Part shown: in pieces, positions 1 through 64,000 of the stretch
Layout of the letters: each line of letters starts with the position of its first letter
Numbering within the stretch: position 1 is the stretch's first letter
IMG/VR virus record: IMGVR_UViG_3300025012_000026
Span: 163,248-227,247 of that record
Direction: 5' to 3' (one strand)
DNA length: 64,000 nucleotides
Made by a program: the position numbers and the translations under genes
Notes under the pieces: generated by a model
Told to the model about the DNA's origin: nothing
What the model saw: only the letters and a program-made list of their open reading frames with translations
Databases searched by the model: none

Positions 1-1846
1 AAGACTTATTAAAACCATTTGCGAATTCTCCACCTAGACTTTCAACAATGCTTTTAAGTTCTTCCTTCTTATGCGATTCAAACGTTCCTGTACAGTAAAG
101 TTTGAGTCCATTGAGTACGCTATCCACATTAACCACTTCCTTCTTTTCTTCTTTAATAATATTCACACATTCCAACAACTCCAAAAACATATTCATATTT
201 TCTTCGTTTTGGAAATATTCATAAATTGAAGTTGCAGTAATATCCCCGAAATCATTAATGTTTACAAAGTTCATATATGATTTTGTTGCTTTTAAGAATA
301 AATCAATGTCATTATTAAAATGTTTAGTAAGTCTCTTTGATGATCCAAAACCAACATTTTTTATGCCAAGGGATGCAATCAATGAAGTCATACTTATTTG
401 TTTTGATTTTTCTAAAGCAGTCATTAAATTGTTAAAAGATTTAACCCCAAATCCACTAAGTTTTACTAATTCTTTCTTATGTTCTTCCAATTTAAAGATG
501 TCCATGTAATTCTCAATAAACCCTTTATCAATGAACATTTCTAAAGTTGCTTCACCAAGATCACCAATATTAAAACATTGCTTGCTCACAAAATGTTTAA
601 GTTTCTGTGTTAATTTAGCTTCACAATCAGGATTAAGACAAAACAAGTCGTGAGTTTTTACAACCAATTTAACTTCTACATCACCACCACAGGTAGGACA
701 TTTTGTAGGCAATTGTTCTGTGTTACTTCTGGTGATATTATTCTCAATGGCAGGGATAATTTTGTTTCTCTTCGTTATTTCAATGACATCATCCTTTCCA
801 AGTTTTAAATCCCAAAATCTATTTAAGTTATGTGTTGTTGCTCTGGATACTTCTGACCCTTCAATATTGACAGGTTGGAAGATTCCAGTGCCTATGATTT
901 TACCGAACCTACTTGTATTCCATTCTGTGTATAAATATTTCGTCTTAAACCATGAGTCTTCGAATTTAAAAGAAACAGAATGCTTTGGATGGTGAGCCAC
1001 TTGCCCTAAAGACAATCCATATTCTATATCATTAAACGATAAAACGAGGCCATCAATTGGAAAATCGAGAATAGGAATATCTTCTATAATTTTATTCATT
1101 GTTTCTTCAATATTATTTTTTGTAACCATCCAATATTGTACAACATAGAATCCTTGTGATTTCAACCACTCTAATTGCTCTTGTTTTGTTTTGAATTTAT
1201 TTCCTTTGATAATATTAAATGCACAAAATTCTATATTGCGTTCTTTGCATATTTTGCTATTTAATAAACCCGTAGATCCATTTGCTAAGTTCCTTGGATT
1301 TGCATATTTATCATCTTGATTTAATATTTTTGAATTAATTTCATTGAATGAAGAATATTTCATGAAATTCTCACCAACGACTATAATATCATCGTTGTCA
1401 TCAATGCTTAGTGGAATATTTTTTATGCTATGTACGTTGTGCGAAATATCTTCACCAATGTTTGTTTCAGAATCACCCCTAGTAACTAATTGTTTAAATT
1501 CCTTTTTATAATGTACAGCCCCAGTACCACCATCCATTTTTAACATTAATACACCTTGTTTATCCCCTAACCATTTTACTAGTTTAGGAATTTCTTTGAC
1601 TTTTCCTAAAGATAAGAGTGGGATTTCATGTTTAACTTTTGGCAAATCTGACACCACAGGATATCCAGCTCTTTGAGTAGGAGAATCACTCATAACTACT
1701 CCTAATTGTTGTTCTAAGGACTCTAATTCATCAAAGAGTAGATTGTATTCTCTATTCTCCATAATTGGTTTATTCAGGTTATAATAGGCATTACAGGCGA
1801 TATTAAGTTGTGTTACTAATTCTTTAATCCGATCTACATTATTCAT
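1..1846 (-). CDS. ligA: NAD-dependent DNA ligase (3' end outside window)
   Basis: Manual translation from ATG at 1846: MNNVDRIKELVTQLNIACNAYY..SDSPTQRAG..HEIPLLSL..LKMDG; Zn finger CPTCGG..C; BRCT-like TGTFESHKKEELKSIVESLGG at the window edge. Absent from the ORF track because there is no stop in the window. Confidence 0.95.
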   Translation of the reverse strand, partial: MNNVDRIKELVTQLNIACNAYYNLNKPIMENREYNLLFDELESLEQQLGVVMSDSPTQRAGYPVVSDLPKVKHEIPLLSLGKVKEIPKLVKWLGDKQGVLMLKMDGGTGAVHYKKEFKQLVTRGDSETNIGEDISHNVHSIKNIPLSIDDNDDIIVVGENFMKYSSFNEINSKILNQDDKYANPRNLANGSTGLLNSKICKERNIEFCAFNIIKGNKFKTKQEQLEWLKSQGFYVVQYWMVTKNNIEETMNKIIEDIPILDFPIDGLVLSFNDIEYGLSLGQVAHHPKHSVSFKFEDSWFKTKYLYTEWNTSRFGKIIGTGIFQPVNIEGSEVSRATTHNLNRFWDLKLGKDDVIEITKRNKIIPAIENNITRSNTEQLPTKCPTCGGDVEVKLVVKTHDLFCLNPDCEAKLTQKLKHFVSKQCFNIGDLGEATLEMFIDKGFIENYMDIFKLEEHKKELVKLSGFGVKSFNNLMTALEKSKQISMTSLIASLGIKNVGFGSSKRLTKHFNNDIDLFLKATKSYMNFVNINDFGDITATSIYEYFQNEENMNMFLELLECVNIIKEEKKEVVNVDSVLNGLKLYCTGTFESHKKEELKSIVESLGGEFANGFNKS

Positions 1847-1893
1847 TTATTTATCCTTCTTTCTTAAATTTATATCTCTTTTGTACTACCTTA

Positions 1894-1922
1894 ATAATAA
1901 CACAAAAGAGATATTCTGTCAA
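1894..1922 (-). promoter_or_regulatory. sigmaA promoter for the ligase
   Basis: TTGACA-17 nt-TATTAT with extended TG on the minus strand. Confidence 0.7.
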
Positions 1923-1950
1923 ATAATTTTATTTATTGATTTATACCTAA

Positions 1951-2415
1951 CTAATCCTTAACAATCTTCTTACTCAAACATTTCCTACCATCCCGATATC
2001 CAATCACAAATCCTAATTTTCTTAATCCGTGTTCATATACATCCCTACGTCTATTATCTGTCCAATAAACACTAATAAAATCTCCATCTTTACAATAAAC
2101 TGATTTCTCAAACTCAATTATTTGATTCTTGCCCCATAGCAAACCTTCCAATCCACATTTACCAGTTTCATGATCGGTTAGAATATCTTTTTCACCTAAT
2201 ATCAATTGCCTGAGATGCTTTTTCTTATTAGCAATTGCTAATAGTATTACATATTCATTAGATTTGCTTTGCTCATGTTTCCAAAAATATATTCCTATGG
2301 TTTGATTATTTTTAAGTTTATGTGTTTTGTAAAGACCATAAATATGTTTGTCTTCATCGAATTTTATTCTTTCAAAGTCATCCATATAATCTCCTTTCTT
2401 ATGGCATAAAATCAC
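1951..2415 (-). CDS. Hypothetical phage protein (likely start MDDFERIK)
   Basis: ORF with RBS AGAAAGGAG before the internal Met. Confidence 0.6.
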   Translation of the reverse strand: MILCHKKGDYMDDFERIKFDEDKHIYGLYKTHKLKNNQTIGIYFWKHEQSKSNEYVILLAIANKKKHLRQLILGEKDILTDHETGKCGLEGLLWGKNQIIEFEKSVYCKDGDFISVYWTDNRRRDVYEHGLRKLGFVIGYRDGRKCLSKKIVKD

Positions 2416-2431
2416 AAACTTATCCTATTGT

Positions 2432-3010
2432 TTAATTCCGCCAATTGCTAGATAAATTACCCATACTAATATCAAAACAACTTGCAATATATTTATTATC
2501 AATATACAAATGATCAACACTCAATTTTTCTTTTAAACATTTCTCTTCCTTCTCAATTTCATCAATAAAACTATCCCAATTATCACTTATAAACTTGATA
2601 AATCCTTCATCATTGCCCCTTTCCCTAAAACGCCTTATCCATTCATCCTTCATGCTCTTATCTGGGTAAACCATGAAGAAATTAATATTATTCTTATTTA
2701 ATGCTTTTCTCACAATATCGTGACTTGATACAAAGATAACATCTACTTTGCCAATATTATCCTTAATATGTTTGATATAATTTGTAGGAAAGTTAGGATC
2801 TCTTTCTTTTGTATTTTCTCCATTTTCATCTTTAATCCAACTAAAATTACTCGAATCAGAATCTAACATTGCAAATGGTTTGCCATTATAATTATTGAAC
2901 ATGTAGGACTTGCCACAGGCAGGAAATGCACTTACTATGATTGTTGGTTTGTATCTTGTGTTTATAGATTCACAAATTTTATTCCATTCTTTTGTAGGCA
3001 TAATACACAT
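2432..3010 (-). CDS. P-loop nucleotide kinase-like protein
   Basis: IIVSAFPACGKS Walker A-like motif; DSDSS; RFRERGN lid-like segment. Confidence 0.6.
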   Translation of the reverse strand: MCIMPTKEWNKICESINTRYKPTIIVSAFPACGKSYMFNNYNGKPFAMLDSDSSNFSWIKDENGENTKERDPNFPTNYIKHIKDNIGKVDVIFVSSHDIVRKALNKNNINFFMVYPDKSMKDEWIRRFRERGNDEGFIKFISDNWDSFIDEIEKEEKCLKEKLSVDHLYIDNKYIASCFDISMGNLSSNWRN

Positions 3011-3066
3011 AATTTTAAATCTCCTTTATTACTTATAATCCTTTAAAACTTCTCTTTCCTAGTATC

Positions 3067-5118
3067 TCAATGATCAATCGTAATCTTACCCAATTTCACA
3101 CAATGTTCACATCTACAAATTTTCCATCTATAGTAGTCCTCTGCTCCCATTAAACAATAATAAGGTTTTTTAGAATCATGATTCATATTATTAAATATGT
3201 GCCCATTTTTATGATTCAATTGTTTCTTCCTATCTACATAATCTCTAAAACTTTCTTCAACTTCCGAATTTGTATCAAATTGATTATAAGTATAATGATT
3301 AAACCAATTGCAACACCAAGTTTCATCTTCTACAAATTTATATTCAGCATTCTTAAATACAACTCCATTATGTTTTGCTAATATACCAAGTTTAAACTCT
3401 TGTAATTCATTTTCTAATTGACTAGCAGATGGATTATCTTTGTACATAATTGAATATCCTGTGCCATTGTTTTCAAAATCATCTTGATCCCAAGTTGCAT
3501 AAAATTTGTAGATTGGAAATTTATTTTCCATCATTTAATTATCAATCCCTTCCACGTTATAATCACCATATCCCATATTTTCATCTGATAAACACTTCTT
3601 ACTAACTGGATACCCTAACTCTTTTAATAATCTAATCCAATCTTCATTAGAAATTCTATGCCCTTCTCGTATAAAATCTTCACCTAGATTTACCTGCAAT
3701 ACTTCCCAGTCACCAGATTTACAAGTAATCAATTCAATTAATGGTTTAATCATATTAATACTTCATTCCTTTCCCATACAATACATTATTTAATTGATCA
3801 TTAATCTCTCACTTTAAACAAATACTTAATACCATCTCTAATCGTCATTCCATTTTCCAAAGAATATTGAGTAATCATATCTTCATTATTCTTCATAAAT
3901 TTAAATACCTCTCCCTCATCTTCAAACCATAATTCAGCATCTTGCCAATTATAAGGATTTAATTTTATCAATTAATTCGCTCCAATCCTCAACATTGTTT
4001 TCAAAAACTTCTTCAAATAACTTACATTTTCTAATTAAATCATCTCTAGATTTTTTAATATTCTCAAGCAGATTACACTCAGAACTTACATCAATTCTGT
4101 ATGTAGTTTCTAAGCAAATTGGATAGAAATAGTCCGTATTGTAACTACCACAAGTTTCACCTATACATTTCATTATTATTAATTTTCCTTTCCATCATTC
4201 TTAGCATGATAAACAATCACTTTGTCTAAAGCACATTTATAATGATTTAATTCTTTTTCCATTTGTGAAATCTTATCTGGTAAAGAGCATTTTAATTCAT
4301 TGCTATCTACTGCAAAAACAAAAGCGTCGAGTATGTTACAGAATCCACAATTATTTGAAAAATATGATAAACCGCAGTTTTCTTTTATACATTTCATTAT
4401 TTTTTCACTCCATTATATTTATTATTCCATTCTGAAATAAGTATCGCAAAATTTACAAAACCAACATGCAAAATCAACTGTCTTCTCAACTTCTATTATT
4501 TTTGCTGAACAAAATGGGCAGATATCACTCCATAGAATATCTTGCTGATGTTCATTAAGTTGAAATGTGTAAATTAATCTACTCATATTGTTTCTGCTCC
4601 TCTCTTATCATATCTCCATATTCTTTAAGCATAATTTTCAATTCTTCTAATGCCACATTTTCTTCTAATTTTTCAAGTTGCAATTCCATTTTGTCAAGAT
4701 CACAACCATCAAAGAAACTTCTAAAATCATCCTCTGACATTGTTCCATGGTCTATGCATTGATAAGCAACTTCTGTCAATCCTAATAAAATTACAATATC
4801 TCTGTTTTTTATTTAATTTTCCTTCTTTCTTCTTGTATAATAATTTACATTATGGATATATTACTATCGTCAACTAAAACGTTCTCGTCCTACATCAAAC
4901 CTTGCCTTCTGGCAGGGTCTTTTTATTCCACAGATTTAAATTAATTTAAACAATAATACAATTGGTATAGCAAATAATGCTAATATTCCTCCGAAAATTA
5001 TTGTGTATATTAATCCAACAACCACATATCCGAATAATTTAATAAGTATTGATAATGCTTTAAATAATTTACTTTGTATACTTAGTTTAAATAATAATAA
5101 TTTCCATTTTATTTCCAT
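3067..5118 (-). other. Cluster of small hypothetical ORFs (3067-3534, 3535-3753, 3949-4173, 4179-4397, 4579-4779, 4936-5118); the two MKCI.. Cys-rich ORFs look paralogous
   Basis: Tightly packed co-oriented ORFs. Confidence 0.55.
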
Positions 5119-5138
5119 TAATATTATCCCTCTTTCTC

Positions 5139-5795
5139 TTAAATTATATTAAACACAACCTGCTCATGCCCCAAACCTAAGACCAATCCCTCAATATCTT
5201 CTTGCAAATTAATCATAGCATCATCAAACAATTTCCTATCTTTACCAATTGTATTAACAACATTTTGCTGTGCTTGCATAGATAATATTTGAGTGTCAGA
5301 TGGACTAAATTGATCGAATAGAAACATTGTATTTCCATCTGTAATTTTAGAGTTTTGAGTGTTTTGTTCAATATATAATAATTGGACTCGATTCTTTGGG
5401 ATGCTTATGTATACTTTCCCATCTTCGATTTTCAGAACTTTTATGTATTCAAGACTGTTGATTCCAATTCCAAAATTATATTCGAAGTCAAGAGTGATTT
5501 CTCTTAAAGTGAACTTATCAAAGAATTTATCTTTATTAGTTATTTTGCTAAAATAATTGTATTTACCTTTTAATGATGTAATTTCACCTACTTTTCTTAA
5601 TTCATTTTGGATTAGAGTTGGGTCTTGCATCTTCTTTAATTCTGCTGTTCTTTCAATATCTTTTTGATAATCTCTTAGTTGCACTTGTTCAACTGGTATA
5701 GGTTTTGGTATAGATAGATTGTGATATTTCATATAAATATTTGTAGCAAATAAAGTTCCTAATATTGTTAAAGCAATAATTGTTGGTTTTTTCAT
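5139..5795 (-). CDS. DUF4230-like membrane-anchored protein
   Basis: N-terminal TM segment; GEITSLKGKYNY..FGIGI..KVYISIPK..DDAMINLQEDIEGLVLGLG pattern. Confidence 0.6.
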   Translation of the reverse strand: MKKPTIIALTILGTLFATNIYMKYHNLSIPKPIPVEQVQLRDYQKDIERTAELKKMQDPTLIQNELRKVGEITSLKGKYNYFSKITNKDKFFDKFTLREITLDFEYNFGIGINSLEYIKVLKIEDGKVYISIPKNRVQLLYIEQNTQNSKITDGNTMFLFDQFSPSDTQILSMQAQQNVVNTIGKDRKLFDDAMINLQEDIEGLVLGLGHEQVVFNII

Positions 5796-5830
5796 TCAAC
5801 TCACTTCCTAGATTTTATTTTATGATTTAA

Positions 5831-6172
5831 TTAATCATTGTTAGGCATAGGCCCACGATGTAACTTAACCCAATCAGGCTTATATCTTTCAAGCAATTTA
5901 AACATATTGTCTCTTCCTACTCCATCTGCTGTATGAAGAAATATTTGTTTAGGATAAATATTTGGATTATATTGTCCTAATTCAATAAGATATTTTACAA
6001 AATCATATCCAGTTGGCTCATTTTCGCCTAAATCGTGATCCAAACTAATAATGTTCACCTCTTGATCTAATTCTTTTAATTCGTCAAGTTTATAAATTAA
6101 TTGACTTACTGTTTTTACTAATATAAACCCATCTGGGCAATCGCGCAAATCGTCAAGATATAGTGATATCAT
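5831..6172 (-). CDS. Cyclic-phosphate-processing receiver domain protein
   Basis: LYLDDLRDCP, ISLDHDLGE, TGYDF and HTADGVGRDNM motifs. Confidence 0.8.
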   Translation of the reverse strand: MISLYLDDLRDCPDGFILVKTVSQLIYKLDELKELDQEVNIISLDHDLGENEPTGYDFVKYLIELGQYNPNIYPKQIFLHTADGVGRDNMFKLLERYKPDWVKLHRGPMPNND

Positions 6173-6188
6173 TTATTTTCTCCCCTTT

Positions 6189-7475
6189 CTATAATTTCCA
6201 ATCAGAAATCTTATCCTTAACCATATCTTTTAATTTTTCATAAACCATTTCATGAACTGCTCCATTGTCTAAAAGTTGATAGCTTACACTTTCTGATATT
6301 GCTTCAGGTAATAGTTTGTCAATTTCCATTTCAATTATTTGTTGAATATTTTCATTAGACATTTTACTGCGAACAATGTCTTTTATGATTTGAGTTAGTC
6401 CTTTTTCTTGAATTACAGTTTCAATTTCATCTTTAATGACTTGTTCTAACATTTTATTTTCCTTCTTTCTTAAATTTTGATAATTTCATTTTCTTTAGTT
6501 AACCAAGCAATTTCCATATCTAAATATTCTTCTTCTGGGACAATATAATAGAATTTTTTACCTAATTTTTCAGGCGTTCTATTTTTACTTTCTGCTTTTA
6601 ATATTAAAATATCTTGATAAAATTTAGATGATAAAAACATTCCTCCAATACCAATACATAACCCAATGGCAATCCCCTCTAATATCATATAATTACTCCC
6701 TTATTCCCATTAGAATAAACCATAGATTTTATCTACCAATCTTTATGTTCAAAGATAAACTTACTAGGTAATATTTCTAATATTCTCCCCATTTCTTCCG
6801 AAGTAATTTCAATATTATCTTTATCTGTATTATAAAAATACCACCAAAATGATTCTAAAAATTCATCAATTTCAATCCAAGTCACTAAATCTGGTTCTAA
6901 TAAAATATTGAAATAATCATTATATTTATTTAATACATTTAATATAGAATTTATTAAATCTTCGTTATTAACTTTTAAAGTGTAAAATAATCTACTTTTG
7001 CACGATGTAGAGGTTAGGAAATCAGCATTGGTATAATAATAAGGTTTAAATCCTTTATTTAATAATTTCTTATACATATTTTTCATCCTTTCAAATAGTC
7101 ATTTTAATAACTTTGTTCCAATTACTTTCTTCTAATATGCCAACTATAATTATCTGAAAGACATTCCAATTCCTCATCCCCTTCTAAACGGCATCTTTTT
7201 AATTTCCTATCACTGTTTTTACAGTTTATGCAATTATCAATAATTCTCGCATTAAATAAATCATCTTTTAAACTCTCAATAGTATCAAACAAATCTCTAA
7301 CCATTTCCATTGCTCCATCTACAAAATTAAATGAACCATATTTATTACATGCACTAATTAAATTACAGCAAGGATTTTTTGGAGTACATTCCATACAATT
7401 ATCATTATATTCTTCGTCTAATTGACCAAGAATCAAAACCTTTAATTTGATTAATTCCTCATTGCTTAATATCAT
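6189..7475 (-). other. Four small hypothetical ORFs (6189-6452, 6470-6688, 6733-7086, 7122-7475)
   Basis: Co-oriented ORFs with RBSs. Confidence 0.55.
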
Positions 7476-7477
7476 AA

Positions 7478-7921
7478 TTAATTTGCCAACTCCTTCTTTA
7501 CAATTTCACTAGCAATTTTACCGTCATAAGTCCCACCATAGGAGTTCTTCAGTACAGACATAACTTTGCCCATTTGCACTTCTGAATTAATATCTTTCAA
7601 TGCTTCAATAATATCTCTAACAACATTTTCTAACTCCTCTCTACTCATTTTCTGAGGCAAATACTTACTTAAAACTAAAATCTCAGAAACAATATTACTT
7701 GTATTCTTATTATTTTTCAAAAGAATTGTTTGAATCTCATTTGCATTTTTAATAAATTTCTCAATGACTTGCAACACTTCTGCATCTGTAGATTGTCTAT
7801 TTCCAAGGTTTTTACCTATCATAGAGGCTTCAGAATATAGGGTTGTTAATAATGTTGCAGTATCAATTTTACGAGCCTTGCGTGCGATAAGAGCATCTGA
7901 TTTAATTTGATTGATTAACAT
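7478..7921 (-). CDS. GatB/YqeY domain protein
   Basis: IKSDALIARKAR..EILVLSKYLPQKMSREEL..MGKVMSVLK..DGKIASEIVK. Confidence 0.85.
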   Translation of the reverse strand: MLINQIKSDALIARKARKIDTATLLTTLYSEASMIGKNLGNRQSTDAEVLQVIEKFIKNANEIQTILLKNNKNTSNIVSEILVLSKYLPQKMSREELENVVRDIIEALKDINSEVQMGKVMSVLKNSYGGTYDGKIASEIVKKELAN

Positions 7922-7939
7922 TTATTTCACTCCTTCTTT

Positions 7940-9710
7940 CTAATTTTTATAATTATCAAAATCATTTGATATGGAATTGGAATATTGTTTAACAATTAAA
8001 ATTCCTTTACCATATTCGGTTCCATAACAACGATAATTAATAGAGACTCCAAAATTATTCTTTTTCAAAGTAAGATTAATATCTGAAATCTTTCTACCAT
8101 ATTCATAAGTCCTAATTTCTGCTTTTGCATATCCTAAAACTGGTATTAAAAATTCACAGATTTTATTTAGTTTCTCTGTGCCATCATCTCCTTCTTCACT
8201 TTCAACACTCATATTAAAATTCAACCCATCATTAGTAGGATATAATTTGAGTGCATTAAAGAATGCTGTAGCAATTTCTTTTTCTATTTCTGCTTGATCT
8301 ACTGCCTTCTTATTTTTCTCATCAAGATATTGTGGATTCTTCTCTAGATAATGTTTACATTCTCTGACACCAAATTTAGTTTCTTCATAAAAGTACACAT
8401 CTGCTTTGTTAATATAATGCATATCATCTAATAAAGAGTATTGTAATTTATATGCTTGAGAGTGTAATTCTTGTTTTACTTCTACGACTTTAGCATTTAC
8501 TACGCAGATATTACTTTTAACACAATTATCACATTTATTTTTATACATTTTATCTTCTCTCCCTTTCAGTTAGATATCCAATTCACTGTAACAAATCAAC
8601 CAATATTATCCTATGTTCTAAAATAAAATCCAATATATCTTGATAATAAACATCTTCTGGACAATTTTCACTAACAAATTTAAGCAATTCTTTATCAATA
8701 TCTTCGATAATTTGATATTCTCCCTTATAAACTTTTACTGATCCATTTTCATCATTAAAACATACTCCAATAGAACCATCATCATATACTCTATCATCTT
8801 CGACTGTATAAACCTTACCAATATATTTACTAATATCTGAGGCAGTACTACTAGATGGAGCATTTGCGATAATTTTTACTTTCATTATTTTCTCTCCTTT
8901 GTTTTTTTTATTAAAATTAACATTATGCTCTACATTATGACTACTTTACTAATCTCAAAATATTAGTATGTAATGGTTTCCTATTTTCTATTGCATCTGA
9001 AATTTCTTCATACTCTAAAAAATCCTCATCGTAAAAATTATTGTACGGATCTTCTTCGTCATAATCCCATTCGTTTGTTTCTTTCCATACTTCAAATGCC
9101 CCTTGATGTAAATCATGGTTGTTATCGTATTTTGATATAAATGATTTATCAATCATAAAATTTTCGGGAACAATTTTAAATGTTTTAACAAATTTAATTA
9201 AACATATTTCACACATTTGCGCTTTCCATGAATTATTATTATCAAATATGCTATTATAACCAAATGAAAAATTAAGTTGCTGAATTGAATCTAATTTATC
9301 TTGTTCAACTGGTTTACCGCAACAGTTGCAAATAACGCCTACGATGACTTGCTCTGTTCTTGTAATCTCTACACTTTTTGTTATAATCATTAAATCCACA
9401 CTCTTTTCTAATTAATTTATACTTTATAAGATTATACGAATAAGAATTATAAATTAAGGGTGTATTGGAAAGTTTTATGAAAATATTTTATGTCTTCTTT
9501 TATGTATCACTATCGATTAATAAGTTCTCGTTCATTTATATGTTCTACTATTACAAAAGAATTATCAAAAGTTATTTTAAACTTGAAATCATCTGGTTTA
9601 TTTTTACCAAATCTTTTTATCATTTCCTTCTTTAGTTCATCTTGTTTTCTAAGTCTATCTCTGAATCCATCAAACTGAACATATACATAATCTCTCATAA
9701 TATTAAACAT
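7940..9710 (-). other. Hypothetical ORFs (7940-8548, 8583-8885, 8941-9399, 9510-9710)
   Basis: ORF track and RBSs. Confidence 0.55.
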
Positions 9711-9759
9711 CTCCTTAAATTTTATTTTTATATTTTACTAATTTGTTCACATGATTATG

Positions 9760-10311
9760 CTAATTTTCTAAAATTGTTACTGTAGCATATCCAATACCGA
9801 AATCAATTGATTTTTTACTCGGGTTACTACTATGAAAATCTCCCAGAAACAAATCCACTCTATTTCCAATTATTCCTGAACCTGTATCTACTGTTGTATA
9901 ATTGTCTGAATATTTCTTATGTTTATGATCTATAAATGTCAATTTTACTTTTTTATTTAATGGAATTACTCTAGTATCAACTGATATGAATCTAGCACCA
10001 GTATTTTCCCATGACTTATTTTTTAAGTTTGTACCATTTTTTGTAATACCAAAACCACTTTCTCCTCTTGATTTGGTGCATGATTGGACAGATAAATCAT
10101 AACTAGTCACTTTAAATATGGATTTATCTTCTTCGCTAATTATCTCTTTCTTAGTAGGAGTCACTATGTATTGCTTTCTTAGTTCTTTCAAAACATTAGC
10201 ATCACTTCCTTTGTAATTATTAATATGATTTGATCCCATACTACTTATGATAATAAAAGCACTAAGTAAAATACTAAGTTTTCTCATTTTGTAACTTCTC
10301 TTTTCTGTCAA
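9760..10311 (-). CDS. 3D (Asp-Asp-Asp) domain secreted protein, putative lytic transglycosylase
   Basis: Signal peptide; VTSY..GITKNGT..ISVDTRVIPLNKKV..DTGSGIIGNRVDLF. Confidence 0.85.
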   Translation of the reverse strand: MTEKRSYKMRKLSILLSAFIIISSMGSNHINNYKGSDANVLKELRKQYIVTPTKKEIISEEDKSIFKVTSYDLSVQSCTKSRGESGFGITKNGTNLKNKSWENTGARFISVDTRVIPLNKKVKLTFIDHKHKKYSDNYTTVDTGSGIIGNRVDLFLGDFHSSNPSKKSIDFGIGYATVTILEN

Positions 10312-10348
10312 GTTTTATTTTGGGTTTTATAGATTAAGAGAAAGGGGA

Positions 10349-10840
10349 TTAAATCCCCACTTCTACCATTGCTCTGTAATCCATCAAAATACTTTTAATT
10401 CCTATGGAATCAACCACTGGATGATCTATTTCTATTTCATTGATCACTATGTGTTTAAATGGGCAAGTTTTAACAATGCCTAGTTTAACTTCACTTCTTG
10501 AAACTTCTAACATATTAACTCTTTCAATATGGAATGCAATCCCAAATTTTATTTTTATTCCCTTTTCTTGGAGAAGATTTAATTCATTTTTGGCATCCAA
10601 TTCATCTGTATATGTATAATATCCATTCGAAAGCGTTTCAGAATAAGAATATATATATCTCCTAATTTGTTTGTCATATGAGATTGAGTTAACTCCTACA
10701 AAATTTCCTCTACTATCTTTTAATACAAATACTTCTAATTCTGTCATTAATTCAACTGCCCCCTTTATATTTTTTAGTGAAACCAAATGCTTGTTCCTTT
10801 CTGAGCATATTTTAGGAACATATATTCTCCCTTTGCCCAA
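10349..10840 (-). CDS. Hypothetical protein
   Basis: ORF track. Confidence 0.55.
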   Translation of the reverse strand: MGKGRIYVPKICSERNKHLVSLKNIKGAVELMTELEVFVLKDSRGNFVGVNSISYDKQIRRYIYSYSETLSNGYYTYTDELDAKNELNLLQEKGIKIKFGIAFHIERVNMLEVSRSEVKLGIVKTCPFKHIVINEIEIDHPVVDSIGIKSILMDYRAMVEVGI

Positions 10841-10992
10841 TTACATTATCCCACTTTGTCCATCCAATTGCAAAACAAAAATTATATGCATATAACCATT
10901 CTTTCGACAAAATAATTTTAAATTAGATTTAATTATTTTTATACTCTCATGTATTTTAAGTTTAGACTGATATAATTGGGTCTACAGTCCCA

Positions 10993-12003
10993 TCACTTAG
11001 GGACTGTAGACTTAGTTTGTGTTTGCTTATAAGTCTCATACATTTCTTTTAATCCTTGCCAACCCCTTTCATCCAATTCTAAGTCTTTAAATAATTGCTT
11101 AAAATCTTCAGATTTTAATTCACCAAGTTCTATTTCTTTTTGTAAACATCTGTCAAGCATACCGGATTGAAATATAAGAGTTGGATTTAAAAATTTAATA
11201 CCTGTATAAGTTCTAAAGTTTTTAAATCTCGAACTTATATTTCCAACAGTAATTTTTTCATCATTGTCACTACTTTTCCTGTCAAGTGTTCTAAGAATAT
11301 ATGGAGTATCTTTAACAGGCATAATAGCAAATCTTCCGGTATCTTCTCCATTTGATTTATGATAAGTGTCTTCAATGCAAGCCATTCGCAATATTTCCAT
11401 AGTCCTTGGATCTACAGTTATAGGTCTTGGTCGAGGATTTTTAATTTTGTCATCTGGATCTCTAGTTATAATAACTATATTTGATTCAGGGTCTAGATCA
11501 CTCATTTTTAGATTTCTTAATTCTTCATAGGTGTGTCCTTTTATTGTTCTGCCTCTGATATTTTCATATAATGATGCCATTAATGCTTTATCGACATAAT
11601 TATACAATCCGTCACAATAATCATACATTTGTTCTCTAGTGATATAGGAATTTCTCTGAGCTACTTGATGGATATATTTTGGTAAATCTTCTTTTTTATC
11701 AACTAATTTCAATACGTTCATTGAACTGTAATTGTTAAATAAACACCAATCAAGATATTGCATGATAATTGTATAAGATACACCTAATGATTTAAGAGAT
11801 TTCTTTTTCATTCCAATTAGTAATTCTTTTACTTCCTCGTAACTAAATTTGCTCAAATCTTTGTTTTTTTCATGCTCGAATCTACTAACACTTTTTAAGA
11901 TAGAGGTATTTGTCACTCTAGTGCTTTCATTAGGATATTTCTCATCAAGAAAACGATTTTTCAATTCTTCGTTAAATAAAGTTCTTTCAATAGTTAATGA
12001 CAT
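10993..12003 (-). CDS. MrpR/YopR-like master repressor with tyrosine-recombinase fold
   Basis: FNEELKNRFL..FEHEKNKDLSKFSYEEV..QYLDWC N-terminus as recalled for SPbeta YopR; HxxR replaced by NPTLIFQSGML; adjacent to a YopQ-like gene. Confidence 0.75.
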   Translation of the reverse strand: MSLTIERTLFNEELKNRFLDEKYPNESTRVTNTSILKSVSRFEHEKNKDLSKFSYEEVKELLIGMKKKSLKSLGVSYTIIMQYLDWCLFNNYSSMNVLKLVDKKEDLPKYIHQVAQRNSYITREQMYDYCDGLYNYVDKALMASLYENIRGRTIKGHTYEELRNLKMSDLDPESNIVIITRDPDDKIKNPRPRPITVDPRTMEILRMACIEDTYHKSNGEDTGRFAIMPVKDTPYILRTLDRKSSDNDEKITVGNISSRFKNFRTYTGIKFLNPTLIFQSGMLDRCLQKEIELGELKSEDFKQLFKDLELDERGWQGLKEMYETYKQTQTKSTVPK

Positions 12004-13358
12004 TATGATACCTCCTTCTGAAGTTGATAAACAACATCTTTAAAATAATCAGAAATCTTTTTAAATGTAGATAAATTTACATGATTTTCGATTCCAATTT
12101 TTTTCCAAATTTTATTTGATTTATCGAAATCTAAAGAGTTTAATACTTTTACTAATCTAGGTTTCCAGTCATCACCATATTCTTGTCTTAATAAATCTCC
12201 TAAAATAATATACCCCATAAACATGTTGTTATGTGCAAGATATGAATTTTCTTTGGTATTAGATAATTCTGTTTTAAACTTTGAATAATTGAGTCCAATA
12301 ATATTATTGAACAACTCTACAATATCATTTTCAACTTGTGCGGTTCTAATAACTGGCTCCTCTTTAAGATCATAAAGAAATTCAATGGATTTTGATAAAG
12401 TATCAAATGTCATTAATTTGTTTTCAATAATCAATTCCTTTTCATTTAAGGCTATACGATTAAACATTTCGTTTGCCCTTTGTCTAGAATTAATAGCTTT
12501 TGCTACTTCCATATTTGGATTGGCTGTATTTTTAAAATCAACCCATTCAGTTTCAATTTGTGTACTTTTACTTTCTTGTCGAATTATTTCATTGGCACGC
12601 TCTTCTGTAACGTGGTGAATATAAATTGATGTAACCCTATCTATGTCATTCTTAATTTCAACAGTTTTTAACATGCCACAGGTTCTATTTGCACCATCAA
12701 TTATGTCTACTAACGTAGACGCATTATCTGGTTCAATTAATAACGTTCTAGTTTTAAGATCATACTTAAACTTTTCTTGTCCATTTATTTTGCGAATGTT
12801 CCACATAATAGCATTAGTGCAAAAAGAACCATCTATCATTGACTCTGTAATTTCTGATACCTTTTTGCTGTCAATATTAATAGATTCAACAATTCTGTTT
12901 CCACTTCGTCTTTTTAAAAGTTGTCTTTGAGTATTTGGATTATATGTTAATAGTCCATTACCCATATAAAGATTAATATTTTGATAAGTTTCCTTTGTAC
13001 ATAACCATTGACTATCATCTATTTGATCGACATTATGAAGTAAAATATACTTAACTTTTTCTTTATCAAGTTTTTTGTAATAATCAGCAGAAGACAATTC
13101 AATCTCTGTAAAGAACTCATCTGGATTTATTTCTGTTCGGTGAGTGTATCCATAAAGATATTTTGTAAATAAACATAGTTCAATTTCTTCAACATAAACC
13201 AAAGGAATTGCTTTAGTGAATATACCTGTAGTTCTGCCCCTCGGTATACCTCTTTCTAATAATTTGCCTATGACTTGCTCTTGAATTTGATTGTCATTTG
13301 AATAATCTTCAATGACTAAATTAAGAATATCCTCAAGAATTTGACGATCTTGTTTCAT
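12003..13358 (-). CDS. YopQ-like protein (DndB/DGQHR ParB-like domain)
   Basis: YNPNTQR and IIDGANR motifs; ~450 aa; stop/start overlap with the repressor gene; start MKQDRQ after RBS AAGGAGG. Confidence 0.7.
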   Translation of the reverse strand: MKQDRQILEDILNLVIEDYSNDNQIQEQVIGKLLERGIPRGRTTGIFTKAIPLVYVEEIELCLFTKYLYGYTHRTEINPDEFFTEIELSSADYYKKLDKEKVKYILLHNVDQIDDSQWLCTKETYQNINLYMGNGLLTYNPNTQRQLLKRRSGNRIVESINIDSKKVSEITESMIDGSFCTNAIMWNIRKINGQEKFKYDLKTRTLLIEPDNASTLVDIIDGANRTCGMLKTVEIKNDIDRVTSIYIHHVTEERANEIIRQESKSTQIETEWVDFKNTANPNMEVAKAINSRQRANEMFNRIALNEKELIIENKLMTFDTLSKSIEFLYDLKEEPVIRTAQVENDIVELFNNIIGLNYSKFKTELSNTKENSYLAHNNMFMGYIILGDLLRQEYGDDWKPRLVKVLNSLDFDKSNKIWKKIGIENHVNLSTFKKISDYFKDVVYQLQKEVS

Positions 13359-13431
13359 AATATTTATTCCTCCTTTTGACATATCAGCAACAAGTTATGT
13401 TGCTATGTATTGGTTAATAATACGCAATGCT

Positions 13432-13530
13432 ATTATAATATATAATATGCCAATACGTCAAGAAGAATGCCTGATTAGTTTTATTATTTATGATTATATC
13501 ATTATAACATTATTGATTGCATAATGTCAA
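13432..13530 (-). promoter_or_regulatory. Tandem sigmaA promoters for the yopQ/mrpR-like operon
   Basis: TTGACA(13530)-18-TATAAT with extended TG, and TTGACG(13461)-18-TATAAT. Confidence 0.6.
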
Positions 13531-13569
13531 ATAATTTATTTTATACACTTGATTATCATATCTCTCACC

Positions 13570-14379
13570 TTAATTAATCATATTCTCATAATCTTGATTC
13601 CCAACATTTTCACAAACCATTTGTGCTGTTTTTTCTTTGCATAAATAATGATTAATTACCATTAGTAACCATGTTAAAAATATTACTGGAATAGATGTTA
13701 TTATAACAATAGCAATTAGTTCATCAATAAATTGTAATTTAATTATAATGCTATTGTTTTCTACTAATTTGTTCATATAATTTACCACTAGAACTCTAGT
13801 TGACAATACTAACAACAAACCACTAATAATAAATTTATTTCTGATAACCGAACTAAATAGATTAATTTTTACTTTGCTGTTTTTTCTAACTAGAATTAAG
13901 GAAACAATACATAGATGCAAAATTTTGATTGGAATGGCCCATAAGATATTGTACATGACATTATCATTAAAAAAACTATATGGCTTATCTAATAACGATA
14001 ATAGAAGTGGACAGTATGCGTATTCTATTATTCCTACAATGACGAAGCTTCCGACTGTATAGATTGCTGTTTTAAATATTAATGATATGTTTATGTCAAA
14101 ACTGTTTGTGATGACTATGTATTCCATTAAGATTATCATTAGAAACATAATTGATAATATAGAATTTTGTTTTGGTACTATGATAATATACTTGAAGATA
14201 TTTGCCATTATTGCTACTGGTAATGCTGTGAGCATAATCCATGTTAGACTACGTTTCCACATTAAAATATCTAGTAGATCATTAATTTTTAAAAGTGATA
14301 ATGCGATGATTACAATGAACATTTGTTCAGGGAGGCCAACAAATATGGTGTTTAGGATGGCATTTGTTATGGATTGCAT
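13570..14379 (-). CDS. Polytopic membrane protein resembling an AgrC/VirS sensor domain, without kinase domain
   Basis: About 7 hydrophobic segments; immediately downstream of agrB; paralog of 16216-17001 (MQSITNAILNTIFVGLPEQMF vs MQGVTNALLNMVLISLPEEIF). Confidence 0.6.
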   Translation of the reverse strand: MQSITNAILNTIFVGLPEQMFIVIIALSLLKINDLLDILMWKRSLTWIMLTALPVAIMANIFKYIIIVPKQNSILSIMFLMIILMEYIVITNSFDINISLIFKTAIYTVGSFVIVGIIEYAYCPLLLSLLDKPYSFFNDNVMYNILWAIPIKILHLCIVSLILVRKNSKVKINLFSSVIRNKFIISGLLLVLSTRVLVVNYMNKLVENNSIIIKLQFIDELIAIVIITSIPVIFLTWLLMVINHYLCKEKTAQMVCENVGNQDYENMIN

Positions 14380-14397
14380 ATGGGTGTTCACTCCTTT

Positions 14398-15030
14398 TTA
14401 TTTTATTTTTGAATCTAGCGCAGAATAAACAATTTGCCCTATTCTGCTTATACTAAATAATTCTAATAATAATCCAAAACAACTTGAAATTACAATAATC
14501 TTTAGATTGAAAAGTAGGGAGATGGTCATTATGATTGTCCATATAAATAGATAATATGATGACCATCTTTTGAATTTTTTGATTTCTAATGGCTCTGTGA
14601 TTGGTTTATTTGGTGTATCTCTAGGTACATAACGATAAATTATATACATTGTCATTACAACACAGAAATTGAATAAATACCACATGTCTATAAATGACCA
14701 ATATTGGAGTGTATATTTGATTAATAATGCTGATCCAATGAACTGAATGGTTGAAAAAGTTATACATTTATTATATTCCCCGAAATGGTATCCACCTGCT
14801 ATGATACGTAAACTACTGAAGGTCAAGGCGATTATTAGGGTAGGAAGCTTTATGCTAAAAATAGATGCTAAAGATACCATTAACATAGCCTTAAAAATAG
14901 CACCCCAAACTACCATGAAACCATATGTGAAAACCTCAATCTGATCTTCTACGGTAGGATATTTATCATTAGGTACTTTTTTTGCTAACCACTTAGCAGA
15001 ATGATTTGATACAAATTCTATAAAACTCAT
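14398..15030 (-). CDS. agrB: AgrB-family peptide maturation protease
   Basis: EVFTYGF; LRIIAGGYH..KC catalytic His/Cys; YVPRDTPNKPI. Confidence 0.95.
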   Translation of the reverse strand: MSFIEFVSNHSAKWLAKKVPNDKYPTVEDQIEVFTYGFMVVWGAIFKAMLMVSLASIFSIKLPTLIIALTFSSLRIIAGGYHFGEYNKCITFSTIQFIGSALLIKYTLQYWSFIDMWYLFNFCVVMTMYIIYRYVPRDTPNKPITEPLEIKKFKRWSSYYLFIWTIIMTISLLFNLKIIVISSCFGLLLELFSISRIGQIVYSALDSKIK

Positions 15031-15057
15031 TAAATTATTTAATCTTCCTTTCTTTTA

Positions 15058-15861
15058 TCATGCATAAGCCACCTGTTGCCCTACACTAGTATAATTATTT
15101 TCTTGTATATTCTGTCTGATTGGTTTAACTTTATTTAGATTTTTCAAAGTCTCTATTGCTTCCTCTTCGTTTACATGTAATTCTAAAATACCCTCAGATT
15201 TCATAAGGGCAATTTCAACTTTCAACATTATATTTGAAGGACATTCAGCGACTTTTTGAAATACTCCATTCTTTCCTATTAATCTTCTTTTTGATATTGT
15301 GTTTGGTAATTCACAACATATAATAGAGTCCTGTGGGATATTACATTCTTTACTGCTTGCGAAAACGTGAGTCGGCATCTTAGCTTTGGATCTAGTTGTC
15401 ATCGCTATGACAATAGAGTTGCTAGAGCAAGCATTCCCCTTATTATTTTGCACCACAAGCACCATTCTTGGGCCGCCTACTTCACTATCTATCCCTTTGT
15501 CACCAAAGTCTGCGAAACAAAAATCTCCTCTTCTGACACGAATATTTTTTATTTGCTCTAAATCATTATTTGCATATAAAGAGTATCCACATGCTATTTT
15601 TAGATCCTGCAACGAAACCCTACCTTCTGAATTATTTGCGAAAACATTGAGGGTTTGAACGTTCGGATAAACATTTATTTTTTCACGAACGATAAGTTCT
15701 ATGTACCCTCCTTCAATTTTGCAGTCTGCTCCAAAATTATTGATTGTCCTATGGGTTCCTTTAGCAAGCATAATTAAACTAGCTAGTTTCTTAAAATCCT
15801 TTTTGGCATTTACCTCAGTGTTGGTGGTATTAGTTGATTTGGCAAATAATTTGTTGAACAT
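15058..15861 (-). CDS. N-terminal HTH-like domain fused to a MazF/PemK endoribonuclease domain
   Basis: C-terminal RRGDFCFADF..SEVGGPRMVLVVQNNKGN..AMTT..KMPTHV..DSIICCE; N-terminus resembles an XRE HTH (RTINNFGADCKI..LKIACGY). Confidence 0.8.
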   Translation of the reverse strand: MFNKLFAKSTNTTNTEVNAKKDFKKLASLIMLAKGTHRTINNFGADCKIEGGYIELIVREKINVYPNVQTLNVFANNSEGRVSLQDLKIACGYSLYANNDLEQIKNIRVRRGDFCFADFGDKGIDSEVGGPRMVLVVQNNKGNACSSNSIVIAMTTRSKAKMPTHVFASSKECNIPQDSIICCELPNTISKRRLIGKNGVFQKVAECPSNIMLKVEIALMKSEGILELHVNEEEAIETLKNLNKVKPIRQNIQENNYTSVGQQVAYA

Positions 15862-15924
15862 AATAATGCACATCCTTTTCATATTTAATAAGATATAAAA
15901 TAATTTTCTTTAACTGATAGTATA

Positions 15925-15954
15925 ATTATATCTTATTATGTATGGATATGTCAA
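15925..15954 (-). promoter_or_regulatory. sigmaA promoter for the HTH-mazF / agrB / sensor operon
   Basis: TTGACA-18-TATAAT. Confidence 0.65.
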
Positions 15955-15993
15955 CATAATTATTTTCAATTGTCTATTAATTTATATTATGGT

Positions 15994-16023
15994 TATAGGA
16001 GAGAACCGAAGTCCTCTCCTATA
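15994..16023 (-). terminator. Stem-loop after agrD (terminator or stabilizing hairpin)
   Basis: Minus strand TATAGGAGAGGAC-TTCG-GTTCTCTCCTATA with UUCG tetraloop; no U-tract. Confidence 0.55.
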
Positions 16024-16040
16024 TGTAAAAGTGATTAAAA

Positions 16041-16160
16041 TTATTTATTTAGACATTTAGGATCTTTTGGTTGATAAGAAAACGCCCAAGAAGCCATATT
16101 TGATGTAAATAGTGCTAACATAGATACTAATCCAGCAAGAACAATATATACTTTCTTCAT
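16041..16160 (-). CDS. agrD: AgrD-like cyclic autoinducing peptide precursor (39 aa, not in ORF track)
   Basis: MKKVYIVLAGLVSMLALFTSNMASWAFSYQPKDPKCLNK*; clostridial AgrD tail YQPKxPKxL; RBS GGAAAGGAGGTGA. Confidence 0.9.
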   Translation of the reverse strand: MKKVYIVLAGLVSMLALFTSNMASWAFSYQPKDPKCLNK

Positions 16161-16215
16161 GTTAATGTCACCTCCTTTCCAAGAATTTATTTATATAACA
16201 AATGCCTTAATCATC

Positions 16216-17001
16216 TTAATCAATAAGATTTTCTTGCGTTTGCTGTATACGTTTTTCTATACCGACTACACAATTTATCATATACCACAACACCATAAGA
16301 AATATAGTTGGTAGACTTAGAATGAATCCTATTGATAATATTTGTTCCCAAATTGGCAATGTGCTTAAGATATTATTATATCCTATCAATTTCACAACAT
16401 AAATTGTAAATAGTGTTAAGAAAGATATTATAAAAATTATCATATTGGTTAATGGTTTATTTTTGAACACTAAATTGTACAATTTGATATTTACTTGTTC
16501 ATTCATCTTAACTATAAAAAATATTATTATTGAGAATTCTAAAATTCTAGAAGGAATTACTAGTAAAAACATATAAGAAATATTTTGATTAAAATATTCA
16601 TAAGGAATTTTTAACAATGAAAACGTTAGTGGCATATAAGCTAATTCAATTAAACTGACTATTATTAGAGTAATCATTGAGTAAACTATGGTTTTAAATA
16701 TTAGTTTATTTTCTTGAGTTATTTCAGTAATTCTTATTATGTAAATAATCGCCAACCAAAATATTATTAATGAGATTATTGATGTTAATAATTTAGGCAA
16801 AATTATAATATACTTAAAAATACTTATACACATTGCCATCAGCAATGAAGGTATTATAATCCACTTAATATTTATTCTCCACATTCTTATGTCAAGTAAA
16901 TCAAATCTTTTGAACAATATTAATGTCATACATGTTACAAATATTTCTTCAGGTAAGGATATAAGAACCATGTTCAATAAAGCATTTGTTACACCTTGCA
17001 T
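16216..17001 (-). CDS. Polytopic membrane protein resembling an AgrC/VirS sensor domain, without kinase domain
   Basis: About 7 TM segments; directly upstream of agrD; paralog of 13570-14379. Confidence 0.6.
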   Translation of the reverse strand: MQGVTNALLNMVLISLPEEIFVTCMTLILFKRFDLLDIRMWRINIKWIIIPSLLMAMCISIFKYIIILPKLLTSIISLIIFWLAIIYIIRITEITQENKLIFKTIVYSMITLIIVSLIELAYMPLTFSLLKIPYEYFNQNISYMFLLVIPSRILEFSIIIFFIVKMNEQVNIKLYNLVFKNKPLTNMIIFIISFLTLFTIYVVKLIGYNNILSTLPIWEQILSIGFILSLPTIFLMVLWYMINCVVGIEKRIQQTQENLID

Positions 17002-17041
17002 ATGTATTACCTCTTTCTTATTCATTTCTTAACCTGTAATA

Positions 17042-17070
17042 AGTATACCATAAGACAAGGTGTAACGCAA
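17042..17070 (-). promoter_or_regulatory. sigmaA promoter for sensor-agrD
   Basis: TTGCGT-17-TATACT with extended TG. Confidence 0.55.
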
Positions 17071-17082
17071 GTATTATTTTAT

Positions 17083-17694
17083 TTATTGATTCATATATAC
17101 CTTATTAATTTCTTTGACTGAACAGTAAACTATTATAAAAGCAAATATTCTTATTAAAATATCACCAATACTCCAAATTGACATACCAAATATATCAAAT
17201 ATATCGGACAAAAATATTAGATTTGTCATATGATCACCTAAAACATGAAAATCATTAAACTTAGAAGCATTCATAATCATATCATACTGAGTGTAACCAG
17301 TTGAATAAGATACATCTGGGAAAATAGGCATCATCCCATGATTAAAGTACATTACAATATAATTCAATACAAATCCACACAAGAGACTACAACAAGCGAT
17401 AATATACTCTTTATACTTCTCATGCCTAAATAGAACATCAAGTCCTAGAATCATATATGATCCTAATATAGCATTCTTTATTATGTGTTGATATTGAAGA
17501 AAGTAGTAATTTTGATTCATTATTGTATATTGTAGATAGATGTAAAATATAGACATTAATATAACTGGATAGATACTCCATCTTTTTAGTATTGGTTTTA
17601 TATTGTATGATTCTTTATGTATTTGGAATTTTCCTAGTTTTATGTAAAGATATATTTTAGAGAATATGAGCGATGCTATTAGTGTCTCGACCAT
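17083..17694 (-). CDS. DUF5317-like membrane protein
   Basis: GFVLNYIVMYFNHGMMP..FLSDIFDI..SIGDILI motifs. Confidence 0.7.
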   Translation of the reverse strand: MVETLIASLIFSKIYLYIKLGKFQIHKESYNIKPILKRWSIYPVILMSIFYIYLQYTIMNQNYYFLQYQHIIKNAILGSYMILGLDVLFRHEKYKEYIIACCSLLCGFVLNYIVMYFNHGMMPIFPDVSYSTGYTQYDMIMNASKFNDFHVLGDHMTNLIFLSDIFDIFGMSIWSIGDILIRIFAFIIVYCSVKEINKVYMNQ

Positions 17695-17754
17695 TTATTG
17701 TATTATCTCCTTTGTATTATTTTGTAATAATTTATTTATTTACAATCATGTATT

Positions 17755-19491
17755 CTACGGAGGTTTATTATTTTGATCTTTAATCATATTCTCATAATCT
17801 ACTAAATACATCCATTTAAGTAATTCACCAGTCTCAAGATCTTTACCACATGTTTTTTGTTTATTTTTGCAACATCTTCCAATTCCGACACGATTTATAT
17901 TATATTCTTTTGATGCGTTTGCAATAGAATTGAATACTTTGTTTGTTGTCAAACATATTATCTTCATATCTCTTGAACTATGTAGTATATACTTTATTTC
18001 TTGTTTATCTTTAAAAATATATTCTTCGTAATACATCCAAACCATCTTTTCCCCTGTTTCGGGATGTTTTCCTGCCGATTTTTGTATACCTAAACAACAT
18101 GATGAAATATCACTATTCCTTATATTATACTTACTTGTTGCATCAGTTATAGAATTAAAAATTTCATTAGTTGTTAAACAAACAACTTTTGTTTGCATTA
18201 CTTCTTTAGTATCATAATCACACCACCCCAATTCTACACCTTGTTTTAAATATCTAGAAACTGTAGAGGTATGAACCTTTATTATATCTGCTATTTCTAC
18301 AGTCCTTTTAATTCCACTATTCCATAAATTACATGAAATTTTAACTAAACTTGAACATCCAGCCTCATGACACTTCAACCAATCTATATCTTTTTCTTTA
18401 AAATTAAGTAATATGGGCAATCTAGACCTCATTATGCTATTCTTTATCCACTCTAACTCAGACTTTCTACAATCGATTATTATGTAATTATTAATATTGT
18501 TTGTTCTCGCTAACCACTCTTTATCAAAATCATTTTCCTGAACTTCTGCTAATGAAACTTTCCAATTACCTGTTATTTCTTCATAATGCTGAATTCCTTG
18601 AATTTCAATGACAATTTTATCTAATTTTTCTATGTAAAAATCATATCTGTATCCACCACACCATTTAAAAGTTATTTTACTCAATTGAGATTTAAAATTT
18701 AGATGTAATTGTTCTAAAAAAGATAGAAAGAACTTCTCTGGATAACTCACACCATCGGAACATCTAGGGCAAGCAAATCCATGTACTACTAAGGTGCTAA
18801 AATTTAAATTTTTATCATATCCACAATCTGGACATTTCATAGGTATTTTTGGATTTGATCCAAAAGAATGTTTATTTGCATCTTCTTTATTTACCAAATA
18901 CTTAATTAAATGTGGATGAGTTGTCACAACCATATTACACATATTGCAATCAAGACTTCCATTTTGTCCATTTGTAAAACTACTAATACTTTTTAATTCA
19001 CTTTCATGTTCTGGATGTTCTAAACACTTAAACCAATAACCTTTTTTATTAAAACCTGCGGAACTAAAGCTTACATCATTAGGGCTTAATACTTTCCCAT
19101 TTTTTATATTTTTTGCATCATCCCATCTAGATAATATCCAATCTGCCAATTCTTTAGGGAGATTATCGTAACACCATTGATAAAAAGATTTACTATTTTT
19201 TAATTTTGTAATTCTTCCATTTTCACTCACAAACAGTTTTATGGCACATTTTATACAATAATATTTTTCACCCTCATGTCTTAAATCTATATAATGTCGC
19301 CATATGACATTTTTTATAATTTCTCCGCAACCATCACACTGAATATCGACTAATGCGTGTGAACTATGAGGTAAATCCTCTACTTTCACTTCGAATTCAT
19401 TGCCCATTTTTGTAAAGATATAATCTCTTTGTTCATAATATTTTTTAATACTTGCATTCCATTTCATTTTTACGGTTTTAGTTATTAACAA
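17755..19491 (-). CDS. Free-standing homing-endonuclease-like protein (Zn ribbons, Vsr/PD-(D/E)XK-like nuclease, NUMOD1 repeats)
   Basis: Several CxxC pairs; SYPEKF..YRYDFYI..IEIQGIQHY; two C-terminal VCLTTN.FNSI.A repeats. Confidence 0.7.
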   Translation of the reverse strand: MLITKTVKMKWNASIKKYYEQRDYIFTKMGNEFEVKVEDLPHSSHALVDIQCDGCGEIIKNVIWRHYIDLRHEGEKYYCIKCAIKLFVSENGRITKLKNSKSFYQWCYDNLPKELADWILSRWDDAKNIKNGKVLSPNDVSFSSAGFNKKGYWFKCLEHPEHESELKSISSFTNGQNGSLDCNMCNMVVTTHPHLIKYLVNKEDANKHSFGSNPKIPMKCPDCGYDKNLNFSTLVVHGFACPRCSDGVSYPEKFFLSFLEQLHLNFKSQLSKITFKWCGGYRYDFYIEKLDKIVIEIQGIQHYEEITGNWKVSLAEVQENDFDKEWLARTNNINNYIIIDCRKSELEWIKNSIMRSRLPILLNFKEKDIDWLKCHEAGCSSLVKISCNLWNSGIKRTVEIADIIKVHTSTVSRYLKQGVELGWCDYDTKEVMQTKVVCLTTNEIFNSITDATSKYNIRNSDISSCCLGIQKSAGKHPETGEKMVWMYYEEYIFKDKQEIKYILHSSRDMKIICLTTNKVFNSIANASKEYNINRVGIGRCCKNKQKTCGKDLETGELLKWMYLVDYENMIKDQNNKPP

Positions 19492-19558
19492 TTAGCAACA
19501 CCTTTTTGCCAATTGTTAATAACTTTATATTTTTCAATAAACATCCTTCTCCTTTTAT

Positions 19559-19981
19559 TTATGCATACACAATATTCTTATCTTTCTGACCTATTGAGAA
19601 TTGAATAAGTATACCTTGATTTATACGTTCCATAGTTTCAGAATTACAATATCCAACTTTCTTCAAAAATATATCTTCATTTTTGTTAACTAACATAACT
19701 TGTTCACAGAGAGCAATAGAATCTCTTAATAGTCCTGAAGAGTTTTTATTTATGCTTTTGTGAGTTGGTAATTTTGACTTCGTGCCGATAGAACTAATTG
19801 GACATATATGCACAACTGGACTGTAGCGATTTGCCATATTATTACTTACAATTATGCATGGACGCAATTTTCCTTGGATAGATCCCTTGCCTTCTCCTAG
19901 ATCAACTAACCATATCTCTCCTCGATTAAATTGTTGTGGTTGTTGAACATTATTTATTACATTTTGCATAATAATTATCAC
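19559..19981 (-). CDS. mazF: MazF/PemK family endoribonuclease with no adjacent antitoxin
   Basis: RGEIWLVDL..GSIQGKLRPCIIVSNNMANRYSP..KLPTH..RDSIALCEQ. Confidence 0.9.
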   Translation of the reverse strand: MIIIMQNVINNVQQPQQFNRGEIWLVDLGEGKGSIQGKLRPCIIVSNNMANRYSPVVHICPISSIGTKSKLPTHKSINKNSSGLLRDSIALCEQVMLVNKNEDIFLKKVGYCNSETMERINQGILIQFSIGQKDKNIVYA

Positions 19982-20093
19982 TCCTTCTTATTTAACCTTG
20001 TGATAATTATTATTCCCCACAGCTTGGATAATATACGTTGTCCAACAAAACTTTTATTTCTACATTCTAATCACCCCCTTACATTCTAATACT

Positions 20094-20364
20094 TTACCAC
20101 CATAAACTAGGCAAACACAATGCAAATATATTAACTATATCTTCTACTTTTTCTTTCTGCTCGTCAGTCCTTTTCATTGTACATAGATAATCTTTCATAT
20201 AACCATAGTTTAAATGTGAAGTCCATTGACCAAGTTTCTTTTTCATCAAAACCATATATTTCTCTTTCTTTAATCCATCGTTCTTGCCTTGAATCATCTT
20301 TATTCCAACCTTGAGGAGTATTGTCTTCTAATATACCAAGGTCTTTAAGATATTTACCTAACAT
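20094..20364 (-). pseudogene. Probable frameshifted or internally deleted phage gene
   Basis: Frame 1 (MLGKYL..GFDEKETW..LYERLSMYNEKD*) overlaps a second frame with a protein-like C-terminus ..IVNIFALCLPSLWW. Confidence 0.45.
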
Positions 20365-21071
20365 TTATTTTCCTCCTCTAACCCCTTAAATGCCATAATA
20401 GCAACCTCTAATTGTTCCACACTTGGTTCCTTTGTGAAAATATATTTCTGCAATAAACTTCCTACAAAATAAATTGGCTTAACAAACCACTTAATAATCC
20501 TATTATCAGATCTCATTACTTCATATGTAATTCCCCATCCTAATAACATTGCTCCAGAATGAACTAATGAAACTAATAATCCACTAATTATAATTAATCC
20601 AATATACAAATTAGTTCCACAATTATCATTTACACAACTTTGATTCATTGATGTTTCAATCGACACTTTACCATTTATTTCGTAATCATTTACCACTTTA
20701 TGTTCTGCTCCATGATAATATTTCGTTTTACTACATTTATTAAATAACAACATAAAAATAGGCAATATAATGAAATTATGATAGTTACTGTTTTGTAGAC
20801 TGCTTGGTTCAAAATTGTATAGACCATAAGAATAAATAAGACTTAGTGCCAATAATAACAAACCAAATTTTGTAAAAATTAATTTTAATATAATCCAATA
20901 TGCTCTAGCAAAAGGTATTCTGTAAAGAAAATTCTCTAAAATATTTTGCTTATCATCTTTGAGTATTTTATTTACAATAATATTATTGCCTTTTCTTATT
21001 GCTGTTGAAGTATGAGTTTCTGATTCAAACATTACATTATTGTATCCTGCTCTACCACCTAGTAAATTCAT
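20358..21071 (-). CDS. DUF1385 (YqhQ-like) membrane protein
   Basis: GGRA, RIPFAR, YHGAEHK, CGTN, TKEPSVEQLEVA. Confidence 0.85.
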   Translation of the reverse strand: MNLLGGRAGYNNVMFESETHTSTAIRKGNNIIVNKILKDDKQNILENFLYRIPFARAYWIILKLIFTKFGLLLLALSLIYSYGLYNFEPSSLQNSNYHNFIILPIFMLLFNKCSKTKYYHGAEHKVVNDYEINGKVSIETSMNQSCVNDNCGTNLYIGLIIISGLLVSLVHSGAMLLGWGITYEVMRSDNRIIKWFVKPIYFVGSLLQKYIFTKEPSVEQLEVAIMAFKGLEEENKC

Positions 21072-21083
21072 ATTCTATCCACC

Positions 21084-21347
21084 TCAAATCCCCTTAATAT
21101 CATTCGGAATCCCAAATTCCCACTTATCACAACCTACAACCGGATAAATCTTAATTATAAACCCATGTTGTACATTCATTTGCTCTCCTACTCTGCAATA
21201 TTGTAATCTCCCATCTCTCATTCTAGCATTTTTACAAGTCAAACAAGTTTTATTTATCACATTATAATCACAAACTTTTTCATGGATTTCCATTTCTTCT
21301 TTTGGGAGTAACATAGTACAGAAATCACATTTGAATATTGGTTTCAT
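21084..21347 (-). CDS. Small Cys-rich (Zn-binding) protein
   Basis: CDFC..HEKVC..CLTC. Confidence 0.55.
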   Translation of the reverse strand: MKPIFKCDFCTMLLPKEEMEIHEKVCDYNVINKTCLTCKNARMRDGRLQYCRVGEQMNVQHGFIIKIYPVVGCDKWEFGIPNDIKGI

Positions 21348-21585
21348 ATTTAATCACTCTCCTTTCTTTAATACAACAAGACAAAAGACTTGTTCTAAAC
21401 CAACAACTTCTTTAATTCATGTTCAAAATAAAATGTTGCAGGATTTTCAATTATAGTATAAGTATATCTAGCTTGTTTCAGTGTATAACCCCATTCATTT
21501 ACCGTGACAATTTTACCATCTAATAATACTTTTTCTCCATCTTGAAATTTTGGATTAAATTCATTAATCAATTTAATTCTCCTTT

Positions 21586-22038
21586 CTACTCAAACATTTT
21601 AACAGTATTCTTAAATATCCCTGCCATATCACAAGAATAACCAAATCTATCATGATTTTTATCAATATCAATAAGAATATTTCCATCATTGTGTCTTAAT
21701 GACGATGCTTTCCAATCACAAACCATTTCAATTAAATCTACTAAATCCATATCTTTAATTCCATTAGGCCAATGTTGGGGGTGATGTCTATTTTTTGCAT
21801 AATGATGATCTAATGCTTCTTTAAGTTCTTCAAGAGTCTTTTTATCTTCTTCGCTTCCATAGGTGCAACCAGCCAATTTTGAATTATGTTGAGCAAAAAT
21901 ATCTGCTTCAAAGTCCTCTAGTTTTGAATTATCATGATTGATTGCTCTTTCACCTAATTTCTGGATAACTTTATTCATAAACTTATTGACCAATTGCTTA
22001 TGTTTGTATGTGTCACACATTGTTTCATATTTTGTCAT
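21586..22038 (-). CDS. DUF5662 / HD-like phosphohydrolase
   Basis: HDNSKL; HHYAKNRHHPQH; EMVCDW. Confidence 0.75.
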   Translation of the reverse strand: MTKYETMCDTYKHKQLVNKFMNKVIQKLGERAINHDNSKLEDFEADIFAQHNSKLAGCTYGSEEDKKTLEELKEALDHHYAKNRHHPQHWPNGIKDMDLVDLIEMVCDWKASSLRHNDGNILIDIDKNHDRFGYSCDMAGIFKNTVKMFE

Positions 22039-22210
22039 TATTTATTTTCCTCCCAATGCACAAGCAAAAAATATTCCAATCCACATTATGAAAAACCAAG
22101 CAACAGGACTTTGAGGTAAAATATTAATCGTAATATGCTTTGCTTCTTTATTATTCTCACACATAATTAAACACTCCTATTCCGATCAAACTATTCTTTG
22201 AATTGATAAC

Positions 22211-22567
22211 TCATCTACATAACTTTAAATTTTTTAACCAATTTAATTCTTTTGGAAAATCATCATAATCGATAATTCCCATATTAATACATGTCAATGT
22301 ATTAGGTTCTAAATCCGTCCATCCTCTATCTCTGATAGCGATATAACCTTTAACTTCTAATTCCTCTAATTTTGATTGCGGAGCATAAAGAATAATTTTC
22401 TTTTGATAATTCGTCATATATAATTCAATAGTTGAATCGTATTCCTTACTCTCATCAATCATAAAATTATAAAAATATACTGCTACTGCGTGTCCGACTT
22501 GACCTGCAAGTTTTCCTTTATTGATTTCAATATCTTCATTAACTAATATATACATTCTTAAATCCAT
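22211..22567 (-). CDS. Peptidyl-tRNA hydrolase Pth2-like
   Basis: MYILVNEDIEINKGKLAGQVGHA..QKKIIL..IRDRGWT..PNTLTC..LKL. Confidence 0.85.
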   Translation of the reverse strand: MDLRMYILVNEDIEINKGKLAGQVGHAVAVYFYNFMIDESKEYDSTIELYMTNYQKKIILYAPQSKLEELEVKGYIAIRDRGWTDLEPNTLTCINMGIIDYDDFPKELNWLKNLKLCR

Positions 22568-22777
22568 AATTAAATCTCCTATCAATCTCTAAAAATCAAT
22601 TCTTTATCTTGATAATCCTGACTAATAACTTCATACTTAAACTCAGTCAATATTGCATAATTTCTACAAGTCCTTCATTTTCTTGATTAAAAGACACCCA
22701 AATTACTTCTTTTATATTTGTGTCTTTACTTTTACAGTAAGGGCATGGGATGTTGTTTATCATTATTTACTCCTTTT

Positions 22778-22984
22778 CTAACATGGATAACCTTCATGTA
22801 ATTCATCTCTTGAATCAGTATAAAAACTTTCTTGATACATGTCGCACTCTTCATTATCGCATTTGAAAATATCTCCCTCTTTCTCTATCCAAGATTGAGG
22901 GTACGACCAATAATGTTCTGCTACTTGACGCTTACCATAGTAATCTGTGCATTTTAATTCATAACTACAATATGGACATTCCAT
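22778..22984 (-). CDS. Small Zn-finger protein
   Basis: MECPYC..CDNEEC..LHEGYPC. Confidence 0.6.
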   Translation of the reverse strand: MECPYCSYELKCTDYYGKRQVAEHYWSYPQSWIEKEGDIFKCDNEECDMYQESFYTDSRDELHEGYPC

Positions 22985-23069
22985 AAAAAAATATCACATC
23001 CAAATCTTTATCAGGAAGATATACTTCGTTTATCTCCATATATCTTCCATTTACTCCACTTTCTAAATC

Positions 23070-24779
23070 TTATTTCAAAACTCTCGCTCTAATTTCTGCT
23101 AAACTTTCATCTCTTACTAATTTTCCATCAATAAATACATCTTCAAGTAAATCAATAATATCAATTGCATCTTTTTCCATTTCATTTAATCCATCAACCA
23201 AATAGATACCATTTTCACCATCAACTACTGCAACCATTCCTTTTTGAGATTTTTTGATTCCACCAATATCGGTTTTAGGATCTTTAAAGATAAACTTTTC
23301 AACTCCATCAATAACCGTATAAGTGGCCTTTAAAGCGAACGAAAATGTGTCTCTGGTGTGATAACCTAAAGAATAACTTCCAACTCCGTATACGATGTTT
23401 TCTGCTGAAAACCCCTTTGCTTCTAATTGTTTGAAAGTTTCTTCTGCAATTTCTGGACTTATGCTATCTCCATATATTAAGCCCACATGACTATCTAGTA
23501 CCTTATACCCTTTACTATTAATAGTTCCTCCAAAGGTATCCCATAATGCTTCTACAGAACCCTTTTGCTCTATAGTTAATTTTACTTCTTTACAAATATG
23601 AACATTAGCACCATCAATATAATAATATTGTTTATCATGTCTATTCCAATCAATTTCAATAACAATTTCATAATGCTTATCTTGAAATTTAAAAATTGCA
23701 TCTTGCCTAGAAATACCATGTTCTCCATGAGGTGTATCATTTCTTATATCGTCAATTATTCTCTCCAACATAATTTCCTTGCAATCTTCCAGATTATCAC
23801 AATATTCTTCATTGGTTAAATCTTCAACAATCACATTACCGCAAATAATCTTTATTGGACTTCCAGAATCAGGACGAATGACACACTTACCATTTCTACT
23901 CATAATATCATCTTTCAATGAAGGTAAAATATTCCCCAAGACATTAAAATAATCATACCCATCACTAACTATACTTACAATTCCACTAGGGGCAACTTCA
24001 GTAATCATTCTCTTAAAATATCTCAAATCATCTTGATATCCACATTGAATACTATGTTCCGTTGCTAACACACTTGCTGAAACTAATTCCTTTTCCACAT
24101 TAACACCATAATATTGCTCTAAATATTGAATACTTGGAATCGTATCACTACCAGTAAAATATAATAAATGTCCTGCTCCTGTAGTTACTGCATCTTCATG
24201 ACCACTCATACCTCTATAACTAAAATTATGACATTGCCATTGAATATGATCTTTACTATCACATGTTTTCTCAGCCCACTTTTCACAAATGTCTCTATAT
24301 TTCTTTACAATTGTTGTTGCAGTAATTACTTTCCACATATTTGCGGAAATCAATGTCTCTAAGAAATTAGTCAACCAATAGAACTCTTTTTTAGTATTTT
24401 CAATTGTAAACACAGGAACTTTCATTGGAATCAATGTGCCTTCTTTTACTGCCTTGATTTTAATAGGAAGGTATCCTAAATCATGTAATGCTTCAATATG
24501 AGTTGTATCTGCACAATTATCTCCTAGAGAATTTTTAATGATTCTTTTATAATCTGCAACTACTATTGATTTATCAACATTGAAAAAGTTTTCATTGAAA
24601 TTATCAATTAGATAATCTTTAATAAATCCTTGTAAACCAAAGAATACTACTTCATTAATTCCTTCAATTCTTGAATGTCTAGGCGTAAATGTAGAATAAA
24701 TTTTTTCTGTACCTTTTTCACTCATAATGAGGTGGCTTATTTTGTACGAATCTGTCATTAACATTGGATTTGTTTTCAT
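23070..24779 (-). CDS. Nicotinamide phosphoribosyltransferase-like (Namat-like in NARP1 context)
   Basis: TDSYKISH, FFGLQ, HNFSYRG, ATEHS, SIVSDGYD, VIRPDSG, GLIYGDSI, KDPKTD..KKSQKG. Confidence 0.92.
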   Translation of the reverse strand: MKTNPMLMTDSYKISHLIMSEKGTEKIYSTFTPRHSRIEGINEVVFFGLQGFIKDYLIDNFNENFFNVDKSIVVADYKRIIKNSLGDNCADTTHIEALHDLGYLPIKIKAVKEGTLIPMKVPVFTIENTKKEFYWLTNFLETLISANMWKVITATTIVKKYRDICEKWAEKTCDSKDHIQWQCHNFSYRGMSGHEDAVTTGAGHLLYFTGSDTIPSIQYLEQYYGVNVEKELVSASVLATEHSIQCGYQDDLRYFKRMITEVAPSGIVSIVSDGYDYFNVLGNILPSLKDDIMSRNGKCVIRPDSGSPIKIICGNVIVEDLTNEEYCDNLEDCKEIMLERIIDDIRNDTPHGEHGISRQDAIFKFQDKHYEIVIEIDWNRHDKQYYYIDGANVHICKEVKLTIEQKGSVEALWDTFGGTINSKGYKVLDSHVGLIYGDSISPEIAEETFKQLEAKGFSAENIVYGVGSYSLGYHTRDTFSFALKATYTVIDGVEKFIFKDPKTDIGGIKKSQKGMVAVVDGENGIYLVDGLNEMEKDAIDIIDLLEDVFIDGKLVRDESLAEIRARVLK

Positions 24780-24780
24780 A

Positions 24781-25281
24781 TTATTTTACCTCTTTCTTAT
24801 TCATATTATTTAAATACTCAGCAACTTCTTCTAACGATTTAAAATACATTCCACCATTTCTTTCTACTATTAATCCGACCTGATTTAAAGATTTCATTTC
24901 TCCAATTGAAAAATTAATCTTATCATTTGGATAATTAATTTTATCTATAAACATATTAATATCAGGACTTCCAAGATAGCACATTGGATTTGGTACTTGT
25001 GTAATTATTGGAACTTCAGAATTTAATATACAAAATATAGTTTTTCCAGGACGTTTGTTGCTATCATCTATAACTTCTGCAATACTATAGACTCCACTCA
25101 TAGACGGAGTAATTACATATAAACAATAATCACATGTTTCACGTTGTCTACGCTCTTCTATCATACATTCTTCAGTCCAATCCTCTACAACTGGATTAAA
25201 ATAGTTAATATTAAGCATTGGAATTAATTTGTCTCTCCATATACTATTATTACAAGTACCGCCAAGGAATACTTTACTCAT
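24781..25281 (-). CDS. Nucleoside 2-deoxyribosyltransferase-like protein
   Basis: VFLGGTCNNSIWR..YFNPVVEDW..GVYSIAE. Confidence 0.75.
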   Translation of the reverse strand: MSKVFLGGTCNNSIWRDKLIPMLNINYFNPVVEDWTEECMIEERRQRETCDYCLYVITPSMSGVYSIAEVIDDSNKRPGKTIFCILNSEVPIITQVPNPMCYLGSPDINMFIDKINYPNDKINFSIGEMKSLNQVGLIVERNGGMYFKSLEEVAEYLNNMNKKEVK

Positions 25282-25284
25282 GAC

Positions 25285-26109
25285 TTAATTACCTTCTTTC
25301 ATAATTTTATATACTTCAATTTTATCATTTAATGATTCATTCATAATAGTATCTGTAGTGAAAACTTTATCAATCAAGTCTGTTTTAAATACATCGCCTT
25401 TGTAAATTGATTCCTCGCAATGTCCAACAACAAGATAAATTTCAGAAGCTCCAAGTTCTTTAAGTTGTTTTGCACCAAGCAAAAATGTTCCTCCATAACT
25501 TGATAAGTCATCCAACATTATTACTTTAAATCCTTTTTTCTTAACATCTCCAAAAACTTGAAGACTAGTAATTTTACCTGTTTGAAAATCTCTATGTTTA
25601 AATCCAACTAATTGATTTGGAACGCCAATCATTTTACTATAACGTTTCTCACTCGAAGCATCTGGGAAATAAACATAATCAGTATCATCATTGAAATTAA
25701 TTTTGTCTTTAATATCATAAAAAATATCTACAGATAGGAATCTACTTTTACAATTATTTAATAATGCAGGAGTTACATCAGAATGTGGTTCCAATACATG
25801 AATATAATCAAACCCTAAATTATTAATAAATTCTGCAATATATTTTAGTGTAAATGCTGAACCTCCTTCCGATCTATCCATTCTACTGTATGGCATGTAC
25901 ATGATATGTAGATTACAATTTATTTTTAATTGGTCTAGATATTTCTTTAAGAACAATAGTTTAATCAAGTCTGCATCTGATTGATACTTAAATGTAGTTA
26001 ACGAATTATTAACACCTCCTAAAATCTCATTAATTTGTTGTTCATTGAGTTTTGTTTCCCCATTTGGGAATGTAGTAAAATCTAATAGTTTGTTATTTAA
26101 CCAAATCAT
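25285..26109 (-). CDS. Ribose-phosphate pyrophosphokinase-like (Adps-like)
   Basis: FPNGE, YMPYSRMDR, EPHS, FPDASSEKRY, KHRDFQTG, LDDLSSYGGTF; start MIWLNNK after RBS. Confidence 0.9.
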   Translation of the reverse strand: MIWLNNKLLDFTTFPNGETKLNEQQINEILGGVNNSLTTFKYQSDADLIKLLFLKKYLDQLKINCNLHIMYMPYSRMDRSEGGSAFTLKYIAEFINNLGFDYIHVLEPHSDVTPALLNNCKSRFLSVDIFYDIKDKINFNDDTDYVYFPDASSEKRYSKMIGVPNQLVGFKHRDFQTGKITSLQVFGDVKKKGFKVIMLDDLSSYGGTFLLGAKQLKELGASEIYLVVGHCEESIYKGDVFKTDLIDKVFTTDTIMNESLNDKIEVYKIMKEGN

Positions 26110-26205
26110 TTTGTTTCCTCCTGAAATATTTATTTCTATATTCATACTACCACAATTTAGCATAATAAGTCAAGTTTAATTTAAACATCCTTTAAAATTT
26201 GATTT

Positions 26206-26538
26206 TCAATCTAATTCTTCAAAACTAATTTTAATCCTCATTTTCTTTTGAATTTTATGTCTATATATTTCTTCATTGTCAAGATACATTTCTGAAAAAA
26301 TACTATTGGGATAAACCATTAATTTGCCTCCAATAAATTTCCCATCTTTATGCGAATATTTTCCACCAATATAATCCATAATCTCATCTGGTACTTCATT
26401 CGTTGCCTTCATAAAATTCTCTTCATCTACTTCCCAACAAAAACATTCTCCATCTCCTGTGGGCTTACCTATAAATTCAACTGATTTCTTCATACTAACC
26501 TCTCCTTTACACCAATAATAACTTATAAACCATAGCAT
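26206..26538 (-). CDS. Hypothetical protein (likely start MKKSVEF)
   Basis: ORF with RBS AAAGGAGAGG. Confidence 0.55.
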   Translation of the reverse strand: MLWFISYYWCKGEVSMKKSVEFIGKPTGDGECFCWEVDEENFMKATNEVPDEIMDYIGGKYSHKDGKFIGGKLMVYPNSIFSEMYLDNEEIYRHKIQKKMRIKISFEELD

Positions 26539-26596
26539 AAATCATCACCATTACAAACATAATCAACTGTCCCTTAATTTTTTAAAGATTTATAAA

Positions 26597-26684
26597 TACT
26601 TAACTCAAAATACCTAACTTAACACAACTCATCGCAACTTAACTCAAACCAACATATCTAAACCAAACCCAAAATGCTTATCTT
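26597..26684 (-). ncRNA. Second block of the pentamer-module array: one full 60-nt unit (26611-26670) plus two partial units
   Basis: Plus strand aaaa|tacct aactt aacac aactc atcgc aactt aactc aaacc aacat atcta aacca aaccc|aaaa; same grammar as 27189-27564. Confidence 0.75.
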
Positions 26685-26686
26685 AA

Positions 26687-27151
26687 TCAAAAACTATTAC
26701 TTAATACCAATTTACTCTTCTTTTTATTTAACAATTTTAATTCTGTACATCCTCCAGCAAGCATAGCATGAAGTGTTTTTGCTCTATCAGAAACATGCCT
26801 AAATGCCTCCAATCCCTCTTTTGACATTTCATTAACAGGAGCATATTGTAATACTTGATACCCTTTATCAATCTTATTAAAACCACTCTTAATATGTTTT
26901 AAAGACATATCAGTATATTCATCTGGATTAACAATTGAATATCCTTGACCTGCTAAGGATTTAATAGTTTTACTTGATTCAAGTAATTTCTTTTTTGTTT
27001 TACCAATAATAGAATAATATTTAGGTGTATTTTGACTTTCTTTAATAACCTCTTCAATTTCACTATGTAATATCGTAGTGTCATAATCCATTTTTACAAT
27101 ATACTCAAATAGTAATTCCCATTTTTCTTTTTTATTTACTAATTCATTCAT
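26687..27151 (-). CDS. Accessory protein embedded in the array locus (possible winged helix plus helical region)
   Basis: Flanked on both sides by array units; TIKSLAGQGYSIV resembles a wHTH wing. Confidence 0.65.
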   Translation of the reverse strand: MNELVNKKEKWELLFEYIVKMDYDTTILHSEIEEVIKESQNTPKYYSIIGKTKKKLLESSKTIKSLAGQGYSIVNPDEYTDMSLKHIKSGFNKIDKGYQVLQYAPVNEMSKEGLEAFRHVSDRAKTLHAMLAGGCTELKLLNKKKSKLVLSNSF

Positions 27152-27188
27152 TCTTATATCTCCTTTATTATTCTTATTTTGCCCATAA

Positions 27189-27564
27189 TGCCTATCAAAT
27201 CACAGCGTATCGTACCTCAACGAAACCCATCTCAACACAACTGATCCTAAAATGCCTAACAAAACCAAACTCATCACATTCAAGACGCAACTGAACATAT
27301 CTAATCATATCCCAACTTAAAATACATAACAGAACTTATCCCATCCAATCATAACGCAACAGAGCGAAACTGAACCTAAAATACTCATCAAAGCATATCC
27401 AAACCCACCCAAACCCTACTCAACGAAACTGAACATATATTGCTCAACTTAACTCGGCCAAACTTATCATAACGCATTTTATCTCGACGTAACGTAGCAT
27501 ATATTGCTTAACTTATCGTAGCTTGCCCTATCCCATCTTAACTCGCCCCAACCCAACAGAACCT
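27189..27564 (-). ncRNA. Putative guide-RNA array: six 55-66 nt units of (NN + GTT/GAT/GCT) pentamers separated by TTTT/ATAT linkers (VIPR-like)
   Basis: Strict 5-nt periodicity; no ORF >=60 aa; begins 12 nt after the stop of the Cas7-like gene; each unit ends GCA/GTA. Confidence 0.8.
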
Positions 27565-27576
27565 AAAAATCATATC

Positions 27577-28155
27577 TTACTCTACTTCTTCGACTACAGC
27601 TACAAACTGTCCATACTTAGGTCTACTATCACACAGTCCTACATATTTCCCTGCAAAATCAATGCTTTGAATTACAGCTTCTAGATCAATTTGAGACTCT
27701 TCATAATTTACAAAGAATGTAACTTGCCATGTGTCAAATCTTGCTCTAGTTCTTAAAATTGAAGCATTATTTACTTTCATAACTCTAACATCTCTATACT
27801 TTAAATCTGCTTTCAATTGTTCTTTGGTAAGATTTTCACCATATGCAAAAGGTATGTATAACGGTTCAACTGATAAGAATTTCTGAATAGCTGTGCCTTT
27901 CTTAATAGACTTAGCTCCATTTCTAATTGTGGCCTCTACATTTTCTGCTGGCATAAAAGTTCCCATATTATCCTTCCAATACAGACCACATTCCCATTCT
28001 AAGTCTGCAATCATTTCATGATCTTCGTCAGTTTTTGTTCTCTTACCCGTATATTTCTTTAGTTCCTTAGTTAGAGGATGAAGTGGGTTAACTCCTTGGT
28101 TTGAGTGCATAATTAATGGGGTAATACCTTTCCATGTAACTTTAAGTTTTTTCAT
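27577..28155 (-). CDS. Stand-alone Cas7/RAMP-like protein (Vipr-like)
   Basis: RAMP-like motifs: LKVTWKGITPLIMH, FMPAENVEATIR, RTRARFDTWQVTF, C-terminal Gly-rich loop AGKYVGLCDSRPKYGQF. Confidence 0.75.
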   Translation of the reverse strand: MKKLKVTWKGITPLIMHSNQGVNPLHPLTKELKKYTGKRTKTDEDHEMIADLEWECGLYWKDNMGTFMPAENVEATIRNGAKSIKKGTAIQKFLSVEPLYIPFAYGENLTKEQLKADLKYRDVRVMKVNNASILRTRARFDTWQVTFFVNYEESQIDLEAVIQSIDFAGKYVGLCDSRPKYGQFVAVVEEVE

Positions 28156-28201
28156 TTTTAAACTCCCTCTTTCTTTTTAATTATTTATTTCTTACAAGTA
28201 A

Positions 28202-28230
28202 ATAATAACATGTTTATAGTAATTTGTCAA
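28202..28230 (-). promoter_or_regulatory. sigmaA promoter for the RAMP gene and array
   Basis: TTGACA-17-TATTAT with extended TG. Confidence 0.75.
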
Positions 28231-28441
28231 TAATTATTTATTGATTTAAGCTCGATAAAATATTTTTTTTAACTTATAAGACTTCTTCCTGCTTTATACA
28301 TTATGAATCCACCTATTGATACAACAATTGCGAATACAAAAACATTTATATTTGAATAACATATAAAATATGATCCACCAAAAGACAAAACAAAACCTAT
28401 AATTATAAATAATAATAATTTAAAAAATATCTCCCACAAAC

Positions 28442-28756
28442 CTAACTCTCCCTCTCTTTAGGATTCTCCCAATCCAAAAATTCCTTCTCTGCTCTTTCTC
28501 TACAATCAGGACAAAACCCTCTACCCATTCCATCAGTACATAAATGAGCATTACCATCTTTACCACAATACCAACATAGATAAAAACTATTTTGTTTAGA
28601 GGGATGCCAAGGACTCTCTATGCTTCCTTCTTCAATGAAAAGATGTCCACATTCATTTTCAAATTCCTCATCAGTCATATTTTCAAAATGATCTGCAACT
28701 AATTTTAATTTATCTTCCATTGTTAATTGCAATGATTCTTCATCTGTCAATTCCAT
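28442..28756 (-). CDS. Hypothetical protein with C-terminal Zn finger
   Basis: CWYCG..FCPDC. Confidence 0.55.
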   Translation of the reverse strand: MELTDEESLQLTMEDKLKLVADHFENMTDEEFENECGHLFIEEGSIESPWHPSKQNSFYLCWYCGKDGNAHLCTDGMGRGFCPDCRERAEKEFLDWENPKERES

Positions 28757-28773
28757 TTATTTCACTCCTTTAT

Positions 28774-29457
28774 TTATAACATCACAATATCATTATAAAT
28801 CAACCTATGTTTCTCATCAATCCACCTATCCTCATGATAGTGGCCGAAATACCATTGCTTATAGTCCAATTTCTCTTCTAATACCTCAAAATACTTGTTA
28901 ATTGATGTTAAACTCTTTACGTATAATCCTGCCATTAACTTCTCAAAAACACTCTGAGAACAATCATGCGAAACAATAAGGTCAATTTTCCAACCACACT
29001 TATCTAGATTGCTCATACCTTCTTCATACTCAGCATTAGATGGCATTTCTCTTTTCCACCATGATTTGCCTTCAGTCCTATTCCCTTTATCAATTGAATC
29101 AGCTCCACCAAAAGTAAATATCTTTTTGCCATTGATATTAAATACCTGTCCACGCATTAAATGGATAACACTGTCATTAATAAAATGTACCTTACCACCA
29201 TTCCATATTGAGACTGGCATCTTATCTAGCATTGAATGGTTCTCATGGTTTCCATCTATCCATAAACTAACATAATTTTTCTTATGTAACCAGTTTAACC
29301 AATATTCTTCTTCCTTGTCTCCATTCCATACAAGTCCAAAATCACCACAAATTATCATGTAATCGTTTTTAGTCAGTTCTTTTTGAAGAGGGAAGTTTTT
29401 CATATTAAATCTTGGCAGGCCCATACTTCCATGAGTGTCACCACTAATGAATATCAT
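28774..29457 (-). CDS. Calcineurin-like metallophosphoesterase
   Basis: GDTHG, GDFG, DGNHENH, SHDC, FGHYH. Confidence 0.92.
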   Translation of the reverse strand: MIFISGDTHGSMGLPRFNMKNFPLQKELTKNDYMIICGDFGLVWNGDKEEEYWLNWLHKKNYVSLWIDGNHENHSMLDKMPVSIWNGGKVHFINDSVIHLMRGQVFNINGKKIFTFGGADSIDKGNRTEGKSWWKREMPSNAEYEEGMSNLDKCGWKIDLIVSHDCSQSVFEKLMAGLYVKSLTSINKYFEVLEEKLDYKQWYFGHYHEDRWIDEKHRLIYNDIVML

Positions 29458-29474
29458 AATATTATTTCTCCTTT

Positions 29475-32400
29475 CTATCCACAATTAATAAATTCATTCA
29501 CATGATGATCCACAAGATCACCATTATACAAAATACTATAAACATTACCATTCTTGTCGAATTCACAATCACAAGATAAACAAAATCGAGTAGTTTTACT
29601 GACTTCATTAGTCTTCTTACTATTACAATTGGGACAATTATGTATTTCTTCCGGCGCATCAGATTTAATTTTCTTAGGAGTATCCTGCTTACAAATGATT
29701 TTATATATTGTCGATAATGCTTGTCTATGCACAAAACTTTTAATTCCTTCTCCTGATGACATTCAATTTCCTCCTAATATTTTATTTCTTGATTATAGTA
29801 TAACATAATATGGATTAGAAAGCAAATGGAAAATTATTTAAAATTCACACAATCTAAACATGATTGGCCGTACTCTATCGATGAGCATTTTTTATAATCC
29901 ATACCAATAGTACATCTTTTCTCCATAAATCTTCGTTTAATTGAATCTGCTGCATCATAAAAACCAAATTTATTAGCAATATAATGTAAATCCTGCATCT
30001 GATCAATCAAAGAATCTTGTCTTTGTGGACATTGTTCTACTTTTTTAAGTTGTTCCTTCCAATTAGACATAATTATTCCTCCTATTTATAGTTTAAATGA
30101 GTATATCAATCAATTATCCTAATCACAACACGTTTAAATTCAGCGCACCCTTCGCATATATCCAAATTATCAGATAGAATAATTTGACTATCTTCATAAT
30201 CATTGAATAATAATTCCTTGAAGCAATCAATACAAAATTCAGCCATATAATTATTCCCTCTCTTCTTTATAAAATCTACCAACATAATAATATTTACTTT
30301 CATCCTCTACATCATCTTTAAACCATAAATTGCCTATAAACTCCTTAACCTGACCACCACAAGCCCAACCATCTTGTTCCATTTCTTTGATATGATTTAA
30401 TCTTTCTTCGGCATTATCATAATGAAATGTTTTTGAGTGAGAATATTTAAGTAGTTTCATTTAATTAATTCCTCCTTCGTTAAACATATTAAATACTTTG
30501 ACAAAACATATCAATGTCTGACTTCTTGCCTTTTAATGTAATTCTATATTCCACACTATTACATGGAAATCTAAATAGTGTAGCTACATAATCAATTTTG
30601 CAGTTTAGATTCAAGTCTTTTGCTAAAGAATTCGTGCTGTCTCTAAAACTAAAATCTCTAAACCCACCAACTATTTTATTGATAACTTTAGTTATTGTTG
30701 AATTAGTGTTTTCTAATTCTTGCTTTCCACAAATATAAGCATATTTAAAAATCATTTGCTCTCGTTCGGTTAAATCTATATTGGTTTTTTGTTCCAGTTC
30801 TTTAATATATTTATCCATAATTACCTCCTAACTTCCCATCTAATCAAAGTTTCACTCGCTTACAATTGATTTACACTTAGGACATCTATATAGGTAGATG
30901 AGTTGCTTAGAATATCTCCCATCATTATACACTCCACTATAGACATTAACTTCTTTATTATCTTCTGTAACAAATGATAATTGTAAAAATGGCATCTTTA
31001 ATTCATACATATTGTGTGAATAACCACACGCTTCACAAAGCATATATTATCATCCCTTCCATTCAATTCTTAGATTTATTCTGCTTCAATAATTATTTGA
31101 TCACCATTTTCTAACCCCGTAAAACATATCATTTATTTTAACTTTTAGATTGCTATCAGGAAAATTATGATTCCTTAAATATTTTTCAAGTTCAATTTCT
31201 TTCATTATCCTCGCTCCTTTTACCCTTTTATATCCTCGTTTTAATGTATCACTTTTCACCAGACTCCCACGTATCCTCTTCGCCATTTTCATGAACTGTA
31301 ACGCTAGATTCACACATAATACACTCATAATGATGAACTTCACTGTGCCCAATACCCTCTGATGAATCAAATTCCATTTTCTCTTGACAAAATTTACAAT
31401 GCATAATAATTCTCCTTTCAATTCCTTGTTTATACAAACAGATTTTCCACTTTACAATAAAAATTATCATCTTTATATAATACATCACCAACCAATTCCA
31501 AACTGGTACTGAATCCACCCATTAAAAATATGTCACATTTATCACCTTCTATTTTTATGCTTTTGACTACTGCCTTAATCCCTCGTTTTAATATAAATCT
31601 ATCAACAATTTCTTTAAAATCCATTTAATTTCTCACTCCTTTAAATATAATATTATACAAACTGTTACTTCTGTATAATATAACTATTTATTCATATATT
31701 TCTAAAGTTGGCAACTCGAATGAATCGCTATACTTTTTAGCTCCATCAAACCAAATACATATTGCTTTAGTTGCACCACTGTATACCCCTATACTTTCTA
31801 TAGTCATTGCAGGACTTCCGCTTTTTAATAGAACAACATCTCCACTTTTAAAATCGATTTTAATATCCCCTTCTCACTTTACTCACTAAATATACAGAAG
31901 CAACAGTATGTATATAATATAACATATTGTACCAATTATATAAAGTATATCCCTCGAAACTAGACATTCATGCTATTGGACTTTCTTCATCCATCCACTT
32001 AATAAACTCATGTATTTTTCGATACATTATTTGAAAATTTTCTTCTTCTTGCTTACCATCTCTTGAACTCATATAATATTCAAGAATTGATAATAACTCT
32101 CCTTTTGTCTTGCACCAAGTAGACCTTCTCATAAACATTAAATCGTCTTTATCCATTTATAAACCTCCTTTTAAATCACTTTTCAACGTGTTTCTAATTC
32201 ATTCTTAAAAATATTTAAATATGGTTTGTATTGGTCATAATCAACAACATATCTTGGAGGTGGTTCTGGAACTGTATCATAACGCTCCATGACATCTAAA
32301 AATTTACTGCGCTTGATCATTTTAATACAATTCTTAATATGATCTGTAGTCATTTCAGATATCTTTAAGTGCTTATTGTCTAAAGTTATCCAAACAGAAT

Positions 32401-33240
32401 AATCCATTTTAGATACTTCATTGACTATATGCAACGATGGAATATTATAAATCTTCTTACTAAAATCTTTCAATTCAATAGGCAATTGACCTCTATAGCT
32501 TCTCTCACATTCTCTAATACACCATTTATTTAACCTTTCTTCTTTTATTTCTGGTTTTCCACTCATTTCAAATCCCTCATAAGTTCCAGGATCAATAGGA
32601 GCTTCATTTAATTCATCATCTGACAAGTAAGCATAATCATCTTCATTATTATCATCGAATTGAATTTTTGGCCTATTATTTATACCCCATGCTTTATTAC
32701 ATTTCTCATCACAAGCTACAATAATTTGTTGACCAAAATAAGTAATATTTCTTTGAATCAAAACAATTTCCTCCTTCCATCATCTTTAAGGCAATTTCAT
32801 TTCGATTTTAACTAACCATACCAAATTAAATGCTAATAATCCAACTATTAAACCTAAAGCAAAATACAACATGGTTTATTTCCTCCCTTCAAACCACACA
32901 TTTATAGGATGATAATCTACATTTCGATATAATATCTTTTAATTTCATCATCCCATTGTATTTTAGGTGAAAATATAGTATCGTCTGCTTTCACAGGAAA
33001 TTCATAAACATAAACTGCATTTTCTTCTTTAGAATATGCAGTTGCAATAATTCCTTCAATGTTCCAAGACCTTCTAATATCATTACACATTGCCTTATAG
33101 TATTCTTTCCAATCATTTAATAATTGCTCATCATTGGGATATTCTAATGACATATTACGCATATATTTTGATATTTGAACTCTTGGGATTAATCTTTCAT
33201 CTTGACATTTATAGCGATTGCAATGATAATTCTTTTCCAT
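29475..33240 (-). other. Cluster of ~12 small hypothetical ORFs, several with CxxC motifs
   Basis: Co-oriented ORFs with RBSs (e.g. 29475-29762, 29834-30070, 30251-30460, 30489-30818, 32183-32761, 32917-33240). Confidence 0.55.
31688..31858 (-). CDS. YodC/DUF2158-like small protein; expected start codon reads ATC
   Basis: Manual translation (I)DFKSGDVVLLKSGSPAMTIES..AICIWFDG..FELPTLEIYE*; RBS GAAGGGG 8 nt upstream of ATC. Confidence 0.65.
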   Translation of the reverse strand: MDFKSGDVVLLKSGSPAMTIESIGVYSGATKAICIWFDGAKKYSDSFELPTLEIYE

Positions 33241-33273
33241 AATATTTCCTCCTTTTTAATTATAACTTTTTAA

Positions 33274-34155
33274 TCACTCACATATCACTCTCCTATAATC
33301 CTCAACAAACTTCTCTACAGCCAAATCCTTATCTTTTGCCTCAATCATTACATCAAATTCTAATCCCTTATACTTCTCAAAAAACTCTCTACAATATTCA
33401 TAATCAATCATGTCAGAATGACTTCTAAACGCTTCAATACTCTTTGGTGAACTAAGATGAATCTTAGGTACTCTACCATCCTTCCAAGTAGCAAATATGG
33501 CTTCTAAATCTAATTCTGTACCATCATTATTGCAGTACATATGATGTATATCTAACACAGCTCTGACTCCAGTTTCTCGATGTATTCTCATTACATCACT
33601 TACAGTATAACTTTTGTCATCATTCTCTAGCAAGATATGATTTCTCAATTCCAAAGGCAAACTATTGAAAACATTAATAAATCTCTTCATTGCTTCACTT
33701 TTATTCCCATAAACTCCACCAGCATGAATTATAATATTAAAATCATCAAGGCCCATAGCATTAAGAATATCATAATGATAAATTAAATCTTTGATAGAAT
33801 TATTTACAACTTCATCTTTATTGCTTGATAATACACACATTTGAGAAGGATGCATTGACAATATCATATTATTATTTTTTGCTATATCACCAATCCTTTT
33901 TAAATCAGATTGCATCCAAGACATATAATCAATATCTTTCATAATTTCATGAGTAACAAATGTAACTAAATCAGAACTGATTCTGAATAATTTAATTCCT
34001 TCAGAAATGCAATGTTGGATTGTACGCTCAGTTTCTTTTAGATTATGAGCAATTGTTTGTTTTAATCTGTATTCACTAAATGATGCTAATCTAAATATTT
34101 GATATTTTGTATTGCATTTTTTACTCATACAAGCGAATCCTACATGTCTGATCAT
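33274..34155 (-). CDS. uvsE: UV damage endonuclease
   Basis: GFACM, LFRISSD, LSMHP, IIIHAGG, LENDD, LDIHH, KIHLSS, DVMIEAKDKD. Confidence 0.95.
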   Translation of the reverse strand: MIRHVGFACMSKKCNTKYQIFRLASFSEYRLKQTIAHNLKETERTIQHCISEGIKLFRISSDLVTFVTHEIMKDIDYMSWMQSDLKRIGDIAKNNNMILSMHPSQMCVLSSNKDEVVNNSIKDLIYHYDILNAMGLDDFNIIIHAGGVYGNKSEAMKRFINVFNSLPLELRNHILLENDDKSYTVSDVMRIHRETGVRAVLDIHHMYCNNDGTELDLEAIFATWKDGRVPKIHLSSPKSIEAFRSHSDMIDYEYCREFFEKYKGLEFDVMIEAKDKDLAVEKFVEDYRRVICE

Positions 34156-34255
34156 TTTATGTAATTCCTCCCTTTGGATATAACCTAATATAATTATATT
34201 AACATGATATAGATATGATTGAAATAATTATATTAGGTTTTTATGAGCATATTTT

Positions 34256-36727
34256 TTACACCAAGTCTTTTGCTTTTTTTACTGCTACATACAAATCAGT
34301 GGCGTAATCACTTTTCATTTCTTCAAAACCCCAAATATTCTCATCTAACATCTCTCTTGCCAATGTTAAACATTTACTTAATTGAAACCTTAATTCATCT
34401 CGTTTTTCATCATATGTTGTAACAACACTCATTTTTAATAACCTCTCTTTCATCAATTAAATGAATAATTTCATCGACTATTTAAATTTTCTAGCATTTT
34501 GTTAAAAGTATATTTACGTCTTTCCATTTCATTTCTTGCACAAATCTTTAAATGTTCAATCATTTTTTGTTCATTTTCAGGAGAATCATCTGTATCCCAC
34601 AACTTTCTTTCGAAACCACCAACACTTTCACTGAATCTACCCTTTTGAACAATTCCTATTTTGTCTTTTGGTATATTAACAAAACAATCAAAAACCAGTT
34701 CGCTATTACTATTAAGTTTAATAACTTTATCAGTTTCTTTAATAATTGGTAATCTCGCCACTTCTATTTCTAATTTTTGATCTGTTAATTTTAAAGATAC
34801 ACCTATTAAGTTCATATTATTTTCCTCCCATAAGTCTTAATCTTTATCGGACAATGTTTTACCATAACATATTTGCTTTTCAACTACATCTTCCCATGTT
34901 GTAAAAGGTAAATTAACCCCATGCTCCTTAAGAAGTTTGCAAAAAAGATAATCACATTTTGCAGGATATAATCTCTTATTCGGCACAAAATCCTTATTCT
35001 CATTTATAGGAACAATGTTAAGTTTAATCTCATCTTCTCTAGCATTATAAACAACTGTATAGATTTTACCATCTTCTAAATATACATGCCAAGTATCTCT
35101 ATCGCACGTATAACCGTATAATAGGGTTCTATCTGACTTATCCTTCAAATCTTCTGCTGATAGGACAGGTTTTGGGATTTCCTCAATGCTTCGAAGATAA
35201 AGGTAAGCTGTTTTATTCATTTACAATCATTCCTTCCATAGTCTTTAAAATACGTCGTTCGAGGTAATTTATGGTTTTAGAATTTTAACTTTTCTAACTT
35301 ATTGAGTTGTTTTTTAACAGATTCAATCTTTCTTAATTTCATTTCTTCTGCTCTCACAATTGCAGATTCTTTAGTTAGGTGCCATTCTTTGCCCTCTCCA
35401 TGAAAGTAACTAGTAAAACCATTTTTTCTAATTTCAACCATGTCGGATTCATCTTTATCACGAATGCTATTAACACAGCGTTTTACTTCTAATTCATAAA
35501 TCCCTTTAGTTAAAGCGTATTTACTAATCCAAACCTTAAAATTTGCACTCAAATTCCACCTCTCAATTTTTTCTTCTCTCAAATTTCTTCTTATCCATAT
35601 CATACCATACAACCACCCATACGTCAATACTTTATAAAAATTTTATTTCTTACTTCATAAATCCATTAGAAACAGTTCGCTTACCATAACCCTTAATCAC
35701 ATATCCATTATCTTCACAAAACTTCTCTGCTTCTTGATAAGTTTGAAAATCGTCTAACCATTCATCGGTTTCACAAATAATTACTGCCCAGACATATTCT
35801 GATTTTTTAATTTCATTTGTGTGAATAATTTCTACTTGCATTTAATCATCCCTTCCAGTTTCCTTTACGCTAATTGTTTCAATACTTACATTTCTAATAA
35901 TAAAATTCTTAACTACAATATCTTTCCCATCGTTCCAATCTAAAAATAATTGGATAATTTCTTCTACAGTCATATTATGTTGCACTATCGTTCCGTGTAT
36001 AAAATCTTTTGCAAAAACTGAAAACATCATTTAATTTATTCTCCTTTTCTATTTCATAATCCCTAAAATAATATTATTAATCACTTCAGTTTTGTTCTCA
36101 TTTCCTCTAATACAAATATCTAAACCTTTTGCAATTTTAATAACTTCTTTAATTTTTAGTGGTTTTAAAATTTGTTTTACTTCATTAGAATTAGTTGAAA
36201 TTTTAATCGTATTAATAATGTCTTGCATGATTTTCACCTCTCATGCTAATTATACATGCAATTGTTTGGTTTTTCTAGTATTAAATTCCAGATAAATGCA
36301 ATGAAATGATTTATTATTCTTTAGTCAAAATACCAATCAATTGCTCATATTGTTCTTGAAAGTATCCATCCAACTTCCCTTTGTATCCTGAATATCCTCT
36401 TAGATATCCAAATCTTTCATATACTGATAAATCAAGATTAGGTAGCATCATTCTAATCCATTGATCAATATATTTTTTATCTTTACCTTTAAAATCCATT
36501 AACAATACCTCCTTTTCTAATTATCTTTCTATTTTTAAGTATAAAGCAGGGCATTCTTGTGGGTTATTATTAAACAAATCTTTTAGAGGATGACAAGTCC
36601 AACCCTTTAAATTACAGTCCTTATATTTATCACACGCCACACAACATCTTCGTATTTCATTTTGTCCACAATCATTATACCCATTGCCACCACATTTTAA
36701 TGTAAACTTTGTGTAATCAATAATCAT
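34256..36727 (-). other. Cluster of small hypothetical ORFs
   Basis: Nine co-oriented ORFs in the track. Confidence 0.55.
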
Positions 36728-36745
36728 CTTATCTCACAATCCTTT

Positions 36746-37468
36746 CTAACAAGCCACATCGCCACAATACATTTCTGCTAAATCAAATATTTTCTTCTCT
36801 GTCCTACTTACAATCTTCTGACTCAAATTCAATACTTCACCAACTTCTCTTTGATTAAATCCATACTTAAATCTTAACTTATAAACTTCTAACATTTGAT
36901 CTGATAATAAACTTAAAAAATCATTCAATATTATTTCATTTTCTAATTCTCTTCCGGTGTCCCCTTGAATTAAATCTGCTAAAATATTACTTGATTCATT
37001 TTCATCCAATCCTCTATCCAAACTATCAATTAATGAACATTGATTCAATACCTGTATTCCTGATTTAATTAACTTTAAGGAAATATTTAATTTCTGTGAT
37101 ATTTCTTTCGGATTATCTTCTTCGAGATAACCTGCTTTCCTAATTTTTGCAACAGTTTCTTTAACTGAATTAGGAATTGATATAAAATCATAATTAGCAC
37201 GAATATTATTGCTTATTTCTCCCCAAATCATAGGAACAGCATATGTACTAAATTTTATTTCACTTCCATTCTCTCCTTTGAATTTAGTAGGATTGAATTT
37301 TTCATATGCTTTAATTAGTCCTATGTATCCAATGCTTAGAATATCATCTTTTTCTAATCCTTGTTTATATAGCTTATGATAAAATTTTAATGCAACAGAA
37401 TTGGCAAGTTTCATATTGTTTCTGATGAATGTATCTGGATCTTCTTTGATGTGTGGATTAGTTTTCAT
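36746..37468 (-). CDS. Phage RNA polymerase sigma factor, SigF/SigG/SigB-like
   Basis: NMKLANSVA, DDILSIGYIGLIKAYEKFNP, KFSTYAVPMIWGEI, QREVGEVLNLSQKIVSR. Confidence 0.9.
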   Translation of the reverse strand: MKTNPHIKEDPDTFIRNNMKLANSVALKFYHKLYKQGLEKDDILSIGYIGLIKAYEKFNPTKFKGENGSEIKFSTYAVPMIWGEISNNIRANYDFISIPNSVKETVAKIRKAGYLEEDNPKEISQKLNISLKLIKSGIQVLNQCSLIDSLDRGLDENESSNILADLIQGDTGRELENEIILNDFLSLLSDQMLEVYKLRFKYGFNQREVGEVLNLSQKIVSRTEKKIFDLAEMYCGDVAC

Positions 37469-37514
37469 TTTTGAGTCTCCTTTTATGATTAAAATGGTTG
37501 ATTTATATCTTCAT

Positions 37515-37769
37515 TTAAAACTTAAATTGGTTTTTATATCTTGCTCCAACGATGGTATTATAGATATGATCTCTCATAATTTCAAATTGTTTTTCATTAC
37601 TAGTCTCTCTTAATTTTTTAATAGCTTCACCCAAGTCAATCATCACTTCATTGAAAGGTCTATAAGTCCCATCTGGTTCGCACATTTGAAAACCTAGATT
37701 TTTCAATACTTTCTCCACACCATTTGTCTCTGTTTTCCTTAAATCATTTTCCAATTTAATTTCCTCCAT
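37515..37769 (-). CDS. Small protein resembling a tail tape-measure repeat fragment
   Basis: KVLKNLG..DGTYRPFNEVMIDLG..IVGARYKNQF. Confidence 0.5.
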   Translation of the reverse strand: MEEIKLENDLRKTETNGVEKVLKNLGFQMCEPDGTYRPFNEVMIDLGEAIKKLRETSNEKQFEIMRDHIYNTIVGARYKNQFKF

Positions 37770-38207
37770 TTATCTTATATTATAAACTAATTTTTCTTTG
37801 CAATTTGAACAACATGTACCAAATGCAATATTCTCTACATTTATTTCTTTAGAATCACAATAGCGGTCAAAGTCTGCACAAGCATACCATTGTTCAGTAT
37901 TCTCACATTTTTCCTCTTCACAAGAATGACAAATTAATTTCTCACAAATGTTCATTTACGTTTTCTCCTCCTAACTATAAAATCGCCATTTTATTCTTCC
38001 TTATATTGAATATTACATACCTTTGCTCTCTAAATATCTTATTACATCTTCAAGAGAAGAAATAAAACCATTATCAATTAATTCAACTATTTGTTTTTTA
38101 ATATCTTTTTTACAGTCTTGGATTCCGTCTAAGTATCCTTTTTTGTATTCAAAAGAGTTCTCTTCACTCATTAATTTCCTCCTTCTGGTGATGAAATCAC
38201 CGTTTTA

Positions 38208-38591
38208 TCACCTATTCCAAAAATCCATTTGATTCCTAAAAATGTCCTCAATCATTTTAATTTGAGAAGGAGAAAATGTTAACATGTTATCCAGCAACCA
38301 ATCAGTTTGCCCTCTGGTTAATTGATGTTCTGACCAAAGGAAAAATACATAACCTTTATCTGGATAGGAATCATACTCCTTGTAAAATTCTGCTTGAGTA
38401 AACTTAACCCAACCTAACTTTTCAAGTAAATGCTCACCATGAAATAGTTTAAAGTTCTCACGATCATATATCTTCAACCCTAATTTATTCTCCAATTCAT
38501 CTGCTAAACTAATATGTTCATATTCACCACAGATATGAAATTCCCCATTTAAATCTAACCAACCACACACAAAGTTATGCAAATTAATCAT
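38208..38591 (-). CDS. Hypothetical protein, paralog of 62110-62442
   Basis: GWLDLNGEF..H..LLEKLGWVK..LT..Q..WL. Confidence 0.6.
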   Translation of the reverse strand: MINLHNFVCGWLDLNGEFHICGEYEHISLADELENKLGLKIYDRENFKLFHGEHLLEKLGWVKFTQAEFYKEYDSYPDKGYVFFLWSEHQLTRGQTDWLLDNMLTFSPSQIKMIEDIFRNQMDFWNR

Positions 38592-38614
38592 CCTTTCTAG
38601 AAATGAAATGCGTT

Positions 38615-41400
38615 CTATTTCTTTCCAAACAGATTGTCAAGTTCATCTTCATACTCTTTATAATAGATAAACCTTGTAAAATCTATTTGCATACTTCCAT
38701 CATGGTCAAGAGTCATAACTTGTTTAGTAAACCATGCAATTAAATCACTTATATCTCCTGATTGACGAACACCTTTTTCATCAGTAAAATGATAATGTTT
38801 ATATTCATCTATACAAAGCAAACTCAATTTTCCTATTTCCAACAATGGTTTTTCTAGCTGTTCTTTAACTGCAACTTTCAATATTGAACCTCCTTCATAC
38901 GTTCACATGCTCATTAATGCCCCGTTTTTCAAATCCTAAAAGAAGATAAAATGCGTGTTTTCTGGGATAATTATTAAGCGTTATAAAAACCAAGTTTCCT
39001 TAAATATTCCATTGTACAAGGTTCTGGCACTTTATCAAATATATTTTCTTTCCATTCAATATACTTGAGCCTATTTTCTTCGGAAGTTCCTTTAAAATCC
39101 ATTTCTAAACCAAGGTCATCATTACCCCATACTGCAATACGAACAAAATTAAATTTATCTTCTTTGTATTTATTTCGCAATAGAAATATTCTAACTTTAT
39201 CTCCTTCATAGTTAGGACACCAATCATCAGTTGTAGCAATAAATTTTTCTACCTTATCAACAAAATCTTCTTTGCATTTTCTACTTTTCTTTGGTTTTTT
39301 GATTTTCTTCATTATTTTATTCCTTTCTTCTAACCCTATCAAAGATGTCTTTCATCTATCTATGCATAAATATCCATTCAAACATTATTAGTGTCAAAGA
39401 TGATATAAACATTAATGAACTCAAATATAAAAATTTGTTACTTTTTAAATCCGTGATATTTATCATGAAAAAATAGATTCCTAAAAGAAAAACTATAAGT
39501 ATTAATCCATAAATCATAAAGATAATTCCTTTCTTAAATACTATGAACGTGGGATTTTAATGCCCTTGACCAACCATTATTCCAACGACTCTTTCACATT
39601 CTTCTAATAAACAACTTTTCTTCCTTACTTAATCCCACTCATTATCTTACTTACCTTCTTATCATAAAATACAGCCATTTGTTCTCTTAACTTTTCTTTA
39701 AATTCTGCCTTAATTTCCTTAATAACTTCTGAAAATGCATCATTAATCTTTTCTTCAATTTCATTAGGATCAAATAGATATACTCCCATATCCTCTAATT
39801 CTGTTTTAAAATGTTCCTTGATAATTTCAATAAAAGCATTTTTCATTTCTTCTTTGTCTTGAGCGTCAAATATCTTCATAATGTTTTCCATTTAATAATT
39901 CCTTCTTTCTGCTTATTACATGCTTAATTCCATCTCAGATATTAATCTATTGGTCTGAGTTAAGGTTTCACTAATTAACGCCTTACAGCTACCTTCTGGA
40001 CTGTCTGGTAACACTTCAGTGAGATATTTAATGTATGCTTCTAATGCGTTATAGATTATGTTCTTCTCTTGTTTGGAAACTTCTAGGGTGGTTGTAATTT
40101 TCATTTATTTAATCTCCTTTTATTTTATTCAATAATTCCTAATTGTTTAAGAGCTTCCTCATATCCCCATAGTTTACCACACATCATATCTTTTTGTCTT
40201 TTGATGCTATCACTATCATAGCGGTCAATATGAACATCTACACCTTTTAATTCATTATATTTGGTTAATGTTTGATTGATTTTTACATCATCAATTTTCA
40301 TTTTAATCTTCTCCTTCTACCACGAATCTTGCTTTTAAGTCAAATCCATATTATATAAATCATTATGCATCTTTAACATTATCTCATATAAATAATTACG
40401 ATGTTCTGGTGGAGTACAAATGTCTAAGATTTTTAATAAATGTTCATATTCATCTACTGTGAATTTAATTGTTTTCTCATTATTTTCTGTTTTAGATATT
40501 AATTGCATTATTTTTCTCTCCTTTCCAGTAAATTATATAATACCTACCTTTTATTCTTCCATTTCTTCTCATAAACCTTCTTAGTCATTTTCTTATCAGC
40601 AAAATCTAATATATTCTCTGCTGACATATCCTCAAAATTAAGTATATCAAAAATCATATAAGGTTGACCATATTTAAATCCAACTGCTACAGAATGTCTT
40701 CTGCCAGACACAATATACCAATCGAGTTTAGGATATATTTTCATTCCTAATTCAATACAAAAGTAACAAATCCAATGGCAACAGTGTCTACATTGATACC
40801 AACCTACTGAATGTTTCAATGGTTTTCGATGATAACACCAATAATCAGAAGATGTTTTATGGTATGGAGGACTACCTGGAATCCATGAGTACCAATCTTT
40901 CATATATTCATTCATTGATTCTAATTTTTCATTAGTGATTTTATTTTCGTATCTCCATAATTCCATCATTAAATTCATGCCATAATCTAAAGCATATTGA
41001 ACATCTTTATGAAATAAATATGGTTTTACTTTCTTAGACCAGTGTTTACGAAAATTAAATACTTTAGGTTGAATTAGTTTTATATTTTCAGTTTGCGGTT
41101 TTAGTTGTGTTTGAGTTTGCATTATGTAAATCCTTTCTTAATTATTATATCATGCTCACTTAACATTTAAACATCCTCCATATAATTTAGTTCGTCCCAA
41201 TATTTTTTAACCCAAATATCACAAGTAACATATAATTCATCATTTCTATAATAAATATTAGAAGGGAAAATTAAATCTTCTTTATCTTTGCATCCCAAAT
41301 CTTTCAATCTTTTTTCACATATAAGTAAAATCTCTTCAATTCTTTCTGATAATTCTTTTATTTTGCAGTCAATTCCTACAATAAAACCTTCTGATGTCAT
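38615..41400 (-). other. Cluster of small hypothetical ORFs including 38974-39342 and 40544-41122
   Basis: ORF track and RBSs. Confidence 0.55.
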
Positions 41401-41438
41401 AAAATTATTCCTCCTTTATGTATGAAGTAAATTAAGTT

Positions 41439-42014
41439 TTATCTCTTTTTATTTCCCCAATCAAAACCAAAATCAGAACGCTTTATTTTACACATATCAC
41501 CATTATCTCTATGAAAAACAATACCCTCAATCATATTCTCACTAAGATATTCTTTAATGCCTTCGAATGATCTTTCAACATCTAGAATGGTTTCACCATG
41601 TTTAATCAAAATATCGCCATCTATGACCATAGTATCAATATTTTTCTGAAAATGAACTCCGCATAATTCATAAGTTCCATCTGCCAAACAATTACTATTT
41701 TCAAATGCTTTTATATGCCATTTGTCATTAGGATTGTTAGAATCACACAAAACCCAATGAGGAAAATGTCCAGTAATAGGATCTGCTTCATCTTGACATG
41801 GAATTGCGTTATTAGGTAACTTTCTACCTAGTTTAAAATCAAATCTCTTATAAATAGAACCATCTTGAATCAAACAACATGTTCCATCATATTTCCTAGT
41901 AGCAAATCCTTCTCCTTCAAGCACCCACTCACACCCAATTGTAATTTCAGAAGTAATATTAGCAATAGCATGGCCGTTAAAAGTTCGTACAAACAAAGAT
42001 GGCATCTTTTTCAT
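41439..42014 (-). CDS. RNA ligase-like nucleotidyltransferase (DUF5565-like)
   Basis: ATRKYDGTCC (KxDG), YELCG, EGIVFH, MCKIKRSDF. Confidence 0.8.
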   Translation of the reverse strand: MKKMPSLFVRTFNGHAIANITSEITIGCEWVLEGEGFATRKYDGTCCLIQDGSIYKRFDFKLGRKLPNNAIPCQDEADPITGHFPHWVLCDSNNPNDKWHIKAFENSNCLADGTYELCGVHFQKNIDTMVIDGDILIKHGETILDVERSFEGIKEYLSENMIEGIVFHRDNGDMCKIKRSDFGFDWGNKKR

Positions 42015-42066
42015 AATTAAATCCTCCTCAAATTATATTTATTTTCACCACATGAATTCAACATTT

Positions 42067-42486
42067 TCATGGACTACACTTTTCTCTTTTTGCAAGTTCG
42101 ACTCCCAATGTATTTAATTTCATAATAAGTTTTTCTCTATATTCTTTTAACTCCTCTTCATCATCTGCATAGTCCCAATTTAACCAATCATTAAGATTGT
42201 TGTTGATGTCTTCATATAATTCTTTTGCAAGTTCAAATAAATATTTTTTAATTTCAAATACTTTTACATCATCTTTGTCTAGAATTACGTAACTTTGATA
42301 CCATGATGCAACTAAATGAAAATCTCAACCTTCCGCATCAAAGAAAATTACAGTAGGCGAATTATTTTGTAAAGCATAGATAAAAGCATCTAAACAATCA
42401 TTTGGAATATCAGTCATATAACTTGCTCTTTCTGAGAATCCTTCTAACTGTACATTGACCCATCCATGTTCAGGTTTTGCTAACAT
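42067..42486 (-). pseudogene. Gene interrupted by an in-frame TGA at 42325-42327
   Basis: MLAKPEHGW..FDAEG* then the frame stays open for 85 more codons (DFHLVASWYQSY..AKELYEDINNNLNDWLNW..CSP*). Confidence 0.65.
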
Positions 42487-42487
42487 G

Positions 42488-43309
42488 TCAACACACTCCT
42501 TCAATAATTTTATTTTTACAAGTTTCAGCAAATTCAGTATGTTTATCGTTCAATCCATAATATTTCTTGCATATTCTATCATAAAACTTGCCATCACCTT
42601 GATTAACACTACCAACGATAATATATTCAACTTTTGATACAGTTAAATTATTTTCCTCTACAATCATTTTACAATGACCAAAACGATGTTGATATTTATT
42701 GTTTCCTAGATTAACTCTACAATATTTTGTAGCATGAATCATAGCACTAATTTTACGTTTAATAATTGGAGTGGTTAGTGATTTAGCATTATGAATATGT
42801 TGTTGGTATTCTTGGATTACACGTTTTGGTATGAAGTATAATAGATACATTTATTTATCATCTTCCTTCCATTCGAGTAATATCTTGATGATCTTTTCAC
42901 GGTTTGTTAATTGTTTCATGTTAGTTCCCTCCTTTTATTTATTTTATTCCCAAGGAAATGGTTCATGTAATGCTAATTTAGTTATTTCATTATTCTTAAA
43001 AATATCTTCAGAAGGAAAACTTTCAGTAAAGTAAATTTCTAGATTATTAAATAATTCTTCAGGAACATTATCACAATACTCAAAGAAGTTATTTGAATTT
43101 CTTTGCCCATGTCTTTCACCAATTACAAATATGAATTTCTCACCTTTCTTGAATTTTCCATAGTCAGTGTCAATTGGTTTCAATAGAGTAATAATTTCTA
43201 CTGGAATGTGCATATTGAATGAATCTTTACCATTGATTTTAATTGTATTGACTAGTTTGATGAAGTTTTTAGTTGAATTTGTTTTGATATATGATTCTTG
43301 ATATCCCAT
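42488..43309 (-). other. Two hypothetical ORFs (42488-42850, 42944-43309)
   Basis: ORF track. Confidence 0.55.
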
Positions 43310-43369
43310 GTTTATTACCTTCTTTCGTTTTTTAGTTTTATTTAATATAATTGATTTTGATAATGGTAA

Positions 43370-43930
43370 TTATAAGTTAAGTTCCATGTATACATCGTCT
43401 AATTCATCTTGAGTAATACCGATATATCGCAACGTTTCCTTTGGAGAAGAATGATTTAAAATGGACTGAATTATAACAATATCTACCCCTGCAATATACG
43501 CATGATAACCCATGCTTTTTCTAAGGCTGTGACTCCCAATATTTTCCTTTACACCACAAGATCGTGCTGCTTTATTAATGATGCGATATGCGTGTTGTCT
43601 AGTAATCGGTTCGTTTCCTTTTCTAGAGGAAAATAGAACTGTTTCTGGTTTACTAAATGTAATATATTCCGTCAATGCTTGTAATGCGTTTGCAGACAAA
43701 GGAAAACTTTTTGTTTTAGATGTCTTCTTTTCTTTTACAATCAACCTATCTCTAACCTTACCTTTTTCGTCTACTACGTCCGAAACGTTAAATTTAAGTA
43801 AGTCAGATATTCTTAATCCAGAATTAATTCCTAATACAAATAACGCCCAATCTCTAAGACTTTGAGATTTTAAATAGATTTTCATCTCTTCGATCTTCTT
43901 CTTATCTCGGATTGGTTCTACTGTTTCCAC
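43370..43930 (-). CDS. Small tyrosine recombinase (catalytic domain only)
   Basis: GLRISD, EKKT, HSLRKS, LNHSS..TLRYIG: intact R-K-H-R-H-Y set; GTG start with RBS AAGGAGG. Confidence 0.92.
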   Translation of the reverse strand: METVEPIRDKKKIEEMKIYLKSQSLRDWALFVLGINSGLRISDLLKFNVSDVVDEKGKVRDRLIVKEKKTSKTKSFPLSANALQALTEYITFSKPETVLFSSRKGNEPITRQHAYRIINKAARSCGVKENIGSHSLRKSMGYHAYIAGVDIVIIQSILNHSSPKETLRYIGITQDELDDVYMELNL

Positions 43931-43945
43931 TTTTTATAACCTCCT

Positions 43946-44065
43946 TTAAATCTTCACTGTAAGCCCAGAATTTGACCTGTAAGCTTCTTTACTATCATCA
44001 TTGACATTAACATACACCGCGACTAATAAGAGGATTAGAAGAGCAATTAAGAGTTTATTTTTCAT
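43946..44065 (-). CDS. 39-aa signal-peptide-bearing small protein (not in ORF track)
   Basis: MKNKLLIALLILLLVAVYVNVNDDSKEAYRSNSGLTVKI*; RBS AAGGAGTGA. Confidence 0.6.
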   Translation of the reverse strand: MKNKLLIALLILLLVAVYVNVNDDSKEAYRSNSGLTVKI

Positions 44066-44156
44066 TATTATCACTCCTTAAATTTATTTATGATTTAATA
44101 TATTACAATTTAAAGAGATAATGCATGGTTTAAAAATTTTATTTTTATAATATGTA

Positions 44157-44384
44157 TTAACATTCACAACCATAAGCAAATTCTAATAATCCTGCTTGCT
44201 TGAGTATCTTCTTTGCCAGTGGCCTGCAAATTTCTTTTGATTTACCATGATCCGGTAATGTAATATGGTTATCAGTATTTTCATTTTGGAAAGTTATGTG
44301 GGAACTTTTCCTATGAGATGGTTTCCATCCATGCTGTGTTAGTATCTGTGACATTTCTTTTAAAGTGTATCCTCTCATCCTCAT
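44157..44384 (-). CDS. hicA: HicA-family toxin, orphan
   Basis: ILTQHGW..RKSSHITF..ITLPDHG..KKILKQAGL. Confidence 0.85.
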   Translation of the reverse strand: MRMRGYTLKEMSQILTQHGWKPSHRKSSHITFQNENTDNHITLPDHGKSKEICRPLAKKILKQAGLLEFAYGCEC

Positions 44385-44554
44385 TTATATGAATCACCTC
44401 CTTTCTATAGATTAATAATAAATTGGCAAATTTAAAGTTTGTGCTTAAATAATTTTTCTTTTGTAATTTTAAAAGTTTCTTTAACCATTTTACACCATAG
44501 ATATATTACCATGATATATAAAATAATAACAAGTGTCCACGCAATTACAATCAT

Positions 44555-47500
44555 TTATACCACCTTCTCTTTATAATATTTATAATTACAATCTCTAATA
44601 TCCTTAACATGATCATAACAACCAATTAATGAAAATTGATGTTCATGCGATTTCCTTTCTTCCGAATAATTTTTGCTATGCACTAAATTATCCAATTCTT
44701 CATATTGCTTATCTAACTCCTCTGGTGAAATATTTTGGTCTACCAATACCTTAATATTGTATCGTGGACTACTCCAACATCCATCCTTATTCTCATCGCG
44801 TATCCCTACCATTTTTATTTGTGAAAACATATTTGGCAATTCTTTAAAGAAATTAAAAGCAAATAATCTGTCAAATTCGTGGTTCTCTTCAGTTTGTCTT
44901 CTCATTTCAATAAATTCATTCCATTGCCTTTCTACATAATCTTCTTGGGTTATAGATTCATCTCTTCTAAATTGGTTATAAAGTTCAGTTTCTTCGTTAA
45001 ATTCTCTAATACATTGATAACCCTGATAATAAAATTCTCCATCACCCCAATCTACTTTTTCATAAGCAACTAAAGCATTATCATCAGTATATGAGTCAAC
45101 GAAGCACAATTTGGAATTTTCGTTAATTACTTTTACTTTCTCTAGAAATAAATCAATCTCATTTTCAAAACTTAAATATGTTGCACTTGGTTTAAATTTA
45201 TCAATAAGCCATTCATGTTCACCAAAAATTTGATATCCTTTTTTAGTTAACCATATTCCATATTTCCATAATGGAGTTTCTTTTAATGTAAAATGACACA
45301 CTGTATTTTGACCAAATGAAAATATAAAATATCCGTCACCAAATGTTTTCTTGGTTATAGTAAATTTATCTGAAACTTGAGTTAAGATATTTTCTAGTCT
45401 TGATTTGTTGTATTTCTTTATTAATCTTTTTTTCATTTTAATTATCCTCCTTCATTGCATAAATTTTCAATGATCTTTCTAGAGATTCTAATGTAACTTT
45501 CATCATAGGAGTTGATTTGATTTTAATTTTACCATGATGGATTTTTAAGTTTACAGCCCTAGTGTCAAATTTATAATCTCCAATTCGATATGTACCATAT
45601 CTGTCCTTTGTTGCATTGTATTTTACAAGTAAGGAGTTGATACTTGCAATGTGATTTTCTCTTGCAGTTGACATTTTTATGTACCTCCTGATAAATTTAT
45701 TTCTGTATTTATAATAACACAAATACAATATAAAGTCAATTACACAAAACAATTAAAATGCAATTTTTAATGGATTTAGTGTACGCTGAAAGTGGCTTAT
45801 AGCTTGATTTTTGAAAATTGGAAATCTTGAAATTTAAGAAATAATAACTTTACTATCTAGATTTTCAACACATGCAGAATATAATCTCTCTAAAACTTTT
45901 AATGCCCCTTTGTAATCTCCCCATCCATTTTCAGGATTCATATCTTCATAATGTTTTGGATTATTCTTCATTTTATTAATTGAATTTTTAAGTAATGGTA
46001 AGCAATCTTTCGCTGATTTGCCATATAATTCATATAAACCATCACCACCAATTGCGTCTCTAAACATACTAGCAACATTATAAGTATAATTATCGTCATA
46101 TATTTCTTTTTCATCACAGTTAACCAAATTAATATCATAACTCATCTCAAAATTCCTCCTTTCAATTTGTTAATTATATTCATATAAAAATTTATAGTAT
46201 TCCATAAACTCAATTTCTGCTAAATCTGCATAATCAATAATATTTCCATTAGGAGTTTTTCTTATATACTCTATGCAATTTTTACAGCCATACTTTTCCT
46301 TAATTATTATTCCTTCATATATCTCATCCTTATTAATATAGGGTATAAATAATAAATCATCTTCATCCCATAATACTTTAAATTTAACTTTTTTACCTAT
46401 CCATTCCGGTGTATACATTTTTTATCCCCTCCATCCATCTTTTATTCTTCACCCAAACCATTAAACACAAACCAAGTTTCTAATAATCCTTCATGATTAA
46501 CATTAATAAATATTTGATCTGACTTATCTAAAATGTCTCTAATAAAATAATATCTGTGTTCATTATCTTCTCTTGATGGTATATCTAGATTGTGTTTAGT
46601 TTTTACAATCATATGTATTTCAAATTTGTTGTCTATGATTTTAGCGACATCTTCACCATAAAAATGATCAAACTTTTTCTTGGTATTATTTAGAAAGTTT
46701 TCTACTTCTTGTTTAGATTTCAAAACTTATCATCCTTCCACATATTGCTGTTTGTTCCCTCTTTATAATCCATAGTTAACCACATTAATTTAGTAGCTAA
46801 AATTTCATGATCCATCTCTGAATGATTGCTGTTTTTGAATTGAATATAGATGATGTTAATTTCTTGAAGATATTCATTTTCAGTCATTCAATAAACCACC
46901 TTTCTAATTTATCTATCACAAATATCTAACCACTGTGCTTCGGTGCCACTAGCCGTAATAGCTAATTTTTGACCATTTGTGAATGTATATTCAACTCTTA
47001 TAATATTTGTATCCCAATGATCTTTGTAGATTTCAACATTAGAAATTTCCAAACCAATTGTAGATTTTAATAATTCTTCTTCCATGATTTTGTCTCCTTT
47101 CTAAGACTGTTAATCCAACTGCTTTAATTTTTCCTGTTGTTTTAGTTTAATTTCCTTATTTCTAATTTTATACTTAATAATAAATTCAATTGTCATCCAT
47201 ATTAACCCAGCTATTAAAGTTTTATAAACATTGCTTGTGATTCCCCAAGCATACAACCAAACTATAATATCAAGAAGCGTAAATTGTGGAGTAGTAATTT
47301 CTTTTAGAAACCACATAATATCCTTTATCCTCCTTATAAAATAAGTTATTCTATTCACTATCATCAAACTTAAAATGATTTCTAATCATAGTCGATAATG
47401 GTTTAGGATAATCAAATTTACCATCCAATATTTTCAAATTATAAACTCCAATACTTGTATAAATTTTATTCAATAATTCCTCTGCTTCTTTTAAATACTC

Positions 47501-47617
47501 AATTTCTTCAAGTAATTTATCTAATTCCATTACTGACCTCCTGTAATATACTCTTAATTTCTTCAGGAATATCTTTTCTATCTTTCCAATATGATTGTCC
47601 AACTCGACATATTCCAA
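44555..47617 (-). other. Hypothetical ORFs (44555-45436 of 293 aa, 45438-45752, 45834-46145, 46170-46418, 46442-46723, 47110-47367, 47351-47617)
   Basis: ORF track and RBSs. Confidence 0.55.
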
Positions 47618-47867
47618 TCAAAGAATTATGGTCTCTACACATGCTAGACCTTCTCTCATAAGCAGAACAAGAATGCATTCCTTGCCCATCTACGGTTAAC
47701 CATTTACAAACAGATCCTTGTTCTTCAATATTTTCATTTATATAATCATCTAAATTATCTTCATTTACAGTTTCCAAAAAATCAGGAGATAAGTCGCTTG
47801 TTTCATATTTTGGTACAAAACATAAATAACCTTTACAACAGTGACCACATCTTAGACATTGAGACAT
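47517..47867 (-). CDS. YkgJ-like Cys-cluster (CxxCxxCC) protein
   Basis: MSQCLRCGHCC..CKWL..CSAYERRSSMCR. Confidence 0.65.
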   Translation of the reverse strand: MSQCLRCGHCCKGYLCFVPKYETSDLSPDFLETVNEDNLDDYINENIEEQGSVCKWLTVDGQGMHSCSAYERRSSMCRDHNSLIGICRVGQSYWKDRKDIPEEIKSILQEVSNGIR

Positions 47868-48232
47868 TTTATCATTTCCTTTCTTCGGGATCTCCACAAT
47901 ATCTGCAAGAGTCTTCATTATAACTTCCATCTTCCTGCTCATAATCACATTCTAAAGTTGGTGAAGTTGGACAGTACCAACTAAGATGTTTCCCACATAT
48001 TTTACAATCGGCTGATCCCCAATCATTAATAGTTAAATCACTATGATTGCATAAACTCTTATATTGTTTTACTTTGTCATGTAATAAATTTAATTCATTC
48101 TTTTTCTGTATTATTTCTTCGCTAATATTGCCTATAAGTTGCTTTAATTCATCATTTGTATATTTTTTCATAATAAATACCTTCTTTCATTTTTCGTCAT
48201 TTAAAATGAGTCTTTCAAATGGAATTCTAATT

Positions 48233-48792
48233 CTAATCACCTTCATGAGTATATATCTTAGACGTATTTACACTAATATGTTTTTCATCTACATATTTTA
48301 ATGCTTCATCTTTTGCTTCCCACATTGAATTAAATTGTAGTCTTTCGATATTCCTTGGCATATTACTTTGGAGATAATAATGCTTACCTCCCCACCTTTA
48401 GCAATATTAATAACTTCTTCAATATCAGGAAATTGGTAATTGTCAGTTTTAATTTCCTTTAATACTGTTACATTTTCATTTAATTCAAAACGATTAGCGT
48501 CACTAGCCCATAATAATGTTTTCCCTTGTTCTAAAGTTTTAATAACATTAGAAGTTAAATTGTCTATAAATAAGAAAGGATTGTGGATATTTGATTCTTT
48601 TATTTTGCCTTCTAATAATTGCTCTAATTGTCTAGAATAAATACCACCTAGTTTGCCTTTTAACCATTCAATAATTTCAACTAATCCATTGAGATTTTCC
48701 GAAGAAATTTTTAAATACCACTGTGCTTTATAATTTGGGATATCTGCATATACAAAATTAAAAGATGTTTCTTCTGAACCATTATACAACAT
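48233..48792 (-). pseudogene. Probable frameshifted gene (shift near 48395)
   Basis: An alternative frame from about 48395 reads WGGKHYYLQSN..FNSMWEAKDEALKYVDEK..EGD*, more protein-like than the annotated tail. Confidence 0.45.
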
Positions 48793-48833
48793 AATTTTCC
48801 TCCTTAATACTTCAATTTATGAATTCCCTACTA

Positions 48834-51800
48834 CTATTGCACCTTAGTAATCGTAACATCAAAATCAACTTCCCACTCACCATCATCCCATTCCTTATCA
48901 AATATCTCAATCAAATGACATTTCGTACACCTTACACCATAATTAGCAGAACCATATCCATTACAAACATTTGTATCGCTACAAGAAGTTCTACTATGAT
49001 TGATTAAACTCAGAATCAAATCTTTTTGCTCTCTGAATTTTTCAATTTTAGCTTTTGCAATATTTTTGCGTTTATTTAATTCTTCTTCCTTTAATAGTTT
49101 CTGTTGCTTTTCTACTTGCTTACTTAACTCTTGCAATTCTTGTGCAGACATTTTAGAGACATCCATATTCATACTTCCTTTCGATTTCCTGTTTGTTAGG
49201 GGTTATTTTAGTCTATGAAATAAATCTAAAACTTTCTCTAATGCATATACTTTACCATCCCTAAACGAATATGTTAAATCCTTTAAATATGGTTGCTTTG
49301 CAGATTCTTCTGCCTCTTTCAGCATTTCTTCAATCTTTTCTTTTAGTTCGTTAATATCCATAATTCAACATCCTTTCATATCATCCGATAATATCTATCA
49401 TTTAAAGTACAAAGTCTAAATTCTTATTGATTATTTTTCTAATTGAATCAAAATCATTAATGTCTTTTAACAACAATATTTTACATCTTCTCAAAATTCC
49501 TAAATAACGTATGAAATCATAGTCATGATATGTTGATTTAAATTCATCTTTTATCTTAGATGCTAACTCTTTACTTATAATAGTTTCAATTTCTGTTAAT
49601 AATTTTTCTTCTTGCATTAACAAATTAATTCTACTTTTGCCTTCTCCAGACATTATACCATAATAATATGGAAGATATTTTAAATTTATCATATAGTCCC
49701 TCCTTAAACAAATCCTTGTTCGTCCATCTAATTTTACGGTTTCATTATTACTCATGTTGAAGAATTTTGATTTAATTCATTGCTGATTTGATCTATAAAC
49801 TGATATAATCTTTCATATGCGTTTATATATTCGTCAATTCTTTGTTCACTAATATCATCTTTACGATTCCAAACGATATCATTCAATTCTCTTGAACAAA
49901 AAACAATGTTGTGTTTATTACCTAATTCTTTCAGTTTGCTTAGTTTAATTTGAAAAGTATCATGCTCTTTGAAATACTTTTCTTCTTCTCTAAATAAAAG
50001 ATCGCACAAATCATGAAACCACTGATCAATTATGTTGCCTCCAGTATAGGCCATCTGATATGAATATTCTGTTGATGGGCAAGTAGTACTCATATCTTTA
50101 AATTCTGTACCAAACAACCAATACTTTCCTACTTTATAATCTGTATCGATAATTTTTCTTTCATCATTTCTTTTAATCCATGCTTTTTTAGAAACTGTTT
50201 TTACATAATCGTAATTATCTTTTGGTAGTGAATCTTTTTCATTTTCCCATTTAGATAAAATATTTAACAAATAAGATGCAACACCATCTTTTAAATCATC
50301 TATGAATTTAACTTTTTCATTCTCAGTCAATTGATTTTCGATTTCGTATATTTTACATTTGCCTGTTGTAATTCTAAAATTAGAAATATGTTTAATTGAA
50401 GTTTTCATATTGTAAAATATCAAATCTTCTACTTTGTATTCCATTTTAATAATCTCCTTTTCAACTGCTCACCCTTATTGTTGAGTCAGTTTACAATACC
50501 TTAAAATCGTGCATTTATTTGAGACTACTCAATTTCATATTGGTTATAAAATCCACCATATTTAATTAATTTTCTCACTCCTTGCATCGTACCAACATCT
50601 GCCTGACAGTCAATTGATATTCAAATAAAAGATTCTAGCAATCTCTATTTGATTATCAATTTCCATCATAAATATTACAGTGTTCAATTCTCCGTCATTT
50701 TCATAGGTGTGTAGAATATCAAATTTCTTACCATTAATCCTATTACCATACCACTCTTGAAGTTTGACGTAGAATGGGAATTCAGGTTTACTCTTAATGT
50801 CTTTTAGCATATTCATTTAATCAATCCTTCCTTTTGCTTCTAATTCTGAATCTAAATATTTTTGTTCTTGTATTAGAAACAAATCTACTGGAATGCTAAA
50901 TCTTACAAGACCACTTTTATAATCATAAACTTCTTCTGGTTTCTCACCAAATCTATCTAAAATAATTCCCGAGCCTTCATTAAACAAAATACCTGCTTCC
51001 CAATCTCCATTTTCTACTCTTTGAAATCTGCAAACTTCCATTTTGTAAAGCGGATATAGTTTTTTCATAGTTGGTTTCTCCTCTTCTTTCTTTGAAGATT
51101 CAAACATTTTAACATAGTGCAAAATACTAGCCAAATGTATTTGTTCTAAATCTTTAAAATTTTTGTTTATCAATGCAGGTATAAGAATAGTATCATTTTC
51201 TTTCTTTGATTTTTGTTCATATGAAGTTAATTCTGCATTGTCTGGATACAATTCTTGCATATAAGTAATTGCTCCTTGAATTTGTTGATTGGTTAAGGAA
51301 ATGACTTGTGGTAATAACATTAAAATCATCCTCTTTCTTTAATTTAGTATTTCAAATAGTATATTTATACTAATACATTATCTACTAATTCAATTGATCC
51401 ATCAGAATATTCATATCTAGTCTTATACTTGTTAGTAATTTCATCTAACTGTCCAGAAATACGTACAATACGTTTTTCTCCAAGTTTGTTTAAGTATCCT
51501 TCAGGAATATATACTAAACTAAATCCTGCGTCTTTGCCATCATCGTAATCAATAGAATAACCCCAAGTATACTCCTCAAGTCTGTTATGATAAATCCATT
51601 TGATTGCCTTGACTACTCCTGTAGCACTACTACACCATCCATGAATCTCAACTTTTTCATTAATTGAATATTTAGGTTCTCTTTTATCCATTTTTAATCA
51701 TCCTTTCTAATTTTTCTACAGGAAAACTCATTCCCCTTGCTGGATTTTCATTTAATCCTACTGCATAACCATTAACTAATTCAAACCAATAAGTAATGTT

Positions 51801-52708
51801 TTTATGCTTACCAATCCATTTTTCTTCTCTTGCATCATATTCTTTAATTACTCCAACTTCTGAAAATTTTCTAGCTCGACAGTCATCAAATTCACAACCC
51901 ATGAACTCATATGGTAATTCATCTCTAAGCTTTCTCATAGTTTAAAACAATCCTCTCATTTGTTAATCCATTTCATCAGGAATAAATTCTTTTACATATT
52001 TATCAACTAATTTCCATAGACCATCATTGCCGACTCCCCATTCCTTATAAATGATATCTTGGCACTTATTTGATAAAAGTGATTGGTTGCTAGGCTTTTT
52101 AGAAAATGTCATCTTCTCAAATTGCTCATTAACTAAATTGTAAACTTTTTCATCCATCTAAAATCTCTCCTTACATCCACTTCTCAGATATTTTTTCCAT
52201 ATAACCATTCTGATTTACTTTAGGATAAAACATCATCTTTTTATGCATCTTTTCATATAAACAAAGTTTTCCGAAACTAATTGTCTGAATGTCACTAGTA
52301 AATACCCCTTCTTTTTGATCAATGTATTGAATCGTATCTTCACAACCTGAAAATTTTGCCCATGATTCCATTTGATTAACTAAATTAGTTGCAATGTGAA
52401 TAAATCCACTGTCCATTAATTCTTGATTGGTTTTTAGTTTCATCTTAAATTTCTCCTTTCTGTTCGAATACTGGTTCTACATACCCATCATCTATTAAAT
52501 CCTGCCTAAACTGAACCACATCTCCAATCTCTTCAAAATCTATGCTACACACTTCACATACACATTTTTTATTATCCCAAAATACTGCCTGTGGGTATAT
52601 TTCATCCTCAAAACATTCTTGACCACACGCTGTACATTTCATCATAATCTTCGAACAACTTTTAGAAACTCTTAATGGATTTCCCCCATCCTTCAGGTTC
52701 AACGTCAA
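48834..52708 (-). other. Cluster of small hypothetical ORFs
   Basis: Ten co-oriented ORFs including 49752-50444 and 50817-51329. Confidence 0.55.
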
Positions 52709-52832
52709 ATTCTACTGTAATTGAATCAAAATCAAGTTTATCTACATCAAGTACAATTCCTTTGCCGTGACTTACATGTTTAACTCTCATGTCTTTTTTA
52801 AAATTCATTCTAAATCTCCCCTTTCAATTCCT

Positions 52833-53099
52833 CTAAATTAATTCACTAATATCAAAACCATAACGTACCGCCAATCCCAAAGCATCTTCAAATATTGGAA
52901 TAGTTGGATTGGCTTTATTGAACCATGATTTTACTTTCTCTTCTTTGTGGTTTAAATCATTTACAATATCTACATTGCCAAAATTATATAATTTCTTAAC
53001 TTCCTGAAGATTAGTCTTAATAATTTGTCTATCAGTAGAATTGTATTTTTGCATAATGTCTAGTAATTTTGATTGTGTATATGTGTTTTTGTCTTTCAT
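52833..53099 (-). CDS. XRE-like HTH regulator, paralog of 61185-61451
   Basis: 88 aa; QSKLLDIMQKYNSTD..PIFEDALGLAVRYGFDISELI; own TTGACA-17-TAAACT promoter. Confidence 0.6.
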   Translation of the reverse strand: MKDKNTYTQSKLLDIMQKYNSTDRQIIKTNLQEVKKLYNFGNVDIVNDLNHKEEKVKSWFNKANPTIPIFEDALGLAVRYGFDISELI

Positions 53100-53243
53100 T
53101 GATGCCGTAACTCCTTTCTATTTGATAGTCTTAGTTTATCAAAATTATAGGGTATTGTCAATACTATTTTAGGAGAAATAAAAATATTATTTTAGTGTTT
53201 GTAACCTAAGAAATTACGGATTTATTGGATCATAGTTTGAGAG

Positions 53244-53268
53244 AAGCAGGAGGTTTTAAGTCCTGCTT
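53244..53268 (-). terminator. Stem-loop downstream of the BRO gene
   Basis: AAGCAGGA-9 nt-TCCTGCTT inverted repeat. Confidence 0.5.
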
Positions 53269-53287
53269 TTTATGTAATTATTTTATA

Positions 53288-54253
53288 TTATCTTGCTGTA
53301 TTTGAAGTATATTCATCTGTTTCAATTATTTTATATGCTTCAGAACAAAGCTCCCATCTCCCATTCTTATCTATGATATCTAGATAATTAACCTTACCTT
53401 TTAATGTGCTTGGTTTATAAGGATCTTTACCTTCTGCTACTCTTTCTTCATTGATTTTATCCCATTCATTCTTGCGTCTTTGATAAACATCAAAACTTCC
53501 CAATGTTTTCATTTTGCCAAATAACGCATTATATGCTTTAGATTTATCTCTTCCAAAATATTTGTTAGCTAAGATAACCATCTTTTCTGAGAAATTTGTT
53601 CTATCACATATGTATAATTGTTGCCCTTTAATTAGTTCTGTATCGGCTTTTATATCATCAACTTGACTTTGTATTAATGCCAACATTTTTGATTGTTTAT
53701 ATGTAGTCAAGTCAGTTACCTTAGAATTATAAGCAAATTGCATAAGCATATCATTAGGGTTATTAGTTAAAGTTTGTTTTAGATTATATATTGTTAGAGT
53801 GAGATTTCTTTCCGTTTCATCTTCTATAAGCATGATATTATTTTCTGTAGAATCAAATTTACCTGTTCTTTGAATCTGAGAAATTATTGCTTTAACTTTC
53901 TTTTTGAATTGTTTTGCTTGAGGAAGGAGTGAGTTATAAATCAAATCAAATACACCATCTTCATTTATGAATACCTCACCTCTATTTCCTATAGTATAAT
54001 TTTCGTAACCTCCCAAGTTACGAAAACTTTCTTTCGTAACGAGGAACCTACTTTCTTCATCTATATTATTTGTAATGGCTTTAGACAAATTAACTCTCTC
54101 ACTTTCTTTAGTAGTACAATTATCTGCATAACCTAAAATTTTAGAAACTTGTTTGCCATTGAATAATACAGTACCTTCAAACTCAAAATTTACATCATCT
54201 TTTGTTAGGATTTCTAACTCTTGTCCTTCAAAAATTGTTAATTCATTACTCAT
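53288..54253 (-). CDS. BRO-N domain antirepressor-like protein
   Basis: VLFNGKQVSKILGY..FINEDGVFDLIYNSLLPQAKQFKKKV..IQRTGKF. Confidence 0.85.
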   Translation of the reverse strand: MSNELTIFEGQELEILTKDDVNFEFEGTVLFNGKQVSKILGYADNCTTKESERVNLSKAITNNIDEESRFLVTKESFRNLGGYENYTIGNRGEVFINEDGVFDLIYNSLLPQAKQFKKKVKAIISQIQRTGKFDSTENNIMLIEDETERNLTLTIYNLKQTLTNNPNDMLMQFAYNSKVTDLTTYKQSKMLALIQSQVDDIKADTELIKGQQLYICDRTNFSEKMVILANKYFGRDKSKAYNALFGKMKTLGSFDVYQRRKNEWDKINEERVAEGKDPYKPSTLKGKVNYLDIIDKNGRWELCSEAYKIIETDEYTSNTAR

Positions 54254-54373
54254 TAATACATTACCGTCCTTTATTATTTTATTTTATTGTTACTGTTTAT
54301 GTATATTATTATTTAGTATCTTACAATCATATATAGCATCACATCCTTAAATAGATTAAATTATTATTTGATA

Positions 54374-57300
54374 CTATAACTCAAAAGAATAATATTCATA
54401 TCTTTCTTTTTCTCGCTCCTCTTTTCTTTTTCTATCTTCTGCTGATATTTTATTATAAAGATCATTGACTTGATGATATTCTGAGTTGTGTATTGTAGGA
54501 ATAATTTCCACGTTAATGTGTCTGCTAAACTTTTTAGGTCTAAGTCTACCCGATAATGATGAAACATCAAATATTTTTTCACTATTTAATTTTAATTCGT
54601 GACACATTTTATTAATTTCATGAGCCAAAAGGTCAATTTGGTCATTAGGACTTTTTCCTATTTGATTGTGTATCCATTGACAATTCTTATAAACTTGTGT
54701 ATATAAGTGTAGCAAACACATTTCCATAGGATTTAAAGCAGAATTATCGTTTACCAATTCACACATATATTCTTGCTTGAATTTTTCTATATTATCCAAT
54801 TAAATCAATTCCTTTCTTTATAAACCCATAAATGTATTCATAATTAACACCTTCCTCCTTAAATACCAAACATTCCTTCTACACTATGTCTTGCAATTGT
54901 GTAAAGACACTTACTACAATCAGAATTTTTCTTTTGCATTTCGCCAAATGCACAACCACTTTGACAAGCATTATAACTATTATCTATCATCGCTATTAAT
55001 GCTCGATATTCATTTTCAGTTAGTTTAAGATTGATTTCTTTTAGTTTACTCATTTTTATTCCTCCTGTAGATTCGTTTAATTTATGCTTTGTCCACAAAT
55101 CTTGCTGTTTCTAACACTAAATTATGAATATTATCTAATGTATTTAAGACAGTAACCCTTACATTTTCATCTTTTGCGTCTTTCCAAATATCCTTCCATT
55201 TATCTATATTTACGTCAAGATATGTTATTTGTTCAATGATTTTCTTTTTCCTTATTAAACCAAACATATTATCAATCCTTTCACTTGAAAAAATATTATA
55301 TAATAACTCATTTTATTTGTCTATATTTTACTCCTATCTCTTCAGGTTTAATATCTAATTTGCCTCCACCAAATGTTTTGTAACATAACGTGCCATCGTT
55401 ATTTTCTTTTACAAATTGGTAGACATCATCTGCAAATGTTATTATAAATTTAGGATACCTTATTTGTTTACACTGATATTCCCAAAATCCCCAATTATCT
55501 AATCGTCCAAAACCCTTTGATAAAGTATCAGATATATCGGTAGAGTATTTTACTTTTATGTTATTGACTACTATATACTCCTCTTGCTGTTCTGAAGACA
55601 TTGAGTTCCATTCTTTAATATTAATGTCACATACAGGTAAATTATCATCATCTAATTCAAATTCAAACATAATTTGTATTCATCCTTTCTAGTTTTCAAG
55701 GGAATCGTTAATTAATTGAATACATCCATTCCCATTGCTTGCATATTTTCGTATTGCTTAATCTTCAGAATTTGCTTGAATAATTTCAACTGCTTTTGTA
55801 GTTTTTTTAAAACAAATTAGAAAAAATTCTTGCATGTTTCTTACCTCCTTCCAATTCGTCAATTGATTTCTACTCCCTTAGAATAAAAGTAATCCAATTT
55901 GAGTATAATATAATAGTAAGAGATTTTGACCCTCTTACTCATTGGATAATCTCTTTTAGGTTAAAAGTCTGGTCTTTATGACTAGACTTTTAACATTTTA
56001 TAAGATCAAACACTAGTTTTAATCTAACCAACCAAACTTTTCTCTTTTTGTCATAATTAATTCGTAATTATTTAAGAAATATAAACAAGACTCCTTACTT
56101 CCTTCAGATAATATCTCAGATGGCTTAGACAATGTTGGAGAAGTCATCATTCCAATATACTTATATGCACCATCCTTATGATCAAAGGAATAATTCAATG
56201 GTGCTTTATGAGTCGATTTAACTACCACCCAATTTCCAGAATGTTTAGGCATATTTATACTTTCTCCTTTCTTAATATTGTTATGCAGACATAACTTCAT
56301 TAGCAAGAACTAAACCAATTTTTCTGTAATTATTACTAACAATCACTTTTGTTAGTTCATCATCTAATTTATGAATTTCTGACACTACATTTTGCTTATA
56401 TTTATTTAACCAATTAATTATCATGTCGTAAATTATATCTGTTGACATATTTTCAACATTATCCAAACTAATTCTATCGATTTGCCACCTTTTATTTATT
56501 TCTTCTCTAAATTTCCTAATGATGATTCGAGCATCAAACCCGTTTTCTTTTTTACTGCACCAAATATCAAACCAAAAAGATCCAATCTTAATTTCTTGTT
56601 TTGCACGAGTTAATGGCATGTGTCTTCCATAACTTCTCGTATAAGAATTACCATATTCCCATTGAATTTTATCATTTGAAATTAAATATTTGCCAATAAT
56701 ATTTTCTTGCATAACATGTATTCCTCCCGATTAATTATATTTACCTTACTAAATATAGTGTATCATAATCAATAAATAAAATCAATAGAAAATAGAATAG
56801 ACAGAGAATTTATTTTTTCTCTGTCTTAATAATTACATATACATCCTTGGTTCTGTGGCACTCCAGTATTCAGTACCACCCTGTCCCATATTTTTAAATT
56901 TCTTATCTATCGCTTTGGTATAGCCTATAGAACTACATGGTGTTTTTATGTCATCTTTCTGAATACAAAACTTTTCAATTTCTTCAGGAGATAAAGTATA
57001 AGTTTTTACTTCACTTACTGGAGTGTTGTTCCAGTTATTTCTTTTGTTAAAAATATTAAACATCATTTTATGTATAACCTCCTTAATTATGATTTGTTTA
57101 AGATAACACTATATAAGGATTTAAACCTGTCGGAAGTGGTTTAAATCCTCTTAGGATGTATATTATTAGCATTCAACTATTTCAAATTCAACTAAAGCAA
57201 TCTCATTTGTGTTAATTAATACCTCTTTATCCGATGAAACTTTAAGAGATATTGTTCCTACGATTTCATCTTTATAAATATTTCCAATTAGTTCTTTAAG

Positions 57301-59393
57301 CTGTTCAACCCCTTGTTCTGCATCTTCCTTTGTTAATGCTTGTGGTGTAAAATTTGTATATCTTCTTTCTTTACCACTTTTTAGAATAATATTGATAATT
57401 AATAAGTATTGTTTCATATTAATTTCCTTCTTTCTTAATTTAGAATAGATTCAAAGAGTGGTTTTTAAACCTTATACAACTTTCCATTTTCATCGTATTC
57501 AACTTTGATAATATACTCTTCATCGCTATCCATTGGTGGAATTTCTCCCATGTATTCATATAAAATTGCCATAAATAAATTCATACTAAACCATCCATCT
57601 TTAGTTAAATATTGTTCTCCAAATGGTTCAACCGTTGTTGCAACCGCATACATAAAAACGCCTTCCTTCTTTCTTAAATTATAGATTCAAATACTGTTTT
57701 GATGGGTTACAAACCTACTGCTAATCCTTTTTCATCAATAATAATTTCCAAGTTTCTACTATCTACCCAACCACCATGAAAATTACCAGAACTCATTGGA
57801 TCTCCATGACCAATTAAATATGAATATTCAATTTTACCACTTTTAAGACTAATTATCACTTTAACATCCTGAACTTCATAATGCCTTAAACTTCTCGTTA
57901 GATGCACAGTATTCCATCCATACTGGGTTTGAATACAAACACCTTGTTTAATATTAACTTTATCACCTATGTTGACTACTGGTTTAATATTACTTAGCAT
58001 TTTTACTTCCTCCTCAAATTTTAGATTAAAAGTTATAATTTAATCTAAGTCATCTGGATCAAACTTTTTCAAACATCTAAGAAGAATACTTCTGTTTTCT
58101 TCTAAATCTTCTAATTCATACGTCCTACACAGTATATTCATGATTTCATAATAATTCATTTCACCAATAAGATTGTAAATAACTTCCTTTTCTTTATCGC
58201 TTAACTTTATCATTTAATATCAATCCTTTCCTATAGTTTAAAATCTTCACTTATCGGATCAACAAGATAATAATTCTTTTAATCCATCTCTAAGATTTTT
58301 AATATTAATTGCCTCATCTGTAGAATAATCATTTTTGAATACATTAGTCCAATAAGATTCTGTTGATATCGTGTTATATATCTCTGATACTGCTAATTGT
58401 GCTAGAGGTTCCCTATTATCAGCTAAAGAATGTTCAACTCTCCATATCATATTAGATATATACCACATACCATAAGCATCCTTAATTCCTTCTGAAAGTT
58501 CTTTTACTTTTACTTCTTCGCTTTCCGTTAATGTACCATTTTCTCCTTTTGCTACTAAACTTATAAATTCAGTATTAATACATTTTCTTGCTAATTCTTT
58601 TACTTCAGTACCCCATTTGATTGAAAAATTTGTCATATCAATTTCCTTCTTTCATCTTTAAATATTTTATTCCATGTCCATAATTAATTCAGGCATATTA
58701 ACATAAATTCTTTCTAGTGCATCATCCCAATTTATTTTATTAGAAGGATTAAAAATAATACCTCTAATAATATTTTGCAATGATTCATATTTAATTTGTT
58801 TAAGAACTTCTTTGCTAAATAACATTTGAATTTCTTGCTTTCCCATTTTTAAAACCTCTTTCTTTAAATTATCTTTTAAAACTTTCAAAATCATTTCCCT
58901 GTCTTTCATCAAAGAAAAATGTATAACCATTAATTCCTTTACTGTATTTTTCTCTTTGAGAGATATTTGTCCACTCAATAATATCCGTACCACCAAAACA
59001 AAAAACTAATTCTGCCATTGGTTGCCTATCATTTTCATAGAAAAGTCTAATTGCTGTTACTGCTCCGTGTTTTTCAGGAGTGTAATTTTCCATTTCAATC
59101 ATCCTTTCTTTCTTACGATACTATCAAATCTGCCTTTTGAGCTAGTTTGTTAATAGGTATCTTGCATATTTTTCTTCAATTACTGACAATGGTATTTTGC
59201 AACAATCTAAAGGATGACCTCCGACTCTATCACTAATAAATTGTTTGCAAAAATCATTGTAACTCATTTTACCTAAATACTCTTCATCTGAATTGGTTAA
59301 TGTAATTCTTTTACCATCATCGACCAATACACAAAATCCATCCTCATACTCACGTAAAGCATCATCTAAAGTCATTTCGCTTAATCTTGACAT
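54374..59393 (-). other. Cluster of small hypothetical early-type ORFs
   Basis: About 14 co-oriented ORFs with RBSs and intergenic hairpins. Confidence 0.55.
56799..56826 (-). terminator. Rho-independent terminator candidate
   Basis: AGACAGAGAA/TTCTCTGTCT inverted repeat followed by a T-rich tract on the minus strand. Confidence 0.5.
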
Positions 59394-59414
59394 TTATGTA
59401 TCACTCCTTAATTT

Positions 59415-59444
59415 ATGAGAGTAGAATCATTATTCTACTCTCAT
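59415..59444. terminator. Perfect 13-bp inverted repeat hairpin
   Basis: ATGAGAGTAGAAT-CATT-ATTCTACTCTCAT, downstream of the DUF2786 gene. Confidence 0.5.
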
Positions 59445-59456
59445 TTTTAATTCTAA

Positions 59457-60125
59457 CTAACAAATTGCACCAACTGGGGAACTAAACTTACTTCCTTGTT
59501 CAAAACCTTTACCATAAACTTGCTTATCATTTCCTCTGCTAATCGAACTCGATTGGCTTTTCCTTAAATGCAGATTACTCATTTCTTTCTGAATTAAAGG
59601 ATCTTTAACTAATATTATACCCCAATTGTTCTTTTCCACCTGAGCTTTATATTGACTGTCTAATCCTTTTACATAACCAAGCATATAATCATTCTTGATT
59701 CCAACATTGTAAATTACATGATGCTTTTTATATTGCTTAACAAAATTGACTGTATCATTTTCAATTGCTGTTACTGCAAATCCATAAACCATTTTGGCAA
59801 GTCGTACATCATCTTTTAATCCGATAAATACAATTGAACCACCAACATTGCGAGTTTTATGAATGTAACACTCACATCTGAAATTTTGAGCAATAATCAT
59901 AGACAATTGTTTTTCGTACCAACTGAGTCTCCCAAATTCTGTGATATTTTCTGACAATACTTCTTTGGGTTTTAGTATTTGGTTTACTTCAGATTGCTCA
60001 ATTCCGTTTTGAGCCATAAGTTGTTGTGCTTTTAGCATTGCGTTTTGAGCTTCGTTTGGGTTAGTGTTACCTTCAGCAAGTTTGAATAGGTTATGGATTT
60101 TGGCAAGAAGTTTTTCATCAACCAT
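59457..60125 (-). CDS. DUF2786 domain protein
   Basis: KLLAKIHNLFKLAEGNTNPNEAQNAMLKAQQLM..IIAQNFRC..IVFIG. Confidence 0.85.
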   Translation of the reverse strand: MVDEKLLAKIHNLFKLAEGNTNPNEAQNAMLKAQQLMAQNGIEQSEVNQILKPKEVLSENITEFGRLSWYEKQLSMIIAQNFRCECYIHKTRNVGGSIVFIGLKDDVRLAKMVYGFAVTAIENDTVNFVKQYKKHHVIYNVGIKNDYMLGYVKGLDSQYKAQVEKNNWGIILVKDPLIQKEMSNLHLRKSQSSSISRGNDKQVYGKGFEQGSKFSSPVGAIC

Positions 60126-60258
60126 AATATGTACCACTCCTTTGAAGTTTTTATTTATTGATTTATTATACCCCATATTTCCTAGTATTGCAATACCATT
60201 TACATAATATTATAAATATATTTAGGATGTAGAGTCCTATTCTATATTTAATTTTACA

Positions 60259-61149
60259 TTATGCCATGATTGCTTTCTTCATTGACTCAATTGTACCCTC
60301 TAGTAATTTAACCCTATTATTAAGGTCGGTAGTGACCATAGAGAACATTTGCATGAAGTCATATATTCCACTGAGGTTTATATTATCTTTAGTTATTACA
60401 ACACTATTCTCCAACTTTTCCTTAATTTCTTGAACCGTAAAATAAGAATTCACTAATTGTCTTTGTACCTCCCACGATAAGTCATCGGAGAATGATTTTA
60501 CTAGCATCATATAGCCAGTTTCAGTTATTAGTGTCAGACCACGATTAGGAATTTCTAAAAGACGAAATTCGTCCTTTTGATTTTTAGACACAATAAAGTA
60601 ATCTACGCCTTCAATAAATCTATCTCTATTGTTTTTAAAATTTCTACTCGCCGTTCCATTCGGTCTTTTATGAACTGCATCAATATCCTTAAATGTTACA
60701 ACTCGATTACCCTTAAAATCCTTTACCATTATATCTTGTTTATTTATTTTTATATATTCCTGCAAATCAACTACATTATTTTGTGTAATAATTTCTTCTT
60801 CCTTATCAATTTTAGTTACTGCCGTAATTGGACTTTCAACACTTTTATAACAATGATTTATCTCTAAAGGACTTACATATGGTTTATCAAGAAGTGTTAA
60901 TTCAAACTCTAATATTTCTTGTTGTCTAACTTTATTATCATATACAAGCCAAACATCAGTTAGATTTCCCACTTTTCCTCTATTTTTAACTTTTTGACGT
61001 TTGAGTTTACCCTCTTCCACCAATGATTTTACTGAATCATTAATACTCTTTTTGTTTAGTCTTACCGCAAGATCAATTTGTAGTATCAAGCGTTTCTCCC
61101 TTACCATTTTAACAATTGCCTTTTTGTGTTCTGTTGTACGATATGCCAT
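60259..61149 (-). CDS. ORF6N domain DNA-binding/antirepressor protein
   Basis: RVVTFKDIDAVHKRPNGTASRNFKNNRDRFIEGVDYF..TETGYMMLVKSFSDDLSWEVQRQLVNSYF. Confidence 0.88.
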   Translation of the reverse strand: MAYRTTEHKKAIVKMVREKRLILQIDLAVRLNKKSINDSVKSLVEEGKLKRQKVKNRGKVGNLTDVWLVYDNKVRQQEILEFELTLLDKPYVSPLEINHCYKSVESPITAVTKIDKEEEIITQNNVVDLQEYIKINKQDIMVKDFKGNRVVTFKDIDAVHKRPNGTASRNFKNNRDRFIEGVDYFIVSKNQKDEFRLLEIPNRGLTLITETGYMMLVKSFSDDLSWEVQRQLVNSYFTVQEIKEKLENSVVITKDNINLSGIYDFMQMFSMVTTDLNNRVKLLEGTIESMKKAIMA

Positions 61150-61184
61150 ATGTATTTATCCTTCTTTCTTCTTATAATTTATTT

Positions 61185-61451
61185 TTACTTCATTAAATCC
61201 AATATACTAATTCCTAAAACATTAGACACTTTCAATGCAGATTCAAAACTTATATTAGTTCTCTTTTTAGGTTGCCTATAGAGGTAGATTGTATTTATAT
61301 TTAATCCAACTTTATCAGCTAACTCTTGATTATTTCCTTTATACTCGGATCTATTTATATATTTGGTTATATTACTTTTTACGATTGCAGAATCTATTTT
61401 GTTATATTCATTGATGATATTTACTAACTTCTTTTGTTCTAATACTTCCAT
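61185..61451 (-). CDS. XRE-like HTH regulator
   Basis: NQELADKVGLNINTIY..ISFESALKVSNVLGISILDLM; upstream TTGACA-17-TACAAT. Confidence 0.75.
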   Translation of the reverse strand: MEVLEQKKLVNIINEYNKIDSAIVKSNITKYINRSEYKGNNQELADKVGLNINTIYLYRQPKKRTNISFESALKVSNVLGISILDLMK

Positions 61452-61850
61452 TTGTTTTTCACCTCCTTTCGCAACCGTATAGAGATTGTACCATTTTTAT
61501 TTTAATATGTCAATACCAATAAGTAATTAAATAAAAATTGTACAATTCAGTGCAAAAATAATGGTCGATCTGTTATGGCGATTCTGTTATTGATGTTTTG
61601 TATTTAACCATCCCAGTCTGAGCATTCATTTACATTGAAGATAAATTTAAGTTTATGTTTCTTCAAACAGGATTTATATTCAATATGATCACAGTCAAGA
61701 TTAAGACAGAACCAACAAGAATGTTTGATTTCCATTTTTATTCTCCTTTCTATCCCACCACATAAAAATAACATTTTATGCCAAATATTGAATTACAAAA
61801 GCCTAGTGTAGTAAGGTTTTTAGGGTTTGAGATTTTAGAAATATAACAAA

Positions 61851-63991
61851 TTAATGATATTTTTCTGATGCAATAGAAGAATCAATATTCATTCCCTTAA
61901 TTTTATCTTTCCATTTTTTAACCTCTTCATTATTTAGATATCCCGTATTAAGACATTCTCCGTCTACAAACAATGCTCTTCCAGACCTAAACAATTTGTT
62001 ATACTTAATATGATCATTGACATATTCATCCCTAACAATATTTACTACATGACTCCCATTTGCATAAACTCCTACAGAAATATGATTCACAATAATCATC
62101 CTCCATTTATTAAACTAATTTATGCTTCAACAAAAACTTGATTTGCTTATCCGTCAAAGTATCAATATCTAAATCTATAATTCTTTCATCACTACCTAAT
62201 TTTACCCAACCTAAGACTTCCAACAATCTTTCTGCACACCAAGGATGAGTATTGGTTAAGGGATCGATGATATTAAAACTAATCTCATTCCAATCTGCTA
62301 TTTCTTCAGCCTTTTTATAATGAGAAAGCAAATTGAAAGTGCTGTAAAATTTACCTTCAGGGGATAACCAACCGTTCATTAATTCACTCTCCTTTGGATT
62401 TAATTTAGTAACCAATACTATGATATAAACCCACAAACCCATATGCTCTGCTGTTATAGCGAATATGGGCTTAAATCACTAGCACAGATTAATAATAACC
62501 ATAGAATCCCATAAGGTAATTGTTATACATTTTGTTAAGATCGTCTGATGTAACCAAATTGCCTGAAAGTGTTTGAAAATATTCTTTCTTTGTTAGTGGT
62601 TTCTTTTCAACTTTATACTCGTTCATTTTAAATTAACTCCTTTCTTCACTCCGTTAAGTTTTACTTTTTATAGACTCTCTCCGCAAGCAGGACAAAAGAA
62701 CTCTACTTCACCTGATTCTAGGTTAATGTTCATTTCAAAATTTTCAAAACTAGTTTTACAGTTTGGGCATACCACTTTTGTCATATTATTGCACCTCCTA
62801 TTTTTTGATACCACCTAGCAGGATTGTTATGAACCCTGCTAACGCTCTGAGCTTAAGGCGTTTTATACTGGATCAGACCAGTTAATTTATTCCTTCCAAT
62901 AATTAACCCAAGCTAACTTTATAGAATCAACTGTTGAATTACTATCAACTACTACATTAAAACCATTAAAAATGCCTCCAATGGAGAAATCATTTCTTTG
63001 ATTTCTTTTAACCATTCTGTCCCATATTTCAAACAATCTTTCCACATACTCAATAAAAGATTCCATGTCAAATGGTTCAAATGTTCTTGCTAACATATTA
63101 ATACACTCTCCCTTAATTTAATTCTGCTTTCTAGTAAGCTTGCTTTCATGCTAATTTTCTTATGTCAATACTTCAATTCCAAATCCACCATCTAATGCTT
63201 CTATAACTTCTTCTAAACTATCACATTCAAGACTGTCCCAACCTTCAAGTCCTCTATCATCATCCATTAATATTAGGTATTTAATTACTTTGTCTACTGG
63301 TATTTTATCAATAATATCTTTTCTTTGATGTCTGTCGTTAACCTCATACTTTTTATCAGTCTTTTCTGAGAGGAAATCAATAAAAGCATATTTATCAATC
63401 TTTTCTCTCTCGATTAGCCATTTACCCTGTTCCTGGTCATACTCACTGTTATATCCCTCTAACACTCTACTAATCCAAAAGTCATTGGTATCCATACATA
63501 TAAATAACTTCTTATAGTAGTCTTTTGCATAGGAGAATAATTCACCTTTATCAATTAGTTGATTCATTTTACTTGTAACATCATAATATTTTGCAAATTT
63601 CATTTTATCATTTCCTTTCTAATTTAGAATAAGTTAAATAATAGACTTATGGGATAATTACCTATACCACTTCACAATTGACAAATAAAATCCAAATCCA
63701 TAAATATATTGATCACCATTTACAATTGCTTGCTTGAATTTATAAACCACGACAATATGCCTCCAATTCTTCAATTTGTTTTACGTGCTCATTGTAAACA
63801 TAATCAATATCAATAAAAGTATTTGAATCATATAGGCTAAAATCATAATTCTTCAAATGTGCTTTTGTTAATCCATCTAATAATATTTCAATCGCTTGAA
63901 CATCCTTATCCATTATAGCATTGTGAAGTTCATTGTTATACATAGAACGATATAGAATATACTCATTTTTAGACTGTAAACCACTTTGCAT
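61851..63991 (-). other. Small hypothetical ORFs (61851-62099, 62110-62442, 62887-63096, 63160-63603, 63740-63991)
   Basis: ORF track and RBSs. Confidence 0.55.
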
Positions 63992-64000
63992 AATAATTCC

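Follow-up and report, generated by a model that had tools for sequence, protein, structure and literature searches.

To our knowledge, arbitrium is the only phage-made peptide system shown so far to guide lysis or lysogeny, and it is confined to phages of the Bacillus group. In SPbeta and phi3T, the signal is a linear imported peptide, the receptor is a cytoplasmic TPR protein, and both occur in many alleles. The phi3T genes are ordered aimR-aimP-aimX-92-93-94-yopP-yopQ-yopR, with a structured terminator after the peptide gene. Arbitrium acts through the host MazEF (PMC10769878). In type II MazEF modules, the cognate MazE is encoded directly upstream of MazF.

Canonical agr systems of staphylococci and clostridia combine a Ser/Cys-initiated five-residue ring, a conserved precursor tail, an AgrB His/Cys dyad and hypervariable alleles resembling specificity groups with an AgrC histidine kinase and an AgrA LytTR regulator. 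Maturation of the agr peptide in Staphylococcus aureus additionally requires the membrane proteases SpsB and MroQ, and some clostridial agr loci contain agrBD without cognate agrCA, which is a known puzzle. A precedent for kinase-free peptide sensing is CylR1/CylR2 of the Enterococcus faecalis cytolysin operon, where peptide quorum sensing relies on a kinase-free membrane protein and a small XRE-type DNA-binding protein; CylR1 is small and does not have seven helices, the signal is a lantibiotic subunit, and no RNase is involved. The Clostridioides difficile phage phiCDHM1 carries agrB, agrD and agrC (agr3) between its lysis genes and integrase, with a full AgrC kinase of 453 aa (PMC3901668).

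The phage cassette described here shares the first four features of canonical agr, but it encodes a kinase-less family of 7-helix membrane proteins (TM1 and TM2) and an N-domain::MazF fusion in place of AgrC and AgrA, and its order is TM-agrD with agrB elsewhere. It has phage-borne agrB and agrD in common with phiCDHM1, which has no MazF or MrpR-type repressor near its agr genes. Its likeness to CylR1/CylR2 is one of description. With arbitrium it shares the placing of a phage-made secreted peptide directly 5' of the repressor genes yopQ/yopR (sroE/sroF), a MazF RNase in the circuit, many signal and receptor alleles and a structured terminator after the peptide gene. However, its signal is predicted to be an AgrB-cyclised extracellular peptide, its partner is a membrane protein rather than a TPR protein, and its MazF is phage-encoded, with one copy fused to another domain. 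A sequence-only reading of this locus had stated that arbitrium works through host MazEF and that phiCDHM1 carries agr genes, and both statements agree with the papers cited above.

Gene content of the cassette

The cassette occupies positions 10993-19981 on the minus strand of a 64-kb window, which is the whole stretch of DNA analysed (Table 1). All ten genes listed in the sequence-only reading (10/10) are real minus-strand ORFs in exactly the transcription order it gave, and AgrB, AgrD, the two MazF domains, DUF5317 and the MrpR/YopR-like N-terminal domain score above curated family cut-offs. The cassette carriers are a family of large uncultured phages with Clostridia-like hosts, and the window phage's own host is likewise uncultured; host-side hints are a GC content of 29% and one related locus binned as Clostridium sp. 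GenBank phages are without the cassette, and the window AgrB matches none there at E 1e-5.

Table 1. Features of the cassette and its flank; coordinates are positions within the 64-kb window, listed in transcription order
Feature	Position	Strand	Evidence
Free-standing mazF/PemK RNase, 136 aa	19559-19969	-	PF02452 PemK_toxin, E 6e-24
Homing-endonuclease-like gene, 578 aa	17755-19491	-	PHROG HNH/homing endonuclease families, E 4e-21
DUF5317 membrane protein	17083-17694	-	PF17248, E 2e-18
TM1, 7-helix membrane protein	16216-17025	-	Conserved place upstream of agrD
agrD precursor, 39 aa	16041-16160	-	TIGR04223, 30.8 bits (cut-off 19)
GC-rich hairpin, 13 bp, directly 3' of agrD	15994-16023	-	-19.7 kcal/mol, z -5.7
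Sigma-70-type promoter TTGACA-18-TATAAT, MazF fusion-agrB-TM2 unit	15925-15954	-	12/12 consensus match
Inverted repeat TAAGATAT-N31-ATATCTTA	15889-15935	.	Candidate operator
N-domain::MazF fusion, 267 aa	15058-15861	-	PemK domain, residues 110-221
agrB peptidase/cyclase	14398-15030	-	PF04647, E 1e-34
TM2, TM1 paralogue without own peptide gene	13570-14379	-	39% identical to TM1
Sigma-70-type promoter, extended -10, yopQ-mrpR	13501-13530	-	Consensus match
Second yopQ-mrpR promoter site	13432-13461	-	11/12 consensus match
YopQ/SroE-like, DndB-like domain	12003-13382	-	PF14072, 31.1 bits (cut-off 29.1)
MrpR/YopR/SroF-like integrase-fold repressor	10993-12003	-	MrpR_N_CB, 64 bits (cut-off 27)
c5, conserved companion, 132 aa (JGI contig call)	10349-10747	-	Recurrence in cassettes

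Judged by sequence, the signal-making part is complete, with AgrD above its curated cut-off and the His/Cys dyad present in AgrB. The agrD ATG is preceded by a strong Shine-Dalgarno sequence, and the predicted lactone ring has the five residues S-W-A-F-S, after which the tail reads YQPKDPKC and onwards. The precursor conforms to the agr pattern of an amphipathic leader, a ring of Cys/Ser and four further residues, and a charged tail in which a Pro is conserved. In AgrB, His82 and Cys89, 7 apart, are invariant in 13 sequences (11 from phages, one bacterial and that of phiCDHM1). DUF5317 has many invariant polar residues over 12 phage copies, and none of the bacterial loci inspected, whether TM-AgrD or AgrB-AgrD, contains it; where the genes are arranged in the second of two layouts (layout B, see below), its start overlaps the stop of agrB. 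It is a candidate enzyme of AIP biogenesis or export.

Both MazF proteins have MazF/PemK domains closest to MazF of Bacillus subtilis, B. anthracis and S. aureus. Aligned with the MazF proteins of B. subtilis and S. aureus, the free-standing protein (alternative GTG start at 19981) retains the catalytic Arg and has Ser in place of Thr; it occurs in most related cassettes. In the fusion, an N-terminal domain of ~105 aa and a C-terminal tail of ~40 aa flank the PemK domain, whose catalytic Arg and Thr align with those of B. anthracis MoxT (4hke), to which B. subtilis EndoA is closely homologous; an alternative start at 15882 gives a 274-aa ORF with PemK at residues 117-228. Fusions of ~260 aa formed 46 clusters, and the fusion is present in 18/18 of the cassettes surveyed below. 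Unlike in type II MazEF, no MazE-like antitoxin was recognisable for either MazF among the ORFs upstream of mazF checked across cassettes or in family searches. The ORFs 5' of mazF differ by cassette: some encode a Cys-rich protein of 87 aa, others a membrane protein or one of 130 aa.

The fusion had been labelled HTH-mazF, and only the second half of that label was borne out directly. Pfam gave zero HTH matches in 13 phage MazF fusions, and hhalign of the N-domain with a classical XRE neighbour gave E 0.11. Transitive support comes through a bacterial homologue: the N-domain matches a bacterial 211-aa protein adjoining a TM-AgrD pair (E 3e-09), and HTH_3 was found at 8e-06 in a single sequence of alignment A5, which is presumably this 211-aa protein. 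An XRE-type HTH in the N-domain is possible.

TM1 and TM2 have zero family matches in Pfam, PHROG, NCBIfam and PADLOC. An exhaustive search recovered 209 clusters of the TM family, all at most 326 aa among the 150 clusters listed. The AF2 model of TM1 (pLDDT 95.3) has seven long helices, and a Foldseek search against PDB returned no related solved fold. AgrC-type kinases were rejected as an identity for the two proteins, given the missing kinase domain and the length of the listed relatives. Among the cassette proteins there was neither a kinase nor a response regulator nor any further known transducer, and the 20 kb covered by precomputed Pfam calls, like the cassette itself, gave no Response_reg or LytTR match that could indicate AgrA. 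A weak resemblance to the AgrC sensor domain is suggested by hhalign, in which the TM family aligned with the AgrC profile over 200 columns, exactly the sensor domain (E 6e-4, probability 29%), against E 0.35-0.45 and at most 20 columns in the AgrB and DUF5317 controls. That the TM proteins are sensors, as the sequence-only reading called them, is what we infer.

The YopQ-like protein belongs to phrog_5732 (E 4e-58) and is 23% identical to phi3T_96 over 394 aa (E 1e-18). The adjacent MrpR-like protein is 29% identical to phi3T_97 over 297 residues (E 8e-31) and matches 71 phage records, mainly SPbeta-like and other large Bacillus phages; its C-terminus reaches 23 bits with MrpR_C_cat, under the cut-off of 27. 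Repressors of the MrpR/YopR/SroF type have lost the catalytic residues of recombinases and bind long motifs that recur throughout the genome; a repeat search of the 64-kb window showed no obvious long dispersed motif. The cassette lies directly upstream of, and co-oriented with, the yopQ/yopR homologues, and its assignment to the arbitrium position holds because phi3T has aimR-aimP-aimX upstream of yopP-yopQ-yopR. The phi3T AimR, AimP and AimX queries gave zero tblastn matches in the window at E 0.01, and phi3T proteins found only yopQ and yopR; AimR is therefore absent from the window, as had been read. The window phage is presumably temperate, judging from the repressor homologue and anti-repressor genes only.

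Linkage, alleles and reshuffling

The synteny survey covered 18 distinct cassettes from metagenomic phage contigs, which fall into two internal gene orders (layouts A and B). TM1-agrD-MazF fusion and agrB adjoin yopQ-mrpR in 18/18 cassettes where the contig extends far enough. Linkage of agr genes to the repressor in related phages, on which the sequence-only reading depended, was thus found at every related locus reaching the repressor pair. It spans three repressor types with 22-35% identity, the MrpR proteins going down to 22-25%. Recurrence of one gene set in 18 distinct cassettes puts the arrangement far outside what chance would give.

The regulatory features recur as well. The hairpin after agrD marks a boundary between transcription units, and equivalents with a different stem sequence follow agrD in 15/16 cassettes, with a U run in layout-B cassettes L024, L026, L027, L029 and L030. 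The -35 and -10 elements of the MazF-fusion promoter are kept across diverged cassettes. The inverted repeat, which covers the -10 box and early transcribed region of this promoter, has one occurrence in the window against 0.01 expected; it is kept in 5/7 layout-A cassettes, and the remaining 2 have a one-base variant.

An agrD-equivalent ORF with the ring and tail pattern is present in 18/18 cassettes, directly 3' of TM1 in each (18/18), and encodes 17 different rings. TM1 identity follows AgrD ring similarity (Mantel r 0.63, p 0.0005), and the corresponding value for TM2 is not significant (r 0.23). For AgrB, too, identity rises with ring similarity over the whole set (r 0.77). AgrB is 100% identical across three phages with different rings. 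The window phage and L002 have identical AgrB and TM2 (100%) and 99% identical MazF fusions, with different rings and TM1 proteins that are 39% (global pairwise) or 42% (multiple alignment) identical. Two cassettes sharing the ring S-F-A-F-T have the highest TM1 identity seen (84%) and only 65% for AgrB. Near-identical phages exchange only TM1, agrD and the genes upstream of both, while AgrB is unchanged. TM1 and the AgrD ring thus form pherotype-like alleles.

Among the TM1 alleles of the window, L002 and L008, the first 41 residues are 76-85% identical and helices 2-7 are 12-49% identical, a pattern consistent with a signalling face that stays the same and a ligand pocket that varies. TM1 is proposed to be the cognate AIP receptor. 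TM2 shows higher column conservation (0.60-0.88 vs 0.40-0.71 for TM1); it is absent or truncated in some cassettes, and most phages carry it.

Genes agrB, DUF5317, TM1, agrD and MazF fusion co-vary as a single unit, and this signalling cassette is reassorted freely relative to that of the repressor. Such free recombination argues against tightly co-evolved protein contact between the two. Any signalling-repressor coupling must thus be generic, or the co-location may reflect a lysogeny-expressed hot spot only.

Similar pairs occur in bacteria. An AgrD gene is directly 3' of the TM gene in 6/6 bacterial loci reached via the TM family, and a TM gene is directly upstream of AgrD in 8/11 assessable loci reached via the AgrD tail pattern. 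An XRE-type HTH gene adjoins 7-8 of 11 assessable bacterial TM-AgrD loci.

A putative communication switch and its competitors

The sequence-only reading saw a cyclic-peptide quorum system replacing arbitrium, with phage MazF as output. Position, linkage and the absent AimR agree with it. It needs amending in four respects: the TM proteins are a kinase-less family, also paired with AgrD in bacteria, and not AgrC-type kinases; the HTH is no more than possible; the homing nuclease is a passenger; and the signalling and repressor cassettes recombine freely. We consider it nearly an even chance, though slightly less, that the cassette is an arbitrium-like communication switch biasing lysogeny or induction, with TM1 as receptor and MazF as output. 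What is shown comprises gene identities, catalytic residues, conserved synteny and the allelic co-variation of TM1 with AgrD; from it we infer peptide accumulation, reception, MazF output, an effect on the repressor and a role for TM2. AgrB, probably with DUF5317, would remove the conserved YQPK.PKC tail from the 39-aa AgrD and close the S-W-A-F-S lactone ring, and producer cells would export the peptide, whose level would rise with the count of infected or lysogenic cells of the same allele. TM1, with its seven helices and no kinase domain, would be the allele-specific receptor. It would relay the signal by touching the N-domain::MazF fusion in the cytoplasm, and possibly free MazF too, with its conserved helix 1, the first loop on the cytoplasmic side and the helix at its C-terminus. 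Transcription of the fusion would start at its own consensus promoter, and its RNase activity would tilt the balance at the adjoining yopQ-mrpR operon. The N-domain may add to this tilt by binding DNA at the inverted repeat over the fusion promoter. A parallel is phi3T, in which MazF stays active when the arbitrium signal is high and lysogeny is favoured. TM2 would be a second receptor for another signal, e.g. from the host or another phage.

A broader reading, which we judge possible but less likely than not, is that the 7-helix family comprises new kinase-less agr-peptide receptors that contact a small DNA-binding partner. Clostridia would pair them with XRE-type regulators, and a phage clade would have captured the family, fused the partner to MazF and used the result as a multi-pherotype lysis/lysogeny switch in which TM2 hears a second signal. 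If true, an agr-based counterpart of arbitrium in Clostridia phages would mean that phage-phage communication arose at least twice, from different bacterial toolkits, and each time settled on one repressor module and on MazF. Regardless of the phage, the TM-AgrD(-XRE) modules suggest undescribed histidine-kinase-free agr peptide sensing, which bears on the puzzle of clostridial agrBD without agrCA. Because a TM-AgrD module is present in the cultured Pseudobacteroides cellulosolvens ATCC 35603, kinase-free sensing is directly testable.

The genes may instead form an accessory module that lysogens express to recognise kin, exclude superinfecting phages or abort infection, which we judge somewhat unlikely. 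The peptide would then mark same-allele prophage carriers, its presence or absence would gate the MazF toxins, and the site beside the repressor would reflect merely that the region is transcribed in lysogens. Two MazF-type toxins without recognisable antitoxin, consensus promoters suited to constitutive expression, and reshuffling against repressor type, as expected of a self-contained unit, are consistent with such a module, as is the strong allelic diversification, which suits recognition systems under diversifying selection. The agr genes of phiCDHM1 likewise lie in a conversion region and in no known decision switch (PMC3901668). However, PADLOC defence models gave zero matches among the cassette proteins, and the place upstream of yopQ-mrpR is kept over deep divergence and two gene orders, which is rare for accessory genes. 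The close arbitrium parallel, MazF included (PMC10769878), also speaks against such a module.

It is unlikely, in our estimate, that the TM family has no receptor role and instead serves AgrD in biosynthesis, export or immunity, whether as leader peptidase, exporter or functional AgrB substitute. A host AgrC-type kinase would then sense the peptide, or the phage would sense none, and host quorum sensing would be manipulated, as proposed for phiCDHM1. The TM gene does occupy the usual agrB place directly upstream of agrD, often with tight spacing, AgrB is missing from the 7-8 kb around most bacterial TM-AgrD pairs, one bacterial locus ordered agrB-TM-agrD resembles a biosynthetic operon, and known agr maturation uses extra membrane proteases. 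Yet near-invariance in 116 members of the TM family is limited to Pro25 and Glu26, unlike in an enzyme, AgrB or DUF5317, and the family is without similarity to AgrB (hhalign E 0.45). AgrD tails are identical in type beside a TM gene and beside AgrB, which implies that ordinary AgrB still processes the TM-adjacent AgrDs. Moreover, most phages have the second TM paralogue but no second peptide, and ring and TM1 can change while AgrB stays 100% identical.

A grouping of unrelated accessory genes in one variable region without common function would suit the mosaic region and its mobile homing endonuclease, but it is very improbable and disfavoured by the synteny survey, in which the set persists in 18 cassettes although their proteins are 20-35% identical and their genes follow two orders, its five signalling genes co-vary, and the boundary that hairpin and promoter form after agrD and before the MazF fusion is conserved.

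Two further genes accompany the cassette. Family searches gave zero matches for c5, which is found in every cassette, directly 3' of mrpR or directly 5' of yopQ. The homing-endonuclease-like gene, whose Pfam NUMOD-like score is under the Pfam cut-off, is a mobile passenger outside the signalling system. Its homologues differ in location among related cassettes or are missing, even between near-identical phages, and in L021 the homologue occupies the site of TM2, which is there cut to 98 aa.

Cassette architecture and position beside the repressor

The sequence-only reading listed ten co-oriented genes, and all ten are present in the order it gave: free mazF, a homing-endonuclease-like gene, DUF5317, TM1, agrD, a MazF fusion, agrB, TM2, yopQ and mrpR (Table). 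TM1 and TM2 are paralogous seven-helix membrane proteins without a kinase, and the fusion joins an N-domain of ~105 aa to MazF. The placement of this cassette at the arbitrium (AimR-AimP-AimX peptide system) position was likewise borne out, as in phi3T aimR-aimP-aimX and four more genes precede the co-oriented yopQ/yopR. When 29 phi3T proteins of that region were compared with the window, only YopQ and YopR found matches, in agreement with the reported lack of AimR. The literature invoked also holds: arbitrium acts via MazEF (PMC10769878), and phiCDHM1 carries agrB, agrD and agrC (PMC3901668). The repressor of SPbeta-type phages is the integrase-fold SroF/YopR. A search for an SPBRE-like dispersed repeat as candidate repressor site found none, returning RBS-like repeats only.

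Coordinates and assignments of features in the window
Feature	Position (nt)	Strand	Assignment
Receiver-like small protein	5831-6172	-	cREC_REC (PF20274)
c5	10349-10747	-	
Hairpin across mrpR stop codon	10980-11011		12-bp perfect stem
mrpR/YopR-like	10993-12003	-	MrpR_N_CB over curated cut-off; aligns with phi3T_97, E 8e-31
yopQ-like	12003-13382	-	DndB over curated cut-off; aligns with phi3T_96, E 1e-18
AgrB	14398-15030	-	over curated cut-off
MazF fusion	15058-15861	-	C-terminal half PemK/MazF, over curated cut-off
Inverted repeat	15889-15935		TAAGATAT-N31-ATATCTTA; candidate operator
Fusion promoter	15925-15954		12/12 consensus
agrD, 39-aa ORF	16041-16160	-	NCBIfam AgrD model passed, 30.8 bits vs 19
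DUF5317	17083-17694	-	over curated cut-off
Homing-endonuclease-like, 578 aa	17755-19491	-	PHROG HNH/homing-endonuclease families
Free MazF	19559-19969	-	PemK/MazF, over curated cut-off
NAD-salvage-type set	23070-26163	-	
NAMPT/NAPRTase	23070-24779	-	
Nucleoside deoxyribosyltransferase-like	24781-25281	-	
Ribose-phosphate pyrophosphokinase-like	25285-26163	-	PRPP-synthetase-like
Sigma factor	36746-37468	-	phage sigma factor
Anti-repressor	53288-54253	-	Ant-type
Anti-repressor	60259-61149	-	Ant-type
Pistol self-cleaving ribozyme	62809-62882	-	Rfam RF02679

In all, 18 distinct cassettes were collected by scans and look-ups and annotated by phmmer and by HMMs built on the window proteins. The agr genes stay linked to the repressor, as had been anticipated: TM1-agrD-fusion and agrB occur in 18/18, with yopQ-mrpR wherever the contig extends there, and most also have free mazF, DUF5317 and TM2. 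MrpR identity between cassettes falls to 22–25%, which implies that this linkage is old; chance co-location of the cassette genes is effectively excluded. Two gene orders were observed. In the window type agrB comes after the fusion; in the other it immediately precedes DUF5317, and the agrB stop codon overlaps the DUF5317 start. In one cassette (L015) agrB is located past mrpR. The homing-endonuclease-like gene is a passenger: its site differs in almost every related cassette (L008, L021, L025, L029, L030) or the gene is missing, and in L021 it is found at the site of a truncated TM2. Against GenBank phages, neither megablast of the region nor tblastn of AgrB and TM2 gave a match, and the fusion matched in its MazF domain only, never at full length.

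A small gene, c5 (108–163 aa across relatives), is a constant companion of yopQ-mrpR on either flank. The gene just past the repressor in phi3T encodes the antirepressor Sar, of which c5 could, by analogy, be the functional counterpart. The hairpin across the mrpR stop codon (-24.4 kcal/mol, z -4.0) is not followed by a U tract. The receiver-like small protein, whose gene lies a few kb further downstream than mrpR, is kept in several related phages.

Peptide alleles and the exchanged unit

The AgrD tail [Y/H/N]-Q-[P/S]-x-x-P-x-C is common to the cassettes, and the five-residue ring beginning with Ser or Cys is highly variable (17 different rings in 18 cassettes). Three phages that are 98–100% identical in agrB, TM2, yopQ and mrpR have different rings, and their TM1 proteins are only 39–49% identical. 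The genes upstream diverge in the same comparison (DUF5317 84%, endonuclease 51% and mazF 53% identity), which indicates that the exchanged unit comprises TM1, agrD and the genes upstream; the fusion is 99% identical between the window phage and L002. Conversely, where one ring is shared by two cassettes, their TM1 proteins are closer than in any other pair seen (84%), yet AgrB is only 65% identical. Across cassettes, Mantel tests of protein identity against ring similarity gave high correlations for AgrB (r 0.77, p 0.0005) and TM1 (r 0.63, p 0.0005), lower ones for the MazF fusion (r 0.46, p 0.0005) and DUF5317 (r 0.42, p 0.0035), and non-significant ones for TM2 (r 0.23, p 0.07), free MazF (r 0.19, p 0.08), YopQ (r -0.12) and MrpR (r -0.11). 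The signalling genes thus evolve as a single unit, which is freely recombined with that of the repressor.

Two non-coding elements come after agrD, first a hairpin with a 13-bp stem (-19.7 kcal/mol, z -5.7) and then the consensus promoter before the fusion. An equivalent hairpin, its stem differing in sequence, trails agrD in 15/16 cassettes, and yopQ is preceded by another consensus promoter. The inverted repeat that brackets the -10 box of the fusion promoter occurs once in the window (0.01 expected) and is kept in cassettes with the window gene order.

Proposed sensing and output, and rival readings

No model in Pfam, PHROG, NCBIfam or PADLOC matched the TM proteins, and a PADLOC scan gave zero matches. 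An exhaustive TM profile search recovered 209 clusters, and none of the 150 that were listed exceeds 326 aa, leaving no space for a kinase domain in these relatives. A profile search of genome contigs with a narrow TM alignment found no match. Structure prediction with AF2 was poor on 10 sequences (pLDDT 63.6), and with 116 relatives AlphaFold returned seven long helices at pLDDT 95.3, for which Foldseek against PDB gave noise only (TM-score ~0.2). Kinship with GPCRs or channels was rejected, the PDB-sequence profile matches being compositional only, and so was a DUF5317-TM link from BLAST clustering (compositional; hhalign E 0.35).

For this family, the genomic neighbourhood is the most informative evidence. 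All six bacterial loci reached via the TM family have an AgrD-type ORF directly after the TM gene. Independently, a search of reference genomes with the AgrD tail found 14 AgrD genes, directly preceded by a TM gene in 8 and by agrB in 3 (3 cut off); one of these 8 TM-AgrD pairs belongs to a cellulolytic species in culture, Pseudobacteroides cellulosolvens ATCC 35603 (L052, 5938-6966). An XRE-type regulator gene adjoins 7–8 of the 11 assessable bacterial TM-AgrD loci, and the N-domain of the phage fusion is homologous to one of these regulators. The TM-AgrD-regulator module could well be a signalling mechanism new in itself. The Clostridia bacterium SKW257 MAG (L044, L048, L050) has at least three AgrD loci, with a TM gene at two and an adjacent agrB at none.

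TM1 is somewhat more likely to be a receptor than a maturation factor. AgrB with its catalytic dyad is already in every phage cassette and can remain identical as ring and TM1 change. The TM family has hardly any invariant residues (Pro25 and Glu26 alone reach ≥90%; AgrB and DUF5317 have many), and most phages have the second paralogue, TM2, without a second peptide. Further, among the window, L002 and L008, the first 41 residues of TM1 are 76–85% kept and helices 2–7 down to 12–49%, a constant N-terminus with variable helices that would fit a receptor. The TM profile also aligned collinearly with the AgrC sensor domain (hhalign, 200 columns, E 6e-4, probability 29%; controls AgrB and DUF5317, E 0.35–0.45, ≤20 columns), which favours a receptor, a similarity too weak to prove homology. 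Phage DUF5317 copies show many invariant polar residues (E, N..MP, D.H, D..D, S.GD) and are enzyme-like; a literature search on DUF5317 gave no relevant paper.

On the output side, both MazF domains are nearest to MazF of B. subtilis, B. anthracis and S. aureus, with Arg and Thr/Ser retained at the catalytic positions. Relatives of the fusion, ~260 aa long, fall into 46 clusters, and its conserved N-domain has G35, F43, P66, L71, L87, G92 and Y93 invariant. By a transitive link only, this domain would be an HTH; hhalign against a classical XRE protein gave no match. A MazE-like antitoxin gene was searched for upstream of mazF and none was found. When cassette genes were compared with their synonymous shuffles, the count of UACAU, the B. 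subtilis-type MazF motif, showed no signal. The fusion ends in ...QQVAYA (15058-15180; VAFA, VSFA or VAY in aligned relatives) and free MazF in ...NIVYA (19559-19600), hydrophobic C-termini that we take to resemble ssrA-like degradation tags. Given such ends, the MazF RNases may be unstable.

For the whole chain, the reading that we find best supported, and propose tentatively, is phage-made cyclic-peptide communication in which TM1 would be the allele-specific sensor and MazF the effector, and which would replace arbitrium beside an SPbeta-type repressor. Signal production is near certain, the receptor and output assignments are each slightly favoured, and the link to lysis/lysogeny is about evenly balanced. 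The main rival, a recognition or defence module expressed in lysogens, is less likely; the lack of antitoxins is also compatible with it, as are signalling genes that recombine freely relative to the repressor genes. A role of the TM family in peptide biogenesis rather than sensing cuts across both readings and is less probable; the many bacterial TM-AgrD pairs without agrB nearby speak for it.

Phage agr genes (phiCDHM1) and phage peptide communication (arbitrium) are already known. What is new here is a family of TM proteins that lack a kinase, a fusion of MazF, the variety of pherotypes and the constant site beside MrpR. The papers that could be searched gave nothing relevant on agr at the arbitrium position or on kinase-less AgrC-like proteins, and the architecture is neither described there nor found in deposited phages.

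Source of the phage and other features

The window has a G+C of ~29%, and its minus strand carries every sizeable ORF. An AgrB identical to that of the window is encoded on many metagenomic contigs, including a 158-kb JGI contig and contigs of groundwater metagenome PRJNA268031, and in IMG/VR two viral contigs, 227 and 230 kb long, carry the same locus. The window also encodes the two anti-repressors, the sigma factor, the PRPP-synthetase-like protein and NAMPT, and its source is therefore a large uncultured phage. The anti-repressors and sigma factor would fit a temperate phage under multilayered control. One related locus is in a bin labelled 'Clostridium sp.' (a MAG). The Pistol ribozyme match is full-length and scores 55.3 bits, above the gathering score (34.5).

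Follow-up and report, generated by a model that had tools for sequence, protein, structure and literature searches.

Two PemK/MazF genes of an SPbeta-like, probably temperate phage were located in a conserved module that also encodes an Agr-type peptide system and lies directly upstream of homologues of the YopQ/MrpR (SroE/SroF) repressor genes. We give about an even chance to the reading that these MazF RNases, carried by the phage and linked to a peptide signal, tip the balance between lysis and lysogeny, as a self-contained version of the MazF switch of Bacillus phages; the same even chance applies, jointly with that full reading, to both MazF genes being part of the phage's lysis-lysogeny control region.

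The stretch analyzed (the window, 64,000 nucleotides) belongs to a phage record of roughly 146 kb, estimated to be 88% complete and known from metagenomes alone. An integrase-type recombinase is encoded, and the host would be a low-GC anaerobe, probably Clostridium. A search of 185,579 representative genomes gave no integrated copy of the phage. Features are listed in Table 1.

Table 1. Features of the MazF-Agr module and the adjoining repressor genes, in window positions.
Feature	Position	Strand	Remarks
MrpR/YopR/SroF-like master repressor homologue	10993..12003	-	Pfam MrpR_N_CB, E 2e-17; no UACAUA in gene
YopQ/SroE-like (DndB-like) protein gene	12003..13382	-	no UACAUA in gene
Second perfect sigma-A promoter, extended -10 box	13501..13530	-	upstream of YopQ-like and MrpR-like genes
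TM2, TM1 paralogue (39% identity)	13570..14391	-	starts 6 nt past agrB
AgrB peptidase	14398..15030	-	Pfam AgrB, E 1.4e-34
Long MazF, 267 aa	15058..15861	-	
Tail QQVAYA of long MazF	15061..15078	-	
C-terminal extension of long MazF	15061..15195	-	conserved acidic helix, Y/Q/N-rich linker, tail QQVAYA
MazF/PemK core of long MazF	15196..15537	-	residues 109-222, with R132 and T155
XRE/Cro-type HTH domain of long MazF (predicted)	15547..15828	-	about residues 12-105
Perfect 13-bp inverted repeat	15886..15938	-	arms 15926-15938 and 15886-15898; over -10 box and 5' leader
Consensus sigma-A promoter (TTGACA, 18 nt, TATAAT)	15925..15954	-	12/12 match; long MazF-agrB-TM2 operon
G+C-rich hairpin 3' of agrD, no U-tract	15994..16023	-	conserved stem, changes on both sides in alignment
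AgrD-type autoinducing peptide precursor, 39 aa	16041..16160	-	TIGR04223, E 2.4e-7
TM1, polytopic membrane protein, 269 aa	16216..17025	-	conserved directly upstream of AgrD
DUF5317 membrane protein	17083..17694	-	Pfam, E 1.9e-18; conserved module member by synteny
Homing-endonuclease-like gene, 578 aa	17755..19491	-	PHROG matches to HNH and homing endonucleases
Short MazF, 136 aa	19559..19969	-	R36 and S59 kept; tail KNIVYA

The two MazF proteins and their shared tail

Both ORFs were present and encoded PemK/MazF proteins (Pfam PemK_toxin, E 1.7e-17 over residues 117-228 of the long protein and 6.4e-24 for the short one), and both matched PHROG 1936, 'MazF-like growth inhibitor'. Translation likely begins at an internal ATG preceded by a Shine-Dalgarno site in each case, at 15861 for the long protein and at 19969 for the short one. 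The long-protein core shared 37-38% identity with MazF structures from Bacillus and Staphylococcus, and Foldseek matched it to 4hke, 4mdx and 9g7k (E about 1e-11, target-normalized TM-score 0.85-0.91), an SH3-like barrel fold. R132 and T155 of the long protein, and R36 and S59 of the short one, aligned to R25 and T48 of Bacillus MazF, so the conserved Arg was indeed kept in both, as the original prediction had it. The catalytic Arg and Thr/Ser positions were invariant or Ser/Thr across the long and short families. In 46 long homologues R132, T155, the PTH motif and E184 were invariant or nearly so and the short family keeps the equivalent positions, which argues for retained catalysis. Both proteins are predicted to be catalytically competent RNases with a UACAUA-like specificity; the evidence for sequence-specific cleavage is indirect and comes from where UACAUA occurs in the phage.

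The same near-invariant residues weigh against the long protein being mainly a transcription factor, with the MazF fold used for dimerization or for ligand or RNA sensing, and against both proteins being inactive partners that poison host MazF. The HTH domain and a candidate operator over the -10 box would suit a transcription factor; taken together, these readings are highly improbable. The earlier proposal of dominant-negative partners of host MazF went without support, with the active-site Arg and Thr/Ser conserved and no loss-of-function signature. Its companion proposal, regulatory RNases, fits the kept catalytic residues and the location of both genes in a conserved signalling and repressor module, not an addiction cassette.

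The N-terminus of the long protein, previously described as HTH-like, was predicted to adopt an XRE/Cro-type fold (pLDDT about 90 over residues 20-90; VIA-align Z 9.9 to 2ofy_B). XRE/Cro/C1 proteins made up nearly all top matches of the structure search, and no sequence match to the domain was found in Pfam or PDB. The C-terminal extension noted earlier contains a confidently predicted extra helix after the MazF core (residues 232-244), acidic and conserved. The long protein would be a single-chain regulator-plus-toxin.

The similarity of the two C-termini (QQVAYA and KNIVYA), also part of the original prediction, was seen well beyond this phage: the ending is QVA[F/Y/C]A in about 46 long homologues and NN[V/I]AYA in most of the short ones, some short homologues having no tail. 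Of the roughly 240 sense-strand ORFs in the phage that are 60 aa or longer, no other carried it, and it is conserved in both families despite MazF cores that are only 27% identical. Its presence on the two MazFs is not due to chance. As one related locus (L007) has no short MazF and some short homologues have no tail, neither feature is indispensable.

The tails NNVAYA and QVAFA resemble the tmRNA tag ANDNLALAA of a candidate Clostridium host, with the terminal AA missing, and an ssrA-like degron is plausible. In place of a MazE partner, transcriptional control and the conserved tail would probably limit MazF activity, the tail acting as such a degron or else serving for docking or autoinhibition. 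Homologues differ in their last residues (AYA, AFA, ACAY, AYAN), some being extended by one or two residues; variation of this kind is unusual for a ClpX-type C-terminal degron. A degron-like tail on toxins would be the reverse of the type II pattern, in which the antitoxin is labile and the toxin stable.

Search for an antitoxin

ORFs flanking either MazF gave no match to an antitoxin family, in agreement with the claim that neither has a MazE-like neighbour. The gene upstream of the short MazF was a different, unrelated one in each of five related phages, and the only conserved genes beside either MazF were those of the membrane proteins and AgrB/AgrD. A cognate antitoxin, adjacent or in trans, had been named as the result that would overturn the original prediction. 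None was recognized: the MazE/AbrB (PF04014) and RHH (PF20605, Antitox_RHH) profiles matched nothing in the whole 146-kb record, and the adjoining AbrB-type or RHH-type MazE antitoxin gene by which a type II MazEF system is identified was not found. Searches for a ToxI-like tandem repeat, an Rfam antitoxin RNA, and homologues of AimX or phi3T_92-94 were likewise negative.

These results bear on a classical toxin-antitoxin, abortive-infection or addiction module with an unrecognized antitoxin, which could be a small phage protein like AimX/YosL, an RNA, or the extension or HTH domain acting in cis (cf. EzeT, CapRel). In favour of such a module, the long protein has a conserved acidic helix after the core, and addiction would be useful to relatives such as c-st, which is a plasmid-like prophage. 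Small MazE-mimicking inhibitors that sequence searches would miss are present in phi3T (PMC10769878). Nevertheless, such a module is doubtful given the outcome of the searches set out above, both beside the MazF genes and across the record, and given that the conserved tail is on the toxin, not on an antitoxin.

Module organization and promoters

The gene order short MazF, DUF5317, membrane protein, AgrD, long MazF, AgrB is kept in related large phages. All 5 related phage loci have DUF5317, membrane protein, AgrD, long MazF and AgrB followed by YopQ and MrpR, and 4 of the 5 have the short MazF, L007 being the exception. The homing-endonuclease-like gene lies inserted between the genes for the short MazF and DUF5317; it was not at this place in L003, L004 and L008, and L017 has a related endonuclease at the same place.

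The AgrB peptidase and AgrD precursor of an Agr system were both found. AgrD scored 30.8 bits against TIGR04223 (cut-off 19), and in five related loci it has a Ser/Cys five-residue ring, then a QPxxPxC motif. An AgrC kinase domain (PF14501) and a LytTR regulator (PF04397) were absent from the record, estimated at 88% completeness. TM1 has no kinase domain and no match to any known family, and the membrane proteins of the module did not match known sensor families. A kinase-free circuit was considered, in which the AgrB/AgrD peptide is sensed by TM1, TM2 and DUF5317 and these act directly on the MazFs through the shared tail, by membrane sequestration or by hand-over to a protease, setting lysogeny. 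This is very unlikely; were it true, an extracellular peptide would control whether an RNase is active, with neither an antitoxin nor a two-component system involved.

The long MazF had been placed at the head of the agrB operon, and this was borne out, with agrB starting 27 nt past its stop codon and a consensus promoter upstream. A scan of the coding strand over positions 10800-20500 with the sigma-70 consensus returned only two 12/12 matches, including this promoter (15954-15925), and its -35 and -10 boxes are kept in six loci. The inverted repeat at the promoter is a candidate operator to which the HTH domain would bind. Autorepression is probable, with the XRE HTH domain acting on its own promoter by way of the repeat across the -10 box. 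The repeat was partly conserved or co-varying in L003, L004 and L007, and weak or absent in 2 of the 6 loci.

Adjoining homologues of YopQ (SroE) and YopR/MrpR (SroF), a mark of an SPbeta-type lysis-lysogeny region, were found next to the module; the repressor homologues, like the AgrD gene and the pattern of UACAUA sites, formed no part of the original prediction. Their order matches that of phi3T_96 and phi3T_97 (E 4e-16 and 1.5e-27, the latter from tblastn with phi3T_97). In tblastn with phi3T proteins no homologues of AimR, AimP or AimX were found in the phage.

UACAUA sites and relation to known systems

The strict site of Bacillota MazF is UACAUA (bioRxiv 10.64898/2026.08.06.743204). Among 2785 sense-strand hexamers it was the most over-represented in the phage (137 observed vs 102 expected, z 5.4, Markov test). 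Coding regions held 103 sites, whereas shuffling of synonymous codons gave 62.4 +/- 6.2 (z 6.6) and reached the observed count in 0 of 500 shuffles; in this test the reverse complement and near-variants were flat. Related loci gave z 6.2. For phi3T, run as a positive control, z was 7.8, which agrees with the enrichment already published.

The YopQ-like and MrpR-like genes of the window contain 0 UACAUA. In the five related loci these genes had 0 sites in 11,835 nt vs about 16 expected from the flanks, and the count was also 0 in the repressor genes of c-st and phage Perkons and in phi3T yopP, yopQ and yopR. The long MazF genes were poor in the site as well (1 in 3936 nt vs 5.3 expected). If the MazFs cut phage transcripts at this UACAUA-like site, then, since phage transcripts are site-rich and the repressor genes site-free, MazF activity would damp lytic gene expression, spare the repressor and so favour lysogeny. 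The pattern could be an adaptation to host MazF instead of the phage copies.

The enrichment also bears on a role as host-takeover toxins, where unneutralized MazF would stop host translation in lytic infection and the doomed cell would need no antitoxin. Solitary PHROG 1936 genes with no annotated antitoxin are common in phages, including virulent Herelleviridae, as this role would have it. It is nonetheless unlikely for a phage that is enriched in the Bacillus-type MazF site instead of avoiding it, that has these genes in its repressor and signalling region together with an SPbeta-type master repressor, and in which one MazF copy has a DNA-binding domain joined to it and is preceded by a repeat resembling an operator.

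For the signal-linked reading, the closest likeness is to the arbitrium-MazEF phages. In SPbeta and phi3T, arbitrium (aimR-aimP-aimX) lies just upstream of a repressor operon ending yopQ-yopR and, by modulating host MazF, steers the decision (PMC10769878; bioRxiv 10.1101/2023.04.27.537455). In phi3T it works by way of the host's MazEF, and lysogeny is promoted by MazF (PMC10769878; PMC10516654), through a step still described as uncharacterized (PMC10769878). Shared features are a peptide system directly upstream of the repressor operon ending YopQ/YopR (SroE/SroF), a MazF RNase as the lever, site-enriched phage transcripts and site-free repressor genes (phi3T, own count). The arbitrium phages use AimR/AimP and borrow host MazEF, whereas this phage has AgrB/AgrD (cyclic peptide), no AimX, YosL or SroA/B homologues, and two MazFs of its own, one HTH-fused. 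Where those phages have arbitrium, this phage family has a cyclic-peptide system of the Agr type (AgrB, AgrD and membrane proteins that lack a kinase) and MazFs of its own. What the tail does, how the peptide signal is coupled to MazF and what follows for lysogeny are inferred here.

Chromosomal MazEF of Bacillus and Staphylococcus (EndoA/EndoAI, ndoA) shares the fold and the catalytic Arg and Thr; the phage-encoded proteins differ in having no MazE gene and in having an HTH domain, a C-terminal helix and the conserved tail. The 'MazF-like growth inhibitor' CST027 of Clostridium phage c-st is also longer than usual (220 aa) and lies two genes upstream of YopQ/YopR homologues, and a second short MazF is found elsewhere in c-st. 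Unlike the module here, that of c-st has no HTH domain, AgrB or AgrD, the extension is C-terminal only and the tail ends SASC. The Clostridioides difficile phage phiCDHM1 has agrD, agrB and a complete agrC kinase; to our knowledge no link to MazF has been reported for it. The phage described here differs in having no kinase domain and in pairing agrB with a MazF. Like the phage here, phiCDHM1 carries Agr-type quorum-sensing genes (PMC4124054). The solitary MazF-mx of Myxococcus xanthus, as mentioned in PMC2701414, is under the transcription factor MrpC; on that mention, it is alike in having no adjoining antitoxin, in its recruitment into a developmental or regulatory decision and in its tie to a transcription factor, and unlike in that the long MazF has its DNA-binding domain fused into the same chain, in a phage with peptide signalling.

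To date, Bacillus arbitrium phages exploiting host MazEF are the only ones for which MazF-dependent lysogeny control has been shown. With the XRE-MazF fusion and the conserved tail of the toxins, toxin restraint without an antitoxin can be studied, and the site-free repressor genes provide a simple, testable account of how MazF can favour lysogeny. If the signal-linked reading is true, a peptide signal, MazF, site-rich lytic genes and a site-free repressor would be a general SPbeta-like design, not a Bacillus peculiarity, and the same logic would hold in clostridial phages too, among them relatives of c-st, a toxin-converting phage.

MazF homologues and their shared C-terminal tail

The original prediction had placed two MazF homologues in this region, and both ORFs were recovered as PemK/MazF by Pfam and PHROG 1936 (see the table of features). 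Shine-Dalgarno sites indicated starts at 15861 for the long MazF (267 aa) and 19969 for the short MazF (136 aa). The conserved arginine was retained in both, as had been proposed: R132 and T155 of the long protein, and R36 and S59 of the short one, aligned with catalytic R25 and T48 of solved Bacillus/Staphylococcus MazF, and these positions were invariant or Ser/Thr across the homologues of both. The notion that they act as dominant-negative partners of host MazF is unsupported, as catalytic residues are kept across both families. In an AlphaFold model, the long-MazF core matched MazF structures with a target-normalised TM-score of ~0.9 and 37-38% identity, and identity between the long and short cores was only 27%.

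The N-terminal 105 residues of the long MazF, expected to be HTH-like, had no Pfam or PDB sequence match and were identified by fold comparison only. The five helices were modelled confidently, and almost all top-ranked structural neighbours were of the XRE/Cro/C1 HTH type, which bears out that expectation (top neighbour 2ofy_B, Z 9.9, rmsd 2.7 Å over 76 residues). Stand-alone relatives of this domain were limited to four fragments on short contigs. The anticipated C-terminal extension was modelled as a confident extra helix (232-244) after the core, followed by a disordered tail. A PADLOC defence-system search of both MazFs and their neighbours gave no match.

The long MazF had 46 full-length homologues (identity 40-93%), nearly all ending in [Q/R]-Q-V-A-[F/Y/C]-A; where Cys replaced the aromatic residue, an extra aromatic was usually appended (e.g. 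ACAY, ACAF). Most short homologues ended in N-N-[V/I]-A-Y-A, some with one more residue. The similarity of the two C-termini, noted at the outset, was thus kept in both families and, among ~240 sense-strand phage ORFs of at least 60 aa, was found on the two MazFs only. Unrelated phage MazFs did not carry the tail; small/hydrophobic ends were present on the long MazF of Clostridium phage c-st (SASC) and on the MazF of the SPbeta-like phage Perkons (LSAC). Short homologues without the tail included P0063, whose gene overlaps at its 3' end with a homing-endonuclease ORF.

Homing-endonuclease-like genes sit 3' of the short MazF in different phages. Those of the window and of related locus L017 (L017:7374-9020) are related and have an identical C-terminal stretch; the L017 ORF overlaps the 3' end of a MazF gene whose product lacks the conserved tail.

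The phage collection searched contained no close or near-identical relative. When representative genomes were searched for an integrated phage, the one match was a related phage contig binned with a Clostridium MAG, so assignment to a Clostridium host is weak. The tmRNA tag of this MAG is ANDNLALAA, and its likeness to NNVAYA is suggestive only. The shared tail may be a protease degron, as was first suggested.

Antitoxin searches and the phage record

No antitoxin-family match was found among the immediate neighbours of either MazF gene, and the MazE/AbrB (PF04014) and Antitox_RHH (PF20605) profiles had zero matches over the entire record, in agreement with the predicted lack of a MazE-like neighbour. 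ToxI-like repeats and Rfam antitoxin RNA were likewise searched for and neither was found. The gene 5' of the short MazF differed in each of five related phages, and these genes were mutually unrelated. In the window, this position is taken by two small ORFs (66 and 67 aa), each weakly matching a different PHROG of unknown function and neither with a homologue in the related loci; they may be one frameshifted gene. The MazFs may be held by a non-homologous inhibitor, such as a small MazE mimic of the phi3T type.

The window corresponds to 61743-125742, read on the reverse strand, of a 146,043-bp IMG/VR virus record of ~88% estimated completeness, has a G+C content of 29%, and carries nearly all of its genes on the minus strand. 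Across the whole record (G000), GGACC and GGTCC were absent (~13-14 copies expected for each), and AGATCT, GATC, GAATTC and further palindromes were rarer than expected, which suggests restriction avoidance. The ClpP-family protease is probably a prohead protease; no PDZ domains were found in the phage.

Table. Coordinates of features in the window, the whole phage record (G000) and loci of phages c-st (L011, L022) and Perkons (L009)
Feature	Position	Strand	Remarks
Long MazF ORF	15058-15882	-	PemK/MazF, Pfam E 1.7e-17; PHROG 1936
Short MazF ORF	19559-19981	-	PemK/MazF, Pfam E 6.4e-24; PHROG 1936
Overlapping ORFs, 66 and 67 aa	20094-20364	-	Different frames; 5' of short MazF
Homing endonuclease	17755-19491	-	Inserted 3' of short MazF
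AgrD precursor	16041-16160		Score above TIGR04223 cut-off
G+C-rich hairpin, conserved	15994-16023	-	3' of agrD
Sigma-A promoter	15954-15925	-	12/12 match; 3' of agrD hairpin, 5' of long MazF
Sigma-A promoter	13530-13501	-	Perfect match; 5' of DndB-like (YopQ-like) gene
PTH2 peptidyl-tRNA hydrolase	22211-22585	-	
NAMPT-like nicotinamide phosphoribosyltransferase	23070-24779	-	Identified from synteny; the Pfam annotation is that of homologues in related loci
Nucleoside 2-deoxyribosyltransferase-like gene	24781-25281	-	
PRPP-synthetase-like gene	25285-26163	-	
Tyrosine-recombinase-domain protein	43370-43930	-	Short (186 aa)
Pistol ribozyme	62809-62882	-	Rfam RF02679, 55.3 bits (gathering score 34.5)
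ClpP-family protease	G000:C1:3867-4292	-	Outside window, in structural gene block; one TAA within match
c-st MazF genes	L011:5936-6598, L022:35554-35952		Annotated antitoxin absent
Perkons MazF gene	L009:3266-3628		Annotated antitoxin absent

Peptide module and repressor region

Related contigs (36-202 kb) showed the gene order of the window module: short MazF (missing from one locus, L007), DUF5317, a ~270-aa polytopic membrane protein (TM1), a 38-43-aa ORF, long MazF and AgrB, followed 3' by a second membrane protein (sometimes), a DndB-like gene and an MrpR-like gene. AgrD has a five-residue Ser/Cys ring and a conserved QPxxPxC motif. The record (~88% complete) contained neither an AgrC kinase domain nor a LytTR regulator, no AgrB homologue was found in the phage collection by tblastn, and TM1 had no NCBIfam, PDB or PADLOC match and no convincing ESM Atlas match.

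Among six phages, both sides of the stem of the agrD hairpin had changed, and it has no U-tract; the phi3T genes aimP and aimX are separated by a regulated terminator (PMC10769878). The two sigma-A promoters were the only perfect matches on the coding strand of 10800-20500; immediately 5' of the short MazF, no sequence matched the promoter consensus convincingly. The -10 box and leader of the long MazF gene are covered by a perfect 13-bp inverted repeat, which we infer to be a candidate operator bound by the HTH domain; its arm had no further copy in the window, including 5' of the short MazF. Short tandem repeats (periods 7, 8 and 21 nt) at 13434-13588 lie within the gap holding the YopQ-like/MrpR-like promoter, and may be repressor sites.

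An auxiliary gene cluster (22211-26163, minus strand) lies just upstream of the module; in related phages the cluster also has a fusion of polynucleotide kinase, phosphatase and RNA ligase. The RNA-repair and ribosome-rescue functions encoded here may be linked to the RNases beside them.

The 459-aa and 336-aa downstream genes were homologues of YopQ/SroE and MrpR/YopR/SroF, respectively, the latter being the master repressor of SPbeta (PMC10516654), and are adjacent in the order seen in phi3T. There, aimR-aimP-aimX lies directly 5' of the yopQ-yopR operon, and arbitrium modulates host MazE-MazF: MazF is inhibited by AimX and YosL and released by phi3T_93, and lysogeny is promoted by active MazF in a way that the authors describe as uncharacterised (PMC10769878). 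Homologues of phi3T AimR, AimP, AimX and phi3T_92-95 were not found in this phage, in which the arbitrium position is occupied by a peptide system of the Agr type and by phage-borne MazFs. Phage c-st, also SPbeta-like, was compared by annotation, translation and Pfam scan of a few regulatory-region ORFs and by motif counts; it encodes a MazF-like protein of 220 aa two genes 5' of its homologues of YopQ and YopR, plus another MazF, a short one, elsewhere.

UACAUA sites and the proposed switch

MazF of Bacillota is strict for one hexamer, cut as U^ACAUA (bioRxiv 10.64898/2026.08.06.743204). Under a maximal-order Markov model, TACATA was the most over-represented of 2785 sense-strand hexamers in this phage (137 observed vs. 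102 expected, z 5.4, above that of AAGGAG). Coding regions held 103 sites, in all three frames, against 62.4 +/- 6.2 in synonymous-codon shuffles (z 6.6; 0/500 shuffles reached it), and the reverse complement and three near-variants showed no excess over such shuffles. Counts were also raised in the related phage loci (65 vs. 33 expected, z 6.2), which are not fully independent samples, and in the phi3T control (50 vs. 19.5, z 7.8), the latter in agreement with the enrichment published for phi3T and SPbeta transcripts (bioRxiv 10.1101/2023.04.27.537455). The sense strand was not poor in UACAU or UACAUA, and the idea that the phage protects itself by avoiding the site was rejected on this ground.

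The YopQ-like and MrpR-like genes of the window had no UACAUA site, and in five related loci these genes had 0 in 11,835 nt (~16 expected at flanking density). Sites were also absent from phi3T yopP, yopQ and yopR (3390 nt) and from the c-st and Perkons YopQ/YopR genes, and long MazF genes were site-poor (1 in 3936 nt vs. 5.3 expected). Site-free repressor genes in a site-rich phage are what would be predicted were MazF cleavage to damp lytic expression and spare the repressor, though the pattern could serve host MazF rather than the phage copies.

The predicted role of the phage MazFs as regulatory RNases, cleavage itself being predicted, was supported by the catalytic residues and the signalling/repressor context. 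No publication was found on the XRE-MazF fusion, the Agr-MazF module or site-free repressor genes. Cleavage at UACAUA-type sites would damp lytic expression while repressor transcripts were spared, and the best explanation, to which we give about an even chance, is a lysis-lysogeny switch based on MazFs that the phage carries and that are linked to a peptide signal, a variant of the arbitrium-MazEF circuit.

What the first reader, a model, noticed from the sequence alone, without database searches (positions are those of the whole stretch)
26597..27151. Accessory gene embedded inside the guide array
Seen: a 154-aa ORF splits the array. It is followed by a partial unit (26675-26684), a full unit, and another partial unit (26597-26606), so it is likely on the same transcript. 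Inference: it is a dedicated partner (effector, regulator or processing factor); SLAGQGYSIV looks like a winged-helix wing. The partial units may be scars of unit gain or loss by recombination between pentamers.
Basis: partly seen in the sequence, partly recalled or inferred. Interest (0 to 1): 0.65.

Follow-up and report, generated by a model that had tools for sequence, protein, structure and literature searches.

The report
Vap1 accessory gene inside VIPR array
The 154-aa gene is a distant member of the Vap1 family, the winged-helix accessory protein of the recently described phage VIPR RNA-guided DNA-silencing systems; here it sits in the middle of the guide-RNA array instead of directly next to the RAMP gene, so it is a real but already explained feature.

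Summary
ORF 26687-27151 (minus strand, 154 aa, strong ribosome-binding site) interrupts a pentamer-periodic array found nowhere else in the window. There are seven units between the RAMP gene (27577-28155) and the ORF, then one full 11-pentamer unit with delimiter copies after it.

The locus is a VIPR system (bioRxiv 10.64898/2026.04.26.720920). The RAMP protein is a Vipr: a profile of it hits the solved SUSP1 Vipr at E 4.6e-44 and its model has a Cas7-like fold. The ORF belongs to the Vap1 family. It matches phrog_5926, to which SUSP1 Vap1 belongs, and a family profile aligns to SUSP1 Vap1 at 96% probability.

Every homologue with enough flank lies next to a vipr gene, and the two proteins diverge together (r 0.95). 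Under the published one-base-skip rule, two guides match phage genes exactly and in frame, one of them a capsid gene.

Three things differ from SUSP1: the fixed trinucleotide is G-(T/A)-T rather than GGY, the delimiters are 9 nt with no structured tail, and vap lies after or inside the array.

How Vap1 works is unknown. I infer a DNA-binding cofactor of the Vipr filament. This is a new member of a known kind, of modest interest.

The parts
28202..28230 (-). Sigma-70-like promoter candidate upstream of vipr (TTGACA, 17 nt, TG-extended TATTAT)
   Evidence: 11 of 12 consensus matches, the best site in 26000-28600. This is a consensus match only; its function is not shown.
27577..28155 (-). vipr: 192-aa Cas7-like RAMP protein, the filament-forming RNA-binding subunit of VIPR
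   Evidence: phrog_4652 at E 1.8e-49. 32% identity to SUSP1 Vipr at E 1e-32. Profile A3 hits PDB 36pp 'SUSP1 Vipr protein' at E 4.6e-44. AF2 model pLDDT 91.8. The top 36 structural matches are all CRISPR RAMPs, best Csm3 9g9a_D at Z 10.3.
27152..27576 (-). vrRNA array, segment 1. Leading delimiter 27571->27563. Units: U1 27562->27508, U2 27498->27444, U3 27434->27385, U4 27375->27326, short U5 27316->27307, U6 27296->27256 (1-nt slip), U7 27246->27192. Each is closed by a 9-10-nt delimiter. The last 31 nt carry the vap ribosome-binding site.
   Evidence: Searches give the layout, the periodicity and the consensus G-(T/A)-T-N-N. U2 and U7 have exact in-frame one-base-skip matches in phage genes. 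The RNA is no more structured than shuffles (z +1.58).
26687..27151 (-). vap (Vap1 family): 154-aa protein with an N-terminal winged helix (about residues 7-75; wing = I63-I73, including SLAGQGYSIV) and a C-terminal antiparallel helical hairpin (76-151)
   Evidence: for homology to SUSP1 Vap1 / phrog_5926. for the fold. for dN/dS of 0.03-0.35. for linkage and co-divergence with vipr.
26669..26682 (-).
   Evidence: Every relative with units after vap has such a delimiter within about 20 nt of the vap stop.
26614..26668 (-). vrRNA unit U8: 11 pentamers, one of them (TTTGA) lacking the G
   Evidence: It is conserved in sister phage L017 with changes only in the variable dinucleotides of two pentamers. 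No target was found.
26591..26613 (-).
   Evidence: L017 lacks 10 nt here, i.e. one delimiter.

Best explanation
The ORF is the vap gene of a VIPR (Viral Interference Programmable Repeat) system carried by a large AT-rich phage.

Shown by comparison:
- The neighbouring 192-aa protein is a Vipr.
- The G-periodic intergenic tracts are vrRNA guide units.
- The 154-aa protein is a divergent Vap1: a winged helix followed by a long helical hairpin.

Known from the literature for SUSP1:
- Vipr protomers coat the vrRNA, one per pentamer. They hide the fixed trinucleotide and expose the NN dinucleotides.
- The NN dinucleotides pair with double-stranded DNA while skipping every third base, and this silences transcription of rival phages or satellites.
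- Vap1 enhances this silencing, and deleting it gives the same 10^4-fold plaquing loss on satellite lysogens as deleting vipr.

Inferred for this locus:
- One transcript runs from the promoter upstream of vipr through vipr, seven guide units, vap and one more guide unit.
- The 9-nt delimiters mark the unit boundaries, so the vap message is bracketed by delimiter copies.
- Vap1, probably as a dimer through its helical hairpin, binds DNA at or beside the Vipr-vrRNA-DNA complex and makes silencing effective.

The biochemical role of Vap1 is not established anywhere.
For: Vipr identity: (PDB 36pp SUSP1 Vipr, E 4.6e-44).

Vap1 identity:
- SUSP1 Vap1 matches phrog_5926 at E 1.1e-75.
- The ORF hits phrog_5926 at E 1.1e-5.
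- 90 of 105 members of its family hit phrog_5926.
- hhalign of the family against SUSP1 Vap1 gives 96% probability, E 4.6e-9, and aligns the G-x-G-Y-x-V-V-x-P wing.
- The family HMM hits the gene next to vipr in SUSP1, MakoManhole, Trine, Medea1 and LittleE at E 2.4e-17 to 7.5e-12.
- The best viral structure matches are Gordonia phage Trine (267 aa, the length of gp40, the gene next to its vipr) and Escherichia phage adrianh (146 aa).

Linkage:
- 8 metagenome loci (counting L012/L013 once), 14 IMG/VR loci, 7 Vipr-anchored loci and 2 distant loci all pair the two genes.
- Pairwise identities of Vipr and Vap correlate at r 0.95 over 23 loci.
- Both genes are under purifying selection.

Array function: the variable positions 4-5 have 1.9 bits of entropy. 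Under the one-base-skip rule, U7 matches 9 contigs and U2 matches 10. Every match is in frame, with the skipped base at the codon wobble position.

Literature: 10.64898/2026.04.26.720920, 10.64898/2026.04.26.720927, 10.64898/2026.10.15.759431.
Against: - Direct pairwise similarity to SUSP1 Vap1 is marginal (E 0.034). The assignment rests on profiles, fold and gene context.
- The co-fold of Vipr with Vap gave no verdict, so direct contact is untested.
- Transcript structure, vrRNA processing and DNA binding by this Vap are not shown.
- No target was found for the unit after vap or for two others.
- The fixed trinucleotide and the tail-less delimiters differ from the characterised type II systems. 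The type could not be assigned because the paper's supplementary data are not held.
Confidence: 0.8

Rival explanations
1. The protein is a winged-helix transcription factor that regulates the VIPR operon itself, or other phage genes, rather than acting at vrRNA-specified targets.
For: The fold resembles repressor-type winged helices: PurR N-domain at Z 7.5, and OmpR-type, GntR and MarR hits. In published assays vipr plus one vrRNA are sufficient for reporter silencing without vap1.
Against: The sequence upstream of vipr is not conserved between relatives beyond generic promoter elements, so no shared operator is visible. In SUSP1, deleting vap1 gives the same 10^4-fold plaquing loss on satellite lysogens as deleting vipr, and vap1 enhances defence when supplied in trans from a separate plasmid. 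Tight co-divergence with Vipr fits a physical or functional partner better than a generic regulator, although linked genes share history anyway.
Confidence: 0.12
2. The protein is a vrRNA maturation or loading factor. It would recognise the short delimiters, define the ends of units, or cap Vipr filaments, standing in for the structured 3' tail of SUSP1-type vrRNAs.
For: In this clade the tail is only a 9-nt delimiter and the array RNA has no excess structure. The gene lies inside the array and is bracketed by delimiter copies. Some winged helices bind RNA (general knowledge).
Against: Vap1 is also present in SUSP1-type loci with long pseudoknotted tails, and in loci where it precedes vipr, so it is not specific to tail-less arrays. 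SUSP1 vrRNA co-purifies with Vipr expressed without vap1.
Confidence: 0.07
3. The ORF is an unrelated small phage gene (a moron) that happened to insert into the array.
For: It has no Pfam or NCBIfam match, and tblastn finds nothing in GenBank phages.
Against: All examined homologues with usable flank are next to vipr, while the surrounding genes differ from locus to locus. There is also profile homology to Vap1.
Confidence: 0.01

Closest known systems
SUSP1 / Pseudomonas fulva prophage VIPR systems with vap1 (type II VIPR; bioRxiv 10.64898/2026.04.26.720920, .720927 and 10.64898/2026.10.15.759431)
   Same: - A homologous Vipr RAMP and a homologous Vap1 (phrog_5926).
- Guide RNAs built of about 10-12 pentamers, each with three fixed and two variable bases.
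- Guides that follow the one-base-skip rule, with the skipped base at codon wobble positions.
- Targets in other phage-like elements.
- Phage-borne.
   Different: - The fixed trinucleotide is G-(T/A)-T instead of GGY.
- Units are packed head to tail and separated by 9-nt delimiters, instead of each carrying a roughly 50-60-nt structured tail.
- vap is separated from vipr by 187-581 nt of array in all 17 loci of this clade, against -8 to +14 nt in the five GenBank phages examined.
- Vipr is only 29-32% identical to SUSP1's, depending on the alignment. Vap is about 16% identical.
Non-canonical VIPR arrays (WGT/NN, TGH/NN, GAC/NN ...) reported in bioRxiv 10.64898/2026.10.21.760802
   Same: 5-nt periodic arrays of about 10 repeats next to Vipr-like folds, with a fixed trinucleotide other than GGY.
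   Different: I could not verify that G-(T/A)-T/NN is among the listed motifs, because only examples are given in the text held. A distant relative found here (L072) does look like TGH/NN.
Class 1 CRISPR-Cas backbone (Cas7) with crRNA, and its small or accessory subunits
   Same: A RAMP protein polymerises on a guide RNA, and periodic bases are excluded from pairing. Fold similarity to Csm3, Cmr4 and type VII Cas7 is Z 9-10.
   Different: - The period is 5 nt with 2 pairing bases, against 6 nt with 5 pairing bases.
- There are no 20-40-nt repeats and no CRISPR-type spacers.
- None of the five flanking ORFs scanned against Pfam has a Cas-family match.
- The accessory protein is a winged helix, not a Cas11-like subunit.

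Membership tests
VIPR system | Vipr protein homologous to the characterised SUSP1 Vipr | tested here: met
   Profile A3 hits PDB 36pp 'SUSP1 Vipr protein' at E 4.6e-44. BLASTP gives 32% identity at E 1e-32. phrog_4652 matches both proteins.
VIPR system | Minimal RAMP (Cas7-like) fold | tested here: met
   AF2 pLDDT 91.8. VIA top 36 hits are all CRISPR RAMPs, Z 10.3-6.2. Foldseek gives 68 hits at E <= 1e-3; the 50 listed are all Csm3, Cmr4 or type VII Cas7.
VIPR system | Adjacent non-coding tracts of tandem pentamers with a fixed trinucleotide and hypervariable NN (GGY/NN or a related consensus) | tested here: met
   Lag-5 G periodicity of 0.60 and 0.58 against a background of 0.14, with 0 of 5000 shuffles reaching it. 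The consensus is G / T60% A27% / T92% / N / N, with 1.9 bits at positions 4-5 over 579 pentamers. This is a variant trinucleotide; relatives with 32-41% identical Vap carry canonical GGYNN.
VIPR system | Guides match natural DNA targets under the one-base-skip rule, with the skipped base at the codon wobble position | tested here: met
   U7 gives 9 exact matches of 20 specified bases, all in frame in an SU10-type major capsid gene. U2 gives 10, all in frame in a phrog_8308 gene. U3, U4 and U8 gave none; U1 gave one doubtful hit.
VIPR system | Invariant structured 3' tail on each vrRNA (type II, SUSP1 clade) | tested here: not met
   Only 9-nt delimiters separate the units. The array RNA folds no better than shuffles: z +1.58 and +0.41. 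The paper states that architectures vary between types, so this argues against the SUSP1 subtype, not against VIPR.
VIPR system | vrRNAs are expressed, co-purify with Vipr, and direct DNA binding or silencing | not testable with these tools
   This needs small-RNA sequencing, pull-down and reporter assays.
Vap1 (phrog_5926) | Sequence homology to SUSP1 Vap1 | tested here: met
   phrog_5926: SUSP1 Vap1 at E 1.1e-75, the ORF at E 1.1e-5, and 90 of 105 family members. hhalign gives 96% probability, E 4.6e-9. The family HMM hits SUSP1 Vap1 at E 2.7e-12. Pairwise BLASTP alone is marginal at E 0.034.
Vap1 (phrog_5926) | Encoded in the VIPR locus next to vipr | tested here: met
   All loci with usable flank meet this. 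The order is vipr-array-vap in this clade, vipr-vap in the GenBank phages, and vap-vipr in L027 and L072.
Vap1 (phrog_5926) | Predicted winged-helix-like DNA-binding fold | tested here: met
   AF2 pLDDT 95, topology H-S-H-H-S-S followed by two long helices. PurR N-domain Z 7.5, rmsd 2.2 over 66 residues; NsrR Z 7.3. Foldseek top hits are OmpR-type, GntR and MarR domains, at weak E-values of 0.015 and above.
Vap1 (phrog_5926) | Required for, or enhances, VIPR-mediated silencing | not testable with these tools
   Shown for SUSP1 only.
CRISPR-Cas (considered) | Array of 20-50-nt direct repeats with unique spacers, plus cas genes | tested here: not met
   Tandem Repeats Finder and the manual layout show 5-nt periodic units with 9-nt delimiters. 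The five flanking ORFs scanned against Pfam have no Cas-family match.

The most novel reading that the evidence does not exclude
In this clade the vap gene has moved into the array and is bracketed by delimiter copies. The vap message would then be released from the same precursor by the same cuts that release the vrRNAs, which would tie Vap1 dosage to guide maturation. More boldly, Vap1 itself might read the short delimiter and cap or terminate Vipr filaments, taking over the job of the pseudoknotted tail that these compact arrays lack.
Probability: 0.1. Interest if true: 0.6.

Novelty: new member of a known kind. Interest (0 to 1): 0.3.

Why it matters
VIPR was described only in 2026, and what its accessory proteins do is an explicitly open question. 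This locus adds a well-populated, divergent Vap1 lineage: 214 clusters at 50% identity, in AT-rich phages and prophage-like elements.

The lineage keeps the same wing motif but has a different gene order, a different fixed trinucleotide and tail-less compact arrays. These natural variants show which features of Vap1 and of the vrRNA are essential. The invariant G70, Y71 and P76 of the wing are obvious mutagenesis targets.

The variants also give small, easily cloned test systems with predicted natural targets.

Tried and rejected
- tblastn of the ORF against GenBank phages found nothing. Pfam and NCBIfam gave nothing significant. The relationship appears only with profiles.
No census of cellular genomes was therefore made.
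- The Vipr + Vap co-fold gave no verdict, with ipSAE 0.00 in both runs. This is neither evidence for nor against binding.
- Target searches for U3, U4 and U8 (20 specified bases) found nothing in IMG/VR, and U8 found nothing in the metagenome collection.
- Relaxed U8 patterns (16-18 specified bases) gave 6 and 5 scattered hits in unrelated genes. Only three were in frame (two of them the same sequence) and several were GC-rich, so I treat them as chance. They also show what chance hits look like next to the coherent U2 and U7 results.
- The U1 hit (two identical contigs, GC 0.42-0.44, not in frame, lying over a ribosome-binding site and start codon) is left as doubtful.
- No guide matches the window itself.
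- Other guides do not converge on the fetched parts of the U2 and U7 target contigs.
- No conserved operator was found upstream of vipr.
- The whole-model structure search for Vap is dominated by generic coiled-coil matches to the C-terminal hairpin. These say nothing about function.
- Early ideas rejected: a TRAP-like 11-mer binding site (11 repeats of 5 nt), because the protein is a Cas7-like RAMP and not a TRAP fold; and a CRISPR mini-array or RNA anti-CRISPR, because there are no CRISPR-type repeats.
- The VIPR type (I-VII) could not be assigned, because the paper's supplementary tables are not held.

Full report
**What is there.**

All genes in 20-34 kb lie on the minus strand. The ORF at 26687-27151 encodes 154 aa and has a strong Shine-Dalgarno sequence. 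The non-coding DNA on both sides of it has a G every fifth base on the minus strand.

- The lag-5 statistic is 0.60 in 27576->27152 and 0.58 in 26686->26591.
- The window-wide background is 0.14 +/- 0.07, and no shuffle out of 5000 reaches these values.
- No other place in the 64 kb shows the signal.

Laid out in register, the upstream tract has several parts:

- a delimiter directly after the stop codon of the 192-aa gene;
- units of 10-11 pentamers, each closed by a 9-nt delimiter (consensus GCATTTTRR);
- one 2-pentamer remnant and one unit with a 1-nt slip;
- finally the ribosome-binding site of the ORF.

After the ORF the array restarts: one pentamer plus a delimiter, a full 11-pentamer unit (26668->26614), a delimiter, one more pentamer and a degenerate delimiter.

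**What the system is.**

A literature search led to the 2026 description of VIPR systems (10.64898/2026.04.26.720920). These are phage-borne loci with three components:

- a minimal RAMP protein, Vipr;
- an accessory gene, vap;
- vrRNAs made of tandem pentamers, in which a fixed trinucleotide (GGY or a related consensus) alternates with a hypervariable NN.

The NN dinucleotides read double-stranded DNA while skipping every third base.

The 192-aa protein here is a Vipr.

- It matches phrog_4652 at E 1.8e-49.
- tblastn finds 130 GenBank phages, including SUSP1.
- It is 32% identical to SUSP1 Vipr.
- A profile of its family hits the solved 'SUSP1 Vipr protein' (PDB 36pp) at E 4.6e-44.
- Its AF2 model (pLDDT 91.8) superposes on Csm3, Cmr4, Cas7-11 and type VII Cas7. 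The 36 best matches are all CRISPR RAMPs, with Z up to 10.3.

**What the ORF is.**

In SUSP1 the gene directly after vipr is vap1. It matches phrog_5926 at E 1.1e-75. The window ORF relates to that family as follows.

- It hits the same PHROG at E 1.1e-5 over residues 48-121.
- An exhaustive search finds 214 clusters of relatives, nearly all about 150 aa long.
- 90 of 105 aligned relatives hit phrog_5926 and no other family.
- The family profile aligns to SUSP1 Vap1 at 96% probability, E 4.6e-9. The match is centred on the conserved G-x-G-Y-x-V-V-x-P motif.
- The family HMM picks out the gene next to vipr in SUSP1, MakoManhole, Trine, Medea1 and LittleE.

The AF2 model (pLDDT 95) has two parts.

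- The first is a helix-strand-helix-helix-strand-strand winged helix.
- The second is a pair of long antiparallel helices (76-102 and 111-151).

The N-terminal domain matches winged-helix DNA-binding domains. PurR gives Z 7.5 with rmsd 2.2 over 66 residues. NsrR gives Z 7.3. Foldseek returns OmpR-type, GntR and MarR hits at weak E-values. The hairpin gives only generic coiled-coil matches.

Among predicted viral structures the best matches are a 267-aa Gordonia phage Trine protein and a 146-aa Escherichia phage adrianh protein. The Trine protein has the length of gp40, the gene next to Trine's vipr.

The gene is under purifying selection, with dN/dS of 0.03-0.35. It evolves faster than vipr, whose dN/dS is 0-0.08.

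I looked at the surroundings of homologues found in four independent ways.

- Close Vap homologues from metagenomes gave 8 loci (counting the identical pair L012/L013 once), each in a different gene neighbourhood.
- Vap homologues in IMG/VR gave 14 loci with 32-100% identity.
- Loci anchored on a 64%-identical Vipr gave 7.
- Distant Vap homologues of 25-29% identity gave 2 usable loci, plus one 832-bp contig too short to judge.

Every usable locus pairs the two genes. Pairwise identities of Vipr and Vap correlate at r 0.95 over 23 loci. Linked genes share history, so this shows co-inheritance rather than co-evolution in the strict sense.

Gene order splits cleanly by clade.

- In the window's broad clade (Vipr at least 45% identical, 17 loci), 187-581 nt of array lie between vipr and vap.
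- In 9 of the 16 distinct relatives of that clade whose downstream region was laid out, guide units also follow vap.
- In the five GenBank phages the two genes abut, with a gap of -8 to +14 nt.
- Two loci have the order vap-vipr-array.

**Are the units real guides?**

Over 579 pentamers from 13 loci of the close clade the consensus is G / T 60%, A 27% / T 92% / N / N. Positions 4-5 have 1.9 bits of entropy. More distant relatives carry canonical GGYNN with the same compact layout.

I applied the published rule, joining positions 4-5 of successive pentamers with one free base.

- The first ten dinucleotides of U7 match 9 IMG/VR contigs exactly. Every match is in frame on the peptide QVEGSETTVF of an SU10-type major capsid protein (PF17236 at E 4e-75), with the skipped base at the wobble position.
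- U2 matches 10 contigs, all in frame on TTENAMKWEK of a 900-1000-aa phrog_8308 protein. One of these contigs comes from the same sample as a sister VIPR phage.
- In both cases the eleventh pentamer does not match. The pentamer next to the delimiter is biased to GTTRR, so it is probably handle rather than guide.
- Three other guides, including the one after vap, gave no exact match. Relaxed patterns gave only scattered hits in unrelated genes.

The array RNA has no excess secondary structure (z +1.58 and +0.41). The long pseudoknotted tail of SUSP1 vrRNAs is therefore absent here.

Between the window and sister phage L017 the Vipr proteins are 100% identical and the Vap proteins 97%. The vipr-proximal guides cannot be aligned at all. 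The unit after vap is conserved except for two variable dinucleotides and a 10-nt indel that removes one delimiter.

**How it most likely works.**

Established for SUSP1 and P. fulva:

- Vipr protomers polymerise on the vrRNA, one per pentamer.
- The complex captures double-stranded DNA in an R-loop triplex and blocks transcription.
- Vap1 enhances defence, and a vap1 deletion gives the same 10^4-fold plaquing loss as a vipr deletion when SUSP1 meets its satellite.
- The authors state that the role of the accessory genes is unclear.

Inferred here:

- The cassette is one transcription unit. There is a strong promoter-like site at 28230->28202 and no terminator-like site through 26000.
- The delimiters bound the units, and the vap message is bracketed by them.
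- Vap acts as a DNA-binding cofactor of the filament, probably as a dimer.

The co-fold of Vipr with Vap gave no verdict. No operator-like conservation lies upstream of vipr, which weighs mildly against a purely autoregulatory role.

**Novelty.**

The kind of system and the accessory family are published, so this is a new member of a known kind. Several points are not stated in the text I could read:

- the G-(T/A)-T fixed trinucleotide (other non-canonical motifs are reported);
- the compact tail-less array with 9-nt delimiters;
- the placement of vap1 after or inside the array across a whole clade;
- capsid-gene targeting.

The paper's type classification could not be applied because its supplementary data are not held.

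Noticed in passing
window 27192-27246 (U7) and 27444-27498 (U2), minus strand; targets in L031-L039 and L042-L051: Under the one-base-skip rule, U7 matches an SU10-type major capsid gene (peptide QVEGSETTVF) in 9 small AT-rich viral contigs. U2 matches a 900-1000-aa phrog_8308 gene (peptide TTENAMKWEK) in 10 contigs. All matches are in frame, with the skipped base at the wobble position. One target contig (L046) is from sample 3300024999, the same sample as sister VIPR phage L017.
   Followed up: partly
window 27152-27576 compared with L017:2610-3000: The Vipr proteins are 100% identical and the Vap proteins 97% identical, yet the guides between them cannot be aligned. The array turns over much faster than its genes. 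The unit after vap is the conserved one.
   Followed up: partly
L019, L021, L022, L023 (IMG/VR); L072:3587-3960: Relatives with 32-41% identical Vap use canonical GGYNN pentamers in the same compact layout, with delimiters such as GGATTATAA. L072 has the order vap-vipr-array and pentamers that look like the TGH/NN motif reported elsewhere.
   Followed up: partly
window 23070-26163, minus strand: Just downstream of the VIPR cassette lie three genes: a 569-aa ORF that I read by eye as NAMPT-like (no family search was run on it), a nucleoside 2-deoxyribosyltransferase-like gene (PF15891) and a PRPP-synthetase-like gene (PF14572). From memory this resembles phage NAD+ reconstitution (anti-defence) modules.
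   Followed up: no
window 62809-62882, minus strand: Pistol ribozyme (RF02679), 55.3 bits against a gathering score of 34.5. It is the only Rfam hit in the window, and no tRNA was found.
   Followed up: no
L005:3279-3764: In one relative the vipr gene is called as only 161 aa and lacks the N-terminal 31 residues. This may be a miscalled start or a truncated gene.
   Followed up: no
window 26206-26538, minus strand: The ORF after the array is listed from an ATG at 26538. It more likely starts at the ATG near 26493, which follows AAAGGAGAGG. It has no family match.
   Followed up: no
window 27297-27316, minus strand: A 2-pentamer remnant (GTTGG GATAT) followed by a 10-nt delimiter-like GATTAGATAT sits between U4 and U6, and U6 carries a 1-nt slip. 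These look like internal scars of unit loss or slippage.
   Followed up: no

What the first reader, a model, noticed from the sequence alone, without database searches (positions are those of the whole stretch)
26597..28230. Stand-alone Cas7/RAMP-like gene plus pentamer-coded ncRNA array: candidate non-CRISPR RNA-guided system (VIPR-like)
Seen: a sigmaA promoter (28202-28230) precedes a 192-aa protein with RAMP/Cas7-like motifs (TPLIMH, MPAENVEATIR, terminal Gly-rich loop). Twelve nt after its stop begins a non-coding array of six units (27505-27564, 27441-27500, 27382-27436, 27323-27377, 27253-27318, 27189-27248), then a 154-aa gene, then a seventh unit (26611-26670). On the transcribed strand each unit is 11-13 pentamers of variable NN plus a conserved triplet (mostly GTT/GAT). 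By my count 80 of 83 triplets start with G, and every unit ends GCA/GTA followed by an A/T-only linker (TTTT or ATAT between units). No cas1/cas2, other cas genes or repeat-spacer CRISPR are present in the window. Established: Cas7 subunits polymerise on RNA with a fixed period. Inference: each unit is a processed guide on which one subunit binds each pentamer, and the NN pairs form a gapped targeting code, probably against competing phages or MGEs. From memory this matches the recently reported VIPR systems (GGY/NN motifs); I cannot verify that here.
Basis: partly seen in the sequence, partly recalled or inferred. Interest (0 to 1): 0.96.

Follow-up and report, generated by a model that had tools for sequence, protein, structure and literature searches.

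The report
Phage VIPR RNA-guided gene-silencing locus
A large AT-rich phage carries a small Cas7-like protein gene next to seven short guide RNAs written in a five-base code. It is a new member of the VIPR family described in 2026, and four guides match capsid and replication-module genes of rival prophage-like elements.

Summary
The 192-aa protein (27577-28155, -) matches the solved SUSP1 Vipr protein over its full length (E=2.4e-25). Its predicted fold (pLDDT 91) hits Csm3/Cas7 subunits. Seven units of 11-13 pentamers (NN + G-W-T) lie on the same strand. They are the strongest period-5 signal in the window. The 154-aa gene between units 6 and 7 is a vap1 homologue (profile-profile probability 96.9%).

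Under the published one-base-skip rule, four guides have coherent natural targets. Units 2, 3 and 4 hit one family of ~900-1080-aa proteins, which sits in a prophage replication module in the one context examined. Unit 6 hits an SU10-type major capsid gene of elements of 20 kb or less. Read bases fall on codon positions 1-2 and skipped bases on the variable wobble position.

Three features differ from SUSP1:
- The repeat triplet is G-W-T, not GGY, and the residue that stacks on the second G is Ser instead of Trp.
- There is no ~40-nt 3' tail. Units end R-R-G-Y-A plus a 4-nt A/T linker, and the last NN is unread in 24 of 26 target copies.
- The main array lies between vipr and vap.

Verdict: a new member of a known, very recent family. 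Expression, processing and host are untested.

The parts
28202..28230 (-). Sigma-70-type promoter-like site (TTGACA, 17 nt, TATTAT, with extended TG) upstream of vipr
   Evidence: 11 of 12 matches, the best in 26100-28500. This is a consensus match only.
27577..28155 (-). vipr: 192-aa RAMP/Cas7-like Vipr protein
   Evidence: PDB 36pp 'SUSP1 Vipr protein', E=2.4e-25, residues 1-186 against 1-187; phrog_4652, E=1.8e-49. AF2 pLDDT 91.1; Foldseek top hits are Csm3, type VII Cas7 and Cmr4. H17, K33, E71, R137, D176 and R178 are conserved, and SUSP1 W178 is Ser177 here.
27505..27564 (-). vrRNA unit 1 (12 pentamers)
   Evidence: Possible target: 21 of 22 read bases over the RBS and start codon of a gene in L024/L025. 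Doubtful.
27441..27500 (-). vrRNA unit 2 (12 pentamers)
   Evidence: 10 IMG/VR hits, 22 of 22 read bases, all in frame on peptide ITTENAMKWEK of phrog_8308-family proteins.
27382..27436 (-). vrRNA unit 3 (11 pentamers)
   Evidence: 2 hits, 18-19 of 20 read bases, on peptide HSDGCGWIL of phrog_8308-family proteins.
27323..27377 (-). vrRNA unit 4 (11 pentamers)
   Evidence: three homologous hits (L048, L072, L077). The guide is antisense to the gene (peptide CRFPHIAREW) in distant phrog_8308 relatives. The other 9 hits are unrelated, as chance hits would be.
27253..27318 (-). vrRNA unit 5 (13 pentamers, with one extra base after pentamer 8)
   Evidence: No target found: 16 hits to its first 8 dinucleotides, and none extends.
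27189..27248 (-). vrRNA unit 6 (12 pentamers)
   Evidence: 9 IMG/VR hits, 20-22 of 22 read bases, on peptide SQVEGSETTVF of SU10_MCP-family major capsid genes.
27180..27184 (-). Extra handle copy (GGGCA) that closes the main array after a TTAT linker
   Evidence: Equivalent short end pieces close the arrays in L004, L021 and L023.
26687..27151 (-). vap1-like accessory gene (154 aa, predicted winged-helix DNA binder)
   Evidence: 44-68% identical to the gene next to vipr in L018 and L021-L023; hhalign against the SUSP1/Medea1/MakoManhole/LittleE vap group gives probability 96.9%, E=2e-10; model pLDDT 87.9, with weak winged-helix matches (E >= 0.04).
26675..26679 (-). Handle copy (AAGCA, followed by TTTT) just before unit 7
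26611..26670 (-). vrRNA unit 7 (12 pentamers, one degenerate), downstream of vap
   Evidence: Nearly the same unit is present in L001. No exact core match in IMG/VR or the metagenome collection.
26597..26606 (-). Two-pentamer end piece (GAGTT AAGTA) after a TTTT linker

Best explanation
This is a phage-borne VIPR system of the SUSP1 (type II) lineage: vipr, a vap1-like gene and seven vrRNAs.

Proposed mechanism, with shown and inferred steps marked:
1. One promoter drives vipr, six guide units, vap and a seventh unit as a single precursor (inferred).
2. Vipr protomers polymerise on each pentamer tract, one per pentamer (inferred from the SUSP1 cryo-EM structures).
3. The conserved G is read by His17 and Asp176, and the conserved T by the Glu71/Arg178 pocket. 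These residues are conserved here (shown).
4. The second triplet base is free to be T or A because the Trp that stacks on G2 in SUSP1 is Ser here (correlation shown, causation inferred).
5. Each unit ends R-R-G-Y-A followed by a U/A linker. The purine at triplet position 3 cannot enter the pyrimidine pocket, so the filament stops there. Host RNases then trim the exposed linker, giving tail-less guides of about 55-65 nt (inferred).
6. The filament reads double-stranded DNA with the NN pairs and skips one base between them, so it reads codon positions 1-2 and ignores the wobble base (shown computationally for four guides).
7. Binding blocks transcription of a replication-module gene family of ~35-45 kb prophages and of the major capsid gene of small integrative elements, and so disarms competitors or parasites in the same host (inferred by analogy with SUSP1).
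For: Protein:
- Full-length match to the solved SUSP1 Vipr, E=2.4e-25.
- The RAMP fold is confirmed on a pLDDT-91 model.
- RNA- and DNA-contact residues named in 10.64898/2026.04.26.720927 are conserved, except W178, which is Ser. That Ser is invariant in 120 clade proteins.

RNA:
- The period-5 arrays are unique in the window.
- They are present beside every clade homologue examined.
- They show no structure beyond chance (z=+0.5) and match no Rfam family.
- The guides are hypervariable: L001 has an identical Vipr protein but entirely different main-array guides.

vap: profile-profile probability 96.9% to the SUSP1-type vap group.

Targets:
- A 16-base pattern gave 16 unrelated hits, which calibrates chance at about 0.06 hits for a 20-base pattern.
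- Unit 2 gave 10 hits and unit 6 gave 9 hits with 20-base patterns.
- In each case all hits lie at one site of homologous genes and in frame, and no two hit sequences are alike. The skipped bases vary at 7 of 9 positions.
- The bases the guides read are identical across homologues only 34-73% (unit 2) or ~50-85% (unit 6) identical.
- Units 2, 3 and 4 converge on one protein family.
- Units 2, 3 and 6 have the same sense as the mRNA and unit 4 is antisense, so the target is DNA, not RNA.
- One target contig (L039) comes from the same metagenome sample as a contig that carries the identical vipr gene (L001).
- Target contigs have 26-36% G+C, against 29% for the window.
- No self-target in the window exceeds shuffled controls.
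- 24 guides from relatives gave no match of 85% or more on the same target loci.
Against: - There are no expression, processing or binding data for this system.
- Three of seven guides (5, 7 and arguably 1) have no convincing target.
- Only exact matches could be scanned, and only the one-base-skip rule was scanned against the collections.
- The host is unknown, and a shared host for phage and targets is not shown.
- Only 64 kb of a phage of up to ~230-270 kb was checked for self-targets.
- The phrog_8308 target protein has no known function.
- The link between Ser177 and the relaxed second base rests on two non-aromatic lineages against eight aromatic ones.
- The filament-stop and RNase-trimming steps are pure inference.
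- The preprint's figures were not available to me, so its type assignment could not be read.
Confidence: 0.85

Rival explanations
1. The same VIPR machinery destroys its target through a recruited nuclease, as proposed for type III and V VIPR, rather than silencing transcription.
For: The preprint reports nuclease- or helicase-linked VIPR types. Mid-gene target sites would suit cleavage as well as a roadblock.
Against: The only partner gene is a vap1 homologue with a winged-helix-like model and no nuclease domain. The adjacent genes are NAD-metabolism and phosphatase genes. The closest characterised relative, SUSP1, is a silencer.
Confidence: 0.07
2. The guides regulate the phage's own genes, as a timing or lysis-lysogeny control, rather than attacking competitors.
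For: Only 64 kb of a much larger genome could be checked. Units 5 and 7 have no external target. Unit 7 is conserved between L001 and the window.
Against: No site in the window exceeds shuffled-guide controls; the best is 17 of 22. Four guides match genes that have no homologue in the window. The preprint found no self-targets in other VIPR systems.
Confidence: 0.05
3. The filament targets RNA, acting as an antisense or type III-like system, not DNA.
For: The best fold matches are type III and type VII Cas7 subunits, which bind RNA targets.
Against: Guides 2, 3 and 6 have the same sense as the target mRNA in all 21 hits, so they cannot pair with it. Only guide 4 is antisense. SUSP1 Vipr binds double-stranded DNA.
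Confidence: 0.02
4. The array is a degenerate simple repeat with no RNA function, and its position next to the Vipr gene is incidental.
For: There are no expression data. Tandem Repeats Finder does not call it.
Against: The same architecture sits beside every clade homologue. Triplets are conserved while NN pairs are hypervariable. The end motifs are conserved. The in-frame matches to foreign genes are far above the calibrated chance rate.
Confidence: 0.01

Closest known systems
SUSP1 / P. fulva type II VIPR (bioRxiv 10.64898/2026.04.26.720920; structures in 10.64898/2026.04.26.720927)
   Same: - The Vipr protein is homologous (about 31% identity, E=2.4e-25).
- The contact residues for G1, Y3 and the target backbone are conserved.
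- The partner gene is a vap1 homologue.
- Guides are pentamer repeats of 11-13 units.
- Targeting follows the one-base-skip rule in codon phase and hits both DNA strands.
- The system is phage-borne and its targets are other mobile elements.
- No self-target was found.
   Different: - The triplet is G-W-T instead of GGY, and Ser replaces the G2-stacking Trp.
- There is no ~40-nt pseudoknot tail. Units are joined by 4-nt A/T linkers after an R-R-G-Y-A end pentamer.
- The main array lies between vipr and vap, not after vap.
- The units are 55-66 nt, against about 100 nt in SUSP1.
- The background is an AT-rich (29% G+C) phage.
Noncanonical-repeat VIPR arrays (bioRxiv 10.64898/2026.10.21.760802)
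   Same: These are period-5 arrays with a fixed trinucleotide other than GGY, next to Vipr-fold proteins. That preprint reports 21 of 99 clusters of this kind.
   Different: The text names GAC, CAC, WGT and TGH triplets. G-W-T is not among those named, and I could not see Fig. S10. No targets or residue correlations are given there.
SUSP1 against the F5 satellite (bioRxiv 10.64898/2026.10.15.759431)
   Same: Guides read near-invariant codon positions of a gene shared by many competing elements and skip the wobble base, which blocks escape by synonymous change.
   Different: There the target is a satellite excision recombinase. Here the targets are a replication-module gene family and a major capsid gene. 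Whether the capsid-bearing elements are satellites is not shown.
Cas7 backbone of class 1 CRISPR effectors (Csm3, Cmr4, type VII Cas7)
   Same: The RRM/RAMP fold with a thumb and a glycine-rich loop, and periodic binding along a guide RNA.
   Different: There are no other cas genes and no repeat-spacer array. The period is 5 nt rather than 6 nt. The guide is noncontiguous. The guides are hard-wired, with no adaptation module.

Membership tests
VIPR | Vipr protein: a stand-alone RAMP homologue (RRM core, thumb, G-loop) related to known Vipr proteins | tested here: met
   SUSP1 Vipr (PDB 36pp), E=2.4e-25, full length; pLDDT-91 model, with Csm3/Cas7 as best folds. G-loop and contact residues align.
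VIPR | vrRNA: 9-16 tandem pentamers, each a conserved triplet alternating with hypervariable NN, beside vipr | tested here: met
   seven units of 11-13 pentamers. The triplet is G-W-T rather than GGY, which fits the 'related consensus' the preprint allows; the NN pairs are hypervariable between phages with identical Vipr.
VIPR | Minimal locus: vipr plus a vap gene, with no cas genes and no CRISPR array | tested here: met
   vap1 homology, probability 96.9%; no repeat-spacer array in the window. The flanking genes are unrelated to cas genes. I did not screen all ORFs of the window.
VIPR | Targets obey the one-base-skip rule, usually in codon phase, in other mobile elements | tested here: met
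   four guides, 24 coherent hits, with the skipped base at the wobble position. Other skip lengths were tested only inside the window.
VIPR | vrRNAs are expressed, processed and bound by Vipr, and the complex binds double-stranded DNA and silences transcription | not testable with these tools
   This needs small-RNA sequencing, pull-down and reporter assays.
VIPR type II (SUSP1 clade) vrRNA architecture | An invariable ~40-nt structured 3' tail (a pseudoknot in SUSP1) after the repeat tract | tested here: not met
   the units are separated by only 4-5 A/T bases; no structure beyond chance; no Rfam match, so no ribozyme.
VIPR type II (SUSP1 clade) vrRNA architecture | GGY triplet, with G2 stacked on a Trp of the G-loop | tested here: not met
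   the second triplet base is T 52%, A 27%, G 11%, C 11%. Ser at the Trp position, invariant in the clade.
CRISPR-Cas class 1 | Multi-subunit cas operon, a repeat-spacer array, and contiguous 6-nt-period guide pairing | tested here: not met
   a single RAMP gene and no CRISPR array. The period is 5 and the code is gapped.

The most novel reading that the evidence does not exclude
This clade is a distinct, minimal VIPR subtype.
- Loss of the G2-stacking aromatic residue relaxes the repeat code to G-N-Y.
- The guide's end is set by a purine at triplet position 3 plus a U-rich linker, not by a structured tail.
- Functional guides are therefore ~55-65-nt unstructured RNAs cut out by host RNases.

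If this holds, the residue at the SUSP1 W178 position would predict the repeat motif across the family. About a quarter of the 150 nearest cluster representatives are non-aromatic at that position. The tail would also be dispensable for a programmable DNA binder.
Probability: 0.35. Interest if true: 0.6.

Novelty: new member of a known kind. Interest (0 to 1): 0.5.

Why it matters
VIPR was described only in 2026, and its biology rests on two Gram-negative systems. This locus extends the family in four ways.
- The one-base-skip, codon-phased code also holds in a divergent, AT-rich phage clade with a different repeat triplet and no tail. That clade is abundant in human-gut metagenomes.
- Three guides converge on three branches of one gene family, and a fourth hits a capsid gene.
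- Each guide reads a peptide motif that stays fixed across homologues only 34-50% identical. This suggests that guides are selected for breadth.
- The locus gives a testable protein-RNA rule: an aromatic residue at the W178 position goes with G at triplet position 2. It also suggests a shorter, tail-less guide design.

Tried and rejected
- Pfam finds nothing credible for Vipr or vap.
- Megablast of the locus against GenBank phages finds no match.
The single-protein scan found only one distant locus, so the host was not identified.
- Self-targeting in the window was tested with skips of 0 to 3 bases. Nothing exceeds shuffled controls, apart from the array matching itself at skip 3.
- Unit 7: no exact hit in IMG/VR or the metagenome collection.
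- Unit 5: 16 hits, none extending under either spacing. I used these as the chance calibration.
- Unit 4: 9 of 12 hits were judged to be chance, because they lie in unrelated genes, frames and G+C contents.
- Unit 1: the hit lies over an RBS and start codon, out of codon phase, in contigs of 42-44% G+C. I kept it only as 'possible'.
- Guides from relatives do not hit the fetched target loci.
- The target loci carry no vrRNA-like arrays.
- The phrog_8308 target protein has no Pfam or PDB match by sequence.
- Supplementary files and figures of the VIPR preprints are not held. I therefore could not read the formal type of this clade, or whether G-W-T arrays are already drawn there.
Full report
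**What is there**

On the - strand, a promoter-like site (28230-28202, 11 of 12 consensus matches with an extended TG) precedes a 192-aa ORF (27577-28155). Twelve bases after its stop codon, six units of 55-66 nt begin. They are separated by ATAT or TTTT linkers. A 154-aa ORF follows (26687-27151), and then a seventh unit (26611-26670).

Each unit is a run of 11-13 pentamers. Positions 1-2 are variable. Position 3 is G: 78 of 83 in a strict register, or 81 of 83 once a one-base insertion in unit 5 is allowed for. Position 4 is mostly T or A. Position 5 is T in 82% of pentamers.

The strongest period-5 G signal of the whole 64 kb, on either strand, lies in this locus. No comparable run occurs in 240 kb of other AT-rich phage DNA. 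The array RNA has no structure beyond chance (z=+0.5), matches no Rfam family, and has no terminator-like site nearby. The window contains no CRISPR-type repeat array.

**The protein**

Pfam is silent. The protein belongs to phrog_4652 (E=1.8e-49). It matches the solved 'SUSP1 Vipr protein' (PDB 36pp) over its whole length with E=2.4e-25.

An AlphaFold model built on 27 homologues has pLDDT 91.1. Its best structural matches in a PDB copy that ends before the Vipr structures were released are Csm3, type VII Cas7 and Cmr4 backbone subunits (E from 9e-6, TM 0.45-0.57).

The family is large. It comprises 2,290 clusters at 50% identity with E of 1e-3 or better.

**Comparison with the published mechanism**

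The VIPR preprints describe the system as follows.
- Vipr protomers polymerise on YNNGG repeats.
- G1 is read by H17 and D177.
- G2 is held by R138 and stacked on W178.
- Y3 sits in a pocket formed by E71, M72, R179 and G-loop residues, which excludes purines.
- K33 contacts the target backbone.
- The NN pairs read double-stranded DNA and skip one base between them.

In the alignment this protein keeps H17, K33, E71, R137, D176 and R178. It has Ser177 where SUSP1 has W178. That Ser is invariant in 120 clade members.

This fits the RNA. G1 and the pyrimidine are conserved, but the second triplet base is not G.

Across the loci I could examine, the pattern is as follows.
- Seven lineages with Trp or Tyr at that position have GGY arrays: SUSP1, MakoManhole, LittleE, Trine, prophiBWHA-1, Medea1 and a Rhodocyclaceae MAG. 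Phage phiHSIC, with Phe, is an eighth aromatic lineage with G at triplet position 2, if its array is read as TGC/NN on the strand opposite vipr.
- The two non-aromatic lineages do not. The Ser clade has G-W-T. An Asn clade at 41% identity has G-A-N.

This sample is small and the link is a hypothesis. Among the 150 nearest cluster representatives, about a quarter are non-aromatic at this position. A separate preprint reports that 21 of 99 VIPR-like array clusters have noncanonical triplets.

**Relatives**

Homologues at 64-85% identity come from IMG/VR, human-gut and other metagenomes. All carry the same kind of array beside the gene. They share the same unit ends: R-R-G-Y-A, then a 4-5-nt A/T linker, then A or G. 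A short extra handle copy closes each array.

The position of the array varies. It may lie upstream of vipr, between vipr and vap, or after vap.

One contig (L001) encodes an identical Vipr protein but a completely different set of main-array guides. Its post-vap unit is nearly the same as unit 7. Guides therefore turn over much faster than the protein.

**The second gene**

The 154-aa protein is 44-68% identical to the gene that accompanies vipr in those relatives. As a profile it matches the vap genes of SUSP1, Medea1, MakoManhole and LittleE with 96.9% probability (E=2e-10). Its model (pLDDT 87.9) begins with a winged-helix-like unit. Matches to OmpR-type DNA-binding domains are only weak (E 0.04 or worse).

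**Targets**

I converted each unit to NN-x-NN-x patterns and scanned IMG/VR for exact matches.

Chance was calibrated empirically. A 16-base pattern (unit 5) gave 16 unrelated hits, and none extended. A 20-base pattern should therefore give about 0.06 chance hits.

- **Unit 6** (20 bases) gave 9 hits. All lie at one site of SU10-type major capsid genes (PF17236, E=4e-75), on the peptide SQVEGSETTVF.
- **Unit 2** gave 10 hits. All lie on ITTENAMKWEK in proteins of 860-1080 aa from phrog_8308. The unsearched first dinucleotide also matched in 10 of 10.
- **Unit 3** gave two hits, on HSDGCGWIL in the same family.
- **Unit 4** gave three homologous hits among twelve. Here the guide is antisense, on CRFPHIAREW, in distant relatives of that family.

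In every coherent hit the read bases are codon positions 1-2 and the skipped base is the wobble position. No two hit sequences for units 2 and 6 are alike, and the skipped base varies at 7 of 9 positions. The proteins hit are as little as 34% (unit 2) or about 50% (unit 6) identical to each other.

Guides 2, 3 and 6 have the sense of the mRNA and guide 4 is antisense. This fits a DNA target and not an RNA target.

The NN of the last pentamer matches the target in none of the 24 coherent hits. It matches only in the doubtful unit-1 site, two near-identical contigs where AA meets AA. The terminal R-R-G-Y-A therefore behaves as a handle, and each guide reads 10-12 dinucleotides (30-36 bp).

Unit 1 has one possible site (21 of 22 read bases), over an RBS and start codon in a higher-G+C phage. 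I regard it as doubtful. Units 5 and 7 have no exact match.

No self-target exists in the window.

**What the targets are**

In L038 the phrog_8308 gene sits between a DnaD-like helicase loader and a Holliday-junction resolvase plus terminase genes, in a ~35-kb prophage-like contig. Its function is unknown.

The capsid gene lies in contigs of 20 kb or less. These carry an integrase and, in L031, a large terminase within about 12 kb. Such elements could be small prophages or capsid-forming satellites. That reading is my inference.

Target contigs have 26-36% G+C, like the window at 29%. One of them comes from the same metagenome sample as a contig with the identical vipr gene.

**Verdict**

The locus is a new member of a known family. 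Three features depart from the SUSP1 archetype:
- a G-W-T triplet with a matching Ser substitution;
- tail-less units with a purine-ended handle;
- an array placed between vipr and vap.

Because the preprints' figures and supplements were not available to me, I cannot say whether these features are already covered by one of the seven published types. Expression, processing, filament termination, the mode of interference and the host all remain untested.

Noticed in passing
window 23070-26163 (-): Three genes lie just downstream of the VIPR locus: NAMPT-like (PF04095 + PF18127), nucleoside 2-deoxyribosyltransferase-like (PF15891) and PRPP-synthetase-like (PF14572). From memory, this resembles phage NAD+ salvage or reconstitution clusters that counter NAD-depleting defences.
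   Followed up: partly
L001 4580-5510 (IMGVR_UViG_3300024999_000035): The Vipr protein is 100% identical to the window's, but all main-array guides differ. The post-vap unit differs at only two dinucleotides. Guides turn over quickly around a fixed protein.
   Followed up: partly
L007 4660-5300 and L009 4660-5490: This Vipr clade is 41% identical, with Gln at H17 and Asn at the W178 position. It is followed by long arrays with a G-A-N triplet, a third repeat flavour.
   Followed up: partly
L066 3136-3390 (Listonella phage phiHSIC): A period-5 array reads GCA/NN on the vipr strand, or TGC/NN on the other strand. It lies under the annotated ORF21, so that ORF may be a mis-annotated vrRNA array.
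   Followed up: no
window 27253-27318 (-): Unit 5 has one extra base after its 8th pentamer (TTGAA-T). How a filament with a 5-nt period, or the target spacing, copes with this is unknown. No target was found under either spacing.
   Followed up: partly
L018 3799-3908: A human-gut relative has a 110-nt double-length unit with an internal duplication of about four pentamers. It looks like two units fused by loss of a junction.
   Followed up: no
window 1-64000: G+C is 27-30% throughout, and GC skew is strongly negative over the whole window. There are no tRNA genes. L002 and L005, 8.6-kb loci cut from IMG/VR contigs of 227 kb and 146 kb, are identical to the window over their full length. This points to a very large phage.
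   Followed up: partly
L038 6649-9468; L045 2342-5506; L048 4197-7394: phrog_8308 is a family of 900-1080-aa proteins with no Pfam or PDB match by sequence. In L038 it lies in a prophage replication module. Three different guides target it, so it may be a key function worth identifying.
   Followed up: partly

What the first reader, a model, noticed from the sequence alone, without database searches (positions are those of the whole stretch)
27189..27564. Decoded dinucleotide strings give testable gapped targets; scaffold is GWT rather than GGY
Seen, variable dinucleotides 5'->3' on the transcribed strand. U1: AG CT GG GG GA AA GG AG AA AC AA AA. U2: AT AC AC GA AA GC AT AA TG GA AA GA. U3: AT CA TC GA GG TG GG TG AT TT GA. 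U4: AG CA TC CT GC AT TG GG AA CT AT. U6: AG CA GT GA GG TC GA AC AC GT TT AG. U7 (26611-26670): GG TG TA AT GG GA AA GC GA GT AA AG. Every unit has a different string while the scaffold is constant, which is unlike slippage-derived microsatellites. The scaffold is mostly GTT/GAT with only occasional GGC/GGT. Inference: an AT-adapted subtype with 20-24 specified bases per guide.
Basis: partly seen in the sequence, partly recalled or inferred. Interest (0 to 1): 0.85.

Follow-up and report, generated by a model that had tools for sequence, protein, structure and literature searches.

The report
VIPR gapped-guide RNA array in phage
A large uncultivated phage carries a VIPR system: a Cas7-like protein plus seven short RNAs whose five-base repeats expose dinucleotides that read the codons of rival phages' capsid and replication genes. 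The kind of system is known; this copy uses a variant repeat scaffold.

Summary
Window 27183-27562 (minus strand) holds six head-to-tail units of 59-70 nt, and a seventh lies at 26605-26668. Each unit is 10-13 pentamers of G-(T>A)-T-N-N ending in a short conserved handle. No other place in the 64 kb has this period-5 G signal.

It is a VIPR locus (bioRxiv 10.64898/2026.04.26.720920).
- The upstream 192-aa gene is 32% identical (E 1e-32) to the protein beside the GGY/NN arrays of phage SUSP1. It falls in the same PHROG and folds like Cas7.
- The 154-aa gene between the arrays shares the PHROG of the SUSP1 accessory gene (inferred vap1).

Under the published 1-nt-skip rule:
- U2, U3 and U4 match, in codon register, three subclades of one gene family (phrog_8308, replication module) in AT-rich Clostridium-type (pro)phages.
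- U6 matches an SU10-type major capsid gene.
- U1 is tentative, U7 had no hit, and U5 was not tested.

The scaffold is not an AT adaptation. It tracks a Trp-to-Ser change at the G-loop residue that stacks on the second G in the solved Vipr structure. All four Ser lineages sampled (29-70% GC) have G-H-Y. Nine non-Ser lineages, one at 30% GC, keep GGY.

Verdict: a new variant of a known kind. Expression and binding are untested.

The parts
28202..28230 (-). Promoter-like site (TTGACA, 17 nt, TATTAT, with TG) just upstream of the vipr start
   Evidence: It is the best of 14 consensus matches, but the count is no higher than in shuffles, so this is only a candidate.
27577..28155 (-). vipr: 192-aa Cas7-like RAMP protein, the filament subunit that binds one pentamer each
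   Evidence: 32% identity, E 1e-32 to phiSUSP1 ALH47069, which is flanked by GGY/NN arrays. Both are in phrog_4652. AlphaFold pLDDT is 87.8. The top 41 Foldseek PDB hits are subunits of type III and type VII CRISPR effector complexes (Csm3 named), then a Cas6; best E 9e-6, TM about 0.5. RNA-contact residues H17, K33, E71, R137, D176 and R178 are conserved; W178 of SUSP1 is Ser177 here.
27563..27576 (-). Leader: a tail-like motif (GATATGATTTTTAG) preceding the first unit
   Evidence: Read. It resembles the inter-unit tail.
27499..27562 (-). U1 vrRNA unit. NN: CT GG GG GA AA GG AG AA AC AA, then handle
   Evidence: Tentative target: the 3' end of a Bro-N antirepressor-like gene (L069, 20/20, in frame). 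Other 22/22 hits sit on RBS/start-codon junctions in 38-42% GC contigs and look like chance.
27435..27498 (-). U2 vrRNA unit. NN: AC AC GA AA GC AT AA TG GA AA, then handle
   Evidence: 20/20 in 10 IMG/VR homologues of a 900-1080-aa phrog_8308 protein (peptide TTENAMKWEK) and in the Clostridium subterminale JCM 1417 chromosome.
27376..27434 (-). U3 vrRNA unit. NN: CA TC GA GG TG GG TG AT TT, then handle
   Evidence: 18/18, in frame, in two phrog_8308 genes (L050 E 3e-224; L051), peptide HSDGCGWIL.
27317..27375 (-). U4 vrRNA unit. NN: CA TC CT GC AT TG GG AA CT, then handle
   Evidence: 18/18 on the opposite strand, wobble-aligned, in a phrog_8308 gene (L053, E 3e-93). A second hit (L052) is out of phase and taken as chance.
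27247..27316 (-). U5 vrRNA unit, irregular: an extra T after the eighth pentamer shifts the register
   Evidence: It was not searched, because the pattern tool needs four plain leading bases when a variable gap is used.
27183..27246 (-). U6 vrRNA unit. NN: CA GT GA GG TC GA AC AC GT TT, then handle
   Evidence: 20/20 in 9 SU10-type major capsid genes (PF17236, E 1e-79) that are only 50-82% identical to the reference copy (L040); peptide QVEGSETTVF.
26687..27151 (-). vap1-like accessory gene (154 aa): predicted winged-helix N-terminal domain plus a long helical hairpin
   Evidence: phrog_5926, E 1e-5, the same PHROG as SUSP1 ALH47068. hhalign probability 53%, E 1.3e-4 over 108 columns. AlphaFold pLDDT 87. 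Weak Foldseek hits (E about 0.05) to winged-helix DNA-binding domains.
26605..26668 (-). U7 solo vrRNA unit downstream of vap. NN: TG TA AT GG GA AA GC GA GT AA, then handle. It is preceded by a tail-like GCATTTTGG (26669-26677) and followed by a degenerate mini-unit (26591-26604).
   Evidence: No exact hit in IMG/VR or in JGI metagenomes. An allele in L002 differs only at two NN positions.

Best explanation
This is a VIPR (Viral Interference Programmable Repeat) system of a large AT-rich phage. Inferred steps: the minus strand is transcribed through vipr, six contiguous vrRNA units, a vap1-like gene and a seventh unit, and the transcript is cut at or near the short GTTAR-GCATT-WTRN handle into RNAs of about 60-70 nt. 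By homology to the solved SUSP1-type complex, one Vipr protomer binds each pentamer. It buries the fixed G-H-Y trinucleotide and presents the two variable bases. The presented dinucleotides pair with double-stranded DNA while skipping every third target base. The guide therefore reads codon positions 1 and 2 of a gene and ignores the wobble base. Shown in silico: U2, U3 and U4 read three subclades of one replication-module gene family (phrog_8308), and U6 reads an SU10-type major capsid gene, all in Clostridium-type (pro)phages. Inferred function: the phage silences competing phages or prophages in the same host. The G-H-Y scaffold replaces GGY because the G-loop tryptophan that stacks on the second G in canonical Vipr is a serine in this clade.
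For: Period-5 arrays are unique to this locus. Vipr homology to SUSP1: BLASTP E 1e-32, shared phrog_4652, Cas7-like fold. The vap-like gene shares phrog_5926. All 17 IMG/VR relatives carry the same kind of array directly downstream of vipr. The arrays are hypervariable: L002 has a 100% identical Vipr protein and 93-95% identical flanks, yet no array match. Targets under the 1-nt skip rule: 10 of the 13 U2 hits lie in one gene family and extend to 20/20; 9 of the 11 U6 hits lie in one capsid family and extend to 20/20. Both U3 hits and one of the two U4 hits fall in the same phrog_8308 family as U2, at different alignment columns. All four guides are wobble-aligned, and the skipped bases vary among homologues while the NN bases do not. 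All target contigs are 26-36% GC, like the window at 29%, and one target is a Clostridium subterminale chromosome. phrog_8308 homologues occur in only 3 of 50,697 GenBank phage records, so three guides converging on it is very unlikely by chance. No self-targets were found. The published structure assigns G1 to H17 and D177, G2 to R138 and W178, and Y3 to E71, M72 and R179. Here every one of these is conserved except W178, which is Ser. Ser goes with G-H-Y in 4 of 4 lineages, and W/Y/F/M/N goes with GGY in 9 of 9.
Against: There are no expression, processing or binding data for this locus. The single alternative-gap control (U2 at a 2-nt skip) also gave 9 hits, and 3 independent ones extended to 20/22. 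A bare 20-base gapped match in IMG/VR is therefore not rare, and the ten U2 hits are homologous copies of one site rather than ten independent events. The case rests on family convergence, codon phase and host GC. U7 has no hit, U5 was not tested, and U1 is ambiguous. The capsid target and the phrog_8308 target were not seen on the same contig. The function of phrog_8308 is unknown: no Pfam, NCBIfam or PDB match. The vap assignment is weak. No structured 3' tail or pseudoknot like that of SUSP1 is evident. The Ser covariation rests on few lineages and a poorly supported tree.
Confidence: 0.85

Rival explanations
1. It is a genuine VIPR locus, but the predicted targets are coincidences. The real targets lie elsewhere, for example in elements not present in the public collections, or the pairing rule in this clade differs from the 1-nt skip.
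For: The 2-nt-skip control produced three independent 20/22 matches. U1 gave 22/22 hits at unrelated RBS/start junctions. A threshold of 80% NN match is reached by shuffled guides even in 0.7 Mb. U7 has no hit.
Against: Three different guides land in one rare gene family. Four of four are wobble-aligned. All lie in contigs of matching low GC. The control hits share none of these properties.
Confidence: 0.1
2. The periodic RNA is a protein-binding scaffold without a guide function. One version is a TRAP-like wrap-around regulatory leader for the downstream gene. Another is a decoy that soaks up another phage's Vipr.
For: Eleven or twelve evenly spaced triplets per unit resemble the (G/U)AG repeats bound by the TRAP ring (my own knowledge). 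Satellite-encoded decoy vrRNAs are reported for VIPR in bioRxiv 10.64898/2026.10.15.759431.
Against: A cognate Vipr gene sits directly upstream. The variable positions are exactly those that pair with targets in the solved complex. The NN strings are replaced wholesale between near-identical strains. They also spell conserved codons of other phages' genes.
Confidence: 0.03
3. It is a slippage-derived or otherwise non-functional pentanucleotide microsatellite.
For: It is a tandem short-period repeat in an intergenic region.
Against: Tandem Repeats Finder does not report it as a period-5 array, because the units differ. Three of five positions are constrained and two are free. The same architecture, with a conserved handle, recurs beside vipr in 17 loci down to 51% protein identity.
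Confidence: 0.01

Closest known systems
Type II VIPR of Escherichia phage SUSP1 (vipr + vap1 + vrRNAs; bioRxiv 10.64898/2026.04.26.720920 and 10.64898/2026.04.26.720927)
   Same: Homologous Vipr (32% identity, same PHROG) and a vap1-like gene (same PHROG). Pentamer repeats with a fixed trinucleotide and variable NN. vrRNAs sit on both sides of the accessory gene. Targets fit the 1-nt skip rule and lie in codon register in competing mobile elements. The residues that read G1 and Y3 are conserved.
   Different: The scaffold is G-(U>A>C>>G)-Y rather than GGY, and the G2-stacking Trp is Ser. Units are about 60-70 nt, against about 100 nt. The 3' handle is about 14 nt with no evident hairpin or pseudoknot, and units abut one another. 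This may correspond to the 'staggered arrays' named in that paper, whose figure I could not see. The array lies between vipr and vap rather than after vap. The carrier is an uncultivated phage on contigs of 146-268 kb at 29% GC, and the targets are Clostridium-type phages.
Non-canonical VIPR repeat arrays (GAC/NN, CAC/NN, WGT/NN, TGH/NN) reported from a genomic language model survey (bioRxiv 10.64898/2026.10.21.760802)
   Same: Period-5 arrays beside Vipr-like folds whose fixed trinucleotide departs from GGY. I also saw GAC/GCC-type arrays in L078 and L079.
   Different: GWT, GTT and GHY are not named in that text. It offers no protein-side explanation and no target predictions. Its figures could not be inspected.
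Class 1 CRISPR Cas7 backbone filaments (Csm3, Cmr4, type VII Cas7)
   Same: Same fold class by Foldseek. In both, one subunit binds each repeat of the guide and a thumb flips bases out at a fixed period.
   Different: There is no CRISPR repeat-spacer array and there are no other cas genes. The period is 5 with three bases sequestered, against 6 with one flipped. The target is read discontinuously.

Membership tests
VIPR system | A Vipr protein (minimal RAMP: RRM core, G-rich loop, thumb) is encoded next to the RNA array | tested here: met
   BLASTP E 1e-32 to the SUSP1 protein; phrog_4652; Cas7-like fold, E 9e-6; C-terminal G-loop G-L-C-D-S-R-P-K-Y-G.
VIPR system | vrRNA made of roughly 9-16 tandem pentamers with a conserved trinucleotide alternating with hypervariable NN | tested here: met
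   7-18 pentamers per unit. Information content is 2.0 / 0.5 / 1.2 bits at positions 1-3 and about 0.1 bits at positions 4-5.
VIPR system | The conserved trinucleotide is GGY | tested here: not met
   Position 2 is G in only 7% of 829 pentamers. The defining paper allows 'a related consensus', and a later preprint lists non-canonical motifs, so this marks a variant rather than an exclusion.
VIPR system | An invariant 3' tail caps each repeat tract (a structured pseudoknot in the SUSP1 clade) | tested here: inconclusive
   A conserved GTTAR-GCATT-WTRN handle closes 64 units. It is only about 14 nt with no obvious stem by eye. No folding run was done.
VIPR system | An accessory vap gene lies in the locus | tested here: met
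   The 154-aa gene is in phrog_5926 like the SUSP1 accessory gene. hhalign E 1.3e-4. Winged-helix-like model. Support is moderate.
VIPR system | Natural targets obey the 1-nt skip rule, with the skip base on codon wobble positions, in competing mobile elements, and there is no self-targeting | tested here: met
   U2, U3, U4 and U6. No self-target. One 2-nt-skip control gave only scattered hits, and I did not check it for a shared gene family or codon register. Skips of 0 and 3 and shuffled strings were not run at database scale.
VIPR system | The RNA-contact residues of the solved complex are conserved (H17, K33, E71, R138, D177, W178, R179) | tested here: inconclusive
   Six of seven are conserved. 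W178 is Ser, which coincides with the loss of G2.
VIPR system | vrRNAs are expressed, co-purify with Vipr and repress targets | not testable with these tools
   Needs small-RNA sequencing, pull-down and reporter assays.
CRISPR-Cas | A direct repeat-spacer array with a period of about 60-79 nt, plus cas1/cas2 or effector modules | tested here: not met
   Units have no long direct repeat. Of the ten ORFs around the locus that were scanned, only the Cas7-like protein resembles a cas gene.

The most novel reading that the evidence does not exclude
The G-loop residue equivalent to SUSP1 W178 may be a specificity switch that defines mutually orthogonal VIPR scaffold classes: aromatic gives GGY, Ser gives G-H-Y. 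Such a switch would keep a phage's guides private. Rival phages or satellites that deploy solo or decoy GGY vrRNAs could not load them onto a Ser-type Vipr, and the reverse would also hold. The Ser state appears in several separate branches of the family tree, which would make it a recurrent move in the arms race over guide hijacking.
Probability: 0.3. Interest if true: 0.7.

Novelty: new variant of a known kind. Interest (0 to 1): 0.5.

Why it matters
First, it extends the non-contiguous VIPR code from E. coli and Pseudomonas phages to a clade only 32% identical, in large AT-rich phages of anaerobes. It also gives concrete predicted targets: a capsid gene and a replication-module gene family of Clostridium-type (pro)phages. 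Because the guides read only codon positions 1 and 2, one guide covers homologues that have diverged to 34-50% protein identity.

Second, it offers a simple, testable structural rule for how the fixed part of the guide can change. One G-loop residue accounts for GGY versus G-H-Y independently of genome GC. That bears on engineering orthogonal VIPR tools and on how phages might protect their guides from decoys.

Third, the 2-nt-skip control is a caution. Bare 80-90% or even 20-base gapped matches in large viral databases occur by chance, so target calls need codon phase and convergence of several guides as support.

Tried and rejected
- TRAP-like or other ring-protein binding leader: my first thought from 11-12 evenly spaced triplets. 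Dropped once the adjacent gene proved to be a Vipr homologue.
- Known RNA family: Rfam gave only a Pistol ribozyme, elsewhere in the window.
- Close DNA relatives among GenBank phages: none by megablast.
- Local target search: about 90 guides from 15 loci against 0.7 Mb of fetched sequence at skips 0-3. Real guides scored the same as shuffled ones, and there was no self-target.
- Guides from other loci against the phrog_8308 and capsid genes, in frame: no signal beyond the window's own guides.
- U1's perfect 22/22 hits (L021/L023, the same contigs as L066/L067 from 'LV_Brine', and L068): rejected as likely chance. The string mimics a Shine-Dalgarno site plus start codon, the hits straddle gene junctions out of codon register, and the contigs are 38-42% GC.
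- U4's hit in L052: rejected because the skip base falls on codon position 1.
- U7: no exact match in IMG/VR or JGI metagenomes. Its best local near-match is a TnpB gene in L011, which is no better than shuffles.
- Function of phrog_8308: nothing from Pfam, NCBIfam or PDB sequence searches.
- 'AT adaptation' as the cause of the scaffold: rejected on L075/L076 (30% GC, GGT) and L077-L079 (46-70% GC, G-H-Y).

Full report
1. THE OBSERVATION

On the minus strand, G recurs every five bases. Windows with G at 9 or more of 11 such positions occur only at 27177-27572 and 26604-26673 in the whole 64 kb, on either strand. Parsing gives six abutting units that start at 27562, 27498, 27434, 27375, 27316 and 27246, and a seventh at 26668. 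Each unit is 10-13 pentamers G-W-T-N-N followed by a 9-nt tail of the form G[CT]AWT WTRN. Tandem Repeats Finder does not call a period-5 array here, because the units are not copies of one another.

2. WHAT IT IS

All neighbouring ORFs are on the minus strand. A literature search on the pentanucleotide guide idea found the VIPR preprint (bioRxiv 10.64898/2026.04.26.720920). It describes a minimal RAMP protein (Vipr), an accessory gene (vap), and vrRNAs made of 9-16 GGY/NN repeats with a 3' tail. These recognise double-stranded DNA while skipping one target base per repeat.

The 192-aa ORF directly upstream of the array (27577-28155) matches this description:
- It is 32% identical (E 1e-32) over its full length to phiSUSP1 ALH47069.
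- I identified that SUSP1 gene as its Vipr because GGY/NN arrays flank it and its neighbour.
- Both proteins fall in phrog_4652.
- An AlphaFold model (pLDDT 87.8) finds subunits of type III and type VII CRISPR effector complexes (Csm3 named) as its top 41 PDB matches, then a Cas6 (best E 9e-6, TM about 0.5).

The 154-aa ORF between U6 and U7 (26687-27151) looks like vap1:
- It falls in phrog_5926, as does the SUSP1 accessory gene.
- It aligns to that gene by hhalign at E 1.3e-4.
- It models as a winged-helix-like domain plus a helical hairpin.

The family is large: 2,290 clusters at 50% identity with E at or below 1e-3.

3. RELATED LOCI

Seventeen IMG/VR loci encode relatives at 51-100% identity, on contigs up to 227 kb. 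The exact protein also occurs on a 268-kb contig. Every one has the same kind of array immediately downstream of vipr.

Over 829 pentamers:
- Position 1 is G (by construction of my parser).
- Position 2 is T 63 / A 17 / C 13 / G 7.
- Position 3 is Y 96%.
- Positions 4-5 are near background composition.

Sixty-four units end in a conserved GTTAR-GCATT-WTRN handle.

The NN strings are not conserved. L002 has an identical Vipr protein and flanks 93-95% identical in DNA, yet its array has no blastn match to the window's. The solo unit U7 differs from its L002 allele at two NN positions only.

4. TARGETS

A local search of about 90 guides against 0.7 Mb at skips 0-3 showed nothing above shuffles and no self-target. 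I then used the capped public scans. Each query was the central nine dinucleotides (18 specified bases) at a 1-nt skip, and I judged each hit by whether the remaining dinucleotides also matched.

Summary by guide:
- U2 → phrog_8308 gene family. 13 IMG/VR hits, 10 at 20/20, in codon register.
- U3 → phrog_8308. 2 hits, both 18/18, in frame.
- U4 → phrog_8308 (L053). 2 hits; one is 18/18 and wobble-aligned on the opposite strand, and the other is out of phase.
- U6 → SU10-type major capsid gene. 11 hits, 9 at 20/20.
- U1 → tentative: a Bro-N antirepressor-like gene (L069).
- U7 → no exact hit.
- U5 → not tested.

U2. Ten of the 13 hits also match the first dinucleotide (20/20). All ten encode the peptide TTENAMKWEK in a 900-1080-aa protein of phrog_8308. 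The contigs are 26-31% GC, and the proteins are only 34-74% identical to the reference copy (L031). The skipped bases vary while the NN bases do not. A 20-base scan of GTDB genomes hit the same gene family in the Clostridium subterminale JCM 1417 chromosome.

U6. Nine of the 11 hits reach 20/20 in SU10-type major capsid genes (PF17236, E 1e-79). These are 50-82% identical to the reference copy (L040) and lie on 6-20 kb contigs of 27-36% GC.

U3. Both hits are in frame in phrog_8308 genes (L050 E 3e-224; L051).

U4. One hit is wobble-aligned on the opposite strand of another phrog_8308 gene (L053, E 3e-93). The other is out of phase.

The three phrog_8308 sites lie at different alignment columns in three subclades. 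In L031 the gene sits between a DnaD-like helicase loader and a Holliday-junction resolvase, with terminase genes further downstream, so I place it in the replication module.

In every target family the last dinucleotide of the unit (the GTTAR pentamer) fails to match, so it belongs to the handle. The dinucleotide supplied by the end of the preceding tail does match in all ten U2 sites and in five of nine U6 sites. That would fit units that overlap their neighbours.

5. HOW STRONG IS THE TARGET EVIDENCE

The one alternative-gap control I could afford (U2 at a 2-nt skip) returned 9 hits. Three independent ones extended to 20/22. A 20-base gapped match in IMG/VR is therefore not rare in itself. 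The ten U2 hits are also homologous copies of a single site, not ten independent events.

The weight of the evidence lies in four other points:
- Three different guides converge on one gene family that occurs in only 3 of 50,697 GenBank phage records.
- Four of four guides are in wobble register.
- The target contigs have the same low GC as the carrier phage.
- The sites are kept across deeply diverged homologues.

The control hits lie in unrelated contigs of 30-42% GC, and a 4-nt period cannot stay in codon register. I did not check them for a shared gene family.

U1 is ambiguous. Its 22/22 hits sit on RBS/start-codon junctions in 38-42% GC contigs and look like low-complexity coincidences. 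An in-frame 20/20 hit lies at the 3' end of a Bro-N antirepressor-like gene in a 33% GC contig. U7 has no exact hit, and U5 was not tested.

6. WHY GWT INSTEAD OF GGY

The structural preprint (bioRxiv 10.64898/2026.04.26.720927) assigns the contacts as follows:
- G1 is read by H17 and D177.
- G2 sits between R138 and W178, with the Trp stacking on it.
- Y3 lies in a pocket formed by E71, M72 and R179.
- K33 contacts the backbone next to the skipped base.

In the window protein and in all 11 relatives whose protein aligned (L013 did not align past residue 17), H17, K33, E71, the thumb Arg, the Asp and the Arg are conserved. W178 is Ser.

I then checked arrays beside other family members.
- Non-Ser residue at position 178, all GGY: SUSP1, MakoManhole, LittleE and Trine (W); Medea1 and LESphi2 (Y); P0126 (F); P0165 (N); P0206 (M). 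The P0126 contig is only 30% GC and has a similar GGATTTTGA tail.
- Ser at position 178, all lacking the second G: the window clade (29% GC, T>A), P0157 (46% GC, T/A/C), P0242 (61% GC, GCC/GAC) and P0181 (70% GC, GCC).

In a FastTree of 150 representatives the Ser tips fall in several separate branches, though supports are weak. The scaffold therefore follows the protein, not genome composition.

7. COMPARISON AND NOVELTY

Membership in VIPR is well supported. The Vipr homologue, the pentamer architecture, a handle, a vap1-like gene and 1-nt-skip targets in rival elements are all present. Only the literal GGY consensus and a structured tail are missing.

Alternative consensus motifs and staggered arrays are already mentioned in the defining paper. 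A later preprint lists non-canonical motifs (GAC, CAC, WGT, TGH) without naming this one. I could not see their figures.

What is new here:
- The G-(U/A)-U scaffold clade in large AT-rich phages.
- Its predicted targets.
- The Ser-for-Trp explanation of the scaffold.

I rate it a new variant of a known kind, of moderate interest.

8. LIMITS

- Nothing here shows transcription, processing, RNP formation or repression.
- The promoter-like site at 28202-28230 is only a consensus match, and no terminator-like site was found.

Noticed in passing
window 62809-62882 (-): A Pistol self-cleaving ribozyme: Rfam RF02679, 55.3 bits against a gathering score of 34.5, full-length match.
   Followed up: no
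window 23070-26163 (-): An NAD-salvage gene cluster just downstream of the VIPR locus: NAMPT-like nicotinamide phosphoribosyltransferase (23070-24779), a nucleoside 2-deoxyribosyltransferase-like gene (24781-25281) and a ribose-phosphate pyrophosphokinase (25285-26163). From my own knowledge, this resembles phage NAD-reconstitution counter-defence pathways.
   Followed up: no
window 22211-22585 (-) and 28774-29484 (-): A PTH2-type peptidyl-tRNA hydrolase homologue and a calcineurin-like metallophosphoesterase flank the region.
   Followed up: no
whole window: Extreme strand asymmetry. The + strand is G 10%, C 19%, A 32%, T 40% (29% GC). All 12 ORFs of 250 aa or more are on the minus strand, and there are no tRNA genes. 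The same Vipr protein occurs on contigs of 146-268 kb, so this is probably a jumbo phage.
   Followed up: partly
L002:10578-10927 versus window 27183-27576: A strain with a 100% identical Vipr protein and 93-95% identical flanks carries a completely different set of guide units, so the array has been replaced as a cassette.
   Followed up: partly
L011:12244-13560 (+), near-match at L011:12286-12317: A TnpB-like gene (PF07282 E 2e-19; OrfB_IS605, below cutoff) lies about 1.7 kb downstream of vipr in a relative. It holds the best local near-match of U7 and of its L002 allele (16/18, wobble-aligned). The three sequences differ only in the two central dinucleotides. The match is not significant against shuffles.
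   Followed up: partly
L057-L065 (control hits): The U2 string searched at a 2-nt skip still found three independent 20/22 matches in IMG/VR. Thresholds such as 80% NN match, or single perfect gapped hits, are weak evidence on their own in large databases.
   Followed up: yes
window 27247-27316 (-) and 26591-26604 (-): U5 has a one-base insertion that shifts the pentamer register after the eighth repeat. A degenerate two-pentamer mini-unit with its own tail-like end follows U7.
   Followed up: no
L031:6652-9468, L050:2243-5503, L053:4194-7349: The target gene family phrog_8308 (900-1090 aa, replication module of AT-rich prophages) has no Pfam, NCBIfam or PDB sequence match. It is an uncharacterised, apparently important phage protein.
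   Followed up: partly
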